The notes under the pieces: model-generated
Told to the model about the DNA's origin: nothing
Database searches by the model: none
Seen by the model: only the letters and a program-made list of their open reading frames with translations
Translations under genes and position numbers: made by a program
Shown: positions 1-64,000 of the stretch, piece by piece
Position numbering within the stretch: position 1 is the first letter of the stretch
Layout of the letters: each line of letters starts with the position of its first letter
DNA from: Promethearchaeota archaeon
Lineage (GTDB): Archaea; Asgardarchaeota; Lokiarchaeia; Sigyniarchaeales; SOKP01
Assembly (NCBI GenBank): GCA_019058245.1
Contig: JAHPZJ010000017.1
Location: 11,134-75,133, forward strand
DNA length: 64,000 nt
Direction of reading: 5' to 3'

Positions 1-498
1 CCCCACACCCCACAACTTGGTTCTTTCAAGTTTCTACAAAAATGGGGCCTCTTTTAAAAAAAAAAATTAAAAATTAAAAATTTTTTTATTTTTTTTTTTT
101 TTTTTTTTTTCATCCATCATCTTTATGATAAAAGAACAATAAAGAAATTATTTTGATTTATAAAATTAAATATTTTCATGGATTTTGAAAAATTCTTCAC
201 TTTTTAATAGTTTTAATTTCATAAACTAAATTGTTTTCCAAAATGAGGAAAATAATATCCTTTATCATTATAGTCGATTTTAAATCATATATTTTATCTA
301 CTATAATCTTTTCATTTATTAGATATCAAATTAGATCCTAATGATACTTTTTATAAAAAGCAAGAATACTAAATTATAAAATTATTTTACGAGGTTTCTC
401 ATAAAGGAAATACATAAATTAAAAGTCAAGTTTAATTAATTTATATCTAATTATTGTTATAACAATTTGAAATCATCTAACTAAATATAATATCTAAA

Positions 499-1545
499 GT
501 GTCTTTAATGAAATCCGTAGAATTAGCAGGGAATAAATTTGAAGTTAAAAATGGATTTCTTGATTTAAGCCTTTTAGAGATAAAAGACATTGAGGAAATA
601 CAAGGATTATCAAAGTTAAATGATTTAAAGAATTTAGAGTTAAGTTCTAATGATATATTGCATGTAAAAGGTTTAGAAAATCTAACTGACTTAGAAATAT
701 TAAATTTAGGGAATAATCAGATAATTGATATTAAAGGGTTAGAGAGTTTAGTAAACCTCAAGATATTACATCTCATAAGTAATCAAATAAAAGAGATAAA
801 AGGGTTAGAGAATTTAAGTAATTTAGAAGAATTATATTTAAGAGGTAATCAAATAAAAAATTTAGAAGGATTAGATTCTTTAAAGTCATTGAAAAGATTA
901 GATCTTTCATGGAATGAAATTACAGAAATTCAAGGATTTGAAAATTTAACAAATCTTGAAGTTTTATGGATAGCAGGAAATCAATTAAGAAAAATAAAAA
1001 ATCTCGAAAACTTAAGAAATTTAGAAGTATTGAATCTAGCAGGAAATCAGATTGACAAAATTGAAGGTTTAGATAATTTAGATAATTTAAAAAGCCTTTA
1101 TTTAAATAATAATTCAATCACAAAAATCGAAGGATTAAATTCTCTGGAACGTCTAGAAACTCTTTGGTTAAATACTAATAAGATTTCAGAGATAGGAGGA
1201 TTAGATAATTGTCAGGATTTAAGAATTTTAAATTTAAAACAGAATCATATCAAACATATTAAAGGTCTATATTCGCTTGATAATTTAGAGAATCTTTTTC
1301 TTTCAGAAAATAAAATAGGGGAGATTAAAGGGTTCGAAACATTAATAAAGTTAGAAACACTTGATTTAGGGCAAAATAAGATAATTCAAGTTAAGGGTTT
1401 AGAATCTTTAGTAAATTTAAAAGATCTATGGTTCGCAGATAATCTTATTCCTCAGAAAATACTAGATCAACTTGGAGGGCTTGATAGTGGAGGATACGCA
1501 AATGAGCCTTTAAAATTTGTTCAATATTGCATTATAAATCTATAG
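499..1545 (+). CDS. Leucine-rich repeat protein (SDS22/internalin-like 22-aa LRRs)
   Basis: About 13 repeats of LxxLxxLxLxxNxIxxIxGL; GTG start. Confidence 0.9.
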   Translation: MSLMKSVELAGNKFEVKNGFLDLSLLEIKDIEEIQGLSKLNDLKNLELSSNDILHVKGLENLTDLEILNLGNNQIIDIKGLESLVNLKILHLISNQIKEIKGLENLSNLEELYLRGNQIKNLEGLDSLKSLKRLDLSWNEITEIQGFENLTNLEVLWIAGNQLRKIKNLENLRNLEVLNLAGNQIDKIEGLDNLDNLKSLYLNNNSITKIEGLNSLERLETLWLNTNKISEIGGLDNCQDLRILNLKQNHIKHIKGLYSLDNLENLFLSENKIGEIKGFETLIKLETLDLGQNKIIQVKGLESLVNLKDLWFADNLIPQKILDQLGGLDSGGYANEPLKFVQYCIINL

Positions 1546-1657
1546 ATCATTTTTTTAATTATTTTTTCAAATAAAAACAAATAATAATAGAAATTAGGTA
1601 TTTTACATATTATTAGTAATTTTAATTTTAAATTCGATTTTTAAAAGGTAAATTCTT

Positions 1658-2908
1658 ATGGGATTAAGTGCATTTGAAGTAGCAAAAAAGCAAATAGATA
1701 TTGTATCCAAAGAAATGGGACTGCATCCTAACTTAAATAAATATCTTAAAAGGGTAGAACGTGCATTAATAGTAACTATTCCTATTAAGATGGATGATGG
1801 GTCTCTTGAGATGTTCGAAGGTTATAGAGTTCATCATAGTACAGTTAGAGGTCCTGGGAAAGGAGGCATAAGATTTTCTCCTGAAGTAAATTTAGATGAA
1901 GTTAAGGCTTTAGCTACGTGGATGACTTGGAAATGTAGTCTTTTAAACTTACCATTAGGTGGCGCTAAAGGAGGAGTATGTGTAGACCCTCGAAAATTAT
2001 CTAAAGGCGAATTAGAACGTCTTACGAGGAGATATACCTCTGAAATAATTAATATTATTGGACCTGATATCGATATTCCTGCTCCAGATGTTAATACTAA
2101 TGCGCAGATTATGGCTTGGATTATGGATACTTACTCAATGAATAAAGGAAGGTCTATCCCAGGTGTTGTTACTGGTAAACCTGTAGAAATAGGAGGATCT
2201 GTGGGTAGAGAACCAGCAACAGGAATGGGTTTGTTTTTTAACTTAGAAGCTATATGTAAGAAAAAAAACTTAGATTTAAAATCACAAAGTATTGTTATCC
2301 AAGGTTTTGGTAATGTTGGTGGTACAATTGCTGAAATATTATTTAAAGAAGGATGCAAAATACTGGCAGTTTCAGACATATCTGGAGGTTTATTTTATAA
2401 TATGGGTTTAGAGATTGATAAATTATTACAATGGACTAAAGATGGCAATTATTTAAAAGATTATAAAGATGAGAGATATAATATTATAACCAACGATGAA
2501 TTACTTACAACTGAATGTGATATTTTAATTCCGGCTGCTCTTGAAAATCAGATAACTCAAAAAAATGCAAAAAATGTAAAATGTAAAGTCATTATAGAAG
2601 GAGCAAATGGACCTATAACACCTGAAGCAGATAAAATATTATTTGAAAAAGGAATTCCTGTGGTTCCAGATATTCTTGCTAATGCTGGAGGTGTTTGCGT
2701 CTCATATTTTGAATATGTTCAGGATATTCATGCTTATTTTTGGGAATTAGATCGGATTAATCAAGAGCTAAAAAAAATAATTTTAACTGCATTTGAGGAA
2801 GTATTTAAAATATCGCAAGAAAGAAATATTTCACTTCGAACAGCTGCTTATGTAATAGCTGTATCGAGAATAGCAAAAGCTATTGAATTACGAGGGATAT
2901 TTCCTTAA
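1658..2908 (+). CDS. gdhA: Glu/Leu/Phe/Val dehydrogenase, probably glutamate dehydrogenase
   Basis: GPGKGGIRF, MTWKC, GGAKGG, PAPDVNT, QGFGNVG, EGANGP and NAGGV motifs. Confidence 0.92.
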   Translation: MGLSAFEVAKKQIDIVSKEMGLHPNLNKYLKRVERALIVTIPIKMDDGSLEMFEGYRVHHSTVRGPGKGGIRFSPEVNLDEVKALATWMTWKCSLLNLPLGGAKGGVCVDPRKLSKGELERLTRRYTSEIINIIGPDIDIPAPDVNTNAQIMAWIMDTYSMNKGRSIPGVVTGKPVEIGGSVGREPATGMGLFFNLEAICKKKNLDLKSQSIVIQGFGNVGGTIAEILFKEGCKILAVSDISGGLFYNMGLEIDKLLQWTKDGNYLKDYKDERYNIITNDELLTTECDILIPAALENQITQKNAKNVKCKVIIEGANGPITPEADKILFEKGIPVVPDILANAGGVCVSYFEYVQDIHAYFWELDRINQELKKIILTAFEEVFKISQERNISLRTAAYVIAVSRIAKAIELRGIFP

Positions 2909-3051
2909 TCTTTTTATACTAAAAAAAATTCAAAAATTAACTAAGATAAAAATTTTATTTAATATTATTATTGTTATCAAGCTTTATGTTAAATTATTCT
3001 GTAATATTTTAATTTTAATAAAAATTTTTTAATTTCATTAAATAAATAATC

Positions 3052-3333
3052 TTGATCATGAAAGTAAAATTAGTTATGATTATTCTCTGTTCTTTTATTG
3101 GAGGAATATTTATTACTTTGATTACCGGAATTTTAGCCTATCCAAAAGATAATCTCATTGGAGCCGAGAAATGGGGTTTTCCGTTCTATTGGCTAAGTCG
3201 ACCCGTTTATCCCGGAGCAGAAAAAGTAATTAATTGGGCAAATTTATTAATAGATTTTTTTATATGGATTATTTTAACGTTTATGATTATTTATCTAGTA
3301 AATTTTTTCTTCTCAAAAGTAAAAAAAAAGTAA
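3052..3333 (+). CDS. Small membrane protein with two TM helices
   Basis: Two hydrophobic segments around a WGFPFYW loop; basic C-terminus. Confidence 0.7.
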   Translation: MIMKVKLVMIILCSFIGGIFITLITGILAYPKDNLIGAEKWGFPFYWLSRPVYPGAEKVINWANLLIDFFIWIILTFMIIYLVNFFFSKVKKK

Positions 3334-3394
3334 AAAAAATGATTAAATATATAATTAATCTGTCCGTTTAAAGATTTGAAATAATAGATTATTA

Positions 3395-3823
3395 TTAATC
3401 TCCAAGTTCACTTAATGCTTCCATTATCATTGCAGTAAGTTCACCATAAGTTATTGCATCTTGAAGGTTCCCTTCAATTTGCAAATCTCCACTCATATAA
3501 GCACTAGTACCATCAAGCTCACCAGAAGCCATTCCTGCCCATGCACTAGTTGAAGCTTTCATTGTTGCGCTTGGATTATCAATTTCACCCTCACCATAAT
3601 CTACTTGCCCTTCTCCAAATTTTAACCAATACTTATAATCCGCATCAGTAACTACAAATTGAACGACTGTAAGGTCAATATCTTCAATTTCTTCTTTAAT
3701 GTCTTCATCTTCTTGAGCTAGTTGTTTTAAAGCTTCTGCATATAAGAGAGCATCAGAAGGTTTTCTTTCAACTTGACCTTCTTGTATTGCTTTTAATTTT
3801 TCAAGCAAATCATTACTAACCAT
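3395..3823 (-). CDS. SCP2 sterol/lipid-binding domain protein
   Basis: C-terminal GELDGTSAYMSGDLQIEGNL matches the SCP2 signature. Confidence 0.85.
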   Translation of the reverse strand: MVSNDLLEKLKAIQEGQVERKPSDALLYAEALKQLAQEDEDIKEEIEDIDLTVVQFVVTDADYKYWLKFGEGQVDYGEGEIDNPSATMKASTSAWAGMASGELDGTSAYMSGDLQIEGNLQDAITYGELTAMIMEALSELGD

Positions 3824-4043
3824 TTTTTAATTCTACCCTTTTTTTATCAATATCATATATCTTTAATTTAAAGATGATTAGTTTAATTTTGAATATATTA
3901 AAAGTTTTTATTTGTTGTATATGTAAAATCAAGTGGTAAAGAAATGAATAATATATCTAAAAAGGAAATTAACTTATTTTTTTAGAATTTATTTGAAAAT
4001 TAAGAAATAATTTAAAAAAAGAATAAAAATTTGAAATTAAAAT

Positions 4044-5153
4044 TTATAAACTTTCACCATTTACATCTATACTACCAGTTGAAGCGGTCAAACTTAATGT
4101 GTATGTATTAGTTGCTGAATTATAATCATTCGAAGTAATTATTTTACTTTTAGAACCCCCCATTTCAATAAATCCTCCAGAACCTATAGGATCATAATCA
4201 ACAGAACCCGTTGATGTTGAACCTGTGAATTGAGCTCCAATATTTGCTGAATTGTCTTTATAATAAACATCAATACTCCCTGTAGATGTTCTTATAGCCC
4301 CTTTAACGTTAGCATTTATTTCAGTATTTTGGATAATATTAACATCAATACTCCCTGTAGAAGTACGCAGTTCCCAATTATCATTAATAGAATATTTCAT
4401 ATTAAAGCTATTGAAATTTATTGATCCCGTAGAGGTTGTTCCAACTAAATGCCTTCCAATAAAAGAATTAGAAAAATTCAATCTAATAGAACCTGTTGAA
4501 GTGAACGCGCCCAAACTTTGAGTAAAATTAATTTGATTAGCATATAAGGCAACAGAACCCGTATTTGTCGAAATTTCAACGTCACCTAAAAATTTTGTAT
4601 TTTTAGCTGCATTTAATGAAACAGAGCCTGTAGAAGTTGATAGTATTGTATTATTAAGAATGCTATTAGGCGGAATATCCATTCTTATTGACCCCGTACT
4701 AGCTTGAGTATTAAGATCGTATATTACATCTGATCTGAGTGTTAAATTAATTTTAACTCGCTGAGAAATGCTGAATGTTAACCAAGTGGATGCCTTTGCA
4801 TCCAATATGAATGAGATCTCTTGTGTGCTTTGATTTTGCCATATTATAGGATAGAAAAAATCTTGAAATGATTTGCCATCAACTAACATTCCTTTTATTC
4901 GAATATCCAAATCTATTTTTGCGTAATAATCGGTTGGTGTTTTATTATAATTAATGTTTATAGATCCAATATCAGAATTAACATTTATTCGTTCGATTGT
5001 AGAAGGAGTTATAGGAGTATAATAATAAGTATTTTTATAGGGTAATTCGCCCCATGTACTCAATATTAAAAAACCAAACGCAGTTCCTCCAGAGACTATA
5101 CATATAGAAACAATAATTAAAAGAATTCTATTACTTTTTTTCAAATAGATCAC
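4044..5153 (-). CDS. Membrane-anchored DUF4097/adhesin-like beta-solenoid protein
   Basis: N-terminal TM helix and repeated (T/S)STGS(I/V) motifs. Confidence 0.75.
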   Translation of the reverse strand: MIYLKKSNRILLIIVSICIVSGGTAFGFLILSTWGELPYKNTYYYTPITPSTIERINVNSDIGSININYNKTPTDYYAKIDLDIRIKGMLVDGKSFQDFFYPIIWQNQSTQEISFILDAKASTWLTFSISQRVKINLTLRSDVIYDLNTQASTGSIRMDIPPNSILNNTILSTSTGSVSLNAAKNTKFLGDVEISTNTGSVALYANQINFTQSLGAFTSTGSIRLNFSNSFIGRHLVGTTSTGSINFNSFNMKYSINDNWELRTSTGSIDVNIIQNTEINANVKGAIRTSTGSIDVYYKDNSANIGAQFTGSTSTGSVDYDPIGSGGFIEMGGSKSKIITSNDYNSATNTYTLSLTASTGSIDVNGESL

Positions 5154-5348
5154 ATCATTAAAATGTTTTTAACTTAAGTTAACACAATTTATACAGATAT
5201 ATAAATTAACTTTAGACTGATTTTTGATTTTTTATTTAATAACTTGAACTATGATTTAATAAGATTCTTTCAATCTTCTTCGTCTAATTACAACCCAATT
5301 ATCAAAAAGGATTAAGAAATTTTAAAAAAAAGTTCAAATTTAAGGTAT

Positions 5349-6440
5349 TTAACTACTTTGTCCATTTATATTTATATTTCCTGTTGTAGTTGTTAAGTCA
5401 AATCTAAAAGTATAATTCGCACTACTGTAATCAAGTGAACTAAATTGAGTTAATCCAACATTTTCAAATCCTCCTGAATTGATTGGACTGAATTGGCCTG
5501 TAGTTGTTGTGCCTATAAATGTAGCTCCTATAACAGATGAAGAATCCCTGTAATCAATATTGATATTTCCTGTTTTAACTATCCCGTCACAGAAGACATC
5601 TCCACCCATCTCTATATTTTGGATTATATCACAGTTAATGTTTCCTGTAGTAGTCTCAAGATCCCAGTTTACATTTGCTAAACACCTTATATTATAAGAA
5701 TTATAAATTAAATTTCCTGTCGTTACTTCAGCATCAATATTACTATTTATTAAACAACCAGAAAAGTTCAATCTAAGATTTCCCGTAGTAGCAGTGGCAA
5801 TTATATCACTTGTAAAATTTGACTTTTTTGCATACACGGATACTCCACCTGTGGTTGATTCGGCTCTTAAATCCCTAATTGCCGCTTGATCTAAATTAAT
5901 TACTGAATTGCCTGTGGTAGTCTCAATATATAAGTTATCAACAGTTACATTATTTGGAATATCATTAACCACATTACCCGTAGTAGCATACTCTTCTATT
6001 GAATATATAAGATCAGTTCTAAGAGTTACATTAACTTCAATTCGTTTTATGGAGAACCAATTGGTTGGATCTAAAGAAACTCCAGGTTTAGTTCTTAAAA
6101 TAAAACTTGTTTTATGAATCTCAGGTGAAGTATTATTATCCCATTCAATTTGGAAAAAGTCTGTTATTGATTTTCCAATCATATATGCTCCACCCATTCT
6201 GAGATTATAATCTACTTTAACTACATTTTCTGTTTCACTAGTATTATATCTAATATTGATATTTCCAATATCAGTACGTATTAGGAATGGTTCTGGAGAT
6301 CGAATTAAATCTGGAATATAAAAACGGGAACCTGAAGATGAAATTGTTCCGTAAGTTAGAAATCCAATCATGAAGAATAATCCAGTGCATGTTGCGATTA
6401 CAACTGCTAAAATTATTCCAATAATTTTAGCTCTTCCCAT
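5349..6440 (-). CDS. Membrane-anchored DUF4097/adhesin-like beta-solenoid protein (paralog)
   Basis: N-terminal TM helix and repeated TTGN(I/L/V) motifs; shares NLTLRSDVIY/NVTLRTDLIY with the neighbouring gene. Confidence 0.75.
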   Translation of the reverse strand: MGRAKIIGIILAVVIATCTGLFFMIGFLTYGTISSSGSRFYIPDLIRSPEPFLIRTDIGNINIRYNTSETENVVKVDYNLRMGGAYMIGKSITDFFQIEWDNNTSPEIHKTSFILRTKPGVSLDPTNWFSIKRIEVNVTLRTDLIYSIEEYATTGNVVNDIPNNVTVDNLYIETTTGNSVINLDQAAIRDLRAESTTGGVSVYAKKSNFTSDIIATATTGNLRLNFSGCLINSNIDAEVTTGNLIYNSYNIRCLANVNWDLETTTGNINCDIIQNIEMGGDVFCDGIVKTGNINIDYRDSSSVIGATFIGTTTTGQFSPINSGGFENVGLTQFSSLDYSSANYTFRFDLTTTTGNININGQSS

Positions 6441-6554
6441 AATTAATCAAATCACACTTTTTCTTTTATTAGATTTTTATAATTGAATAAATATTATTCA
6501 CTTTCAAATAAAAATTCCTCTAATTCTAATTAAAAAAAATTTTGCATGATAATA

Positions 6555-7463
6555 TTAGGATTCAATTTCTAAATTAAAAAAGTCAATGGCATTTTCTATT
6601 GTTTTTTCACTTACTAACTGTTGTGAAACTTTATGAGAATAAGCAATAGCTGAAATAGAATATTTCACATTTGATGGAACATTTATAGGACCTCTTTTGA
6701 ATGGGTGTTGATAATAGGAATCCGTTTCAGTAAGTAATGATTCTAATGGCGAAAATTTAGTAACTTTTCGCCACCTTTCAAACCCATAAGCAGAGCTAGG
6801 AACAGACAACATAAAACCTTGATCTGATAAGGTTTTTCCGTATTCTGCTGGCCCTGAAAAGCAATGCCACATTACTTTCTTAGGTTCTATATTAAATTCT
6901 TTTAGAATATTGAGAATCGTCTTATTTGCCGCATCTTCTTTATTAAATCTATGTTCTGGATGTTGTTTATCAAATTCATGCTTAGCAGCATTTCTAACAT
7001 GTAGAATATATGGTTTATTTAGTTCTTTTGTTAATTCAATAATTTTTCTAAATTCTTTAATTTGATCGTTTCTTTTCTCTAAAGTTTTTGCATGATGGAA
7101 ATCTAAACCAATTTCTCCAATCCCTAAATACTTTTCAGAATTATTTTGAATATAGTCAATCCAATTCCTCCATTCTGAATTGTATTTAGTTTTAGGAGTA
7201 TAAGTAACAGTTTGAGGCGCCCAGCCACATGTAAAACCAAAATTTTTATCAAATTTCTTCATAAAATTTATTATTATATTTAAGGTGTTCATATCTATAG
7301 AACTAGTAATTAAAAATTGACCCCCCATTTTGAAGTAACTCAAATATTGTTCTTTATCTGAAGGTAATTGATCATTTTTAGGACGAGGAAAAGGCAAATG
7401 GCAATGAACATCAATAAATTTAAGATTGTCTTCTGGTACTGGTATATTTTTTTTTTTCAACAC
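6555..7463 (-). CDS. tatD: TatD-family metal-dependent deoxyribonuclease
   Basis: DVHCH, GEIGLDF, LHVR, HCFSG and ETDS motifs. Confidence 0.85.
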   Translation of the reverse strand: MLKKKNIPVPEDNLKFIDVHCHLPFPRPKNDQLPSDKEQYLSYFKMGGQFLITSSIDMNTLNIIINFMKKFDKNFGFTCGWAPQTVTYTPKTKYNSEWRNWIDYIQNNSEKYLGIGEIGLDFHHAKTLEKRNDQIKEFRKIIELTKELNKPYILHVRNAAKHEFDKQHPEHRFNKEDAANKTILNILKEFNIEPKKVMWHCFSGPAEYGKTLSDQGFMLSVPSSAYGFERWRKVTKFSPLESLLTETDSYYQHPFKRGPINVPSNVKYSISAIAYSHKVSQQLVSEKTIENAIDFFNLEIES

Positions 7464-7617
7464 TAGGATTTAAATCATTACAAGTTATCAATTGTATAAT
7501 ATAGTAAAAGCTATGTTATATTATTATATAAATTGAAATTTTAATGAAAAATAAATAGTTCTCTGATAAGATTGAAGTTTCTAATTCTTTAAATAAAGTT
7601 ATTGATTTAAGAGTATT

Positions 7618-8031
7618 ATGAGTGAACAGTTAAAATCTAAACTTAAAGAGTTAGAAATGAGAAAAAAAGAATTACAACCAAAAATCGATGAGATTAATAA
7701 GAAAAGAGAAGAAGAACTTGAAAAGATTAATAAAAAATATGATCATTTGATATATGACATCAATTACACAGCACAGCAAATAGAAGATGAATTTTATAAT
7801 GATTTAATTAGTTCTTTTATCCAAATTGTTACTAGAGAATTTGATCTAAAAAGAAGTTCAGAAATGTATGAAGTATCTGAAGAATTCAAAATTTATAAAG
7901 AAGAAATTGCTCAATTTGATATCTTTCCCGAAGAATTAATCAATAAAATGCATAGAGTAATAAATGGAGAACCTATTGAGACTATTATGTATGACATTGA
8001 AAAAATTCAAAAAAAATATATGAAAACTTAG
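7618..8031 (+). CDS. Hypothetical protein with N-terminal coiled coil
   Basis: 137-aa ORF with host-like codon usage and E/K heptads. Confidence 0.7.
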   Translation: MSEQLKSKLKELEMRKKELQPKIDEINKKREEELEKINKKYDHLIYDINYTAQQIEDEFYNDLISSFIQIVTREFDLKRSSEMYEVSEEFKIYKEEIAQFDIFPEELINKMHRVINGEPIETIMYDIEKIQKKYMKT

Positions 8032-8182
8032 ACTCTATTCTGTTCTTATTTAATTTTTATTCTATTTACTAGCCTTAAAATGATATCTGACTTAATCACA
8101 TAATATTTGGATATCACTTAGATAAATATGTGTAATTGATTCTCTTGAAATAAAGAAAATTACTTTAATAGGGAATAATAAA

Positions 8183-8326
8183 ATGGAGTTATTCGAGGAA
8201 GAAGTTGAGATTTATAACTCTAAAATGCGCCTTTTAAATTGGTTATATGATGAATTGAGAATTCATTCAGAGAATTCCAAGGATATAATTAATGAAAAAG
8301 GGCAAAAATTACCATTAAACTTATAA
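8183..8326 (+). CDS. Possible 47-aa small protein (MELFEEEVEIYNSKMRLLNWLYDELRIHS...)
   Basis: ATG at 8183 after GGGAAT; amphipathic helical sequence; stop overlaps the end of the convergent pcp gene. Confidence 0.35.
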   Translation: MELFEEEVEIYNSKMRLLNWLYDELRIHSENSKDIINEKGQKLPLNL

Positions 8327-8893
8327 TTTCTTCTTTAAGTATAATTTAATGATTATTCTTATTATCATCTTAACTTTCATAAGAAGATCTATTAAGTTTC
8401 CCCTATTTGGAATATGAATAAAAATAACAGGATATTCTTTTTTTGATAAATAGAGAGACCAATAATAAAGATAATTACACAAATAATATCCAGCAAAATG
8501 AGAGAGAGAAATATTTATTTTTTTTTCAAGAATAGAATAGAGTTCATTTAAATTTAATTTGGTTTTAATCCAAGGGTAGAAGGAATATTTTATAGGTCCA
8601 AATCTAAATTTATTGTCAATATCTTTTCCCATACTAAAATTCCATCCCATTTTTTCAAGATGGAATTTATCACTTTGATGAATACCTAGAATTACTATTA
8701 ATAAAGATTTTGATGGTACTTTTGATAAAAGGTCCTTATATGTTCTAATACTTCTTTTCCAACTAACAGGTATAGTTTTTTTTACAATTGAGAAACCTTC
8801 ATTTCGAATTGAGAATCTCTTAACAATTTCACCACTCAAATTTGTATAAAATTGACCATATGGTCCAAATCCAGCTAATATTAAGGTGTTCAA
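8321..8893 (-). CDS. pcp: Pyroglutamyl peptidase I (peptidase C15) family
   Basis: AGFGPYG start motif; catalytic-like E (HLEK), C (GYYLCN) and H (FIHIP). Confidence 0.75.
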   Translation of the reverse strand: MNTLILAGFGPYGQFYTNLSGEIVKRFSIRNEGFSIVKKTIPVSWKRSIRTYKDLLSKVPSKSLLIVILGIHQSDKFHLEKMGWNFSMGKDIDNKFRFGPIKYSFYPWIKTKLNLNELYSILEKKINISLSHFAGYYLCNYLYYWSLYLSKKEYPVIFIHIPNRGNLIDLLMKVKMIIRIIIKLYLKKKL

Positions 8894-8993
8894 TTTTCTT
8901 AAGGAAAAAGGTTATAATATATATAGAGTAAAAATATAAAAAAAAAGATAACTAAGAAAGTTGTTAAATTTAGAATTTAAAATTTCTTTTCTA

Positions 8994-9410
8994 TTATGCA
9001 GCCATTTCTTTAGCTCTAGCTTTTTCTATAGCGGCTATTTCTTTTTTTAAAGCTTTAATTTCTGATTGAATTGCTTTAACACTAGCTTTCTTTTCCCCTT
9101 CAATTTCTTTCAATTTAGCATTTAAAGCTTTTTCTTTTTCACTTCTTAAAGTCTTAAGTGTTTTGGTAGCCTCTTTAGAAGCAGTAATCCTTTCTTTCTT
9201 TTTAGCATTCCATTCTGCTGCTTTGTCAATAGCTTCCTCTTTCATACTTTCTGCTTCTTTTGACTTAGCTTCAGCAGCCTGAATTTTAGGATTATATTCT
9301 TGTTCTATTCCACTTTCTGCAGAAGCCTCTTTTTTAGTAGCTTCTTCTTCAATGCGAGTTATCTCATCTTCTTTTGCACTAATTTGACCTCTAATATTTT
9401 CTTCGGACAT
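8994..9410 (-). CDS. Hypothetical all-coiled-coil protein
   Basis: A/E/K-rich 138-aa ORF with continuous helical pattern. Confidence 0.7.
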   Translation of the reverse strand: MSEENIRGQISAKEDEITRIEEEATKKEASAESGIEQEYNPKIQAAEAKSKEAESMKEEAIDKAAEWNAKKKERITASKEATKTLKTLRSEKEKALNAKLKEIEGEKKASVKAIQSEIKALKKEIAAIEKARAKEMAA

Positions 9411-9665
9411 GTAAAATCATTTTTTTTTTTTTTTTTCAATTAATTGTTAAAATATAATATATTTTTAGTTCTAATAAATCAATAGCATGTTATAATAGTG
9501 TTAGGATTGACATCCTTTTAAACTTTATATCATATTATTTTTTAGGGGTGCTATAAATTTATTGCTTTTCAGTATATCTCCTATTGTTTTATTATGATCA
9601 TCAATTATAGCAAGATCCAGATTTGTAACTGATGAATTCAACATACGCCTTATCTCTTAGCTCCA

Positions 9666-10199
9666 TTATGTTTCCTCAGTAATTGTGAATTCCCAAGCAC
9701 AAAAATAGTCTTCAGGATGTATACCTGGAGGACAAGCAATACATTTAGTCTTTATACGAGGATCTATTGTTTTAGCAAATAATCCATATTCCACTATGCC
9801 CACTGGTTTGCAAGGAAAATCTGGAAGTCCTCTACGCTTTCTAGCAGATTGAACACGGCAATTATTCATTCTGAATACACACTTATTATCATCAATCTCA
9901 ATAAATTCTTGTTTATTTATATTTGCATATACTCTGTATTTCAAGGCTTTAATCAAGGCAGGAATCCCCCCATTTTTAGGGATTTTGAATCGCTTTATGA
10001 TTCTTTTCGCTTCAATTATAGTAAATCGTTCCCATTGCTTAACATCAAGTTCTATAGCTTTTTCAAGACCATATTCCCTTTCAATGGTTTGAAACCAAGT
10101 ACCATCAATTGCGAGCCAATTCTTGGATATATCTTCAATATAATCTAATAATTCCTCTTTTGAAAGTGGTTGTAAATCTCTTCTCATAACAATTATCAC
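9666..10199 (-). CDS. DUF6125-family protein (V4R/HNOB-like fold, Cys motifs)
   Basis: WLAIDGTWF, CRVQSARKRRGLPDFPCKPVG, CIACPP and CAWEF. Confidence 0.75.
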   Translation of the reverse strand: MIIVMRRDLQPLSKEELLDYIEDISKNWLAIDGTWFQTIEREYGLEKAIELDVKQWERFTIIEAKRIIKRFKIPKNGGIPALIKALKYRVYANINKQEFIEIDDNKCVFRMNNCRVQSARKRRGLPDFPCKPVGIVEYGLFAKTIDPRIKTKCIACPPGIHPEDYFCAWEFTITEET

Positions 10200-10400
10200 T
10201 ATAAAGTAAAAATCTAATTTGGAAAATTATTTAAAATTTAAAAAGTTAAACCAAATTGATAGACAAATAGATAAAATTTTTATTATGGGAAAATGAAAAT
10301 GGTTGTTTTCAAAAGTAAAATTTAATAGCATTTTAATTTTAATTATTTTAGTATCTATTTTATCCAGAAAAGGAATTATAAAAGGAATAAATGAATAAAA

Positions 10401-12326
10401 ATGGGAAAAACTTTAACTGAAAAGATTTTAGAAAATCATTTGGTTGAGGGGAATTTAGAAAAAGGCACGGATATAGCTATTAAAATTGACCAAACATTAA
10501 CCCAAGATGCAACTGGTACTATGGCTTATTTGCAATTTGAAGCAATGGGTGTTCCTAGGGTTCAAACCGAATTATCAGTAAGTTATGTTGATCATAATAC
10601 ATTACAAACTGATTTCAAGAATCCTGATGATCATAGATATCTCCAGAGCATAGCAGCAAAATATGGTTTATATTTTTCACGTCCAGGTAATGGTATTTGT
10701 CATCAGGTACATCTTGAACGATTCGCTCGTCCCGGAAGAACATTATTAGGGAGTGACAGTCATACCCCTACAGGAGGAGGTGTTGGATCAATTGCGATTG
10801 GAGCTGGTGGGCTTGATGTAGCTGCGGCTATGGCAGGAGAGCCATTTAGATTAAAAATGCCTAAAGTTGTGAAGATGTATCTTACAGGGAAACTTCCAGA
10901 TTTTGTATCAGCAAAAGATGTTATCTTGGAAGTATTAAGAAAGATTGGTGTAAAAGGAGCAGTAAATAAGGTTCTAGAGTATACTGGTCCAGGAATAAAG
11001 ACATTAACAGTCCCAGAAAGAGGAACGATAACAAATATGGGAACCGAGACAGGGGCTACTACTTCAATTTTTCCTTCAGATGAAATTACTAAAGAATTTT
11101 TAGAAGCTCAAGAAAGAGGAGATCAATGGAATGAATTATTACCCGATGAGGATGCTATTTATGATGAAATGATCGAGATAAATTTAAGTGAATTAGAACC
11201 ACTTATTGCTGAACCTCATAGTCCAGGAAATGTTAAAACTGTTAAGGAATTAGAGGGTTTGAACGTAGACCAAGTATGTATTGGAAGTTGTACTAATTCT
11301 TCTTTACGAGATCTTAAAATTGTTGCCAATATGTTAAAAGGGAAAACTATAAATCTAAATACCGTTTTAACAGTAAGTCCTGGCTCTCGACAAGTTGTAG
11401 ATCACATGATAGAATCTGGTGAAATGGATTATTTAGTAAGAGCCGGAGCAAGAATTCTAGAAAATGCGTGTGGTCCATGTATTGGAATGGGTTTAGCTCC
11501 TAAAAGTAATGCCGTTTCTCTAAGAACTTTTAACAGAAACTTCCTTGGAAGATCAGGAACAAAAAGTGCTAATGCTTACTTAGTAAGTCCCGAAACTGCT
11601 GCTATTGCCGCAATTGAAGGTAAAATCACAGATCCTAGAAAGTATGGTAACTTACCTAAAATGATAATGCCTAAATTGTTTACGGTTAATGATAATATGA
11701 TTATTCCACCATTATCTCCTGAGGAAGCTAAAAATATAGAAATTGTTAGAGGTCCAAATATCAAACCATTACCGGAATTTAATCCTTTACCAGAAAAATT
11801 AGATGGGGAAGTTCTCCTAAAAGTTGAGGATGATATAACAACAGATCATATTATGCCAGCAGGAGCTAAAATTCTACCATTAAGAAGTAATATCCCAGAG
11901 ATCAGTAAATTTGTTTTCAATGTTGTGGATGAAACATTTCATGATAGATCTCTTGAAAAGGGCGGAGGATTTATTATTGGAGGGGAAAATTATGGACAAG
12001 GCTCAAGTAGAGAACATGCAGCAATTGCACCTAAATACTTAGGAATTAAAGCTGTAATAGTTAAGAGTTTTGCGCGTATTCATTTAGCAAATCTAATAAA
12101 TTTTGGAATTGTGCCATTAATTTTTGTAAATAAAGAAGATTATAACAATATTGACGCTGGTGATCAGTTTGAGATTGATTTATCTATGATTAAGTCTGGT
12201 AAAGTCTCATTGAAAAACATTTCAAAAAATCTTGAGATTGAATTGACTCATTCACTTAGTGAGCAGGATTTAGAGGAATTAATGGCAGGTGGAAAATTAA
12301 CACTAATAAAACAAAAGCATTCCTAA
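10401..12326 (+). CDS. acn: Aconitate hydratase (short ~640-aa type)
   Basis: QDATG, GSDSHT, IGSCTN, ACGPCIGMG, TTDHI and NYGQGSSREHAA motifs. Confidence 0.92.
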   Translation: MGKTLTEKILENHLVEGNLEKGTDIAIKIDQTLTQDATGTMAYLQFEAMGVPRVQTELSVSYVDHNTLQTDFKNPDDHRYLQSIAAKYGLYFSRPGNGICHQVHLERFARPGRTLLGSDSHTPTGGGVGSIAIGAGGLDVAAAMAGEPFRLKMPKVVKMYLTGKLPDFVSAKDVILEVLRKIGVKGAVNKVLEYTGPGIKTLTVPERGTITNMGTETGATTSIFPSDEITKEFLEAQERGDQWNELLPDEDAIYDEMIEINLSELEPLIAEPHSPGNVKTVKELEGLNVDQVCIGSCTNSSLRDLKIVANMLKGKTINLNTVLTVSPGSRQVVDHMIESGEMDYLVRAGARILENACGPCIGMGLAPKSNAVSLRTFNRNFLGRSGTKSANAYLVSPETAAIAAIEGKITDPRKYGNLPKMIMPKLFTVNDNMIIPPLSPEEAKNIEIVRGPNIKPLPEFNPLPEKLDGEVLLKVEDDITTDHIMPAGAKILPLRSNIPEISKFVFNVVDETFHDRSLEKGGGFIIGGENYGQGSSREHAAIAPKYLGIKAVIVKSFARIHLANLINFGIVPLIFVNKEDYNNIDAGDQFEIDLSMIKSGKVSLKNISKNLEIELTHSLSEQDLEELMAGGKLTLIKQKHS

Positions 12327-12374
12327 ATAAAGATTTTATACATACTTTTTTTACTTATTTTTATCAAACAATAT

Positions 12375-12830
12375 TTATATTCTACCAGGATAATCTACAT
12401 TTTTAAAAGGCCAATTTAAACTGATCCATTTCTTTACAGTACGGAAGAGAATTTCATCTAACCCCTTATCATATTCAGTTTGGCGAACCCACATGGTTAC
12501 CACAGCATCAATAGTCATTTCATCCGATGGGTTGATGTAAAGGCAGCCAAGAACTCTTGAATCATCCAATGATATAACAGTATAAGCAAATGCCTTACGA
12601 TCTAGAAATTCTTGTTGGTGTCTTTTTAGATCTTTAAGGTTCTCCTCGATGGTGAATCCTGATCTCGGCCATGGACCACCATACATAGTATGGAGTAGCT
12701 CTTGACTTTCCATAACTGCTTCGTAATCCTTTTTGATATCATCTATAGATAACATTCGAAGACGAAAACTTTCTGTTTCAAGCTGATTAGGGATCTCGAA
12801 ATCATCAGGTATAAATTGGGTTTTAGAAAT
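12375..12830 (-). CDS. GNAT-like acetyltransferase; start probably ATT at 12830 (ORF track starts at 12755)
   Basis: In-frame upstream extension ISKTQFIPDDFEIPNQLETESFRLR-ML resembles RimJ-type GNAT N-termini; GAGGAG lies 7 nt upstream of the ATT. Confidence 0.7.
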   Translation of the reverse strand: MSKTQFIPDDFEIPNQLETESFRLRMLSIDDIKKDYEAVMESQELLHTMYGGPWPRSGFTIEENLKDLKRHQQEFLDRKAFAYTVISLDDSRVLGCLYINPSDEMTIDAVVTMWVRQTEYDKGLDEILFRTVKKWISLNWPFKNVDYPGRI

Positions 12831-12928
12831 TTAAATCTCCTCTTTATTAATCATTGGAATTAATATTAGATTTATTAAATAGGACATGTTTTTTTATAAC
12901 TATATGTGGTTTTTTATTTAAAGATATC

Positions 12929-13711
12929 ATGTTTGATAATAATTTAAAGCAAGATCCAAAAAAGCGTTTTTCTTCAAGAGTAGAAAGATATATTAAATTT
13001 AGACCTTCTTATCCAAAAGAAATCATTCCATTCTTAAAAGAAAAACATATTTTATCAAATAATTCTGTAATTGCGGATATAGGATCAGGTACGGGAATCC
13101 TCAGTGAACTTTTTTTAAAGGAAGGAAATAAAGTTTATGGAGTTGAACCAAATAGAGATATGAGAAAAGCTGGAGAAGTCCAATTAAGTAAGTACTCTAA
13201 TTTTATAAGTATTAAAGGTTCAGCTGAATATTCTTCACTTGACCCTAAAAGCGTTGATATAATTACAGTAGGCCAAGCTTTCCATTGGTTTGATTTAGAA
13301 AAAACTAGAATGGAATTTTCAAGAATTCTTAAACCTAATGGATGGGTTGTCTTGATTTGGAATCGTCGAGACAATCAGAAAAATGAATTTTTAAAAGACT
13401 ATGAAAAATTTATCAAAAAATATGGTACTGACTATAAATACGTTAAAAAGAGAATGCTAGATTATCAAAAATTTTTCGGCGGAGATCATGTGGAAATAAG
13501 TTATCGAGTTCAAAAGTTTTATAATTCTCAAATTTTTGACTATGAAGGTTTGGAAGGTAGAGCCCTTTCTACTTCTTATATTCCTTTAGATGACCATCCT
13601 TCATTCAATTCCATGATTATGGATCTAAAAAAACTATTTAAAAAGCATCAACAAAATGGTTTAGTTAAATTTGAATATAATACTGCTGTTATTTACGGGC
13701 GCTTATTATAA
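12929..13711 (+). CDS. Class I SAM-dependent methyltransferase
   Basis: RPSYP, IADIGSGTG, VEPN and QAFHWFD motifs; ATG 12929 preferred over TTG 12854, which would crowd the divergent gene. Confidence 0.88.
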   Translation: MFDNNLKQDPKKRFSSRVERYIKFRPSYPKEIIPFLKEKHILSNNSVIADIGSGTGILSELFLKEGNKVYGVEPNRDMRKAGEVQLSKYSNFISIKGSAEYSSLDPKSVDIITVGQAFHWFDLEKTRMEFSRILKPNGWVVLIWNRRDNQKNEFLKDYEKFIKKYGTDYKYVKKRMLDYQKFFGGDHVEISYRVQKFYNSQIFDYEGLEGRALSTSYIPLDDHPSFNSMIMDLKKLFKKHQQNGLVKFEYNTAVIYGRLL

Positions 13712-13782
13712 TTTTTAAATAAATAAAATAAGTTTTATTAGAGAAATTACTATTTTAAAAAAAAATTTCTGGTGTAAAAAAA

Positions 13783-16191
13783 ATTAATCAAGCCAAAAAA
13801 CAAATTCAAAATATTAAGAGAATCTGTTTCAATATTTTCACCATATTAATCATATTAATTTTGGTATACCCAATAAACATATCGAATTATCTAAGTAATA
13901 ATAATCAACAGATCTCATACATCTTTCCGTCAACAAGCGATTTAGGTGTTTCACAATGGTTGCCACCAACAAAAATCGGACAATTTGGCGATGGGGGAAA
14001 TGCATATAACGTTTTTATTAGCAACGATATAGCATACGTTGTTGAAAAGAGCAGTGGATTGGAAATAATAGATATATCCGACCCAGCAAACCCAACGGAA
14101 CTCGGACAATTTGATGACGGCGGAGTGGCATTTGGTGTTTACGTTGACGGTAATATCGCATATATTGCTGATACTTATGATGGTTTGGAAATAATAGATG
14201 TATCAGACCCAGCTAACCCAACAAAACTCGGACAATTTGATGACGGCGGAGTAGCACATGATGTTTACATTAGCGGTAATATCGCATATGTTGCTGATGC
14301 TTATGACGGTTTGGAATTAATAGATGTATCCGACCCAGCAAATCTAACGGAACTCGGACAATTTGATGATGAAGGATCGACATATGATGTTTACATTAGC
14401 GGTAATATCGCGTATGTTACTGATACTTATGACGGTTTGGAATTAATAGATGTATCCGATCCAGCAAACCCAACGAAACTCGGACAATTCGATGACGGTG
14501 GAGGTGCACGTGATGTTTTCATTAGCGGTAACATAGCATACGTTGCTGATGGTAATAATAGCTTAGAATTAATAGATGTATCTGACCCAGCAAACCCGAC
14601 GAAACTCGGACAATTTAATGGAGGACAAGGTGCAGAGGATATTTATGTTAGTGAAACTACAGCATACCTTGCAGGTGGGTATGACGGCTTAATAATAATA
14701 GATGTATCCGACCCAGCACATCTAACAGAACTCGGACAATTTCATCACAGTGGTTATATGTTTGATGTTTGTGTTATCGGAAACCTAGCATATTCAGCAA
14801 ATAGAGAGAATAGCTTAGAAATAATAGATATATCCGATCCAGCAATTCCAACAGAAATTGGAAATTATGATGATGGAGGAGATGCAGAAGATATTTACGT
14901 TAGTGGGACTACATTATATCTTGTAGATAGCTATGATGGCTTGAAAATTATAAACATATCTGACCCAACAAATCCAACGAAACTCGGACAATTTGATGAT
15001 GGTGGGTATGCAAATGATGTTTTCGTTAGCGGTAATATAGCATACGTTGCCGATCATTCTAGCGGCTTGAAAATAATAGATGTATCCGATCCAACAAACC
15101 CGACGGAAATCGGAAACCTTTTTTGGGGAACTGCACTGGGTCTCTACGTTATTGGAAATATAACATATGTTGCCACGGGTTTTGGCTTGAGAATAATAAA
15201 TGTATCTGACCCAGTAAACCCAATAGAGCTCGGACGTATTGATAGCGAAGGGTCGGCATATGATGTTTACGTAAGTGGTAATACGGCATATGTTGCTGAT
15301 GGGAACGGCAGTTTAGGAATAATAAACGTGTCTAACTCAACGAATCCAACGGAAATTGGGCGATATAATGAAGGAGGAGATGCACGAGGTGTTCAAGTTA
15401 GTGGTAACATAGTATATCTTGCTGATGAAGACAAAGGTTTGGAAATAATAGATGTATCTGACCCGACAAACCCAACGGAACTCGGAAACCTCGGGAGAAC
15501 CGCACTAGGTCTCTACGTTAGCGATAATATAGCATACGTTGCTGCATATTATGACGGTTTGGTGGTAATAAACGTATCCGATCCAACAAATCCAACGGAA
15601 CTCGGACAATTTGATGACGGCGGAGTGGCATTTGGTGTTTACGTTGACGGTAATATAGCATATATTCCCGATAAGACTTATGGCTTAGAAATAATAGATA
15701 CAGGCTATGATTCAGACGGAGATAATTTAACAGATACGACAGAATTTCTTAGTATAAATACTGATCCAAATGATTGGGATACTGATGAGGATGGTCTACC
15801 TGATGGCTGGGAGGTAGTAAATAATTGTAACCCGCTTCTAGATGATTCTACAAGTGATCCTGACTCAGATACCTTATTTAATTTAGAGGAGTTCATATGT
15901 GGCACTGATCCAAATGATGCAGATACAGATGATGACGGTTTAAACGATGGTGAAGAGGTTTATATTTATTTTACAGATCCAAATGATATGGATACTGATG
16001 GTGATGGTTTTAGTGATGGGAAAGAGGTTGCTTCAGGTTATGATCCGAATAATCCTTTAAATAATCCATTTTTGACTCCGCTAATTATTATAATTATCGT
16101 AATTATTATTATTGTCATTTCCTTAGTAATTGTTATTAATAGAATTAAAAAAAAGGGAATTCTTCAATTTTACTGCAATCGTGAGAATTAA
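13783..16191 (+). CDS. Cell-surface LVIVD-repeat (beta-propeller) protein with DxDxDG Ca-binding stalk and C-terminal TM anchor
   Basis: 14 units of about 43 aa ([13 protein letters not shown].LG); TSP3-like DTDGDG repeats; poly-Ile TM plus KKK; in-frame signal-anchor upstream of the 13861 TTG suggests an ATT start at 13783. Confidence 0.85.
13960..15700 (+). repeat. Intragenic tandem repeats of about 129 nt (LVIVD units)
   Basis: Recurring gatgtatc.gacccagcaaacccaacg.aactcggacaatttgatgacgg; 65-nt exact duplicate at 14092-14156 and 15592-15656. Confidence 0.9.
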
Positions 16192-16243
16192 AATAGTTTA
16201 TAGTGAAGGATAGGTGAAAAACAATATAGGATTTTCATTCAAT

Positions 16244-17623
16244 TCAAACCATCTCTTTTGGATCTAATAATTCGTCTAAGTTCTCGATTCTTAGTCCCAT
16301 TTCTTTAATAATTGTCTTAATTGTCTTTCCTTCTTTATACGCACGTTGAGCTATCTCAGAACATTTATCATAACCTAAAATAGGAGTCAAATTTGTAATA
16401 ATCATTAGCATTTGTTCTAAATTTTCATTTATTTGCGAAACATTAACTTTTAACCCAGATAAACAATGATCTATAAATGAATTAATTCCTCCATTTAATA
16501 TTTCTATAGATTCAAGCAAGTTAATTATCATTACAGGTTTACATACATTCAAATCTAATATACTACCATATGCCTCTCCAAATGAAATTACTGAATCATT
16601 TCCAATAACTTGAAGACAAACCTGAATTAATGCTTCAGATTGAGTTGGGTTTATTTTCCCTGGCATGATTGATGAACCGGGTTCATTTTGAGGTATTTTT
16701 AATTCAGATAATCCTGCCCGTGGTCCACTTCCCAACCAGCGTATGTCATTAGCCATCTTTAATAATGATAGAGCTAATAACCGGAGATTTCCACTTAGAT
16801 TAACAACTGCATTATGGGATGCAATACTTTCCGCTTTCACAGGATTAACTTTAAAAGATAAATTAGTAATTCTTGAGAGGTGAGAAACCGCAAGTTTAGC
16901 AAAATCTTTATGGGCATTTAAACCTGTTCCTACCGCAGTTCCCCCAATTGGAATATAATACAATTCATTACTAGTATATCGAAGTCTTTCTAAGTTTGTT
17001 GTGATTTGTTTTTTATAAACTTCAAATTCTAACGATAAGGGTATAGGAACGGCATCTTGTAAATGTGTTCTTCCTACCTTAATAACATCTTTAAACTCTA
17101 TTATTTTACTTTCTAGGCTTTCTACTAACTTTTCTAAGGTTGGAAAAAGTTTTTGAATCGAGTGTAAAGCAGAGACATGCATAGCGCTTGGAATGACATC
17201 ATTAGAAGATTGACTTTTATTTACATGATCATTTGGATGTATTGGATGTTTATCGCCCCTTGGATATCCTAATATTTCATTTGCTCGATTCGCTACTACT
17301 TCATTCATATTCATATTTGTTTGGGTTCCGGATCCAGTTTGAAAAATATCTATTGGGAATTGATTGAAATATTTCTTTTCATCTAATATCTCATCTATAG
17401 CTTTAAGAATAGCATTACCTTTTTCTTTATCAACTAGCGCTAAATCTATATTTGCTAAGAGACAGGCTTTTTTTGCTTGGGCTAATGAAGTTATAAAAAT
17501 TGAGGGGAATTTCTTACCACTAATTTGAAAATTTATAATAGCTCGTTGAGTATTAGATCCCCAATAAACATCAGAAGGAACTTTTATTTCACCTAGCATA
17601 TCCTTTTCAATACGATAATTCAT
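16244..17623 (-). CDS. fumC: Class II fumarate hydratase
   Basis: QTGSGTQTNMNMNEV, SQSSND, GRTHLQDA and GSSIMPGKINPTQ signatures. Confidence 0.92.
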   Translation of the reverse strand: MNYRIEKDMLGEIKVPSDVYWGSNTQRAIINFQISGKKFPSIFITSLAQAKKACLLANIDLALVDKEKGNAILKAIDEILDEKKYFNQFPIDIFQTGSGTQTNMNMNEVVANRANEILGYPRGDKHPIHPNDHVNKSQSSNDVIPSAMHVSALHSIQKLFPTLEKLVESLESKIIEFKDVIKVGRTHLQDAVPIPLSLEFEVYKKQITTNLERLRYTSNELYYIPIGGTAVGTGLNAHKDFAKLAVSHLSRITNLSFKVNPVKAESIASHNAVVNLSGNLRLLALSLLKMANDIRWLGSGPRAGLSELKIPQNEPGSSIMPGKINPTQSEALIQVCLQVIGNDSVISFGEAYGSILDLNVCKPVMIINLLESIEILNGGINSFIDHCLSGLKVNVSQINENLEQMLMIITNLTPILGYDKCSEIAQRAYKEGKTIKTIIKEMGLRIENLDELLDPKEMV

Positions 17624-18098
17624 GGTTCATTCCTCTTTTTTGTATTTTAATATTGTAATAAGGATTAAGACAATAATAAAAGTTTATATTGAGATTTAAT
17701 TAAAATCAATTCAAAAAAGTATTCATAAATGTGAATCTCCAAATGGATTTATATGATTTTCTTACAAATAAATATGGATATTTAATTAAATTTATTCTAT
17801 CGAAATTTTACCTTTAATTTTTGGTCTTTTATAGAAAGCATTTTTTCGTATATTTTTTCCTTTTTTCTTCTTTTAATAAAAAATTTAAGAGAAATAAAGA
17901 AAGGTTGAAAAATAATTATCAAATTAGAAGAAAATTAAAAAAAAGTTCTTGTTAATGCTACTTTCTCTGAAAAAATATTATGTGTTAAGGAAGAACAAAA
18001 ATAAAACACCCATATTAACGGTTTCAGTAAAATTTATTAGAAAACATACTCTACCTAATAATAATTTTTGATTTAAATTGTAAATTTATAAGGAGAGT

Positions 18099-19400
18099 TT
18101 GAATAATTTGGCACAGAAAAATATTTATGAATATGACGCTAAAAAACTTTTAGCTAGCCAATTACCGAAATACTATCCTAAATTTGAATATCACGATAAA
18201 TTGGCTATTGTTCAAAGTGATACTGACTTGAATCAATTGATTTCTGTAGAGACTTGGATTAAATCAGAAAAATTAGTTGCTAAACCAGATCAATTATTTG
18301 GAAAAAGGGGAAAAGCAAATTTACTTTTACTAGATGCGAATTTTGATGAAATGAAACAATTTTGTCGCAATAATTTAGATAAAGTATTCGAAATTGGTAA
18401 TGTTAGAGGTGAATTAAACCGTCTTCTCATTGAACCTTTTATACCTCATGAGAAAGAATATTACGTCTCAATTACCTCAGATAGAGAAAATGATATTATT
18501 CATTTTAGTTTTGAAGGAGGCATTTTTATTGAGGAAAACTGGGATAAAGTATATCATATTCCTGTCCCACTTGGAATAGATATAAATACATTTGATTTAT
18601 TAAGTAAAATGCCTGATTTGGGTGATTTAAAAGATATTTTAATTCCTTTTATTAAGGCATTATTTCAAGTTTATATTGATCAAGATTTTGCGTTTCTTGA
18701 AATTAATCCATTTGCGATTACTGGAGACAAGAAAATTGTTCCTTTAGATGTAAAAGCGCGATTAGATGATACTGCGGCTTTTCTTCACCAAGATACATGG
18801 GGAAATCCTGATAATCCCATTGAGTTTCCAGCGGGATTTGGACAAAAATCAACTATAGAAGAAGATAGGATTAGAGATCTTGATGAAAAAACGGGAGCTT
18901 CATTAAAGTTAAAAATATTAAATAAAAATGGTCGTGTTTGGACAATGGTTGCGGGTGGTGGAGCTTCAGTAATTTATACCGACACAGTAGTAGATTTAGG
19001 TTTAGGAAAAGAATTAGGAAATTATGGGGAATATAGTGGCAATCCTAGTCGTGAACATACAGAAATTTATGCTCAAACCATTATTGATTTAATTACCGAA
19101 AATCCTGATCTGCAAGGAAAACCTAAATATCTTATAATTGGGGGTGGAATTGCAAATTTCACTGATGTAAAAGTAACTTTTACTGGAATAGTAAGTGCGA
19201 TTAAAAATTCTGTTGATAAATTAAAGAAAGCGAACGTGAAGATCTTTGTTCGAAGAGGAGGACCAAATGAAAAACAAGGGCTTGAGATGATGGAAAAAGT
19301 TGGAAAAGAAACAGGAATACCAATTGAAGTCTTTGATAGATATACACATATGACTAGAGTTGTTGAGTTAATAAAAAAAGCAGAAGAGGGAAAAACTTAA
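18099..19400 (+). CDS. aclB: ATP citrate lyase beta subunit (ATP-grasp plus citrate-binding domain)
   Basis: KPDQLFGKRGK, LEINP, WTMVAGGGASV, NYGEYSGNP, GGIANFTDV and RRGGPN; AGGAG SD before TTG. Confidence 0.9.
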   Translation: MNNLAQKNIYEYDAKKLLASQLPKYYPKFEYHDKLAIVQSDTDLNQLISVETWIKSEKLVAKPDQLFGKRGKANLLLLDANFDEMKQFCRNNLDKVFEIGNVRGELNRLLIEPFIPHEKEYYVSITSDRENDIIHFSFEGGIFIEENWDKVYHIPVPLGIDINTFDLLSKMPDLGDLKDILIPFIKALFQVYIDQDFAFLEINPFAITGDKKIVPLDVKARLDDTAAFLHQDTWGNPDNPIEFPAGFGQKSTIEEDRIRDLDEKTGASLKLKILNKNGRVWTMVAGGGASVIYTDTVVDLGLGKELGNYGEYSGNPSREHTEIYAQTIIDLITENPDLQGKPKYLIIGGGIANFTDVKVTFTGIVSAIKNSVDKLKKANVKIFVRRGGPNEKQGLEMMEKVGKETGIPIEVFDRYTHMTRVVELIKKAEEGKT

Positions 19401-19417
19401 AGGAGGAATGACATAGT

Positions 19418-21253
19418 ATGGAAAAATTTGAGTTATTTGATAGGAAAACACAAGCAATAATCTATGGTTTTCAACAAGCCGCAATTCAAAGGATGATAGA
19501 TTTTGATTACTTATGTAGACGAGAAATACCATCAATTGCAGCAGTAATAAGACCTACTCAAGATGCAGCAATAGCTTATCATAAAGTATTTTGGGGTAGT
19601 AAAGAAATCGTTGTCCCTGTTTATAAAACACTTCAAATGGCTATTAAGAAACACCCTAATGCAGACGTAATGATAAATTTTTCTTCATTTAGAAGTGCAT
19701 ATCCAACAAGTAAAGAAGCATTAGAATCAGATACAATACGTACAGTTGCAATAATTGCAGAAGGAATGCCTGAAAGGCAGAGTCGACATTTACTTAAAAT
19801 TGCTGAAGAAAAAGATAAGATAATAATAGGACCTGCCACTGTTGGTGGAATTAGGGCAGGAGCTTTCAAAATTGGAAACAGTGCAGGCACAACTGAAAAT
19901 ATCATACTCTCAAAATTATATAGACCTGGTTCAATAGGATTTGTTAGTAAATCAGGGGGACTTTCTAATGAAATGAATTTTATGATTGCCCAAAATACCG
20001 ATGGCATTTATGAAGGTATTGCTATAGGTGGGGATCGATATCCTGGTTCACGATTAGTTGACCACCTTATGCGATATGAAGCTAATCCTAAGATCAAAAT
20101 GCTAGTTTCATTAGGAGAAATTGGTGGTAAAGATGAATATGATATAGTTAATGCTCTTAAATCTGGAAAAGTTACTAAACCCTTAGTTATTTGGGTTGCT
20201 GGAACAGCTGCTAAAATTTTACCTAGTGGTCTACAATTTGGACACGCTGGTGCAATGGCAGGAAGTGATATGGAAACCGCGGAAGCAAAAAATAAAGCCT
20301 TAAGAGATGCTGGAGCAATTGTTCCTGATTCTTATGAAGATTTAGATAAAAGAATTAGAGAGACATTTGAAAAATTAAAGCAAGAAGGAAAAGTAACACC
20401 CATTGAAGAAATTGAACCTCCAGAAATACCAATTGACTTTGGTGATGCAACTCGAATGGGATTAGTAAGAAGATCGAGTGATGTTATTGTAACAATTTCA
20501 GACGATCGAGGTGATGTACCCACTTTTGCTGGAGTTGGATTAGATACTATAATACGAGAAAGTAAAAGTATAGGTTATGTGATTGGACTTCTTTGGTTCA
20601 AGCGAGAACTACCAGAGTTTGCTCAACAATTTATTGAAATCGTTGTAAAATTAACAGCTGATCATGGTCCAGCTGTAAGTGGAGCTCATAATGCTATAAT
20701 AACTGCCCGAGCAGGAAAAGATCTTATGTCAGCTTTGGCAAGTGGTATTTTAACTATTGGTCCTAGATTTGGAGGTGCAATTTCTGATGCTGCCAAATAT
20801 ATAAGGGAAGCTTTACAAAAAGGAATGCAACCACAAGAGTTCGTTAACTATATGAAGGATGTTGTTAATATCAATATACCAGGAATTGGTCATAGAATCA
20901 AATCAGTTCAGAATCCTGATGTGAGAGTTCAATTACTTAAGGAATTCGTATTTAAAAATTTTCAAAAACATCCACACTTAGATCTTGCATTAGAGGTAGA
21001 GAAAATAACCACATCTAAACGAAACAATTTAATATTAAATGTTGATGGGTGTATTGGAATTACCTTTTTAGATTTATTGGAAAATTTAGACTTCTCCCCT
21101 GAAGAGATTGAAGATGTGATTTATAGTGAAGCTTTAAATGGATTATTCGTGCTTGGACGGTCAATAGGAATGATGGGCCATATTTTTGACCAAAAACGTC
21201 AACGTGCTGGTCTTTATAGGCAGCCTTGGGATGAAATTTTATTTAGTGAATAA
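19418..21253 (+). CDS. aclA: ATP citrate lyase alpha subunit (CoA-binding, phospho-His and citryl-CoA lyase domains)
   Basis: GPATVGG, SKSGGLSNE, QFGHAGA, ADHGPAVSGAHN, IGPRFGGA, GIGHR and LNVDG; AGGAGG SD. Confidence 0.92.
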   Translation: MEKFELFDRKTQAIIYGFQQAAIQRMIDFDYLCRREIPSIAAVIRPTQDAAIAYHKVFWGSKEIVVPVYKTLQMAIKKHPNADVMINFSSFRSAYPTSKEALESDTIRTVAIIAEGMPERQSRHLLKIAEEKDKIIIGPATVGGIRAGAFKIGNSAGTTENIILSKLYRPGSIGFVSKSGGLSNEMNFMIAQNTDGIYEGIAIGGDRYPGSRLVDHLMRYEANPKIKMLVSLGEIGGKDEYDIVNALKSGKVTKPLVIWVAGTAAKILPSGLQFGHAGAMAGSDMETAEAKNKALRDAGAIVPDSYEDLDKRIRETFEKLKQEGKVTPIEEIEPPEIPIDFGDATRMGLVRRSSDVIVTISDDRGDVPTFAGVGLDTIIRESKSIGYVIGLLWFKRELPEFAQQFIEIVVKLTADHGPAVSGAHNAIITARAGKDLMSALASGILTIGPRFGGAISDAAKYIREALQKGMQPQEFVNYMKDVVNINIPGIGHRIKSVQNPDVRVQLLKEFVFKNFQKHPHLDLALEVEKITTSKRNNLILNVDGCIGITFLDLLENLDFSPEEIEDVIYSEALNGLFVLGRSIGMMGHIFDQKRQRAGLYRQPWDEILFSE

Positions 21254-21346
21254 TTTAATCTTTTTTAAACCATAATAAAATATTTAATTTTAAGAAAAAA
21301 ATTATAGAAAATAACTGAAAAAAAACAGAATTAGAGGTTATATATA

Positions 21347-22543
21347 ATGGAAGAAATGATTGAAAAAGCGAAAGAACATTTTGAGAATCTCGTAAAAGAA
21401 CAACTTGAACGAGTAGAGCGAATGAAACAAGCAGAAGATTGGCTAGATTATTCCAAGTTAAAACCAATTATAATTGGAGTTGCTGGAGGAGATGGAATTG
21501 GTCCGGAGATTACAAAACATGCACGGAAAATTATGGAATTTGTTTTAAAAGAGGAAATTGAAAATAAGAGTGTTGAGATAAGAGATATTGTTGGATTAAC
21601 GATTGAAAATAGAGCAAAACATATGAAGGCGATCCCAGATGATGTTCTTGAACAATTAAAGAAATGTCATGTTATATTGAAAGGTCCTACATTAACCCCT
21701 CGCAAGGGCGACCAATGGCCTAATATCGAAAGTGCAAATGTAACAATGAGAAGGGAATTGGATCTCTTCGCAAATGTTCGCCCAGTCAAGGTTCCAGAAT
21801 TAGGAATAGACTGGATGTTCTTCAGAGAAAATACAGAAGGTGCATATGTTTTAGGTTCTAAAGGGATTAATATTTCAGAGGATTTATCAATAGATTTTAA
21901 GGTAATAACTAAACAGGGTTCCGATAGAATCATACGTCTGGCTTTTGATTATGCTGCAAAAAATAATATAAATCGGGTTTCAGTGGTAACTAAAGCTAAT
22001 GTTGTAAAAGCAACTGATGGTAGATTCCTTGCTATGGCAGAAGAAATCGCTAAAGAATATCCACAAGTGAAATGGGATGATTGGTATATTGATATTGCCA
22101 CTGCGAAATTAGTAGATCCCGCTCGTCAAAGTGATTTCAAAGTTTTTGTTGCTCCAAATCTGTATGGTGATATTATAACTGATGAAGCTGCTCAAATTCA
22201 AGGTGGTGTAGGGACTGCTGGTAGTGCAAATATTGGGAAACGCTATTCAATGTTTGAAGCTATTCATGGTACTGCTCCTAGAATGGTCGAAACTGGGCGT
22301 ACAAAATATGCCGATCCTTCAAGCATAATAAAAGCAGCAGCATTATTAATTAATCATATCGGATTTGTTGAAAAAGCTAAGAAACTTGAAAAGGCTCTAG
22401 ACATATGCGCTACTTACGAAGCGAAGCTAAAAATGACGGGGAGAGATACTGGTGCTACTGGTGAAGAATTTGCAAAATATATTATGGAAACAATCCAAGA
22501 TCCTAATCTCGAAAAACGATTTGAAGAATTTGCTAAAAATTAG
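21347..22543 (+). CDS. icd: Isocitrate/isopropylmalate dehydrogenase family, probably isocitrate dehydrogenase
   Basis: GDGIGPEI, SANVTMRRELDLFANVRP, RENTEG, NLYGDIITD and FEAIHGTAP; follows the ACL genes. Confidence 0.8.
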   Translation: MEEMIEKAKEHFENLVKEQLERVERMKQAEDWLDYSKLKPIIIGVAGGDGIGPEITKHARKIMEFVLKEEIENKSVEIRDIVGLTIENRAKHMKAIPDDVLEQLKKCHVILKGPTLTPRKGDQWPNIESANVTMRRELDLFANVRPVKVPELGIDWMFFRENTEGAYVLGSKGINISEDLSIDFKVITKQGSDRIIRLAFDYAAKNNINRVSVVTKANVVKATDGRFLAMAEEIAKEYPQVKWDDWYIDIATAKLVDPARQSDFKVFVAPNLYGDIITDEAAQIQGGVGTAGSANIGKRYSMFEAIHGTAPRMVETGRTKYADPSSIIKAAALLINHIGFVEKAKKLEKALDICATYEAKLKMTGRDTGATGEEFAKYIMETIQDPNLEKRFEEFAKN

Positions 22544-22682
22544 TTAAAAGGAAATTAAATTCACTTTTTTTTATTTTTTTAAAATAATAATTTCTTATAA
22601 TCAGTTTAGAGTTAATGACAATTTTTTAGAAAGACAAATACAACTCATAAAATTTAAATCTTTCAAAAATATTTTTAGAATA

Positions 22683-22704
22683 GACATGTAAATGTTCGAC
22701 ATAT
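22683..22704. promoter_or_regulatory. Putative PadR operator 1 (GACATGTAAATGTTCGACATAT), directly upstream of a TATA-like box
   Basis: ATGT-N9-ACAT inverted repeat; 19/22 identical to the site at 23369. Confidence 0.7.
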
Positions 22705-22738
22705 ATTATATTCCAAGAATAATTAAACTTAATAAATA

Positions 22739-23284
22739 ATGAGCAAAGAAAAATTTGTTGAAGCTCTTGATCATTCAATGAAAAGGGGGTTCGTTAGCTT
22801 CCTTATTTTACTGGCTCTTGAGGCAGAACCTGCTAATGGTTATAAACTAATGAAAAAAATATCTGAAGATACTTATGGAGCATGGCGCCCAACCAATTCA
22901 ACAATGTATCCATATCTTTCCAATCTTTCTGAAAAAGGATTAATCCAGTATGATCTAAAGAAAACAGGGGAGAGAGAAAGCAAAGAGTATTCCCTTACAA
23001 TTAAAGGCAAAGGAGTCTTAAAAAAGTTAGTAGAAAAACAACGAGAAATGAGTTTGTCATTATTTGGTATGATGTCTACTGTTGTAGATGATGATGATAA
23101 CTCTATTTATCTGAAGGATCTTTTTAGCCAATCTATTTACGATACTATCCTATTTGATAAATCTAATGACGAAAAAATCGAAATCCTCACTAGACGGATT
23201 AATTTAATTGATTTTATATCAGAAATTCTTGAAAAAAGTAAAGTTGGAATGAAAAAAGAATTGAAAAAATTCAAATCTAAATGA
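22739..23284 (+). CDS. PadR-family transcriptional regulator
   Basis: NGYKLMKKI...GAWRPTNSTMYPYLSNLSEKGLI...KEYSLTIKG winged-helix signature. Confidence 0.88.
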   Translation: MSKEKFVEALDHSMKRGFVSFLILLALEAEPANGYKLMKKISEDTYGAWRPTNSTMYPYLSNLSEKGLIQYDLKKTGERESKEYSLTIKGKGVLKKLVEKQREMSLSLFGMMSTVVDDDDNSIYLKDLFSQSIYDTILFDKSNDEKIEILTRRINLIDFISEILEKSKVGMKKELKKFKSK

Positions 23285-23368
23285 TAATCAAAAATCTTAA
23301 AGTTAGATTTTAGAACATTCTAAATTTAAAAAAGGATACAAAACATTATATTCTTATGCCTAAAATTG

Positions 23369-23390
23369 GACATGTCAAATTTCGACATAT
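23369..23390. promoter_or_regulatory. Putative PadR operator 2 (GACATGTCAAATTTCGACATAT), abutting a TTTAAATA TATA box
   Basis: Perfect ATGTC-N7-GACAT palindrome upstream of the ABC transporter genes. Confidence 0.72.
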
Positions 23391-23567
23391 TTAAATATCG
23401 TGAATTCTTTTATAAAACAATTAAATTGTTCAATTTAATAATATTTTTCAAACTAAAAAATGAGTATTTAAGTTTGAACTATTTAATTTTTAAAAAAACT
23501 AAGGGATAAAAATATTATCCATACGAATATAAAAAATAATATAACAAAAAAATAAGAAAAAAAGAAG

Positions 23568-26500
23568 ATGGGCGTAATACTAAAACTCGCATTACGTAAT
23601 ATGAAACGACGTAAACTTCGATATATTTTAACAACAATTACACTTGTTATCAGTGTAGCATTATTTGGAGGTGTTCTTATTGTCTCAGATTCATTTCATG
23701 AGATGATGTTAAATACTTTTGATGAACAATTAGGTACTGCTGATATCTTAATCAGAACTGTTAATGGTACAGATAGTTGGTTTGATCCTGATGAAATTGA
23801 TTTTGAAATTAGAAATGTAGAACATGTTGAATCCGTAGCTTATCGGATTTCAGGGTTTAATATATTTGTTAGTTCTATTGATAATGGAACCCAAGCTAAT
23901 AATGGTATATCGACAGGAATTTACGGTATCAATCCTCAAAATAGAGATGAACAGAAATTGGGTGGGGCACCATATATCATAGATTCCATCAGCAGCGGTG
24001 AAACAATCGAAGAACTTCTTGATTACACTCATGAAATTACTGGAGATAAAGTAGTGGTTATTTCAGAATCATTAAAAATTCAATTAGGTGGAAATTTTAC
24101 TGTGAATAAAAGCATTTGGATCTATCCAAATGAAGGTATTTTAAAAGGATATCTTCCTAGTAATACAGGGACGTGGATTGAATACACTGTTGTAGCTATT
24201 ATACGTGATACTAGTGAGGGGCGTGATTTCGATCCAGAAGGTACATCAGCACCTTCAATAATGGGTATGGGCATAGGTCCTGGAATATTTGCTAATATTA
24301 ATAATACACATGAACTTGTTGATGGTACAGAAAATCATACTGGCGAATATACATTGGGTGTGGTTGGTGTTGACAATATATATAGAATTTCTTCTGTAGC
24401 AGAAAACATTGAAACTCAATTAATAGATCTCGATGATGAAAAAGATTGGGTTGTAAACGACTTGAAATCAGATAGTATTGAACAGATTGATACTTCAATG
24501 AGCATCATGCGTACGATGTTTACTATGTTTGGGATTATAGCGTTGATTCTATCAATAATTTTAATGATGAATATATTCAATATTATTAAAAAAGAACAGG
24601 AATATGAAACAGGGATGTTTCAGGCAATTGGAGCCTCAAAATCTGAAACCTTTAGGATGTTCTTAACCCAAGGGATTGTTATGGGGATAATTGGAACTTC
24701 AATAGGGACAATATTTTCTTATTTGATATCTTATGTAATAATGTCAGTTACATTCCAAAGTATAACAAATATTACATCTCACTTTGAAGGAGTAACAATT
24801 TCAAATTTTGAAATTATCTTATATCCAACGACTCTTATAATTACCTTTATAGCGGGGTTTATATCTTGTATTTTTGCTTCGCTTTATCCCAGTTGGAAAG
24901 CAAGTCGTAAACCTATTATAGAATGCTTAAATCCTATTGAAGAAAAGTCTAAAAGAGAAAAAAGACATTATTTAAAAAGAATTATATTTCTTATTTTAGG
25001 AGGATTACTTATCTACCTTGGTATTTTCCTTATGAGTTTTGACTCTGAATCTACATTTGAAGTACAATCTAATACAGAAGCTCTTGGAGGGGGAAGTATG
25101 GTTACTGGAATGTTTGGTCCTATTTTTATCTTATTTGGAATGATATGGATAATGGTACTCTGTATTAAACCACTTAATAGACTCTTTACATTTTTCTTTT
25201 CTCCCTACCTTCAAAAAACACGATTATTAACTGAAAAGAATATACTGAGACATCGAAGGAGAACTGCTTTAACTTTTATATTAATCACATTAACAACAAG
25301 TTTTTTAATTGGAATAAGTGTAATGATGGATTCGATGAGATCGGGTATAAATACCACTATTAATGATTTTATGGGTGGCGACATTCGATTTTTTACTTAT
25401 GGGACTCCTAGGATTTTTGAAGATGGAATAATAAATCAATCTGGAGTTGAGGATACAATGGGGACAAATTATCAAAATGCTCAGATTCAAATAGAAAATG
25501 AATTAATTGGACATAGCATGCTTGATGACGATTGGAATAAAACTATAACTATAAATATATTAGATACTACGAAAGTTAGGGAACATCTGACTAAATCAAT
25601 TATAATTTCCCCTGAAAAAATGACTCTTGACGAAATGATGGATGAAATTGAAGAGAGTAATAATATTATAATTGGTGAACAATTTGCTAATGAATATAAT
25701 GTTAAAGTAGGAGATCAATTACCTATTAATTTCTCGCTTGGTGTAAATTATGCAAATTTATCAGCATTCATCTCTATGAATGATTATAATGCAAATGAAG
25801 TTACTTTAGTAGTAAATATGAGTGTTGTTGCTATTGTCAGAAGTATTCAAGGATTTGTGAATTTAAACCTTTTTGGAATGAGTGAAGGAAAGACTTATAA
25901 TATGTATATCTCTTGGGAGGTCTATGAAGAAATTGCATCAAAAAATTTACCTGGTGGAGGAACTGACATGATTTTCAGACAATTACCTCAAACTGGTGAT
26001 CTCATGTGGGATTTATCTATGCCAAATTGGTTTAATTTTTCAACTGTTGAAACCATTATGAACAGTATTAACGGAATTGATTACTATACCACAAGAATGG
26101 ATTATAATACAACTACAGCTATAGGAATAGAAATAGACGATATGACATCAGTTGTTGGTATTCATACAAATTCAAATGGAAAATTAAAATCTGATTCATA
26201 TTTTGGAAATAATAGTCTTGTAGAACAACAAGTGGGCTATGAAGGATCAAATGTGGAAGATTTATTAAATAGAAACGAGAATGTATGCGTAGTCGATGAA
26301 ATATTTATTAAATCTCATCCTTCAGCTAAAATCGGAGAAAATATTAGTATTTATCCAATAGATTCTTCACCTCCACAACTATTTGAAATTATTGGAATAA
26401 TAAAAAACCCTACATTATATAATGCAGAGAAGTATTATTGGTTGGCTGGTTTTGAAAGTGGTTGTGATGTTATTGAACCCCAAGTCATTGAACACAAAGC

Positions 26501-27281
26501 CAATGGTTCGATTTATATAAATTATGAAAAAGCTAGAAATGTGGTATATCCAAATATGAAGGGATCGACTTATTCTGATGATAAAGTAACTTATATTCTA
26601 GTTCATTGTGAACATCCATTTAATATAACAACTTGCCAAGAAACACTTCAGCAGTATCTTTTTTCGGTAGGAGGATACTGGTCAATAGCGAATATTAAAA
26701 GCTTACAACTAGATATAAGGACTAATGTATATGATTGGTTTGTTTGGATAGAGGATGGAGTAAAAGATGAAGCTGTCTTACAAGAAGTAGCACAATTTAT
26801 ACACGATAGTGGATATCTTATAATATTTTCCTTCACAAGATCGTTTATAAATTCCACATTCAACACTTTATTAAATTTAATCGTTTTCATAACCAATGGC
26901 TTATTATTCTTATGTATAGTTATTGCAATGATAGGATTAACACTTCATAGTCTTCTAACAACTATGGCACGTAGAAGAGAAATCGGTATGCTTAGATCTA
27001 TAGGATTAAGTAAAAAAGGTGTTATACGTTCAATATCGGGAGAATCATTAATTTTAGCAATTTTAGGCTTATTTGGTGGTATTACTGCAGGTTTAACTCT
27101 TGGGTCATTGATGGTGAGTTCAATACCTGGAGGGGGTTTTCTTACTGTAACTTATACAGTTCCATGGTTAACGTTATTTATTTTAGTTTTGGTAGTATTA
27201 GCTACAGTAATTCTAAGTTCACGATATCCTGCAAAATGGGCCGCAAATTTGAATATAATAGATGCAGTGAGAACGAGGTAA
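23568..27281 (+). CDS. FtsX/MacB-like ABC transporter permease (fused double FtsX, large extracellular domains)
   Basis: ALRNMKRRKLR start; ETGMFQAIGA and RRREIGMLRSIG motifs; YPSWKASR and YPAKWAA ends. Confidence 0.88.
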   Translation: MGVILKLALRNMKRRKLRYILTTITLVISVALFGGVLIVSDSFHEMMLNTFDEQLGTADILIRTVNGTDSWFDPDEIDFEIRNVEHVESVAYRISGFNIFVSSIDNGTQANNGISTGIYGINPQNRDEQKLGGAPYIIDSISSGETIEELLDYTHEITGDKVVVISESLKIQLGGNFTVNKSIWIYPNEGILKGYLPSNTGTWIEYTVVAIIRDTSEGRDFDPEGTSAPSIMGMGIGPGIFANINNTHELVDGTENHTGEYTLGVVGVDNIYRISSVAENIETQLIDLDDEKDWVVNDLKSDSIEQIDTSMSIMRTMFTMFGIIALILSIILMMNIFNIIKKEQEYETGMFQAIGASKSETFRMFLTQGIVMGIIGTSIGTIFSYLISYVIMSVTFQSITNITSHFEGVTISNFEIILYPTTLIITFIAGFISCIFASLYPSWKASRKPIIECLNPIEEKSKREKRHYLKRIIFLILGGLLIYLGIFLMSFDSESTFEVQSNTEALGGGSMVTGMFGPIFILFGMIWIMVLCIKPLNRLFTFFFSPYLQKTRLLTEKNILRHRRRTALTFILITLTTSFLIGISVMMDSMRSGINTTINDFMGGDIRFFTYGTPRIFEDGIINQSGVEDTMGTNYQNAQIQIENELIGHSMLDDDWNKTITINILDTTKVREHLTKSIIISPEKMTLDEMMDEIEESNNIIIGEQFANEYNVKVGDQLPINFSLGVNYANLSAFISMNDYNANEVTLVVNMSVVAIVRSIQGFVNLNLFGMSEGKTYNMYISWEVYEEIASKNLPGGGTDMIFRQLPQTGDLMWDLSMPNWFNFSTVETIMNSINGIDYYTTRMDYNTTTAIGIEIDDMTSVVGIHTNSNGKLKSDSYFGNNSLVEQQVGYEGSNVEDLLNRNENVCVVDEIFIKSHPSAKIGENISIYPIDSSPPQLFEIIGIIKNPTLYNAEKYYWLAGFESGCDVIEPQVIEHKANGSIYINYEKARNVVYPNMKGSTYSDDKVTYILVHCEHPFNITTCQETLQQYLFSVGGYWSIANIKSLQLDIRTNVYDWFVWIEDGVKDEAVLQEVAQFIHDSGYLIIFSFTRSFINSTFNTLLNLIVFITNGLLFLCIVIAMIGLTLHSLLTTMARRREIGMLRSIGLSKKGVIRSISGESLILAILGLFGGITAGLTLGSLMVSSIPGGGFLTVTYTVPWLTLFILVLVVLATVILSSRYPAKWAANLNIIDAVRTR

Positions 27282-27302
27282 TTTAAATTAAATTAAGAAG
27301 AG

Positions 27303-28112
27303 GTGTTAAAAATATCAATTAAAAAGAAAAAAGTAAGAATGAATAAGGAACAAAAATCTACAGCAAAAGCTGTTAATATTGATCTGGGAATAGTACTTGA
27401 TGTGCACGATCTTATTAAGACTTATACTGTGGGGAATTCAGTAATCACAGCACTTAATAAAGTCAACCTTACAGTTAGAAAAGGTGAATTTATCGCAATC
27501 GTAGGACCATCTGGTTCAGGAAAAACAACCTTAATAAATTGTTTAGGTGCTCTCGATTTCCCAGACTCTGGTAAGATCATTTACAACGTTGATGCTAAAG
27601 GAATGGGCCTTGATATTACTGAAATGACAAATAAGCAACATAAAAAAATGCGATTAAGAAAGATTGGATTAATATTCCAATTCTACAATCTTTTTCCTAT
27701 CCTAACAGCTTATGAGAATGTTGAGCTTCCTATGATAATTGACAAAAAAGATCCTAAATCAAGAGAAGAAAAGGTTAAAACTCTATTAAAAAGAATAGGT
27801 CTTGAGAAACGTATGGAACATTTACCTACCCAAATGTCTGGTGGAGAACAACAGAGAGTTACAATAGCTAGAGCTCTGGTTAACGAGCCTCTAATTATTC
27901 TTGCTGATGAACCTACTGGTGAATTAGATACTGAAACAACTACAAATATAATGAAAATCTTCCTTGATTTAAAGAACGCTGGCGAGTCTATTTTAATGGT
28001 CACACATAATATAAGGATAGCAGAAGTAGCAGATCGGATTATCACTCTTACTGATGGTCAATTTACAGGAGAAAAAGCTGGTGGAAAATCAATTGAAGGT
28101 ATTTACAAATAA
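27303..28112 (+). CDS. ABC transporter ATP-binding protein (LolD/MacB family); start uncertain (ATA 27312 or ATG 27339)
   Basis: [32 protein letters not shown] and VTH. Confidence 0.92.
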
Positions 28113-28131
28113 TACAATAGAGGTTTAAAAA

Positions 28132-28890
28132 ATGAAAAAATCAAAACAGAGTAAAGAATCGGTTTCAGTAATTCAAGAAACAATTAATTATGAATTAGAA
28201 CCAGAAGCAATAATCCAAACATTTGATTTAGCTAAAATATACAACATTACTGAAGGTATTGAAATAAGAGCATTAAATGGGGTAAGTATTAGCATTAAAA
28301 AAGGTGAATTTGTATCTGTTATGGGTCCCTCTGGGTCTGGAAAAACAACACTTCTAAACATGATTGGTGCTCTTGATAATCCTTCGCATGGTGCCGTATT
28401 TATAAATGGGACGAATGTAGCTCATATGGATGATGAACGGCGTACAGAATTAAGACTTAAAGAGATAGGATTTATTTTTCAGTTCTATAATTTAGTACCT
28501 GTACTTTCTGCTTATGAAAATGTAGAACTTCCAATGGTATTTGCAGGGAGACCTAAACAAAAAATAGAAGAAAATGTTAATAAATTTCTAGAGCTCGTAG
28601 GATTAAGTGATAAAAAGGATCATTTACCTTCAGAACTTTCAGGAGGAGAACAGCAGAGAGTTGCAATTGCGCGTGCATTATGTAATGAACCTTCTATTTT
28701 AATAGCTGACGAGCCAACAGGCGAACTTGATACGAGAATGGGTATGGAAATTGTTAATTTACTTCGAGAACTTAATAAGGAGCTTAATCAATCCATCTTA
28801 ATGGTTACTCACGATCCTATGATCGGTGCTCTTGCGGAAAGAATGCTAAAAATGAGAGATGGAAAAATAATCGAGATTATAACTAAATAA
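28132..28890 (+). CDS. ABC transporter ATP-binding protein (LolD/MacB family), second copy
   Basis: [32 protein letters not shown] and VTHD. Confidence 0.93.
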   Translation: MKKSKQSKESVSVIQETINYELEPEAIIQTFDLAKIYNITEGIEIRALNGVSISIKKGEFVSVMGPSGSGKTTLLNMIGALDNPSHGAVFINGTNVAHMDDERRTELRLKEIGFIFQFYNLVPVLSAYENVELPMVFAGRPKQKIEENVNKFLELVGLSDKKDHLPSELSGGEQQRVAIARALCNEPSILIADEPTGELDTRMGMEIVNLLRELNKELNQSILMVTHDPMIGALAERMLKMRDGKIIEIITK

Positions 28891-28901
28891 GAACAGAATT
28901 A

Positions 28902-28910
28902 TTTTTTTTT
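28902..28910 (+). terminator. Oligo-T archaeal-type terminator
   Basis: T9 run 11 nt after the ABC ATPase stop codon. Confidence 0.45.
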
Positions 28911-28995
28911 ATTTTCAACTTTTATTTAAAATTTAAGTGTAAATAAGTATTCTAATTATTTGATTTATATCATTTCTTCCTTAAAGTGATTTAAA

Positions 28996-30243
28996 ATGCA
29001 AGAAAAAATTATTAAAGACAGTACATTAGAAAAGATGGCTTTAGAAAATGTCTTCAAAATATTTAATAGCAATATTTATCCAATGCTAAAAGATGAAGAT
29101 ATTCAGTTTTGTGAAGAGTTAGAGAATTTTTGTCTAGAACTTCATCCTAAAATCGATAAGAATCAAGATGTTTATAGTTTAATGCCAGAGCTTGGTAAAT
29201 ATGGATATATACAGCGTATAAATCAATACAAAGATTTTACACCCTTTGGTATTAAGAAGGAAGTACTCTTAGCTGCTATAATGTCTATTTGTGATCCTCA
29301 ATTAGAATTCGCTCGAATAGCAAGTGGAAATCTTTGTGGGAACCCTACCTTTCATCATGGGAAAACAGAAGAGATTTTTAAGGTACAAGAAGAACTTATG
29401 ACAGGAAAAGCAATAGGGAGTATTTGTATTACTGAACCTGATAGAGGATCCGATGCAGTGAATTTAAATACAATTTGTACTAAGACGGATGATGGAATTA
29501 TCTTTAATGGTAAAAAAGTATTCACTACTAATGGTCCTAAATCAAAATACTTCGTTAGTTATGGTGTTTATGATACTAAAAATCCCAGAGATACAATGGT
29601 TCAAGGGATGGTCTCTAGAGATTTTGGAGGTTTAGAAACAAAAAGATTAAAGATTAATTCAGTTCCTCGTGTTCATATTTCTCATACTATATTAGATAAT
29701 GTAAGGGTACCCATGGAATATATTTTAGGTGATAATGGAGATGGATATCATAATCTTTTTGATGGATTAGTACCAGAGCGTTTAGGGTTAATGGGAAGTG
29801 CTCTTGGTAGATGTTGGTCAGCATTAATTTATGGCTTAATTTATACTAATCTCCGAAAACAATTTGGGAGACCTATTATACAACACCAAGGAGTAGGATT
29901 TGGATTGGCTGACCTATTGGCAAAAAATACTGCTGCTGCTTCATTAGCTTTACAAGCAGCGACAATTTATGATGATAAAATATTATTTGCTGAGAATCCT
30001 TCAAAAGAAGCAGAAAAATGGATTGCTAGTGTATCTTCTCAAGGAAAATATTTTGTATCAAAACTCTCACACGAAACTTGCTATGAAGTCCAACAACAAA
30101 TGGGAGGTATTTCGATTACAGATAACACCCCCTTGGATGAATTAATAGATGTAAGTAAAACTGAAGAATTTATTGGGGGTGCTAGAAATATACAATTACT
30201 TATTATTCAGGGGAGACTTCGAAGAATAATGAATGATCTTTAA
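28996..30243 (+). CDS. Acyl-CoA dehydrogenase family protein
   Basis: CITEPDRGSDA, FNGKKVFTTNG, RKQFGRPI and QQQMGG motifs. Confidence 0.88.
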   Translation: MQEKIIKDSTLEKMALENVFKIFNSNIYPMLKDEDIQFCEELENFCLELHPKIDKNQDVYSLMPELGKYGYIQRINQYKDFTPFGIKKEVLLAAIMSICDPQLEFARIASGNLCGNPTFHHGKTEEIFKVQEELMTGKAIGSICITEPDRGSDAVNLNTICTKTDDGIIFNGKKVFTTNGPKSKYFVSYGVYDTKNPRDTMVQGMVSRDFGGLETKRLKINSVPRVHISHTILDNVRVPMEYILGDNGDGYHNLFDGLVPERLGLMGSALGRCWSALIYGLIYTNLRKQFGRPIIQHQGVGFGLADLLAKNTAAASLALQAATIYDDKILFAENPSKEAEKWIASVSSQGKYFVSKLSHETCYEVQQQMGGISITDNTPLDELIDVSKTEEFIGGARNIQLLIIQGRLRRIMNDL

Positions 30244-30652
30244 TAAATAACTTTTTTAATTTTCTTTCTAAAAATAGTAAAACCTTTGGATATAAAATAA
30301 TATTTTGAGTTTTCGACTATAATAAATCGTCCTAAATTATCTTAATAATCTCTTATGAGCTTAAAATTGGTTTTATTGTTGAAAATTCTGTAAAAATATG
30401 ATATGGTAAAATGTCTAACCCCCAAATCACTAAGATGAAAATTTGCATAGTTATTTATTAAACTTAAAGTTAAAAAGTGCTTTTTTCTTGAGTTCTATAA
30501 AATTCTTTAAAATATTTTCCCTTTTAATAAATACATATGCTTAAAAATGAATTTTTTTATATTAATCATAGTTAATTTTTCCTTACTTAGATACTTTATC
30601 TGCTTTAAATCTAAAGGTAAATATTTCTAATATATTAAGGATGGATTGAATA

Positions 30653-33600
30653 ATGGGGGATATGAATATTAAATTAAATAAATCTATTGAAAAATTTAAA
30701 TATATTACAGAAAAATCATTAATGGGTATTACAATCCTACAAGATGGTGAGTTAAAATATTTTAATGAGAAATTTATTGAAATTTGTGGTTATTCGGCAG
30801 AGGAAATAAAAAGTTGGGCACCAAATGGATTTTCAAAATTTATTTATATTGAAGATCGGGATTTTGTAATGGAACAAGCAAGTAAAAAGCAAGCAGGATA
30901 TCCCGACGTTGTCAATCAATATAAATTCAGAATAAGACGGAAAGATGGGAAAATAAGATGGGTTGAAATTTTCTCAAAAACTATAAACTATGAAGGACAT
31001 CCAGCGGATTTAGTAACAATCAATGACATTACCGATAAAATCAATGCAGAAAAAGAATTAATAGAATCAGACGAAAAATATCGAAATATTCTTGAAAATA
31101 TGATGGAAGGATACTTTGAAACTGATCTTTCTGGAAAATTACTTTATGCTAATGCTGAGTTTTGCAAAATTTCAGGATTTTCAAGGGAAGAAATGATAGG
31201 AAAGGATACTCGATTAATTTATGATAAAGAGTCAAGAAAAATTTTATCTGATCTATTCAACGAGGTTTATAACACAGGAATTCCTCGTCCACCATCAGGA
31301 CTCGTTAAAGTAAGGACAATTAAGAAGAAACTTATTTATTTTGAAGGAAGTTTGGATTTATTATATGACTCTGAAGGAAATAAGGTGGGGTTTTATGGTT
31401 TTGTTCGTGATATAACACAAAGGAAAATTGCTGAACAAAAATTAAAAGAATCTGAAGAAAAATTTAGATATATTGCAGATCATTCCTTATTGGGGATAAC
31501 TATACTACAAGATGGTGTACTTAAATATTTTAATAAAAAAGTTGCTGAAACTTATGGAGTGTCAGAAGAAGAAATGAAAAATTGGAGTCCAGGACAATCA
31601 TTGAAACTTATCCATCCTGATGATCTTGAGTTTGTAAAGAGACAAGGATTGAAAATGCAAAGTGGTGAATCCAATGATGTATTTAACTATAAATATAGAA
31701 TAGTAAAGAAAGATGGAAAAATTGAATGGCGTGAAGTTTTCTCAAAATCAATAATTTATGAAGGTCGCCCAGCAGGTTTTGGAATTCATATTGATATTAC
31801 AGAAAAAATCGAAGCTGAGCGTAAATTAAAAGAATCAGAAGAAAAATTTAGAAATATCACAGAACAATCGTTAGTAGGAATATCTATTATACAAGATGGG
31901 AGATATAAATATTTTAATAAAAGATTTTGTGAGATGAGTGGATATTCACCAGAAGAGATTAATAGTTGGGTTTCTAATGAATTTGCAAAAGTTGTCCATC
32001 CTGATGATCGAGATTTTGTAATGGAACAAGCCTTTAAAAAACAAGTTGGTGATTCTGACGTTGTCAATCAATACTCATACCGTATAATAAGAAAAGATGG
32101 GGAGATCAGATGGTTCGAAATTCTCTCGAAAACTATAAATTATGAAGGACATCCGGCGGATTTAGCAATGATTATTGACATTACCGATAAAATAAAAGCT
32201 GAAAGGCAGTTAAGAGATTCAGAAGATAAATTTTCTAAAGCATTCAATTCTAATGTTTTATCTATGAGCATATCATCTTTTGAAGATGGTAAATTCATTG
32301 AAGTAAATGATGCTTTTTTAAATTATGTAGGTCATTCTAGGGAAGAAGTTATTGGTAAAACGACTGATGAGTTAGGTTTATGGGTTAGTGAAAAAGTTCG
32401 GAAAAGATTTATAAGACTTATCGATAAACATGGAAGTCTATTTAATATAGAAACCAAAGATATACCAAGAACAGGAGAAACTAAATATGGTTTAGTCTCT
32501 TATATTAAAATCATGCTTAATGAGAAGCCTTTTCTTCTTAGTATTCTAAATAACATAACTCCCCGGAAATTAGCTGAGCAGCAATTAAAAGAATCAGAAG
32601 AAAAATTTAGATATATCGCAGATCATTCCTTATTGGGGATAACTATACTACAAGATGGTGTATTTAAATATTTTAATAAAAAAGTTGCTGAAACTTTTGG
32701 AGGATCAGAAGAAGAGATTGAAAATTGGGGTCCGGGAGAATCAATAAAATTCATACATCCTGATGATCGTGACCTTGTAATAAGACAAGCACTTAAAGTA
32801 CAACGTGGTGAATTTGATGATGCAGTTAACTATAAATATAGAATAGTAAAAAAAGATGGAAAAATTGGATGGCGTGAAACTTTCTCGAAATCAATAATTT
32901 ATGAAGGTCGCCCAGCGGGTTTTGGAATTCACATTGATATTACAGAAAAGATCGAAGCGGAGCGGAAATTAAAAGAATCAAGGGAAAAATATCTTCGAGC
33001 ATATAATCAAGCAGAATTTTATAAAGATCTCTTTATCCATGATATAAATAATACTCTTCAGAGTCTTTATTCTTCTACCCAATTAATCGATATAGACTTA
33101 GAAGAAGATAGAAAAAATAATAATATTAATGAACTTATAGATATTATGTATAGACAGATTAATAGAGGGATAAATTTAATTTCTAATGTTCGTAAATTAT
33201 CTCAATTGGAAAATCATGAGATATCTCTCAAGGAAATCGATTTTTTTGATGTTTTAAAGCAATCCATAGAATTTTTAAAGAATACATTCCAAGATAGGAA
33301 CATTCAAATTAAATATGATATTTCTTGTGAGAATGTTCCAATCATTGGTAATGAACTACTTCAAGATGTGTTCGAGAATATTCTGATTAACTCAGTTAGA
33401 CATAACAATAATGATTGTGTAGAAATAGTAATTAAAACCTCACACGTAAAACAGGATGATAAATCTTATTGTAAACTAGAAATTATTGACAATGGCATTG
33501 GGATCGAGGATGAACGTAAGAAAAATGTGTTAAATCGGGCAGATCCTGATGCCAAAACTACATATGGAATGGGATTGGGCTTATCATTAGTCAAAAAAAT

Positions 33601-33703
33601 TATTGATAGTTATGGGGGAAAAATCTGGATTGAAGATAAAGTTGAAGGTGAGTATTCTAAGGGAACTAAAGTTATTTTATTAATACAAAAAGGTGGTTCT
33701 TGA
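30653..33703 (+). CDS. Cytoplasmic sensor histidine kinase with 6 PAS domains
   Basis: Six PAS/PAC units joined by KLKESEEKF linkers; H-box HDINNTLQ; N-box ENILINS; DNGIGI; GMGLGLSLV. Confidence 0.93.
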   Translation: MGDMNIKLNKSIEKFKYITEKSLMGITILQDGELKYFNEKFIEICGYSAEEIKSWAPNGFSKFIYIEDRDFVMEQASKKQAGYPDVVNQYKFRIRRKDGKIRWVEIFSKTINYEGHPADLVTINDITDKINAEKELIESDEKYRNILENMMEGYFETDLSGKLLYANAEFCKISGFSREEMIGKDTRLIYDKESRKILSDLFNEVYNTGIPRPPSGLVKVRTIKKKLIYFEGSLDLLYDSEGNKVGFYGFVRDITQRKIAEQKLKESEEKFRYIADHSLLGITILQDGVLKYFNKKVAETYGVSEEEMKNWSPGQSLKLIHPDDLEFVKRQGLKMQSGESNDVFNYKYRIVKKDGKIEWREVFSKSIIYEGRPAGFGIHIDITEKIEAERKLKESEEKFRNITEQSLVGISIIQDGRYKYFNKRFCEMSGYSPEEINSWVSNEFAKVVHPDDRDFVMEQAFKKQVGDSDVVNQYSYRIIRKDGEIRWFEILSKTINYEGHPADLAMIIDITDKIKAERQLRDSEDKFSKAFNSNVLSMSISSFEDGKFIEVNDAFLNYVGHSREEVIGKTTDELGLWVSEKVRKRFIRLIDKHGSLFNIETKDIPRTGETKYGLVSYIKIMLNEKPFLLSILNNITPRKLAEQQLKESEEKFRYIADHSLLGITILQDGVFKYFNKKVAETFGGSEEEIENWGPGESIKFIHPDDRDLVIRQALKVQRGEFDDAVNYKYRIVKKDGKIGWRETFSKSIIYEGRPAGFGIHIDITEKIEAERKLKESREKYLRAYNQAEFYKDLFIHDINNTLQSLYSSTQLIDIDLEEDRKNNNINELIDIMYRQINRGINLISNVRKLSQLENHEISLKEIDFFDVLKQSIEFLKNTFQDRNIQIKYDISCENVPIIGNELLQDVFENILINSVRHNNNDCVEIVIKTSHVKQDDKSYCKLEIIDNGIGIEDERKKNVLNRADPDAKTTYGMGLGLSLVKKIIDSYGGKIWIEDKVEGEYSKGTKVILLIQKGGS

Positions 33704-34071
33704 TAACTACAGTTCTAATAGTTGATGATGATACAGATATTCTATTTTTGTATCAAAAAATGCTAGAATGTATTGGGGTAGAGGTGGTTGGAACAGCCCT
33801 TGATGGTGAAGAAGCCGTACAAATATTTAAATCATTTCAAAGAAAACCTGATATAATTCTAATGGATCATCGGATGCCAAAGAAAAATGGTCTTGAAGCC
33901 ACAAAAGAGATTTTAAGTATAAACAATCGTGTGAAAATTATTTTTGCGAGCGCTGATAGTAGTATTGAGAAGGAAGCCCTTTCAGTTGGCGCCATAAGTT
34001 TCAAAGAGAAACCCTTTAGTATCGAAAAAATAAAAAATAACCTCCTAAAAGCAATGAATTTAAATCAATAA
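33700..34071 (+). CDS. Stand-alone response regulator receiver (CheY-like)
   Basis: IVDDD, PDIILMDHRMP, FASA and KPF motifs; TTG start overlaps the kinase stop (TTGA). Confidence 0.92.
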   Translation: MITTVLIVDDDTDILFLYQKMLECIGVEVVGTALDGEEAVQIFKSFQRKPDIILMDHRMPKKNGLEATKEILSINNRVKIIFASADSSIEKEALSVGAISFKEKPFSIEKIKNNLLKAMNLNQ

Positions 34072-34143
34072 CTTCAGATAATTTAGACTAGAGAGATTCT
34101 ATTAATTTTAACATCAGGAGTTGGTATTACAAAGAGGAATAAT

Positions 34144-34260
34144 ATGTTAAATCTCAAAATAAAGGATTTAATTGATCTTATTAAGTTTCTTACTATTTAT
34201 AGAATGTACAATGAGAAAAATATTATTAATAAAATTATTTTAAGATCTGATCCAGATTAA
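34144..34260 (+). CDS. Possible 38-aa small protein between the two-component modules
   Basis: GAGG SD 7 nt before ATG; MLNLKIKDLIDLIKFLTIYRMYNEKNIINKIILRSDPD. Confidence 0.25.
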   Translation: MLNLKIKDLIDLIKFLTIYRMYNEKNIINKIILRSDPD

Positions 34261-34495
34261 GAAATTATCGAAATTATAATTACTGATAATTAATATTGTA
34301 TTTTTTTTAACTTTAAAATTTTAAAATTTATCAATAGTTACGAGTCTATAAGATTCCCTATTCTTTTGAAATTATAAAACAAAGCGATATTCTTAAAAAT
34401 AAATTCTACCATATTTAATTCAGTTTATTTTATAATTTAGTTACCACATCAGTAGTAAATATAAAATAAAACAGTAGACTGCTAAGGCTTTTTAG

Positions 34496-36778
34496 ATGAT
34501 AAATGAAATAAATGATGATTTAAATAAATTACTTGAAATACTTAAGATTATTACTGAACAGTCTCTCGTTGGGATAATAATAATACAGGATGGTAAATTA
34601 ATATATTTTAATAAGAGAGTATCTGAAACTTCTGGGTATTCAATAGAAGAGATTAAAGGTTGGAATCCTAATGATTTTCTTAAGGTTATCCATCCTGAAG
34701 ATCGGGAATCCGTCGCGGAACAAGCACGCAAAAGACAGTTAGCTGATCCAGAGGTTATCGATAAGAATAAATTTAGAATAATAAGGAAGAACGGGGAAAT
34801 TGCATGGATTAGAGTTTCTACGAAAAGAATAAATTATGAAGGTCGCACTGCAAATTTAGTAATGATTAATGATATAACTGATAAAATCAAATCTGAACAG
34901 AAATTAAAAGGATCAGAGGAAAAATTTAGAAATATCGCAGATCACTCTTTAGTGGCTATAAGTGTTCTACAAGATGGAGTATATAAATATTTTAATGACA
35001 AATTAGTTGAAATTAACGGATATTCTGCAGAGGAAATCAGAAATTGGGCTCCTAATGAATTTGCAAAAATAATCCATCCTGAAGATCGAGAATTTGTCAT
35101 GGAACAAGCACGTAAAAAGCAAACAGGTGATTCAGATGTTATCAATCAGTATCAATTTAGGATAAAAAGGAAAGATGGAGAGATTAGATGGATTGAAATT
35201 TTCTCAAAAACGATAAACTATGAAGGTCAGCCTGCAGATTTAATTATGACTAATGATATTACCGATAAAAAAAAGATTGAACAAAAATTGAAAGAATCAG
35301 AAGAAAAATTTAGAAATATCGCAGAACAATCTTTAATGGGGATATCTGTCACACAAGATGGTGTATTTAAATATTTTAATGATAGAGTTATTGAGAGCCT
35401 TGGATATTCAGTAGAAGAGATTGAAAGTTGGGGTCCTAATGAATTTGCAAAATTTATCTATCCTGAAGATCGAGAATTTGTCATGGAACAAGCACAGAAA
35501 AAACAAGCTGGAGATCCAGATGTTGTAAATCAATATCAATATAGAATAATAACGAAAGATGGAGTAATTAAATGGCTAGAAATATTTGCTAAAACAATAA
35601 ATTATGACGGTCATACTGCAGATTTAGCAATGACAGTTGATATTACCGATAAGATCGAAGCGGAACAGAAGCTAAAAGAATCTGAAGAAAAATTTTCTAA
35701 AGCGTTCAATTCTAATGCTTTAGCAATGTCTATAAGCACCATGGACGAAGGTATAATAATTGAAGTAAACGATGCCTTTCTAAAGCTTTTTGGGTTTTCT
35801 AGGAAAGAAATTACTGGTAAAACAGCTTCAGAAGCTAGATTAAAGGGTAGGGAGGAACGGAAAGAAATGTTAAGAACTATTGAAGAACAAGGAAGTATAA
35901 TTAATCATGAAACCGACTATAAAACTAAATCTGGGGAAGTTAGATACGGTTTATTTTCTTTCGTTAAAATTCTACTTAACGATAAACCCTTTCTTCTGAC
36001 AATTATAAATGATATTACACCATTGAAAATAGCTGAACAGAAATTAAAACAATCAAAGGAAAAATACCTTCGTGCATATAACCAAGTAGAGTTTTATAAA
36101 GACCTCTTTATCCATGATATAACTAATAATCTCCAGAGTCTTTATTCCTCTATCCAATTAATCGATATAAACTTAGATGAAAATTGTAAAAATAATACTA
36201 TTAAAGATTTCATAAATATTATATATAGACAGATAAATAGAGGTACAGAATTAGTTGCTAATGTTCGTAAATTGTCTCAATTGGAAGCGGAAGAAGTTTT
36301 CATTGATGAAATTGATGTTTTTGAGGTTTTAAATCGATCTATAGAATTTTTAAAGAATTTATTTCAAGATAAAAAAATTCAAATTAAATGGGATATATCA
36401 AGTGAAAAAGTCTTAATCCTTGGTAATAATCTACTTCAAGATGTATTCGAGAATATTCTTATCAACTCTGTTAGATATAATAATAATGATATTGCAGAAA
36501 TAATAATAAAAGCTTCACAAGTAGAACAAAATGGTATTTCTTATTGGAAACTTGAATTTATTGACAATGGTATCGGGATTGAGAATGAACGTAAGGAAAG
36601 CGTATTAAGTCGGGCAGATTTAGATTCTAAAACTACTTATGGAATGGGATTAGGGTTATCATTAGTTAAAAAAATCATTGAGAATTATGGAGGAAAAGTC
36701 TGGATTGAAGATAAAGTTGAAGGCGATTATTCTAAGGGAACTAATGTCATTTTATTAATGCAAAAAGGTGATCATTGA
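34496..36778 (+). CDS. Cytoplasmic sensor histidine kinase with 4 PAS domains
   Basis: Four PAS units; HDITNNLQ H-box; HATPase motifs. Confidence 0.93.
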   Translation: MINEINDDLNKLLEILKIITEQSLVGIIIIQDGKLIYFNKRVSETSGYSIEEIKGWNPNDFLKVIHPEDRESVAEQARKRQLADPEVIDKNKFRIIRKNGEIAWIRVSTKRINYEGRTANLVMINDITDKIKSEQKLKGSEEKFRNIADHSLVAISVLQDGVYKYFNDKLVEINGYSAEEIRNWAPNEFAKIIHPEDREFVMEQARKKQTGDSDVINQYQFRIKRKDGEIRWIEIFSKTINYEGQPADLIMTNDITDKKKIEQKLKESEEKFRNIAEQSLMGISVTQDGVFKYFNDRVIESLGYSVEEIESWGPNEFAKFIYPEDREFVMEQAQKKQAGDPDVVNQYQYRIITKDGVIKWLEIFAKTINYDGHTADLAMTVDITDKIEAEQKLKESEEKFSKAFNSNALAMSISTMDEGIIIEVNDAFLKLFGFSRKEITGKTASEARLKGREERKEMLRTIEEQGSIINHETDYKTKSGEVRYGLFSFVKILLNDKPFLLTIINDITPLKIAEQKLKQSKEKYLRAYNQVEFYKDLFIHDITNNLQSLYSSIQLIDINLDENCKNNTIKDFINIIYRQINRGTELVANVRKLSQLEAEEVFIDEIDVFEVLNRSIEFLKNLFQDKKIQIKWDISSEKVLILGNNLLQDVFENILINSVRYNNNDIAEIIIKASQVEQNGISYWKLEFIDNGIGIENERKESVLSRADLDSKTTYGMGLGLSLVKKIIENYGGKVWIEDKVEGDYSKGTNVILLMQKGDH

Positions 36779-37149
36779 TAACTATTTCAATTCTAATGGT
36801 TGATGATGATACAGACATTTTATTATTGTATCAAAAAATGCTAGAACATATTGGGTTTGAGGTAGTGGGAACAGCTAATAATGGTGAAGAAGCCGTACAA
36901 CTATTTAAATCATTTCAAAGAAAGCCTGATATAATTCTGATGGATCATCGGATGCCAAAGAAAAATGGCATTGAGACCACAAAAGAGATCTTAACTATAA
37001 ATAATCACTCTAAAATTATTTTCACGAGTGCTGATAGTAGTATTGAAAAAGAAGCCCTTTCAGTTGGAGCTTTAAGTTTTTTAAAAAAGCCTTTTAGTCT
37101 GGAAAGCCTAAAGGAAAATATTTTAAAAGCTATGATTTCAACTCAGTAA
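36775..37149 (+). CDS. Stand-alone response regulator receiver (paralog of 33700)
   Basis: MVDDD, PDIILMDHRMP and KPF; TTGA overlap with the kinase stop. Confidence 0.92.
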   Translation: MITISILMVDDDTDILLLYQKMLEHIGFEVVGTANNGEEAVQLFKSFQRKPDIILMDHRMPKKNGIETTKEILTINNHSKIIFTSADSSIEKEALSVGALSFLKKPFSLESLKENILKAMISTQ

Positions 37150-37356
37150 ATACAGTTAAAGATTATTTTCTCTTTCTATTTATATTTTTTTAATCCTATT
37201 TGATTAAAACTTATCTAATTAAAAATAATCTTTATATCAATTGTATAAATTTAAAGGTGGGCTGTTATTCCCATGATATTATCGACAACTATTATTATGA
37301 ATCTCAAATTAAATAATATGATAAATAGATTATTACTTTAAGAGAGGTCTACATAT

Positions 37357-38703
37357 ATGAACCGAAAGAGAGTTATTATTATAGGTGCTCTTGGTTATGA
37401 CTTTCACCTATTTAATACTGTTTTTAAGGATAACGAAGAATATTTTATTGTAGCATTCACTATTGCGGGAGAACAAAACGTAGGCACCACAGAAGAAACC
37501 GAAAGAAAATTTCCTGCAGAGCTAGCAGGTAGTTTATATCCAAATGGAATTCCAATGGTATCAGAAGATAAATTAGAAGATTTAATAAAGAAGTATCAGG
37601 TTGACGAAGTGGTTTTTGCCTATTCTGATGTATCTCACGAAGAAGTGATGCATAAAGCATCAAGGGCACTTGCTGCTGGTGCAAATTATCGCCTGATTTC
37701 AGGTAGATTTACGCAACTTAAAGCAAATAAACCCGTAGTTGCTATCTGTGCAGTAAGAACTGGATGTGGAAAAAGTCAAGTTTCTCGAGCTACATATAGA
37801 TATTTAAAGAATAAGGGATATAAAGTCGTAGCTATTCGCGAACCAATGCCTTATGGTGATTTAGTCCAACAAAATGTCATGAGATTTGAGAATTATGATG
37901 ATCTAGATAAATATGATTGTACTATTGAAGAACGCGAGGAATATGAACCTTATATTGAGCAAGGTTTAGTTATTTATTCTGGTGTGGATTATGAAAAAAT
38001 CATACGCGAAGCTGAGAAAGAAGCCGATGTAATTATTTTTGATGGTGGAAACAACGAAATTTCATTCTACATCCCTGATCTGCTATTTATAGTAGTAGAT
38101 CCTCTTAGACCAGGACATGAAGTTTTATATCATCCTGGAGAAGTTAATGCTCGATATGCTGATGCGTTTGTAATTAATAAGATGAATAATGCGAAAGCTG
38201 AAGATGTAAAGATTGTAGAAGATAATTTAAAAGCTCTAAATCCAAATGCTACTAAAATTTTTACAAATTCAATTGTAACAGTCGAGAATGATATTGATCT
38301 AAACGGAAAAAAAGTAATTGTCGTTGAGGACGGTCCTACATTGACTCATGGCAATATGTCTATTGGAGCCGGATTTGTAGCAGCAATCAATAATGGAGCA
38401 GAAATAGTCGATCCTAGACCCTATTTAACTGGAGCAATGAAATTAGTTTTCGAAGAATTTCCCCACATAACTCAAATCGTTCCAGCAATGGGCTATAATG
38501 AACAACAGATTAAAGATATGGAAGAAACTTTAAATAATGCTGAAGCTGAAATTGTTATTGATGGTAGTCCAATAAATCTTGAAAAATTAATAAAATGTAA
38601 CAAACCAATTGTACGAGTCAATTACGATATCGAATCAATAAAAAGTCCAACAATAGAGCAAGTACTTGACAAGTTTATTGATAAATGTCTAAAGAATTCT
38701 TAA
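37357..38703 (+). CDS. arcE: Arginine synthetase-like P-loop protein (often annotated as cyclic 2,3-diphosphoglycerate synthase-like GTPase)
   Basis: YPNGIP, FAYSDVSH, AVRTGCGKSQ, PMPYGDL, CTIEEREEYEP, DGGNN, EDGPTLTHG and PAMGY match the Thermococcales ArcE family as I recall it; lies near OTC and carbamate kinase genes. Confidence 0.82.
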   Translation: MNRKRVIIIGALGYDFHLFNTVFKDNEEYFIVAFTIAGEQNVGTTEETERKFPAELAGSLYPNGIPMVSEDKLEDLIKKYQVDEVVFAYSDVSHEEVMHKASRALAAGANYRLISGRFTQLKANKPVVAICAVRTGCGKSQVSRATYRYLKNKGYKVVAIREPMPYGDLVQQNVMRFENYDDLDKYDCTIEEREEYEPYIEQGLVIYSGVDYEKIIREAEKEADVIIFDGGNNEISFYIPDLLFIVVDPLRPGHEVLYHPGEVNARYADAFVINKMNNAKAEDVKIVEDNLKALNPNATKIFTNSIVTVENDIDLNGKKVIVVEDGPTLTHGNMSIGAGFVAAINNGAEIVDPRPYLTGAMKLVFEEFPHITQIVPAMGYNEQQIKDMEETLNNAEAEIVIDGSPINLEKLIKCNKPIVRVNYDIESIKSPTIEQVLDKFIDKCLKNS

Positions 38704-38889
38704 CTAAGTAATTTAAACTTTTTTTGAGATTAGGTTTTCTGTAAAATTTCTTAATCCTCAAACATATAACATAAAGAAATATTCTTATAAATATAATCCA
38801 ATATAATATTATTAGTTATATTTATGTGATTTTTTTTTTATCTGTACTAGAAAAAAGGGTTGCCTGAACTGTTTTAGGGGATTTTTAAC

Positions 38890-40023
38890 ATGGTATATAA
38901 TTTGGATGAATCTATGGAAACATTTAAAATAATTACAGAACAATCCCTCGTTGGAATAATCATAATACAAGATGGTCTATTTAAATATTTTAATGATAGA
39001 CTTACTAAAACTACAGGATATTCAGCAGAAGAGATCAAAAGATGGACTCCTAATGAATTTGCAAAAACAATTTATCCTGAAGATCGGGAATTTATTATGG
39101 AAATGGCACGTAAAAAACAAGCGGGTGATCCAGAGGTTCCCTATCAATATTCATATAGAGCGATAAGAAAGAATGGAGAAGTCTATTGGGTTGAAGTTTT
39201 TTCAAAAACTATAATTTATAAAGGGCGTCCAGCAGATTTTTTAATGGGGTATGAGATTACAGATAAGGTCAAAGCAGACCAAAAGTTAATAGAAACCAAG
39301 GAAAAATATCAAAAAGCATACCATCAAGCAGAATTCTATAAAGATCTATTTATTCATGATATAAACAATACACTTCAGAGTCTTTATTCATCTATCCAAT
39401 TGCTTGAAATAGGTTTAGAGAATATTCAAGAAAATAATGAGATGAAAGAACTCATTAATATTATGGATAGACAGATCAAAAGGGGTGTAAATTTAATCTC
39501 TAATGTTCGTAAACTATCTCAATTGGAAGAACATGAAATTTCTATTAGGGAAATAGATCTCCTTGAATTTTTAAAACGATCTATCGAATTTATAAAGAAT
39601 TCATTTCAAGAGAGGAAAATTCAAATCAAAATTGATGTATTTAATGAGAAGATGTTAGTAAAAGGTAATGAGTTACTTCAAGATGTATTCGAGAATATTC
39701 TTATCAACTCAGTGAGACATAATAATAATGATATTGTAGAAATAATAATAAAAACTTTACAAATAGAACAAGATGATACAACCTACTATAAACTTGAGTT
39801 TATTGACAATGGAATTGGCATTGAGGATCAGCGTAAGGAAAGCGTATTAAGTCGGGCAGATCTCGATTCTAAAACTACTTATGGAATGGGATTAGGGTTA
39901 TCATTAGTTAAAAAAATCATTGAGAATTTTGGAGGAAAAATTTGGATTGAGGATAGAGTTAAAAATGATTACTCTAAGGGAATTAATGTAAATTTATTAC
40001 TGTCAGAGTATGTTTCTTCATAA
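38890..40023 (+). CDS. Sensor histidine kinase with a single PAS domain (third paralog)
   Basis: One PAS unit; HDINNTLQ; HATPase motifs. Confidence 0.92.
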   Translation: MVYNLDESMETFKIITEQSLVGIIIIQDGLFKYFNDRLTKTTGYSAEEIKRWTPNEFAKTIYPEDREFIMEMARKKQAGDPEVPYQYSYRAIRKNGEVYWVEVFSKTIIYKGRPADFLMGYEITDKVKADQKLIETKEKYQKAYHQAEFYKDLFIHDINNTLQSLYSSIQLLEIGLENIQENNEMKELINIMDRQIKRGVNLISNVRKLSQLEEHEISIREIDLLEFLKRSIEFIKNSFQERKIQIKIDVFNEKMLVKGNELLQDVFENILINSVRHNNNDIVEIIIKTLQIEQDDTTYYKLEFIDNGIGIEDQRKESVLSRADLDSKTTYGMGLGLSLVKKIIENFGGKIWIEDRVKNDYSKGINVNLLLSEYVSS

Positions 40024-40124
40024 ACAAAATTTTTATAGTAGATCATGATACAGACTGACTTTCGATTTTAGTTTAAAAATAACATGATTTTATTCTTATC
40101 GGTTATCTAATGCCAAAGATTAAA
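40017..40124 (+). pseudogene. Decayed response regulator remnant
   Basis: FINKIFIVDHDTD* (40017-40058) aligns to MITTVLIVDDDTD; HDFILIGYLMPKIK (40083-40124) aligns to PDIILMDHRMPKKN. Confidence 0.75.
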
Positions 40125-40169
40125 CTCGATATGTGCGTTATTTAAATAATATTTAGTTCTTAAGACTCA

Positions 40170-40682
40170 TTAGCTCTTTACGTTCTTTTTCATTTTTAAA
40201 AGATAAAGAACATAAATCACTAGTCCTATTGCAAATACACCAATATCCATTAATAAAGCTCCAACCCAAGTACTATATACTCCAAGGCCAATATTTACTG
40301 CATCATCGAAGAGAAGTGGAACTCCAGTTGCGTTGGGGTCTATAGCACTCATTGGCCAACCTATTAAGTCTAAAATCCAATGACTAAAAACTACAAGGCC
40401 AATGATAATGCTTATATTCATTATTTCCTTACTCCATATTGTTGAAATATTTTCCGAATTTTTCCTTGATTTTAGATTAAAAGTAATGAGTGTCGTAATA
40501 AAAAAAGCGATTAATGACCAAATGATTGACATAAAAAGTCCATGAGTTATCCATAGAGCAAATATAAAAATAAAAGATAGAAGATCCAGAACCATAGAGC
40601 TTAATAATAGCGCCCAGAGAGGTATTTGAGGAGCAAAACGTTTGGTTGCTAAACCTATTCCAAGATGAGCTAAAGCAGGCAT
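40170..40682 (-). CDS. Membrane protein, metal-dependent hydrolase-like (YdjM/LexA-binding type)
   Basis: N-terminal AHLG, LDL, THG and SHWILD motifs within TM helices. Confidence 0.65.
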   Translation of the reverse strand: MPALAHLGIGLATKRFAPQIPLWALLLSSMVLDLLSFIFIFALWITHGLFMSIIWSLIAFFITTLITFNLKSRKNSENISTIWSKEIMNISIIIGLVVFSHWILDLIGWPMSAIDPNATGVPLLFDDAVNIGLGVYSTWVGALLMDIGVFAIGLVIYVLYLLKMKKNVKS

Positions 40683-40838
40683 ATGATATAAAAATTTATA
40701 ATATTAAAAAATATTGATTAGTCCATTTTTTAATATTTGATAAGTTAAATAATATTTAATTCTATAGGCTCATTTAATCATCTATACTTTAAAATGATGT
40801 TTTTGATTTAGTAATTAAGACTTGGTAGTAGGAAATTT

Positions 40839-43019
40839 ATGATTCTAGCAGAAAAAAAATATAAAATCCAAGAAATCCAAAGAGGGTATGTAAATCGGAC
40901 TCTATATATCAATCTTAGTAGAAATGAAATTTCTATAAAGCCTGTTTCTGAAGAAATGAAAGATAAATTTATTGGAGGAAAGGGCTTTGATTTATGGCTT
41001 ATGTGGAACTCTCTTCCAAAAGATCAAATTGTAAAATGGGATGATCCTGAGAATGAGATTTGCATATCTTCAGGTCCATTAGGGGGGAGTATTTTTTATC
41101 CAGGTTCTGGAAAGTCAATTGTTACTTCAATATCTCCTCTAACAGGCATTATTATCGATTCTAATGTTGGAGGATACTTCGGACCTTATCTTAAATTTTC
41201 AGGTTTTGACGCATTAGAAATACAAGGAAAAGCGAAAAAAGATGTTGTCATTTATATTGATGGTATTGAGGGAATAATTCAAATTGAAGAAGTTGAAGAT
41301 TCTGAGAATTTATCAGAATTTTCTCATGAACTTACTCAACAATTAACAGAGAAGTATGCTATAGATGATGCGGAAAAAAGACAAATCTCTGTCGTTAGCA
41401 GTGGTCCAGCAGCTAAACATTCAAAGTGGGGGATGTTAAATTTCTCGTGGTATTCAACAATGCGCAAACATGCTTCTGTTAAGCAAGCAGGTAGAGGGGG
41501 AATAGGAACTGTATTTAGAAATAAAACTATAAGAGCATTAGTTTGTCGTTCTCCCAGCGTTTCAATAAGATCAAATAATCCAGCGGATTTAGAAACTGCG
41601 CGAGAACTTGGAAAGATTCATAGTAAAGATATTATGGATGTGGATCCTTTACAGAATGAAATGCGAAGAGTTGGAACGGGTTATTTACCAGATATTATGA
41701 ATGTCGTTGATCTACTTCCAACCGAGAACTTTCGATATGGTTCTCATAAAGAAATTAAAGATAAAAATATATCTTATAGTCGTGAAGAAATGCGAAAGGT
41801 TTATCATGTCAAAGAAGGAACGGATGGATGCTGGATTGGGTGCACTATGAGTTGTTCACATTATACAACGGGTCATAAAGTTTTGACAGGTCCTTTTAAA
41901 GGTCAAGAAGTAATTGTAGATGGTCCAGAATATGAAACTATAGCGGGGTGTGGATCAAATTGGGGAGTATGGGATGTAAAATGGGTTCTTGAAGTTAATT
42001 TTTATTGTGATACCTATGGTTTAGACACCATTTCTGTCGGGACAGGAATTGCTTTTGTTATGGAATGCTATGAGAAAGGTATTCTAAACAAAGAAATCAC
42101 GGGAAACCTTGAACTTAAATTTGGAAATGCTGAAGCTGCTTTAGAGTTAATACATCAGATGGCACGAGGAGATGGTTTTGGTGTAATTGTAGGAAAAGGA
42201 ATTAGGGAAATGAAAAAATTTTTTACCGAAAACTATGGTGGTAATCCTCAGTTTCTTAATGACATAGGGATGGAGCACAAAGGATTAGAATTTTCAGAAT
42301 ATATGACAAAAGAATCACTCGCTCAGCAAGGAGGATATGGATTAGCTCTTAAAGGGCCACAACATGATGAAGCATGGTTAATTTTTGAGGATATGGTAAG
42401 AAATACAATTCCAACTTTTGAAGATAAAGCAAAAGCTTTACGCTGGTTCCCTTATTGGAGGACCTGGTTCTCTTTAAATGGACTTTGTAAGCTCCCTTGG
42501 AACGATGCTATTGGCCCTCAAAATAAAGAACTTCCAATAAAAGATCCTGAAACAGGAGAGCTTCTCCAAGCTCGTGTTCCTTATCATGTTGAATGGTATG
42601 CCAAATATTTTTCAGCAGTTACAGGAAGAATCTCGACTCCAGATGATCTTATCATGATGTCAGAGAGAGTATACAATTTTCAGAGAATTTTTAATATTCG
42701 TTTGGGACAAGGGTTGCGTTCTGGAGACTCTAATTTACCATATAGATCAATGGGACCAGTTACAACCTTAGAATATGAAAGTCGTCAAGAAAGATATGAT
42801 GATCAACTTAAAGAATTAGGATTTGATCTATCAGATAAAAATACAGAAGAAAAAATAATGATTCTTCGAAAACATCGTGTTGAACAATATTCAAGACTTC
42901 AAGATGCCGTTTATAAGGAACGTGGATGGAATTTGAAAGGCTGTCCTACAATAGAAAAAATAAAAGAGTTAGGGATTAATTATGAAGATATTATGTCTAT
43001 AATTAAATTATATCAATAA
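40839..43019 (+). CDS. aor: Aldehyde:ferredoxin oxidoreductase family (W/Mo-bis-pterin)
   Basis: FIGGKG, SPLTG..DSNVGGYFG, GFDALEIQG, AGRGGIG, GCWIGCTMSC, GPEYET, CDTYGLDTIS and LCK motifs. Confidence 0.9.
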   Translation: MILAEKKYKIQEIQRGYVNRTLYINLSRNEISIKPVSEEMKDKFIGGKGFDLWLMWNSLPKDQIVKWDDPENEICISSGPLGGSIFYPGSGKSIVTSISPLTGIIIDSNVGGYFGPYLKFSGFDALEIQGKAKKDVVIYIDGIEGIIQIEEVEDSENLSEFSHELTQQLTEKYAIDDAEKRQISVVSSGPAAKHSKWGMLNFSWYSTMRKHASVKQAGRGGIGTVFRNKTIRALVCRSPSVSIRSNNPADLETARELGKIHSKDIMDVDPLQNEMRRVGTGYLPDIMNVVDLLPTENFRYGSHKEIKDKNISYSREEMRKVYHVKEGTDGCWIGCTMSCSHYTTGHKVLTGPFKGQEVIVDGPEYETIAGCGSNWGVWDVKWVLEVNFYCDTYGLDTISVGTGIAFVMECYEKGILNKEITGNLELKFGNAEAALELIHQMARGDGFGVIVGKGIREMKKFFTENYGGNPQFLNDIGMEHKGLEFSEYMTKESLAQQGGYGLALKGPQHDEAWLIFEDMVRNTIPTFEDKAKALRWFPYWRTWFSLNGLCKLPWNDAIGPQNKELPIKDPETGELLQARVPYHVEWYAKYFSAVTGRISTPDDLIMMSERVYNFQRIFNIRLGQGLRSGDSNLPYRSMGPVTTLEYESRQERYDDQLKELGFDLSDKNTEEKIMILRKHRVEQYSRLQDAVYKERGWNLKGCPTIEKIKELGINYEDIMSIIKLYQ

Positions 43020-43122
43020 TTATAAATCTTTTAAATTAAATCATTCCTATATTAATCTTTTCTATAATTTTGCATAGTTATATTTATTAATTATAAATAT
43101 TTAGATTATAATCCGAAATGAA

Positions 43123-45207
43123 ATGGACGATATAAAAAAGCATCCTATTTTAGATATACAAAAAAGAAAAAAGATTTCTTTTATTTTTAACGGTGAAAAA
43201 TTAATTGGATTTGAGGGAATGGTTATATCTTCAGCACTTTTTTTAAATAAAATAAAAATTTTTGGTCATCATATTAAAGATAATAGCCCTCAAGGTATAT
43301 TTTGTGCTAATGGGCAATGTGCTCAATGTAATGTAATTGTGAATAGTATTCCTGTAAAAGCATGTATGACTATTCTTAAGGAAGGTATGAGAATAGAAAG
43401 TTGTGATGGATTACCAGAGCTGCCTGCTGAAGATAATGAAGTAAATGTAAGCAATGCTGAAGTTGTTGAAATCGAAGTACTTATAATAGGTGCAGGTCCT
43501 GCAGGATTATCTGCTACAAAGATTTTAGGAGAACATAAGGTTAAAGTGATTTTAGTTGATGATAAGGGTAAACTTGGGGGTAAATTAGTTCTTCAAACAC
43601 ATAAATTCTTTGGTTCTCAGAAAGATGTATATGCTGGAAAACGTGGAATAGATATTGCTAAAATTTTAAGTAATTCTATTGAAGCTAATTCAAATGTTCA
43701 GATTTGGCTAAATAGTGTATGTTTAGCAGTATTTAGTGATGGGTTAGTTGGAATCTTGAAGAATAATAAAGAATATGTCTTAATAAAACCTAAATTTTTG
43801 TTTATTGCTACTGGAGCCAGAGAAAAACAGTTAGTTTTTCCGGGAAATACATTACCAGGAGTATATGGTGCTGGTGCCTTTCAAACTCTAGTTAATCGTG
43901 ATTTAATAAAGGCAGCAGATAAAATTTTCATTATAGGAGGAGGTAATGTAGGCTTAATTGCAGGATATCATGCAATCCAAGCAGGTATAGAAGTGGTTGG
44001 TTTAATTGAAGCTTTACCTCAGTGTACCGGATATAAAGTACATGAAAATAAACTTAGAAGATTAGGTGTTCCAATTTATACTCGTCATGTTATTATTTCA
44101 GCTAATGGTAAAAAAAATGTAGAATCTACAACAATTGCAGAAATTGATGATAATTCTAAAGTAATTTCTGGATCTGAAAAGACATATGCCTGTGATACCA
44201 TTTTAATTGCCGTAGGATTAAATCCAGTCAATGAACTTTATCAAAAAGCAAAAGATTTTGAATTCAAAGTATGGGAAGCTGGAGATGCTCAAGAAATTGC
44301 AGAGGCTTCAGCTGCAATATTTACAGGGAAAATTGAAGCTTTAAAGATACTTAAAGAAATTGGGATTGAATTTTCTGAAAATATCAGCGAATTAGAAGAA
44401 TCCGCTAATTTAATGAAAACTAAACCTCCACAGCCAATAAAAACTGAAATAAAATTTAAAGAAGAGGGCATATATCCTGTTTTTTATTGTAATCAAGAGA
44501 TACCATGTAATCCATGTACTACTGTATGTGAGCATGAACAAATTGAAACTATTGATGATTTGATAACACAATTACCTTATTTTAAGAATGAAAAAGAGTG
44601 TATTGGATGTGGAAAGTGTGTTGCTGTATGTCCAGGATTAGCTGTTGTATTAATAGATTATCGCAAAGATCGAAATAATCTATTAGTTACTTTTCCCTTT
44701 GAATTAACAGAGGATAAATTAGAGAAAGGACAAAAAGTTATTGTTGTTAGTAATGATGAGGAATTAGGTACATTTGAAATTCATAGAGCTCGAATTTTAA
44801 AAGACTATCCTAAAACTCAATTAGTTACCATAAAATTGCCTTCTAAAATTGCAAAACAAGCAGTAGCAATTAAACTATTTCAAACCAAATTCAATGAACC
44901 AATAGATTTATATCAAAAAACCTTAACTGATGATGATACAATAGTATGTAGATGTGAACGTGTGTCAGTAGGAGAAGTTCGAAAATGGATACGTTCAGGA
45001 GTGAAGGATTTCAATGAATTAAAAGCATTGACTAAAGTAGGAATGGGCGCTTGCGGAGGTAAAACTTGTACACCGTTAATTGAAAGAATATTTCGAGAGG
45101 AAGGTATCGCAATTGAAGATATTATACATGGAACAAAACGTCCTCTATTTATTGAAGTTCCGATGGGTATATTCGCTAATGCTAAAAATAAAAATGAGGA
45201 ACTCTAA
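43123..45207 (+). CDS. Proline dehydrogenase/sarcosine oxidase alpha-like fusion: 2Fe-2S + FAD/NAD oxidoreductase + 2[4Fe-4S] ferredoxin + BFD-like domain
   Basis: FCANGQCAQC, GAGPAGL, ATGARE, GGGNVG, CNQEIPCNPCTTVC, CIGCGKCVAVCP and CRCE...GACGGKTC. Confidence 0.85.
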   Translation: MDDIKKHPILDIQKRKKISFIFNGEKLIGFEGMVISSALFLNKIKIFGHHIKDNSPQGIFCANGQCAQCNVIVNSIPVKACMTILKEGMRIESCDGLPELPAEDNEVNVSNAEVVEIEVLIIGAGPAGLSATKILGEHKVKVILVDDKGKLGGKLVLQTHKFFGSQKDVYAGKRGIDIAKILSNSIEANSNVQIWLNSVCLAVFSDGLVGILKNNKEYVLIKPKFLFIATGAREKQLVFPGNTLPGVYGAGAFQTLVNRDLIKAADKIFIIGGGNVGLIAGYHAIQAGIEVVGLIEALPQCTGYKVHENKLRRLGVPIYTRHVIISANGKKNVESTTIAEIDDNSKVISGSEKTYACDTILIAVGLNPVNELYQKAKDFEFKVWEAGDAQEIAEASAAIFTGKIEALKILKEIGIEFSENISELEESANLMKTKPPQPIKTEIKFKEEGIYPVFYCNQEIPCNPCTTVCEHEQIETIDDLITQLPYFKNEKECIGCGKCVAVCPGLAVVLIDYRKDRNNLLVTFPFELTEDKLEKGQKVIVVSNDEELGTFEIHRARILKDYPKTQLVTIKLPSKIAKQAVAIKLFQTKFNEPIDLYQKTLTDDDTIVCRCERVSVGEVRKWIRSGVKDFNELKALTKVGMGACGGKTCTPLIERIFREEGIAIEDIIHGTKRPLFIEVPMGIFANAKNKNEEL

Positions 45208-46374
45208 ATGGTTGAATATGATGTGATCATTATAGGTGCGGGTAGTGTTGGTGTTCCTACGGCTTTAGCTACTGCAAATGATGGATTAAAAACACTCGTA
45301 ATTGATTCACTGCCCTCAGTAGCACAAGCAGATAATAAACATGCTATTGGGGGAATTAGAGCTACTCACTCTCATAAAGGAAAAATATGGTTATGTCAAA
45401 GATCAATTGAAATTTTCTCTTCTTGGGAAGAACGATATGGAGATGATATTTGGTGGACTCAGGGAGGTTATACATTTTTAGCATTTACAAAAGAACATGA
45501 AAATCAGTTAAAGGAAACTGTAAAACTTCAAAAAAGTTATGGATTAAATATTAATTATGTTAATGCAAATAAAATTAAGAATTTAATACCAGGTATCAAT
45601 GATGATAATCTATTAGGGGGAACACATAGCCCTGAAGATGGTAATGCTTCCCCTCTATTATCATTACATGCATTTTTTCGAAGATCAAAAAATTTAGGAG
45701 CAAAATATCAATTCAAAGAAAAAGTTACAGATATATTAACTAAAAATAATAGAGTAATTGGGATCAAAACTACAAGAAGCCAATATAAAACACAATCAAT
45801 TATTAATGCCGCAGGCGCTCATGCTAAAGAAATTGGAAATATGATTGGCATAGATACTCCAATAGAACCAGAATCACATGAAGCAGGAATAACAGAACCA
45901 GTAAAAAAATTCTTTACTCCAATGGTAGTGGATATTAGTGTTTGTTATGATCCCAAATTTGGAAACTCGAGGAATTATTATTTCTATCAAAATAAAGAGG
46001 GTAAAATACTTTTTTGTATAACTCCCGATCCAAATATTATAGGAATGGATCGTAATGAAACTAGCTCTTTTCTACCTCAGATCTCCAAGAGAATGATCCA
46101 ACTTATTCCACGATTAAGGAACATAAAAGTAAGACGAACATGGCGAGGATTATATCCAATGACACCTGATGGGAATCCAATCATAGGAAAAGTAGATGAG
46201 ATGAAAGGATATTTTAATGCTATTGGAATGTGTGGTCAAGGATTTATGCTAGGACCTGGATTAGGAGAACTTCTCAGTCGTATTTTAACAGATAAAGAAA
46301 CTTCGAGAGATAAAGAGATCTTAGAAACTCTCTGTCATAATCGTGATTTTAGTATAGAAGAAGAATTAAAATAA
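45208..46374 (+). CDS. FAD-dependent amine oxidoreductase (proline dehydrogenase/sarcosine oxidase beta-like, DAO family)
   Basis: IIIGAGSVG, INAAGAHA, WRGLYPMTPDGNPIIG and GMCGQGFMLGP; ATG directly after the upstream stop. Confidence 0.85.
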   Translation: MVEYDVIIIGAGSVGVPTALATANDGLKTLVIDSLPSVAQADNKHAIGGIRATHSHKGKIWLCQRSIEIFSSWEERYGDDIWWTQGGYTFLAFTKEHENQLKETVKLQKSYGLNINYVNANKIKNLIPGINDDNLLGGTHSPEDGNASPLLSLHAFFRRSKNLGAKYQFKEKVTDILTKNNRVIGIKTTRSQYKTQSIINAAGAHAKEIGNMIGIDTPIEPESHEAGITEPVKKFFTPMVVDISVCYDPKFGNSRNYYFYQNKEGKILFCITPDPNIIGMDRNETSSFLPQISKRMIQLIPRLRNIKVRRTWRGLYPMTPDGNPIIGKVDEMKGYFNAIGMCGQGFMLGPGLGELLSRILTDKETSRDKEILETLCHNRDFSIEEELK

Positions 46375-46461
46375 CTATTTTAAAAGAAATAAACTCAACT
46401 GATTTATATCAAGTATTTCTTTTTAATACTTAATTATAATAAAAAATTCAAAATCGTTAAA

Positions 46462-47394
46462 ATGCTTCGACATTTATTAAAAGTCTCTGATTTTTCAAAG
46501 AATGAGTGCGAGAAGGTTATTAATAAAGCAATAGAGCTTAAGAAAAATCCTAAGAAATTTAATTCAATTTTAGAAGGTGAAACACTTTTGATGTTTTTTG
46601 AAAAACCCTCTTTAAGAACACGAATTTCATTTGAAACAGGAATGCAACAATTAGGAGGGCATGCAATTTTTTATTCGATTAAAGACTCTCCTTTAGGTAA
46701 AAAAGAAAACCTTTCAGATACTGCTAAGGTTGCTTCTAGATTTGTAAATATTATTGCTGCTCGGGTTTTTAAACGACAAGATATTAGGGATCTTGCTAAA
46801 TATGCAGAAGTTCCTGTGATAAATATGTTGGATGATTTTGCACACCCATGTCAGATTTTAGGAGATTTTCAGACTATTAAAGAGAAAAAAAACAGTTTAA
46901 CTACCATGAAACTATCATATTTTGGTGATGCTCATAATAATGTTACTTATGATTTAATGCGAATTTGTGCAATGTTTGGATGGAGAATGGATGTTGCATG
47001 CCCTGATGTTCCAGAATATTCACCTGAACAAATAGTTTTAGATGAGGTTTCTGATTTATCCAAAGAAACTGGTGCAGAAGTACAAGTTATTCATAATGCC
47101 ACAAATGCAGCTCAAGATTCTAGTGTAATATATACTGATAGTTGGATGAGCTATGGGATACCTCAAGAGCAGGAAGAAGAACGGAAAAAGGCTTTTATGC
47201 CTTTTCAAGTTACCCCTTCAATTATGAAAGTTGCAAAACCAGATGTGGTCTTTATGAATTGTTTGCCAGCAATGAGAGGATATGAACAAACAGCTGATGT
47301 AATTGATGGTCCTCAATCAATTGTTTTTGATCAAGCAGAAAATAGATTGCATATTCAAAAAGCAATTATGTTGTTTTTAAGAGAAAAATTTTAA
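46462..47394 (+). CDS. arcB: Ornithine carbamoyltransferase
   Basis: FEKPSLRT, HPCQ, YTDSWMSYG, CLPA and FDQAENR motifs. Confidence 0.92.
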   Translation: MLRHLLKVSDFSKNECEKVINKAIELKKNPKKFNSILEGETLLMFFEKPSLRTRISFETGMQQLGGHAIFYSIKDSPLGKKENLSDTAKVASRFVNIIAARVFKRQDIRDLAKYAEVPVINMLDDFAHPCQILGDFQTIKEKKNSLTTMKLSYFGDAHNNVTYDLMRICAMFGWRMDVACPDVPEYSPEQIVLDEVSDLSKETGAEVQVIHNATNAAQDSSVIYTDSWMSYGIPQEQEEERKKAFMPFQVTPSIMKVAKPDVVFMNCLPAMRGYEQTADVIDGPQSIVFDQAENRLHIQKAIMLFLREKF

Positions 47395-47458
47395 ATATTA
47401 AGTTATCTATTAATATTTTTTCTAAAAGTCTTGATATCTTGATTTTAGAGGTTGGAAT

Positions 47459-48370
47459 TTGAAAACATTAATCGTAGCACTTGGAGGGAATGCCTTAATA
47501 AAATTTGGAGAAGAAGGTACCACAGAAGAACAATTTCGGAATTTAAGAGTTCCAATTAGTCAAATTGCGAAACTCGCAAGAGACTATAACATTATTATTA
47601 CACATGGTAATGGCCCACAAGTAGGAAATCTCTTATTACAGCAGGAAGCAACAGCATTCATCTCAAAAAGTCCTTTACAAATATTAGTAGCAGAAACTCA
47701 AGGTCAAATTGGATTTATGATTGAAAGTACTTTAGATGAAGAGCTTATGAAAATTGGGTTGGATCAAGAAAAACTCTTCCTTACTGTTTTAACTTATGTA
47801 GAAGTTGATCCTGAGGATCCTGCTTTTAAAAACCCTACAAAACCCGTTGGACCTGCTTATCCTGTACGTACAAAATTAGGTCAAATCAAAACAGCTAAGG
47901 GGTGGCGACGTGTAGTTCCTTCTCCTGAACCGATAAAAATTTACCAATGGCGTGAAATTAAAAAACTTATGGAGCTTGGAAGTTGGATCGTAATTGCCTG
48001 TGGAGGAGGAGGTATTCCTGTCATAAAAGAAGGGAATAATTTATATGGAGTCGAAGCTGTTATTGATAAGGATCTTGCTAGTGCAAAATTAGGAGAACAA
48101 ATTAAAGCAGATATTTTATTAATCGCAACTGATGTTGAGAAGGTTGCTTTAAATTATGGAAAATATAATGAAAAATTATTAGAAAAACTTTCTGTGTCAG
48201 AAGCAGAAGAATATCTTAAAGAAGGTCAATTTCCTGCAGGAAGTATGGGTCCAAAAGTAAAAGCAATAATTAATTTCTTAAAGTCTGGAGGAAAACAAGC
48301 AATGATCACATCTATTGATAAAATAAAACAAGCTCTCAATCTTAAAGCAGGAACTCACTTTTTTTATTAA
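47459..48370 (+). CDS. arcC: Carbamate kinase
   Basis: ALGGNAL, THGNGPQVG, PTKPVG, RRVVPSP, GGGGIPV, AVIDKD and GSMGPK. Confidence 0.93.
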   Translation: MKTLIVALGGNALIKFGEEGTTEEQFRNLRVPISQIAKLARDYNIIITHGNGPQVGNLLLQQEATAFISKSPLQILVAETQGQIGFMIESTLDEELMKIGLDQEKLFLTVLTYVEVDPEDPAFKNPTKPVGPAYPVRTKLGQIKTAKGWRRVVPSPEPIKIYQWREIKKLMELGSWIVIACGGGGIPVIKEGNNLYGVEAVIDKDLASAKLGEQIKADILLIATDVEKVALNYGKYNEKLLEKLSVSEAEEYLKEGQFPAGSMGPKVKAIINFLKSGGKQAMITSIDKIKQALNLKAGTHFFY

Positions 48371-48423
48371 AATAATTTAAAGGGATACAATAAAATAAAT
48401 GGAATTATCAATACTTTCTCTAA

Positions 48424-49695
48424 TTAAGAAATAAGTACTTTTTCAATAATTTCAAGAGCTAAATCAATTTCATTTTTTGTAATGACTAAAGGTGGAGCTA
48501 ATCTAATAATTGTTGAATGTGTATCTTTTGCTAAGATACCATTATCCTTTAATTGTTCGACAATTTGTCTAGCATCTTCTTCAAATTCAATTGCGATTAG
48601 TAATCCTTTTCCTCTAATTTCTTTAATAGGTATTTTAGTTCTTTTCTGAGAAATTTCATTTAATCTCTTTAAAAAGTAATCCCCCATCTCTTTAGCCCGT
48701 TCGGCAAGATTGTCCCGTAAATGAATATCTATAGATTTCATCCCAATTGCAGAAGCTAAAGGGTTTCCACCAAATGTGCTTCCATGAGTCCCTGGAGTTA
48801 TTACTTCTGGACCAATAATTTCTTTGGTACTTACACATGCAGATATTGGATAAACTCCACCACCAAGAGCTTTACCTAATAAGATCATATCTGGTTTCAC
48901 ATCCTCATGTTCACAAGCAAAAAATTTACCAGTTCGACAAAAACCAGTTTGAACTTCATCAGAAATTAACACTATATTATATTTTGTACAGATTTCTCTT
49001 ACTTTTTTTAAATATCCTTTGGGAGGAATCTTTACACCCGCTTCTCCTTGAATAGGTTCTACTAAGAAAGCAGCCACTTTTTCAGGACCAATTTCTAAGA
49101 TTGCCTTTTCCAATTCCTTCGCATCTCCATACGGAATAATATTAAATCCTGGGGTAAAGGGACCAAAGTATCCGTAATACCTTACTGCTGAAATGTCAGA
49201 ACTAAAACCCACAATAGTAACTGTTCTTCCATGAAAATTGTTTCTGCACACGATTATTCTTGCTTCATCTTTGGGGATTTTTTTTTTAATATAACCCCAA
49301 GCTCTTACTACTTTTATAGCAGTCGAAACAGCTTCTGTTCCTGTACTCATTGGAAGAGACATTATTCCACTATTATTTGGGTCATAAATGTGTGGTCCAA
49401 CAACATCTGCCAACATTTTAAGAAACGGTCCCATCATTGTGTTATGAAATGCCCGAGAAGTGAGAGTAACAATATCGGCTTGTTCTTTTAATGTCGCGAC
49501 AATTTCAGGATGACAATGACCCAAATTTTGACTTGAGTAGGCAGATAAACAATCTAAATATTTTTTACCTTCCGGATCATAAACCCAAACTCCTTCAGCC
49601 CGCGAAATTACTACTGGAATTGGATGATAATTATGTGCACCATATTCCAAATCCATTTTAATATAATCTTTTGAACTTGGCATTAAATATCCCAT
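48424..49695 (-). CDS. rocD: Ornithine--oxo-acid aminotransferase (class III PLP enzyme)
   Basis: YGAHNYHPIPVV, LSAYS, LTSRAFH, FHGRT, EPIQGEAG, DEVQTG, GKALGGG and HGSTFGGNPL. Confidence 0.9.
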   Translation of the reverse strand: MGYLMPSSKDYIKMDLEYGAHNYHPIPVVISRAEGVWVYDPEGKKYLDCLSAYSSQNLGHCHPEIVATLKEQADIVTLTSRAFHNTMMGPFLKMLADVVGPHIYDPNNSGIMSLPMSTGTEAVSTAIKVVRAWGYIKKKIPKDEARIIVCRNNFHGRTVTIVGFSSDISAVRYYGYFGPFTPGFNIIPYGDAKELEKAILEIGPEKVAAFLVEPIQGEAGVKIPPKGYLKKVREICTKYNIVLISDEVQTGFCRTGKFFACEHEDVKPDMILLGKALGGGVYPISACVSTKEIIGPEVITPGTHGSTFGGNPLASAIGMKSIDIHLRDNLAERAKEMGDYFLKRLNEISQKRTKIPIKEIRGKGLLIAIEFEEDARQIVEQLKDNGILAKDTHSTIIRLAPPLVITKNEIDLALEIIEKVLIS

Positions 49696-49890
49696 TTAAT
49701 TCTCTTAGTTAAGATTGACAATTAATAAATAGATAAATATTGAAAAATTTTAATTATTTTCCAAAAATTCAATGAGGGAATAATATGGGTAAATTAAAAT
49801 TATGTTAGTTATAATTACTTTAATTATTATCTCAGTAGCATATTCAAAATAAAAAAAATAGGAATAACAAATGTAAAAAAAACATAAAAA

Positions 49891-50193
49891 TTATTCTTGC
49901 ACTTGAATAATTTCTGTTGATTCTTTTTCTTCCCTAAGATCTAATAGTTTTAATATTTCAACACCAAAAATGTTTGATAAGATTTTATTCATCTCAGATC
50001 CTCCCATATAACCCTGACATCCTAAATGAAGTTTATGAAAATGTCCTCCTAATTTAGTCTCAACCTCTTTTATGAAATTAATAACTTTTTCTTCTAAAGA
50101 TTGGGATGGCGTATCATTTAATAAAAATACTACTTTAAATTCTCCATTTGTAAAGAGCCCTCCCGATAAATATCCATCTCTAAATTTAATCGA
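49891..50193 (-). pseudogene. Start-less open frame (~100 codons) encoding a longin-like C-terminal fragment, in the -1 frame relative to the RelA/SpoT-like ORF
   Basis: Translates to IKFRDGYLSGGLFTNGEFKVVFLLNDTPSQSLEEKVINFIKEVETKLGG...QVQE*; no N-terminal ATG/GTG/TTG. Confidence 0.55.
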
Positions 50194-50630
50194 TTATAAA
50201 GTTTCAAATCTGGATCAAGTTGAATAATATATGTTTGATAATGCTCTGGATATTGATTTTCTATGATTTTTTTAAAAGCATCACCAGTACTACTAATACC
50301 AATTAGAAAAATATCTTTTATAGCTTGAATGACAGTATTCATCTCATTAACATTTGGTAAAATTATTCGAACTCCACATAAATCATTTATCTCCGCAATA
50401 GGATCTGTATATTTTACATCAGGACTAAATAATTTATTGGCAAAACTTGAAATTGTCTTTACCCTGTTTTGAATAATATGTTCTGAAGAACACCCTTGTA
50501 CTATGTTTTCAAGAATAGTATCTATAATCTTAGAGTACTCTTCATAGAGAGGGCGTAGTTCTTTATATCTGTTAATTTGTTCTTCATAAAACTTACGTTG
50601 TTCTATTTCCATAGTTACTTTTTCCCTCAA
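50130..50630 (-). CDS. RelA/SpoT-like nucleotidyltransferase domain, apparently truncated
   Basis: RVKTISSFANK and INDLCGVRII present; the downstream EIQxRT motif is absent. Confidence 0.65.
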   Translation of the reverse strand: MREKVTMEIEQRKFYEEQINRYKELRPLYEEYSKIIDTILENIVQGCSSEHIIQNRVKTISSFANKLFSPDVKYTDPIAEINDLCGVRIILPNVNEMNTVIQAIKDIFLIGISSTGDAFKKIIENQYPEHYQTYIIQLDPDLKLYNRLNLEMDIYREGSLQMENLK

Positions 50631-50705
50631 ATTTATTATTTCTGATTTATTTTCTTGAATTTCTTCTCTTAGGATTATTGATACAACCTATTATTTAAAA
50701 TTAAG

Positions 50706-50870
50706 TTAATGATATGTCATCTTCATTCCACAACATTCTGGAATTGGCTGGTATCCACATTCTTTGGAGCAACAACATAGTAAATATCCATCTTTTATCA
50801 TCATTGATTTATCGCAGCATTTAGGTACTTCTTTTTTCGAACCACAAATATTACAAATTAATTCTGGGAT
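50706..50870 (-). CDS. 54-aa Cys-rich tandem desulforedoxin/zinc-ribbon-like mini-protein (ATC start)
   Basis: (M)PELICNICGSKKEVPKCCDKSMMIKDGYLLCCCSKECGYQPIPECCGMKMTYH; GGTGG SD upstream. Confidence 0.75.
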   Translation of the reverse strand: MPELICNICGSKKEVPKCCDKSMMIKDGYLLCCCSKECGYQPIPECCGMKMTYH

Positions 50871-51183
50871 TTTTTTACCACCATCTTTTATACATTCAAA
50901 TTAATCAAGAAAAATAGAAAACAAAAAAGCTTCTTTAATATATTATAAATCTTTTCCAGATGATTGTTTAAAAAAATAAATTAAAACAAAAAATTAGCTT
51001 TGAAAATATTAAATTTGAGGATTATATTAATTTTTTCTATTATCTCTTGTTTAAATATCTTTAAAATTTAATATTAAAAAAAAATAAAAAAGGAAATTAT
51101 GAAAAATATTCTTTCAAATAATGTGATAATTTTAATTAACAAATACAAGAATTAAGAAGAAAAAGATAAAAATAAAAATTATA

Positions 51184-52764
51184 TTACCAAATAAGATTAC
51201 CAATAATGTTTTTAGCCATTTCAGCCTGTTTTTTATTCAATATCTTACGAATACGCAAATCATTAATTGCATCTTCAAGTCGATTGTCGAGATTTTTCAT
51301 TTCCATCAAATTATTTTTATCCCCTTGGGTTTCAACTAATTCAATCATTGCATTGTCTTTATTCATTAAGTCTCTTAATCTTTGTCTAAAGCTCGATTTA
51401 ATCTTAGTACTTACAATTTTTCCTTTGTCGATCAACACTGGTAATACGGGAGCTCTTTCAGTAGTTCGATTTGTATTAGGATCAACAAAATAAAATATGC
51501 ATATTGGAATTCCTACTATGATGTTCTTAGTCTTTAATTCAAGAGTATAATTATTTAAAAAATTCTGAACACTTGTCATTTCATTATCTACAATTGATGC
51601 GATATTATCTAAACAATTTTGCTTCTCATTTTTTATTCTCGCAATCACATCTTCAGCAGAACTTAAATCACTAGAAAGTTCACTATGTTTTGCTTCAATT
51701 TGCCTTTCTACCTCAGATTTTTTGCGTTCTAATTCTCTTATTTTTTGTTGTTTTGATTTTTCAAGATCACTAATTTCTTTTTGTACATTTCTCTTTAACT
51801 GATTAATTTCAGTTTGGTATCTAGAGATCGAATTTCCGAGATCTTGATACTTTAAATTGATGTCTTTTAAACCTTCTTCAACCAAAAATAGATCACGTTG
51901 ATTAATTGCATTTTTCATGCTATCGACACTCTGCTTGAGTCTACTGATATCATTGGTTAATTCCCCAGTTTTATCATTTATTTTATATTTACCAATCTTT
52001 ACGAGTTCTTCAGGAGTTCCCTCAATTTCACGTTCCATTTCTTGTTGTAATTCTTTATTGAGTATTGTGAGTTGTTTCTCTTCTTCACTTGTGTCTACAT
52101 TTGTATCTTTAATTTTATCAACCTCTTTACCTCCTTTTTCAATCCATTTATCGCATAGCTTTATAATGGCATCTCCATAAGTTTCAAGTAAATTAGCATC
52201 TTTTTGAGATACAAATTCTAAAATTTCTGGTACTATGTTTGTTTGATTCACACTTTTAACTATAGCTCCCCCTTCAAGAAGAAAATATGGCGTTGTATGA
52301 GCTCCTAAATCGTATTGATTTAGGAAAAAGTTTTGAAAATAACCAACCTCATTAGCATTAAATAATGCCTCTTGGATTACAGTTCCACGTTTGAAATTCT
52401 TCGTTTTTCTTAAATAGGTATTGTTATAAGATTGTAATGAATTTAAGAAAGAGCTGGGATCTGCTCCTTTTATGAGATTTTCTGGTCTTGGTGGCATTTG
52501 AACAAATTTCCCAACACTAAGTTTTTCTTGTTTATTCATAAGATAACTACAAACACAGGCTCTAGTATCACTCAGGGGAATTAATCGAACTGGCCAAAAA
52601 CCTGTCGAAATTTTTGCCAATCTCCCTAACTTTTGAAGTTTTTTGCCATATATACTAATACATTCAATCATACCCATTGCTAATTCATTTAATAAAGCAG
52701 CTTGACTTCGTGCAGGAGTAATTTCACCCATATTAATTAAATAAGGAATTACTTTATTAACCAT
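51184..52764 (-). CDS. Hypothetical protein with a long central coiled coil
   Basis: 526-aa ORF; heptad-rich region over roughly residues 220-400 between globular ends. Confidence 0.8.
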   Translation of the reverse strand: MVNKVIPYLINMGEITPARSQAALLNELAMGMIECISIYGKKLQKLGRLAKISTGFWPVRLIPLSDTRACVCSYLMNKQEKLSVGKFVQMPPRPENLIKGADPSSFLNSLQSYNNTYLRKTKNFKRGTVIQEALFNANEVGYFQNFFLNQYDLGAHTTPYFLLEGGAIVKSVNQTNIVPEILEFVSQKDANLLETYGDAIIKLCDKWIEKGGKEVDKIKDTNVDTSEEEKQLTILNKELQQEMEREIEGTPEELVKIGKYKINDKTGELTNDISRLKQSVDSMKNAINQRDLFLVEEGLKDINLKYQDLGNSISRYQTEINQLKRNVQKEISDLEKSKQQKIRELERKKSEVERQIEAKHSELSSDLSSAEDVIARIKNEKQNCLDNIASIVDNEMTSVQNFLNNYTLELKTKNIIVGIPICIFYFVDPNTNRTTERAPVLPVLIDKGKIVSTKIKSSFRQRLRDLMNKDNAMIELVETQGDKNNLMEMKNLDNRLEDAINDLRIRKILNKKQAEMAKNIIGNLIW

Positions 52765-52951
52765 AAAATTTCACTTAAACTTTCTATATTATTTTTTAAT
52801 ATCAATAGAATAATTAAAGTTTTGGTTTTAAATCTATACAATTAGAAAAATAAAGAAAAAAAAGGAAGAATTTTATTGAAGATTTTATCGTATAATCTCC
52901 TCCCAAAGTTTTTGGATTAAAATCATTAGAACACAATTAGGTTTGTAGCTT

Positions 52952-53578
52952 CTAAGTTTTTGCAGCAAAAATATATCTTAGTTTATGAACATGTGCTCCA
53001 AGTTCACCATGTTTTTCTTTTTCTTCAATTATATCTGTATCAATTACACTAAATGCCTTAAAATGATCTAATAAATCTTTTTCTGTGAAGTAATGCGTTG
53101 GGCGGTAAGGTTTACTTTCAAAGGTATTTTCTTCTATCTTGGCGCCCTTTCCAAAACTCTCTTCTAACTCAGAAAAAACTGAGAAAAATACAAAACCATT
53201 ATCTTGAAGCTGGTTATAACATTTTGCTAAGAATATTGCTCGTTGATTTTCAACTAATAAATGAAGTACATTAAAGCAAAATATTGCATCATATTGCTCG
53301 TTGCTAAATGGCATATCTAATACAGAACCTAAGATCATTTTGGATTTTGAATCAAATTTTTTGGAGATCTTTATTGCTACTTCAGAAATTTCAATACCTG
53401 TTACTTCATAGTTGTTTGATGAAAAAAATTTAGTATGTCGTCCATAACCAGCACCAGGAATCAAAATTTTGTTGATATTATATTTTTTAAATAATTTAAG
53501 GGCATAAATTGCAGTTGTACTTGGCTTAGTTCCCCATATTTTTCCTTTATCCAAGAATCTACTATTCCAATATTCCAT
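52952..53578 (-). CDS. Class I SAM-dependent methyltransferase
   Basis: ILIPGAGYGRH, GIEIS and YDAIFCFNVLHLL. Confidence 0.88.
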   Translation of the reverse strand: MEYWNSRFLDKGKIWGTKPSTTAIYALKLFKKYNINKILIPGAGYGRHTKFFSSNNYEVTGIEISEVAIKISKKFDSKSKMILGSVLDMPFSNEQYDAIFCFNVLHLLVENQRAIFLAKCYNQLQDNGFVFFSVFSELEESFGKGAKIEENTFESKPYRPTHYFTEKDLLDHFKAFSVIDTDIIEEKEKHGELGAHVHKLRYIFAAKT

Positions 53579-53697
53579 AGGCGCTTAAGAGTAATTTGAC
53601 TAGAAGATAATATTATTCAGAAAAAAAATATATTAATAAATATTAAAATTTCTTTTTTATTGATTCAATGTTAGATTATTAGGAATGTCGTCAAAAA

Positions 53698-54822
53698 TTG
53701 CAAAATAAAGATAAATATATAAAAAGAATAGGTTTAATTGTAAATCCCATCGCAGGAATGGGAGGAAGCGTAGGACTTAAAGGAACAGATGGAAACATAT
53801 TTAGAAAAGCTGAAAAAATGGGTGCTATGCCTGTAACCCAGATTAGAGCAAATGAATTATTAGTGAATTTAAAAAATAAGGAAAGGATGACACTATTAGT
53901 GGCACCAGGTACAATGGGAGCTGAAATTGTTAGAAATCTTGGTATAAAATTTGAAATTATTGGCGAAATTGGTACTGAAACAACAGCTGCAGATACTAAA
54001 AGAATTGCGAAGCGAATGCTAGAAGAAAATATTGATCTTTTAATATTTTGTGGCGGAGATGGAACAGCACGGGACATTTTCGATTCAATTGGATTGGAAA
54101 AGCCTGTTGTTGCTCTACCTGCTGGAGTAAAAATGTTTAGTTCTGTTTTTGCTATAAATCCTAGAGCTGCGGCAGAGATAGTTGATAAATTTATCGAAGA
54201 AGCTATAGAAACCCAAGAAAAGGAGGTTCTTGATATTGATGAAGATCTAGTTCGTCAAGATATCTTACAAGCAAAATTATACGGATATTTGAAAGTACCA
54301 AAAATCTTAGGTTTAATACAAGCGGGAAAAGTCAGTTCTGGGATGGGGAGAACGATTGAAGAAAATAAACAAGAAATTGCTCAGTTCATAATCGAGAATA
54401 TGGAAAATGATATTTTATATTTACTTGGACCAGGTACTACGATAAAGACAATTACAGACAATCTTCAATTACCTAAAACTCTTCTTGGAATAGATGCTGT
54501 ATATAATAAAAAATCTATTGGATTAGATTTAAATGAGAAAAACATTCTTGAATTATTAAATCATTATAAAAAGGTAATAATCATTATTTCCCCCATTGGG
54601 GGTCAGGGTTTTCTTTTCGGACGTGGAAATAAGCAAATTACGCCTAAAATTCTAAAAATAATTGGAAAAGAGAATATTAGAGTCATATCAACTGTAGAGA
54701 AAATCAGACAGTTAGATTGTCTAAGAGTTGATACAGGAGATATTGAGATTGATAGGATGTTAATAGGTTTTACTAAAGTTATTACAGGCTATAAAGAAGA
54801 ACTTATAATTAAAGTAGAATAA
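53698..54822 (+). CDS. ATP-NAD kinase-like (AcoX/DAGK fold) family protein
   Basis: NPIAGMGG, GGDGTARD, PAGVKMFS and GGQGFLFGRGN. Confidence 0.85.
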   Translation: MQNKDKYIKRIGLIVNPIAGMGGSVGLKGTDGNIFRKAEKMGAMPVTQIRANELLVNLKNKERMTLLVAPGTMGAEIVRNLGIKFEIIGEIGTETTAADTKRIAKRMLEENIDLLIFCGGDGTARDIFDSIGLEKPVVALPAGVKMFSSVFAINPRAAAEIVDKFIEEAIETQEKEVLDIDEDLVRQDILQAKLYGYLKVPKILGLIQAGKVSSGMGRTIEENKQEIAQFIIENMENDILYLLGPGTTIKTITDNLQLPKTLLGIDAVYNKKSIGLDLNEKNILELLNHYKKVIIIISPIGGQGFLFGRGNKQITPKILKIIGKENIRVISTVEKIRQLDCLRVDTGDIEIDRMLIGFTKVITGYKEELIIKVE

Positions 54823-54867
54823 TTAATTTAAATTTAAAATTATTTAATTTTTTTTAGTGTCAGAATT

Positions 54868-55839
54868 ATGAAAATTCAATTAAATATGAATGAAATGTAT
54901 AAAAAGCCCCCTAGAGAAATTATCGATCCTGTAAAAGAAAGTATTGATCAAATCAATCGCTATACTCCACAAAAGGAAGTGGATACTTTAATTGAACAAA
55001 TCTCTTATTATACAGAGGTTCCTTTTGAATCAATAGTATTAAGTACAGGGTCAGATCTCTTAATCAAAGAATTTATATTCCTCTTTTCAAATAATAAACA
55101 AATAATAATATCAGACCCAACTTTCGTAGTTATCAATAATTCTGCTCAAAAAACAAACTCTCCTCTACTAAAAATTCGAATAACTGAGCCAGATTTTAAA
55201 ATTCCTTTAAATTCTTTTCTTAATGAATTAAGTAAACCATCATTAGTAGTATTTGATAATCCAAATAATCCGACAGGCAATTTGACTCTAAATGAAAAAG
55301 ATGTTAAAACAATTTTAGAAAATGAAAATGTAATTATGTTAATAGATGAAGCATATTATGAATTCTCAAAAGCCAGTTTTGCAAATTTGATTAACGATTA
55401 TCCTAATCTTGCAATACTAAGGACGTTAAGCAAATCATTTGGTTTAGCAGGTTCGGGAATTGGATATTTATTAGCTGGTGACTTGATACAGAAAAAATTT
55501 CAAGGATTAGAAATAATGCTTCCTTATCCAAGTGTTATTGCTGGAATAAACGCCTTGAAATATCAAAAATATATGATAGAATATATCGATGAACTTCAAA
55601 ATGAAAAAATAAGAATTAACAAACATCTCTCTAAGTTAGAGATAATTTGTTTTCCTAGTTACGCGAACTTTTTATTAGTCAAAACAAATATTCCCAATAT
55701 ATCACAAATCCTAGCAGAATCTGGAATTTTAGTTCATGATGTCTCCAATCAATTAAGTTCCGAGTTTTTTCGAGTTACCATAGGCTCTAAAAAAGAAAAT
55801 GATTTCTTTTTACAAACAATTGAAAAAATTATAGCTTAA
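54868..55839 (+). CDS. Histidinol-phosphate aminotransferase-like class I/II PLP enzyme
   Basis: NRY, NPNNPTG, DEAYYEF, LRTLSKSFGLAG and RVTIG. Confidence 0.82.
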   Translation: MKIQLNMNEMYKKPPREIIDPVKESIDQINRYTPQKEVDTLIEQISYYTEVPFESIVLSTGSDLLIKEFIFLFSNNKQIIISDPTFVVINNSAQKTNSPLLKIRITEPDFKIPLNSFLNELSKPSLVVFDNPNNPTGNLTLNEKDVKTILENENVIMLIDEAYYEFSKASFANLINDYPNLAILRTLSKSFGLAGSGIGYLLAGDLIQKKFQGLEIMLPYPSVIAGINALKYQKYMIEYIDELQNEKIRINKHLSKLEIICFPSYANFLLVKTNIPNISQILAESGILVHDVSNQLSSEFFRVTIGSKKENDFFLQTIEKIIA

Positions 55840-55943
55840 TTATTAAATAAACAAAATGCTATAATAATAGAAATGTAGTAATTCAATATTTATTATGGAT
55901 TTAATATCTATATAGATTAATAATTAAATTTGATGATTATAAA

Positions 55944-56765
55944 ATGGTTGATAAGATAAGAACAATATGTATTGTCGGAGCGGGATTTATGGGAAAACAA
56001 ATAATGAAAAGATCAGCTCTTCATAATTACGTAATTCGTGTTTTTGATATAAATCTGAAAGTAGTCGATGAATATATAAAAAAATTAACAAAAAACTTAG
56101 GGAAAGATGGAATATCGGCAGAAATTAGCCTTCATTCTAAGCTTTCAGAAGCAGTGCAAAATGTTGACCTAATAATTGAAGCTGTTCCGGAAAAACTTGA
56201 ATTAAAAAAGGATATTTTTTCGAGAGTAGATAAATTAGCACCACTTCATGCAATTTTAGCTACTAATAGTTCATCATTTCCAGTTTCAAAAATAGAAGAT
56301 GTTGTTGAGAGAAAAGATAAAATTATGAATATTCATTTTTACAGTCTTTCTAAGTATCCAATGGCAGATCTTATGAAAGGAACACAAACAAGTGATGAAA
56401 CTTTTGAGAAAGGTAAGAAATGGGTCGAAAGTATTAATATTACTCCTCTTATTGTTAAAAAAGAAAGTTTTGGTTTTGTTTTCAATAGAATATGGCGAGC
56501 TATTAAAAAAGAATGCTTAAAAATTTGGGCGGGAGGACATGCCGATGTTGAGACAATAGATCAATCATGGAAAATCTTCACCGGTATGGATATTGGTCCC
56601 TTTACTTTAATGGATAACATTGGTCTTGAGGTAGTTTATGATATTGAAATGTCATACTACCATGAAAGTGGAGACATTAATGATATTCCACCTGATCTTC
56701 TTAAGGAGATGATGGATAAAGGATTTTTAGGACGAAAAAGTGGAAAGGGATTTTATACATATTAA
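55944..56765 (+). CDS. 3-hydroxyacyl-CoA dehydrogenase family
   Basis: VGAGFMG, IEAVPE, ATNSSS, GFVFNR, GPF..MD.IGL and LGRKSGKGFY. Confidence 0.9.
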   Translation: MVDKIRTICIVGAGFMGKQIMKRSALHNYVIRVFDINLKVVDEYIKKLTKNLGKDGISAEISLHSKLSEAVQNVDLIIEAVPEKLELKKDIFSRVDKLAPLHAILATNSSSFPVSKIEDVVERKDKIMNIHFYSLSKYPMADLMKGTQTSDETFEKGKKWVESINITPLIVKKESFGFVFNRIWRAIKKECLKIWAGGHADVETIDQSWKIFTGMDIGPFTLMDNIGLEVVYDIEMSYYHESGDINDIPPDLLKEMMDKGFLGRKSGKGFYTY

Positions 56766-56847
56766 ATAAGGTAAATTTTTTTTAAATGTTTAATTTTAAA
56801 AAGTAATTATCCTTGCGTTCTATTCACACAAATGATAAAATAATCTT

Positions 56848-57564
56848 ATGTCCGATAATAATAAAAGAGAAGTTAACAGAATTAAAGAACTTGAAAGTAT
56901 TAATTTATCAAGAGAAGAAATTAGAGATTTTGTTATTGAAACCAAGAAAGAAGTAGAAAAGGATAATGATTTATTAGCAAAACAACTAAATGATGAACTT
57001 AAGAAAAGAGGGATCAGATCAATAGATATTGTTGGCGCCATTGGAGCAGGGAAAACAGCACTTCTAGAAAAAATCGCTGAAAGATTATCAAAAAAGTATA
57101 GAATCTTAGTAATTTGTGGAGATATCACAACTAGAGTAGACGCTGATAGAATTGAGAAACATGATGTTAAAACAATTCAAATTAATACTGGAAGGGAATG
57201 TGCATTAAATGCATATCATATTTATCAAGTTTTAAAGAATCAAGATTTAGACAACTATGATCTAATTTTTATAGAAAATGTTGGAAATCTAATTTGTCCA
57301 TCTGATTTCAAATTAGGTACAGATATGAGAATGACAGTAGTTTCGATTACTGAGGGAGAATGGGTTGTTGAAAAACATCCAATGCTCTTTAAGATGTCTG
57401 ATGTCGCTGTTATTAATAAAATCGATCTTTTAGAGAGATTAGGAACTAATATTGACAAAATGGAAAATGATGCTAAGAATTTCAACCCACATATAAAAGT
57501 AATAAAAACAAGTGCTAAAACTAATGAAAATGTTGATTTACTAATTAAAACTCTTGAATTATAA
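56848..57564 (+). CDS. hypB: Hydrogenase nickel incorporation GTPase HypB
   Basis: GAIGAGKT, INTGREC, IENVGNLICP, EG...KHP, NKID and SAKT. Confidence 0.88.
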   Translation: MSDNNKREVNRIKELESINLSREEIRDFVIETKKEVEKDNDLLAKQLNDELKKRGIRSIDIVGAIGAGKTALLEKIAERLSKKYRILVICGDITTRVDADRIEKHDVKTIQINTGRECALNAYHIYQVLKNQDLDNYDLIFIENVGNLICPSDFKLGTDMRMTVVSITEGEWVVEKHPMLFKMSDVAVINKIDLLERLGTNIDKMENDAKNFNPHIKVIKTSAKTNENVDLLIKTLEL

Positions 57565-57585
57565 AATTTATTAATGTGAGAAAAA

Positions 57586-58020
57586 ATGAAAAAAGATTTA
57601 GAAGAAATACAAAAGATTATTGGTAAGTTAGAGTTAAATTCCAAAACTCAAATTAAGGATTTATTAAATTATTTCTTGCAAACTCATCTTAATCGAAATA
57701 AAGTTGATAACTTTATTGGTGATTATCCCACCTTCATAGAACCTGTACATCTTGAAGATAATGTTAGAATTGGAGATGATGTACTATTAGGCCCGAATGT
57801 ATACATTGGTAAGGATTCTGAAATAAAAGATTATGTAGAAATATCGAATTCTATCATCTTTGATAATGTTTTTATCGGTAAAAATAATAAGTTAGGTAAT
57901 TGTATTATTGGAAAGAATACTTCATTGGTATGTGAAAATATTAATGTGAATAATTGCGTTATAGTTGGAAACATAAAAAGTAAAGAAGATCTTTATAAAA
58001 TCATATATAAATTTGAGTAA
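57586..58020 (+). CDS. Left-handed beta-helix (hexapeptide repeat) protein resembling the C-terminal domain of NDP-sugar pyrophosphorylases
   Basis: EPVHLEDNVRIGDDVLLGPNVYIG...ISNSIIFDNV hexapeptide pattern. Confidence 0.75.
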   Translation: MKKDLEEIQKIIGKLELNSKTQIKDLLNYFLQTHLNRNKVDNFIGDYPTFIEPVHLEDNVRIGDDVLLGPNVYIGKDSEIKDYVEISNSIIFDNVFIGKNNKLGNCIIGKNTSLVCENINVNNCVIVGNIKSKEDLYKIIYKFE

Positions 58021-58120
58021 ATCACATTATAGAATAATTTTTGATACCCCAATGCTTTTTCAAGATAATATTATAAATATTGATAATTTTTTTCAATTAG
58101 AAATTCATAATATTTATCCT

Positions 58121-58163
58121 GAAAGGTAAATTCAGAGTCTGATTTCAATGAAAATTTGGTGAA
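58121..58163 (+). repeat. 43-bp imperfect direct repeat, copy 1
   Basis: GAAAGGTAAATTCAGAGTCTGATTTCAATGAAAATTTGGTGAA; 38/43 identical to 59270-59312. Confidence 0.85.
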
Positions 58164-58227
58164 AAAGTAGTAAAGGTTTAAAAATCTAATTCTATAAATA
58201 TATTACAAATCCTGTAGTAAATAAAAT

Positions 58228-59247
58228 GTGAATGGTTATATGAGATTTAGTAGTCTATCAATGACAAGTACCACACATATAAGGTGCAAAGTTGGTGTAC
58301 TAGCTGCATTCCTTGCTCATCCAAGGTATGAGTCAAATGAAGACCTTATCCGTGAAGCAAAAACTTATGTTTTAGGTCATCATGCAAAATGGGCTTATGC
58401 ATTCCATCTACCTAAAGAGGAAGCATTCGAAGTACTATCTAGGTGCCTTCCAGAAATTACTAGAAGACAGCAATCAACAGGTATGTGGAGACGGAAAAAT
58501 GCTGATATATATACTTATGGGATTTTAAGAGCCTTGAAACATGCTGAACTTCTCGATCAAGATACCTTTCGTTATGACTTATACCAAGAATTTCGAGAGA
58601 AAACCGATCTTATCAGCACTCTTGTAAGGAGAAATATAATGAACAAATCTACTAATGTAGAAAATGTTGTTGCTGAATTATTTTCTACTCAAGGAAAAAA
58701 TGGTTCTTGGTTTAATAGTCTCTCTGCAACCTGTTTTCAGCTACAAACTTTGATAGAATTAGGTATTGATGCTAAGCATGAATCAATTTCCATGGCTATC
58801 AAATGGCTTTTTGAACAGTTTCATGAAAAATTTGAAGGAAGAGCGAGGACTTGGAGATTTGATTTTGAAAATATTTTTTTAGCAGATAACTATGCCGCTG
58901 AACAAGATGGTTTTCGACGGGTTGCTCCAGAACACGGCAAAATGGGTTGTATCAGTTCTTTACTATCTGGTATTGGTAGTTTTATTATCGGGAATCCTGC
59001 AATAACCACCGCTATAGCACTCTATACATTGACTAGGTTAGGATATGAGAATGATAAAAGAATATTAGATGGATATGAAAATCTATATAATATTCGAGGA
59101 TTTGGTGGGAGTAATGGAGATATTAATGAATTTGTTTGGTGTGTGGGAGTTTATAAACCAAATTCTGTACATTATGATCTACAAAGAACAGGCATTAATT
59201 ACGATGAATATCTGCAAATAGTGAAAGAAAGAAAAAATAATAAATGA
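58228..59247 (+). CDS. Hypothetical protein with prenyltransferase/terpene-cyclase-like alpha-alpha barrel repeats
   Basis: QxxxGxW motifs (QQSTGMW, QGKNGSW) followed by T..L..L.ELG...I..AI.WL. Confidence 0.65.
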   Translation: MNGYMRFSSLSMTSTTHIRCKVGVLAAFLAHPRYESNEDLIREAKTYVLGHHAKWAYAFHLPKEEAFEVLSRCLPEITRRQQSTGMWRRKNADIYTYGILRALKHAELLDQDTFRYDLYQEFREKTDLISTLVRRNIMNKSTNVENVVAELFSTQGKNGSWFNSLSATCFQLQTLIELGIDAKHESISMAIKWLFEQFHEKFEGRARTWRFDFENIFLADNYAAEQDGFRRVAPEHGKMGCISSLLSGIGSFIIGNPAITTAIALYTLTRLGYENDKRILDGYENLYNIRGFGGSNGDINEFVWCVGVYKPNSVHYDLQRTGINYDEYLQIVKERKNNK

Positions 59248-59269
59248 AAAATCCTTTGAAATTAGAATG

Positions 59270-59312
59270 GAAAGGTAAATTCACGATTTGATTTCAATGA
59301 AAATTTTGTGAA
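59270..59312 (+). repeat. 43-bp imperfect direct repeat, copy 2
   Basis: GAAAGGTAAATTCACGATTTGATTTCAATGAAAATTTTGTGAA; central TTTCA-A-TGAAA palindrome. Confidence 0.85.
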
Positions 59313-59557
59313 GACCAATTATCGATAAACAAATAAACTTGAAAGGGAGCTATTTATGTGAAGATCTCTTCAATTTGCTTTAGATTTACTACTTTTTTTT
59401 TTAGAGTTGAAGGTAGTTTTTTAATAATCTTCTCGTCAGCTTATAGAAAAAATACTTATCATCGTGAAACCCCTCTTTTACGATCTATTATATACATTTA
59501 GATATCATTTGCCTATTATCTATGAGATATTTTAATAAACTATTTAAGAGTAAAGAT

Positions 59558-60436
59558 TTAATTATTTAAAATATCTTCTTTACTTTTTTCAATTTTTATC
59601 AAAAGCTTTCCAACAGCTTTATGACTTGTGAGTTGTAGCCATGCTAATAACCAATACCATCTTGGTACAAATACTTCTCTTTTATATTTTCGTGAAGCTT
59701 TCATTACCGTTTTTGCCACATCTTTAACATCCACAAATTTATATAAAAAACCTCGTTTCTGATAATACTCCGCCCATTTTTTCATTCCTGGTGTTGATTC
59801 CCAAAATTTTGTTTTTGCTGGTGCTGAACAGATAGTAATTACTTGAATATTATGGTTTTGCATTCTGAACTCTGATCGAAGAGAATCTGCTAATCCAACA
59901 ACAGCATATTTACTCATTGAGTAAGCCGCCATATTTGGTATACCTGTTTTACCCGCAGAACTTGATGAAAAGATTAGTTGTCCTTCTTTTCGATTTGGAA
60001 ATTTTTTTGATGGAGCTGGGCTACCTATATATGGAAGTGCTGCTTGCAATACTAACCACATACCATCAACATTTATAGACATGATCTTTCGATATTCTTC
60101 AAAAGTTCCTCCATTTGTAATTGAACAAGTAGTTCCTATACCTGCATTATTATATAAAATATCAATATATTGCTCTTTTTCGCCAATATTTTTTATAACA
60201 CGCTCAATTTGTTCTCGATTTGTGAGATCAAATTCATAGCTTTCCACATATTCTGCTCCCAAATCTTTTAATTCCACCTTCAACTTATTTAAAGCTTCAT
60301 TAGGAAGATCTAGTAGATACATTCTCATTCCTAAAGGTGCAAACTGACGACAAACCTCACTTCCGATATCACCAGTTGCTCCTGTTATTACAAATACTTT
60401 ACTTGTATACCATTTCTTTTTCATAATAAAAACCAA
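59558..60436 (-). CDS. Short-chain dehydrogenase/reductase (SDR)
   Basis: ITGATGDIG, NNAG and the YSMSK catalytic motif; start may be ATG 60424. Confidence 0.9.
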   Translation of the reverse strand: MVFIMKKKWYTSKVFVITGATGDIGSEVCRQFAPLGMRMYLLDLPNEALNKLKVELKDLGAEYVESYEFDLTNREQIERVIKNIGEKEQYIDILYNNAGIGTTCSITNGGTFEEYRKIMSINVDGMWLVLQAALPYIGSPAPSKKFPNRKEGQLIFSSSSAGKTGIPNMAAYSMSKYAVVGLADSLRSEFRMQNHNIQVITICSAPAKTKFWESTPGMKKWAEYYQKRGFLYKFVDVKDVAKTVMKASRKYKREVFVPRWYWLLAWLQLTSHKAVGKLLIKIEKSKEDILNN

Positions 60437-60464
60437 ATAACCATTTTAGAGAATAAAATCCCTT

Positions 60465-61184
60465 TTACGTAAAAACTTTAGCTAAATAATTACCACTTTC
60501 TTCTTTATAGAGAATTTTGCATGATAATCCAACTTTTAGAGCACATTCATAAAGAGTCTCAGGATCGATATGTAATAGTTGAAATTTGTCTCCTAATTTC
60601 CCTTTGTATTTCATTTGGCAACCTATTTCACCAATATATCTTCCCAATTTGCGATTTCTTTCATGATATTCAAGATGAATCCGTTTTGTAGTTTGTCGAA
60701 TATCTTTAGAATCGAATAATACCATCCCACTAGGATTTAGGAGAGTTTTACAATAATTCAAAAATCTTTTCATTCCATTCAAGTTCTCTACGAATCCTAT
60801 TGAATTTCCTAAAAGAAGAATTGTGTCAAATGAATTCCTATCTAAATCGTAAATGTTAGAACAGTATACATGTTGAACTCCCCTTCGTTTCATTATTTCA
60901 CACGCATGAGGTGATATATCTAGTGCATGAACCTCCAGACCTAGTTTCTGAAGTTCAAGACTATGTGGTCCCACTCCTGCTCCAATATCTAAAATTTTGC
61001 CCTTACATATTTCTAATGCTTTTTTCTCCAAATTTGAAAAATAATTGGATGTCCTAAAAAAAGGTTGTATAAGAAGCTTAGTTTCTAATCCATCATCTCG
61101 ACAAAAAATAACTTTTGCTCTTTTTTTACCATTATAAAAATCTTTAAGTGCTAAACCAAAAGGTTCCATTGCTTTTTCTGACAT
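60465..61184 (-). CDS. Class I SAM-dependent methyltransferase
   Basis: ILDIGAGVG, LDIS and FDTILLLGNSIG. Confidence 0.88.
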   Translation of the reverse strand: MSEKAMEPFGLALKDFYNGKKRAKVIFCRDDGLETKLLIQPFFRTSNYFSNLEKKALEICKGKILDIGAGVGPHSLELQKLGLEVHALDISPHACEIMKRRGVQHVYCSNIYDLDRNSFDTILLLGNSIGFVENLNGMKRFLNYCKTLLNPSGMVLFDSKDIRQTTKRIHLEYHERNRKLGRYIGEIGCQMKYKGKLGDKFQLLHIDPETLYECALKVGLSCKILYKEESGNYLAKVFT

Positions 61185-61204
61185 TTTTAGTTTAACTTGG
61201 AATT

Positions 61205-61588
61205 CTATTCCCCCTTTTTTACAACACCATTAAAGGAAGAAAATTGATTAAAAATTACTTTAGCATCTCCCTCAATCTTAGCAAAAATATTAACAGGACT
61301 AGCAGCAACAGGTTTATCACCTGAACTTGCAGGGGTAGAACCCCAAAAAATACAGAATCCTTGTCCACTAATCCAGTATCCAACATCTCCAACATCACAT
61401 TCAATCTGAGAGTTTTCTGAAGGAATTGAGACAGGACAATCACCATATAGCTCTTCACCCCATCTGGATAAATTTACTTCAAATGGAAGAGTATCCCAAA
61501 TTGCTTGGCATGTCTTAGGGTTTTTATCAAGTAGTAATTTTGCTTTAATTTTTCCTATCTTCTCATTTTCAATGAAGATATATTCCAT
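61205..61588 (-). CDS. Cyclophilin-like fold protein (DUF369/TM1367 type)
   Basis: PKT..AI...LP, WGEELY, GDVGYW, CIFWGSTP and ASPVN. Confidence 0.85.
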   Translation of the reverse strand: MEYIFIENEKIGKIKAKLLLDKNPKTCQAIWDTLPFEVNLSRWGEELYGDCPVSIPSENSQIECDVGDVGYWISGQGFCIFWGSTPASSGDKPVAASPVNIFAKIEGDAKVIFNQFSSFNGVVKKGE

Positions 61589-61863
61589 ATCAATTCACTC
61601 TAATTTGATGTTAAAAATGAGTAAGATTTCTTATTATTTAAAGAAATATCCTTAAAAAATTTTAAAAAGCAATAAACCTAAAAAAAATTTAAAAAAGAAT
61701 CCTATAAAATATGATTAACTTCAATAGGACTATTCTTCCCGTTCATATAAATAAAACAGACAATCCAGAGTATTAGTATTAAAAAATAAGCATGAAGGAA
61801 AGTGAAAAATAGAAGATTTAAGTTTCTATACAGTAATTATAAGAAAGCTATTAAAAAATAATT

Positions 61864-62880
61864 CTAATAAAAAATAGATGGATTTTTTAGAAAATAAAGA
61901 GTTTTATTGGGAAGATTTTTTCTTAATAAAATCTCAAGTTCTTCTAATTTTAGAATATATTTTGAAACTGTATTTTGATGCATCTTTAAATCTTTTGATA
62001 TTCTATATTTTGGGGATCCATTAGGATTTTTTTTTAGGTAATTAATTATCTTTAGAGTTCTTTCCCTGCCCATAAAATGCAAAATTTTTGCGTTTTCTTC
62101 TGAAAGACTTGAATTATAATAGATCTCTCTATTTTCTACATTAGTTTTTTTAATAAAGTTGAATTTCAGAAGCATGTTTAAATGCCATTTAACTAAAAAT
62201 ATCGACATTCCTAAAAGATTAATAATACACATAAAATGAATTCCTGGATTATTTAAAATTGTATTATATATCTTTAATCGATTAGAATTTTTAAGAACGT
62301 CATCCTGAGTAAGTTTAGAACCATCTACTAAAATATTTTTTTTTATTAAACTATTGATTGCTGTTTGTATACCATTTTTATTCATATATGATTCTGATTT
62401 AGATAATCTAGCATTTAGATATGAAATAATTTTGTTAACTTCTAAAAAACGATTCTTAGAAAGGTATTCTTGAATTAAATTTAACACAAGACACTCTTGT
62501 GCAGAGATTTCTTTATTTATCTGATGATTAACAGCATTTTTTTTAACCTCGTCATTGTCTAATTTTTTGTATTTTTTGATAATAATAGTTAAGGCCGTAA
62601 TAAAGAGGATTGCTCCAAGTGAAAACGCTTCTTTAAATGAATCCTCTATTTGTATTTGAGAGCGTGTAATACCTAAATATATTCCAGAATTAAATTTAGA
62701 TATAAAAACAATATTTTCTTCATTATACTCTATATTTGGTTGAGGTAAATCTTCTAAAATCTCATTCTTATTTGAAAAAATATAACTTTCAGATATTATA
62801 GTTATTGTACTAATAAAGAAAATAACTAAAACTAATAGAGTTTTTAGATTCAGACCCTTTCTCGAATGAGAGATTTTCAT
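61864..62880 (-). CDS. Membrane-anchored winged-helix transcriptional regulator
   Basis: Two N-terminal TM helices; NR.KIY..I..NPGIHF...WHL..L.KF wHTH; a further wHTH at the C-terminus. Confidence 0.75.
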   Translation of the reverse strand: MKISHSRKGLNLKTLLVLVIFFISTITIISESYIFSNKNEILEDLPQPNIEYNEENIVFISKFNSGIYLGITRSQIQIEDSFKEAFSLGAILFITALTIIIKKYKKLDNDEVKKNAVNHQINKEISAQECLVLNLIQEYLSKNRFLEVNKIISYLNARLSKSESYMNKNGIQTAINSLIKKNILVDGSKLTQDDVLKNSNRLKIYNTILNNPGIHFMCIINLLGMSIFLVKWHLNMLLKFNFIKKTNVENREIYYNSSLSEENAKILHFMGRERTLKIINYLKKNPNGSPKYRISKDLKMHQNTVSKYILKLEELEILLRKNLPNKTLYFLKNPSIFY

Positions 62881-63066
62881 TTACAAAAACAATACTATTT
62901 TTTATAATTAAATTAAATCATTGAATATAATTAATAATTAACTCTTAATAAGAGGCAAAATCATATTTTCTTTAAATAATTATCATGTAGCAAAGTGATC
63001 AGTTAATTAAATTAGCATTAATTCTAATTCTATAGCTATGATAAAAATTTAAAAACGTATGAGAAT

Positions 63067-63510
63067 ATGGCAAAAGATAATAAAAAAAATTTACCATCAA
63101 ATCCAATTGAGGCTCAAGGTTTATTAATTAAAGCTATATATAAAAAATTCGGAGAAGAAGCATTGCCTATTATAAAAGAAGTGTGTGGTATGCAAGGAAA
63201 ATCGCTTGGATTAAAAATTAGAAAAAAAATTCCTAATACAAATTTGTCTACAGTAGCAACAGCATTTTCAAAAACTTTTGACCAAAATTCTGTTAAGATA
63301 ATTTCGATATCAGATGATAAGTTCCAGATTCAAGGGAGGAAGTGTCCCTTTGGTCTTGAAAATACATCTAGAGCTTTATGTGAAGCTGTAATGGCTATTG
63401 ATCATGAATACTTTCGCACAGCTACTAATGATAAGATCGAACTTAAAATTCTTAAAACTGTAGCTGGAGGTGACCCTTATTGTGATACCGTTTATAAGAA
63501 AAAAAGTTAA
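63067..63510 (+). CDS. V4R/ATC-hydrolase-like small ligand-binding protein
   Basis: CPFG...LCEAVMAID...KTVAGGDPYC pattern. Confidence 0.65.
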   Translation: MAKDNKKNLPSNPIEAQGLLIKAIYKKFGEEALPIIKEVCGMQGKSLGLKIRKKIPNTNLSTVATAFSKTFDQNSVKIISISDDKFQIQGRKCPFGLENTSRALCEAVMAIDHEYFRTATNDKIELKILKTVAGGDPYCDTVYKKKS

Positions 63511-63536
63511 CCATATTCTTCTAAATCCAATAAATT

Positions 63537-64000
63537 ATGATACTGGAAAAAACTGTTGATCTAGTTAAAAATATTCATCAAGTTCACAAAATCATCCCCC
63601 CTAAAATAATTAAAGTTGTGATTGGACTAGGTTATACTTGTGTAGAGGTTTTTACTTATGCTTATAAAACCTTTTTAGGATTAGCATCAACATTACCAAA
63701 TATAATTTCGAATACAGATTGCAGTAAAATCAATTTTGCTGGTGAACTTACCAATTACTCTCTCAATGAGCTTTTAAGTTGGTCACTTGAAGTACCCAAT
63801 CTTAAAAAAATCATAGGAATCGCAACATTGAATGCTGTTTCTCAACATATATTAAAATTCATGAATCCTTACCAAAAAATTGAAAATAATTTATTATCTT
63901 TCCTTAATATTGATAAAAACACAAGTGTTACTTTTATAGGATTAATCAAGCCACTAATTAGAGATTGTAGTAAAATATCAAAAAAGATTACAATTATAGA
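63537..64000 (+). CDS. DUF4213/DUF364-family protein, partial (runs off the window)
   Basis: MILEKTVDLVK...VVIGLGYTCV...GLASTL...IGIATLNAVSQ...VTFIGLIKPL; frame open to the window end. Confidence 0.7.
   Translation, partial: MILEKTVDLVKNIHQVHKIIPPKIIKVVIGLGYTCVEVFTYAYKTFLGLASTLPNIISNTDCSKINFAGELTNYSLNELLSWSLEVPNLKKIIGIATLNAVSQHILKFMNPYQKIENNLLSFLNIDKNTSVTFIGLIKPLIRDCSKISKKITII

Follow-up and report, generated by a model that had tools for sequence, protein, structure and literature searches.

Which aldehyde is handled by a long enzyme of the AOR/WOR family whose gene heads a run of amino acid genes in a Lokiarchaeial genome? The window, i.e. the whole stretch of 64,000 nucleotides that was analysed, belongs to a Promethearchaeota assembly of 3.09 Mb (29% GC, 76% complete). 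The layout described in the initial annotation, in which the AOR gene is followed by co-oriented genes for a proline dehydrogenase (PDH)-like enzyme, an ornithine carbamoyltransferase (OTC) and a carbamate kinase, with the run convergent on an ornithine aminotransferase (OAT) gene, agrees with the coordinates and the profile scores (Table 1). Glutamate-5-semialdehyde (GSA) had been put forward as the substrate, a candidate assignment that is well supported by comparative genomics, namely gene linkage, co-occurrence and the lack of RocA.

Table 1. Position and characteristics of the AOR/WOR gene and of other genes in the window.
Feature	Position	Strand	Characteristics
Glutamate dehydrogenase-like (1658-2908), aconitase, fumarase, succinyl-CoA-ligase-like pair, isocitrate/isopropylmalate dehydrogenase-like	1658-2908, 10401-12326, 16244-17623, 18099-22543		18-39 kb upstream of AOR
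Three paralogous multi-PAS histidine kinases	30653-33703, 34496-36778, 38890-40023		near-identical repeats; ORFs of ~124 aa after two
ArcE-like (arginine synthetase-like) P-loop protein	37357..38703	+	2.1 kb upstream of AOR
Long AOR/WOR-family large subunit	40839..43019	+	726 aa, ATG start; AFOR_N + AFOR_C (Pfam)
Fused PDH-like alpha subunit	43123..45207	+	694 aa; Fer2_4 + Pyr_redox_2 + Fer4 + Fer2_BFD
PDH-like catalytic beta subunit, DAO family	45208..46374	+	388 aa; best PDB match 1y56_B, E 3.3e-54
OTC	46462..47394	+	TIGR00658 360 bits (cut-off 281); sole OTC in assembly
Carbamate kinase	47459..48370	+	TIGR00746 367 (cut-off 358)
OAT, RocD type	48424..49695	-	TIGR01885 523 bits (cut-off 378); convergent on run
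Short RelA/SpoT-domain ORF	50130-50630	-	166 aa; adjoins OAT; possibly truncated
hypB	56848-57564		TIGR00073 238 bits; ~14 kb from AOR, outside cluster

The reading frame of the AOR is intact (profile search, AFOR_N E 1e-46 and AFOR_C E 2e-95), and its best homologues in similarity searches are Promethearchaeota (Lokiarchaeia) proteins. Residues T280, E364, Y488 and H509, which align with the second-shell residues Thr243, Glu313, Tyr427 and His448 (PfAOR numbering) named for aldehyde-oxidising WORs (PMC13328260), are conserved across 54/54 members of its group, with T280 once replaced by Ser, and the [4Fe-4S] cysteines C331, C335, C339 and C550 are equally invariant (54/54), the first spacing being 3 and not 2. 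Private to the group and invariant are the motifs QHDEAW, KE491-492, R541 and WND554-556 (CKLPWND), located close to the catalytic His and to the last of the cysteines. No variation is seen among the 54 aligned members at R541 and K551, which, by motif reading, presumably correspond to Arg481 and Arg492 of FOR, a pair which we take to hold the distal carboxylate of glutarate.

An AF2 model derived from a deep alignment (pLDDT 96.4), which replaced a discarded model from a shallow alignment (pLDDT 50), fits FOR, AOR and the remaining solved WORs to much the same degree (Z 43-44, rmsd ~2 Å, 26-31% identity), with FOR tying as the top structural match (Z 43.4-43.6 to FOR and AOR), so that the protein is orthologous to none of them. 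Pyrococcus furiosus FOR (PDB 1B25/1B4N) has the same fold (Z 43.6, rmsd 2.1 Å, 595 residues) and the motifs H-x-E-A-W and C-[RK]-L-P-W in common with the 726-aa AOR, but is ~100 residues shorter and spaces its Fe-S cysteines as CxxCxxxC instead of CxxxCxxxC; orthology with FOR was rejected, as the identity of ~31% makes it no closer than AOR, while members of the own group reach 52-88%. Likewise, P. furiosus AOR (1AOR, clade 87), 9MQX, 9G7J, 8C0Z, WOR5 and BamB share the AFOR domains, the catalytic Thr/Glu/Tyr/His and the Fe-S cysteines, but have a structural identity of 22-29% and belong to other clades with broad aldehyde, sulfonate or benzoyl-CoA chemistry, and the NCBIfam equivalog cut-offs for YdhV (clade 41; 100 vs 868 bits) and GAPOR (51 vs 1300 bits) are not reached. 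No gene for the small Fe-S subunit WorS adjoins the AOR gene, which corresponds to a class I layout, in which the large subunit stands alone and ferredoxin would be the acceptor. The 726-aa protein is predicted to be a pyranopterin and [4Fe-4S] oxidoreductase, most likely with tungsten as the metal; the TupA/TupB-like transporter of the source genome scores under the curated cut-offs. On another stretch of this genome (C15:63800-68000), the TupA/TupB-like ABC transporter is followed by genes resembling molybdopterin-synthesis genes.

The genes of the run are spaced by 103, 0, 87 and 64 nt between AOR, alpha, beta, OTC and carbamate kinase and by 53 nt to OAT; promoter-like sites do not exceed the number expected by chance (37 vs 36.6), and a terminator scan gave a result at or near chance. 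The alpha subunit, with 1y56_A (PH1363) as top PDB match, consists of 2Fe-2S, FAD/NAD, 4Fe-4S dicluster and BFD modules and equals four separate Firmicute genes, as the Thermotalea Fer2, Pyr_redox, Fer4 and BFD genes align in order with its residues 4-93, 118-414, 448-585 and 603-686. For the beta subunit, 1y56_B, which we take to belong to the P. horikoshii L-proline dehydrogenase PDH1, far outscores sarcosine and dimethylglycine oxidases. With 1y56 alpha/beta as the closest solved relative, the pair is a putative heteromeric L-proline dehydrogenase, in a family that also includes D-proline and hydroxyproline dehydrogenases. The ArcE-like protein has no match in Pfam, NCBIfam or PDB; its gene is kept beside AOR in Lokiarchaeia, in relatives usually directly upstream, and context together with the report of ArcE in Lokiarchaeota near arcB/arcC (PMC11032458) suggests a TK2200-type ArcE. 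Whereas relatives have the ArcE-like gene and AOR side by side, one of the multi-PAS histidine kinase genes separates the two here.

The arrangement of the AOR gene and the run is not due to chance, as related Lokiarchaeia have it too and bacteria contain the AOR-PDH pair in other orders. Among 80 GTDB loci of the AOR group, from which sister groups at 34-41% identity were excluded, PDH alpha/beta (27), proC (24), cyclodeaminase-family (9), ArcE-like (9), OTC (9) and OAT (6) genes lie within 10 kb, whereby the proC of Desulfobacterales belongs to a conserved housekeeping block. The linkage of the clade to arginine and proline genes is thus clear; it extends over archaea, Desulfobacterota and Firmicutes, with PDH, proC, proBA, ornithine-cyclodeaminase-family or OAT genes beside the AOR, and over several separate branches with varying gene orders. 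At a Bathyarchaeon locus proB-proA is situated directly upstream of AOR, two Bathyarchaea have proC adjacent, and in Anaerosolibacter proA-proB-proC immediately follows the AOR operon, while on two other Firmicute contigs a 2-oxoacid:ferredoxin oxidoreductase occupies the position after the operon. Five Firmicute contigs, four of them from named species, combine split PDH, WorS, AOR and ThiS. Conversely, the AOR of the group is present at around 40 of the 80 PDH-alpha loci from metagenomes despite many short contigs, and none of the 80 carries an aldehyde dehydrogenase; elsewhere, proline racemase-family, MttB-family and Pro_dh genes neighbour PDH. Proline neighbours are absent at many Bathyarchaeia, Thor and Hod AOR loci and at three spirochaete-type loci with WorS. 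In two relatives (L001:12284-13555 and L130), a ThiC/BzaB-like gene is found between AOR and PDH alpha.

The WORs are divided into 92 clades, a scheme attributed to Schut 2021 and Putumbaka 2026. With 57% full-length identity, the 726-aa AOR is related to Thermotalea metallivorans A0A140KZK7 (LOEE01000079), which the accessible part of the supplement to the current classification (Putumbaka 2026, PMC13328260) lists under clade 7. In a tree without clades 5 and 6, which are also 723-730 aa long, the phylogenetic placement proposed at the outset led to one 40-row group (99% SH-aLRT) that unites the AOR with two verified clade-7 proteins, albeit in sister subgroups; the sequence affinities thus argue for a member of a long WOR group that is clade 7 or its immediate sister. 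Clade 7 proteins resemble the AOR in length (712-726 aa) and types of neighbours, which in the accessible part of that supplement include PDH-type, cyclodeaminase, aminotransferase and proC genes; however, Firmicute clade members come with WorS and a split PDH, whereas the Asgard locus lacks WorS and has a fused PDH alpha. WorS also accompanies the Firmicute and spirochaete relatives of the 726-aa AOR. Clade 7 is without any characterised member and accounts for 19.2% of tungstate-transporter-normalised (Tup-normalised) gut WORs, and the words proline, glutamate and semialdehyde occur nowhere in the text of the classification (PMC13328260). Sister long AORs of Desulfobacterota (loci L131-L144) have almost no proline-related neighbours.

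At the level of whole genomes, the core group of the AOR is present in 36 of 111 Desulfobacterales and the fused PDH in 26, all within the 36, while none of the 75 AOR-negative genomes has a fused PDH. Among 121 Asgard genomes, 49 encode the AOR, 25 a full-length PDH and 23 both; in one Asgard family, nine out of nine AOR genomes possess PDH with the two genes unlinked, 1.1 Mb apart. One of the two Asgard genomes with PDH but without AOR, from a bin with 9% contamination, encodes a canonical monofunctional Pro_dh 3 kb from the fused PDH (L245:3835-4761). The co-occurrence with PDH expected from the initial annotation consequently holds for Desulfobacterales (26/26) and Asgard archaea (23/25), but not for Thorarchaeota, with AOR in 19/22 and fused PDH in 0/22 genomes, nor for the spirochaetes without a proline link. 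As two Thorarchaeota genomes of 97-98% completeness lack proC and an OAT-like gene, no semialdehyde source was found there. An anti-correlation with rocA and putA had also been predicted. RocA-type P5C dehydrogenase (TIGR01237) is over the cut-off in none of the 121 Asgard genomes, which is uninformative since it is equally absent in AOR-negative ones, and the source genome, at 76% completeness, yields no P5C dehydrogenase, its sole ALDH scoring 281 against a cut-off of 660. PutA-sized matches do not show the predicted anti-correlation: among Desulfobacterales, 4/36 genomes with AOR and 4/75 without it have one (p 0.43), whereby p-values of such co-occurrence tests overstate the significance as related genomes are not independent.

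PDH, OAT, ProA and ProC all meet at GSA/P5C, which is likely the metabolite common to the neighbours of the AOR group. Since the AOR gene is associated with proline and ornithine genes in many unrelated anaerobes, the enzyme probably interconverts glutamate semialdehyde and glutamate, and we infer that its probable substrate pair consists of L-glutamate-5-semialdehyde (P5C in its open form) and L-glutamate. In the proposed route, arginine would be converted to ornithine by ArcE, OTC and carbamate kinase with formation of ATP, OAT would produce the semialdehyde from ornithine, and proline would be oxidised to P5C by the alpha/beta flavoenzyme. The metal centre of the WOR would then oxidise the semialdehyde to glutamate, with the electrons passing via [4Fe-4S] to a ferredoxin-type carrier, and glutamate might be processed to 2-oxoglutarate by the glutamate dehydrogenase-like enzyme of the window. 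The aconitase, fumarase and associated genes upstream could process the glutamate as well. Thermococcus kodakarensis (ArcE TK2200, OTC, carbamate kinase and ornithine omega-aminotransferase) takes the same route to GSA, but there the semialdehyde leads to proline, and the accessible sections of the report do not describe an AOR step to glutamate (PMC11032458).

In this scheme the WOR would take the place of the NAD-dependent P5C dehydrogenase (RocA/PruA or the C-terminal domain of PutA), for which the same step from semialdehyde to glutamate is established with an unrelated fold, NAD as acceptor and essential irreversibility, whereas the WOR reaction is probably reversible. With NAD as acceptor, the oxidation of proline is an uphill reaction, for which the FAD/Fe-S alpha subunit might re-use the low-potential electrons of the WOR; these would then not be exported to a hydrogenase, and the net yield of reduced ferredoxin might be small. 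The suggestion that reduced ferredoxin serves H2 production or syntrophy finds nothing specific in its favour: hypB is a real gene, but was rejected as a sign of H2 coupling because it is unlinked, and the two NiFe large-subunit-like ORFs of the source genome lie on another contig. The loci of Thorarchaeota, spirochaetes and histidine-linked Firmicutes indicate that the function may vary or reverse across the group. In the literature searched, a search that some older key papers fell outside, no paper was found that joins AOR/WOR to P5C/GSA oxidation.

Another C4-C5 semialdehyde as substrate, either 2-oxoglutarate semialdehyde from hydroxyproline or, as for FOR, glutarate or succinate semialdehyde, is unlikely, and would turn the neighbouring flavoenzyme into a D-proline or hydroxyproline dehydrogenase. 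FOR has reportedly been suggested in older work to oxidise semialdehydes from Arg, Lys or Pro. The more recent proposal for FOR, which binds glutarate (PMC12096430), also concerns a C5 semialdehyde, but glutaric semialdehyde is devoid of the amino group. Some PDH loci have genes of the proline racemase/hydroxyproline epimerase family and a second DAO gene at their flanks, and the beta subunit falls below all curated NCBIfam cut-offs, but this also applies to the D-proline dehydrogenase model with just 29 bits; a DHDPS-like deaminase was not recognised among the recurrent neighbour clusters, and the recurring OAT, proC, proBA and ArcE/OTC neighbours, all meeting at GSA/P5C, would be left unexplained. 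At three loci (L256:5340-6770, L257:6404-7867 and L258), an MttB-family methyltransferase gene lies next to the PDH pair, and two of the three loci also contain a proline racemase-family gene, which suggests the use of proline-betaine or N-methylproline in sulfate reducers.

The same substrate pair could also be used mainly in the reductive direction, from glutamate to the semialdehyde with reduced ferredoxin and without ATP, which would replace ProBA, feed ornithine and arginine synthesis via OAT, OTC and ArcE or act as an electron sink; we give this a small chance only. Loss of proA is indeed commoner in AOR-positive genomes, with 9/36 versus 3/75 in Desulfobacterales and 11/14 versus 2/9 in one Firmicute class, and the genomes without proA mostly retain hisD and proC, while proB is missing in 5/5 tested. 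These genomes, however, have other sources of proline, encoding the cyclodeaminase family in 10/10 and OAT over the cut-off in 4/5 cases; as ornithine could supply proline, proA loss is explained equally well, which weakens the complementarity as proof of a reductive role and leaves it as a hint of reversibility. While proC directly adjoins AOR in many loci and AOR follows histidine-to-glutamate genes at several loci of a Firmicute class, proA is kept in 27/36 AOR-positive Desulfobacterales, no proC was found in the source genome and three others of the genus, and the run that AOR heads, with PDH in it, looks catabolic. In the Koleobacter-containing Firmicute class (L232-L244), WorS-AOR is often located downstream of formiminotransferase, cyclodeaminase and FTHFS genes of histidine utilisation and often upstream of an FeFe-hydrogenase-like gene.

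A broad-range AOR that detoxifies aldehydes in peptide fermenters and is merely located in amino acid gene islands is similarly improbable. In its favour, most characterised WORs oxidise aldehydes broadly (PMC13328260), proline neighbours are missing around many members of the group, and Thorarchaeota carry AOR without PDH. Against it, the genome encodes seven further AOR paralogues, PDH is almost never found without specifically this AOR group, a comparable link is not seen in the sister groups at 34-41% identity (proC in range at 1/14 loci), and the invariant private motifs lie beside catalytic residues.

With the oxidation of GSA to glutamate as the preferred reading, it is tentatively conceivable that the group represents a reversible, ATP- and NAD-independent glutamate/GSA oxidoreductase that closes the anaerobic catabolism of arginine and proline in Asgard archaea, sulfate reducers and Firmicutes and allows some anaerobes to dispense with ProBA. 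While the AOR/WOR family with its chemistry and the C5 semialdehyde proposal for FOR (PMC12096430) were already known, the genome-level occurrence of PDH within AOR-positive genomes, the missing putA anti-correlation, the qualified proA signal and the verified tie to clade 7 with its cultured hosts are added here. Of the 92 WOR clades, very few have a known role, and, if true, this would be the first function for a clade that makes up 19% of the Tup-normalised gut WORs. A defined amino acid substrate would extend tungsten enzymes beyond aldehyde detoxification and glycolysis into core amino acid catabolism, and an ATP-free route to proline may be revealed. As cultured Firmicutes carry the same operon, the proposal is directly testable. 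For Lokiarchaeia, models for the host in eukaryogenesis, the enzyme would fill a missing step in the fermentation of arginine and proline.
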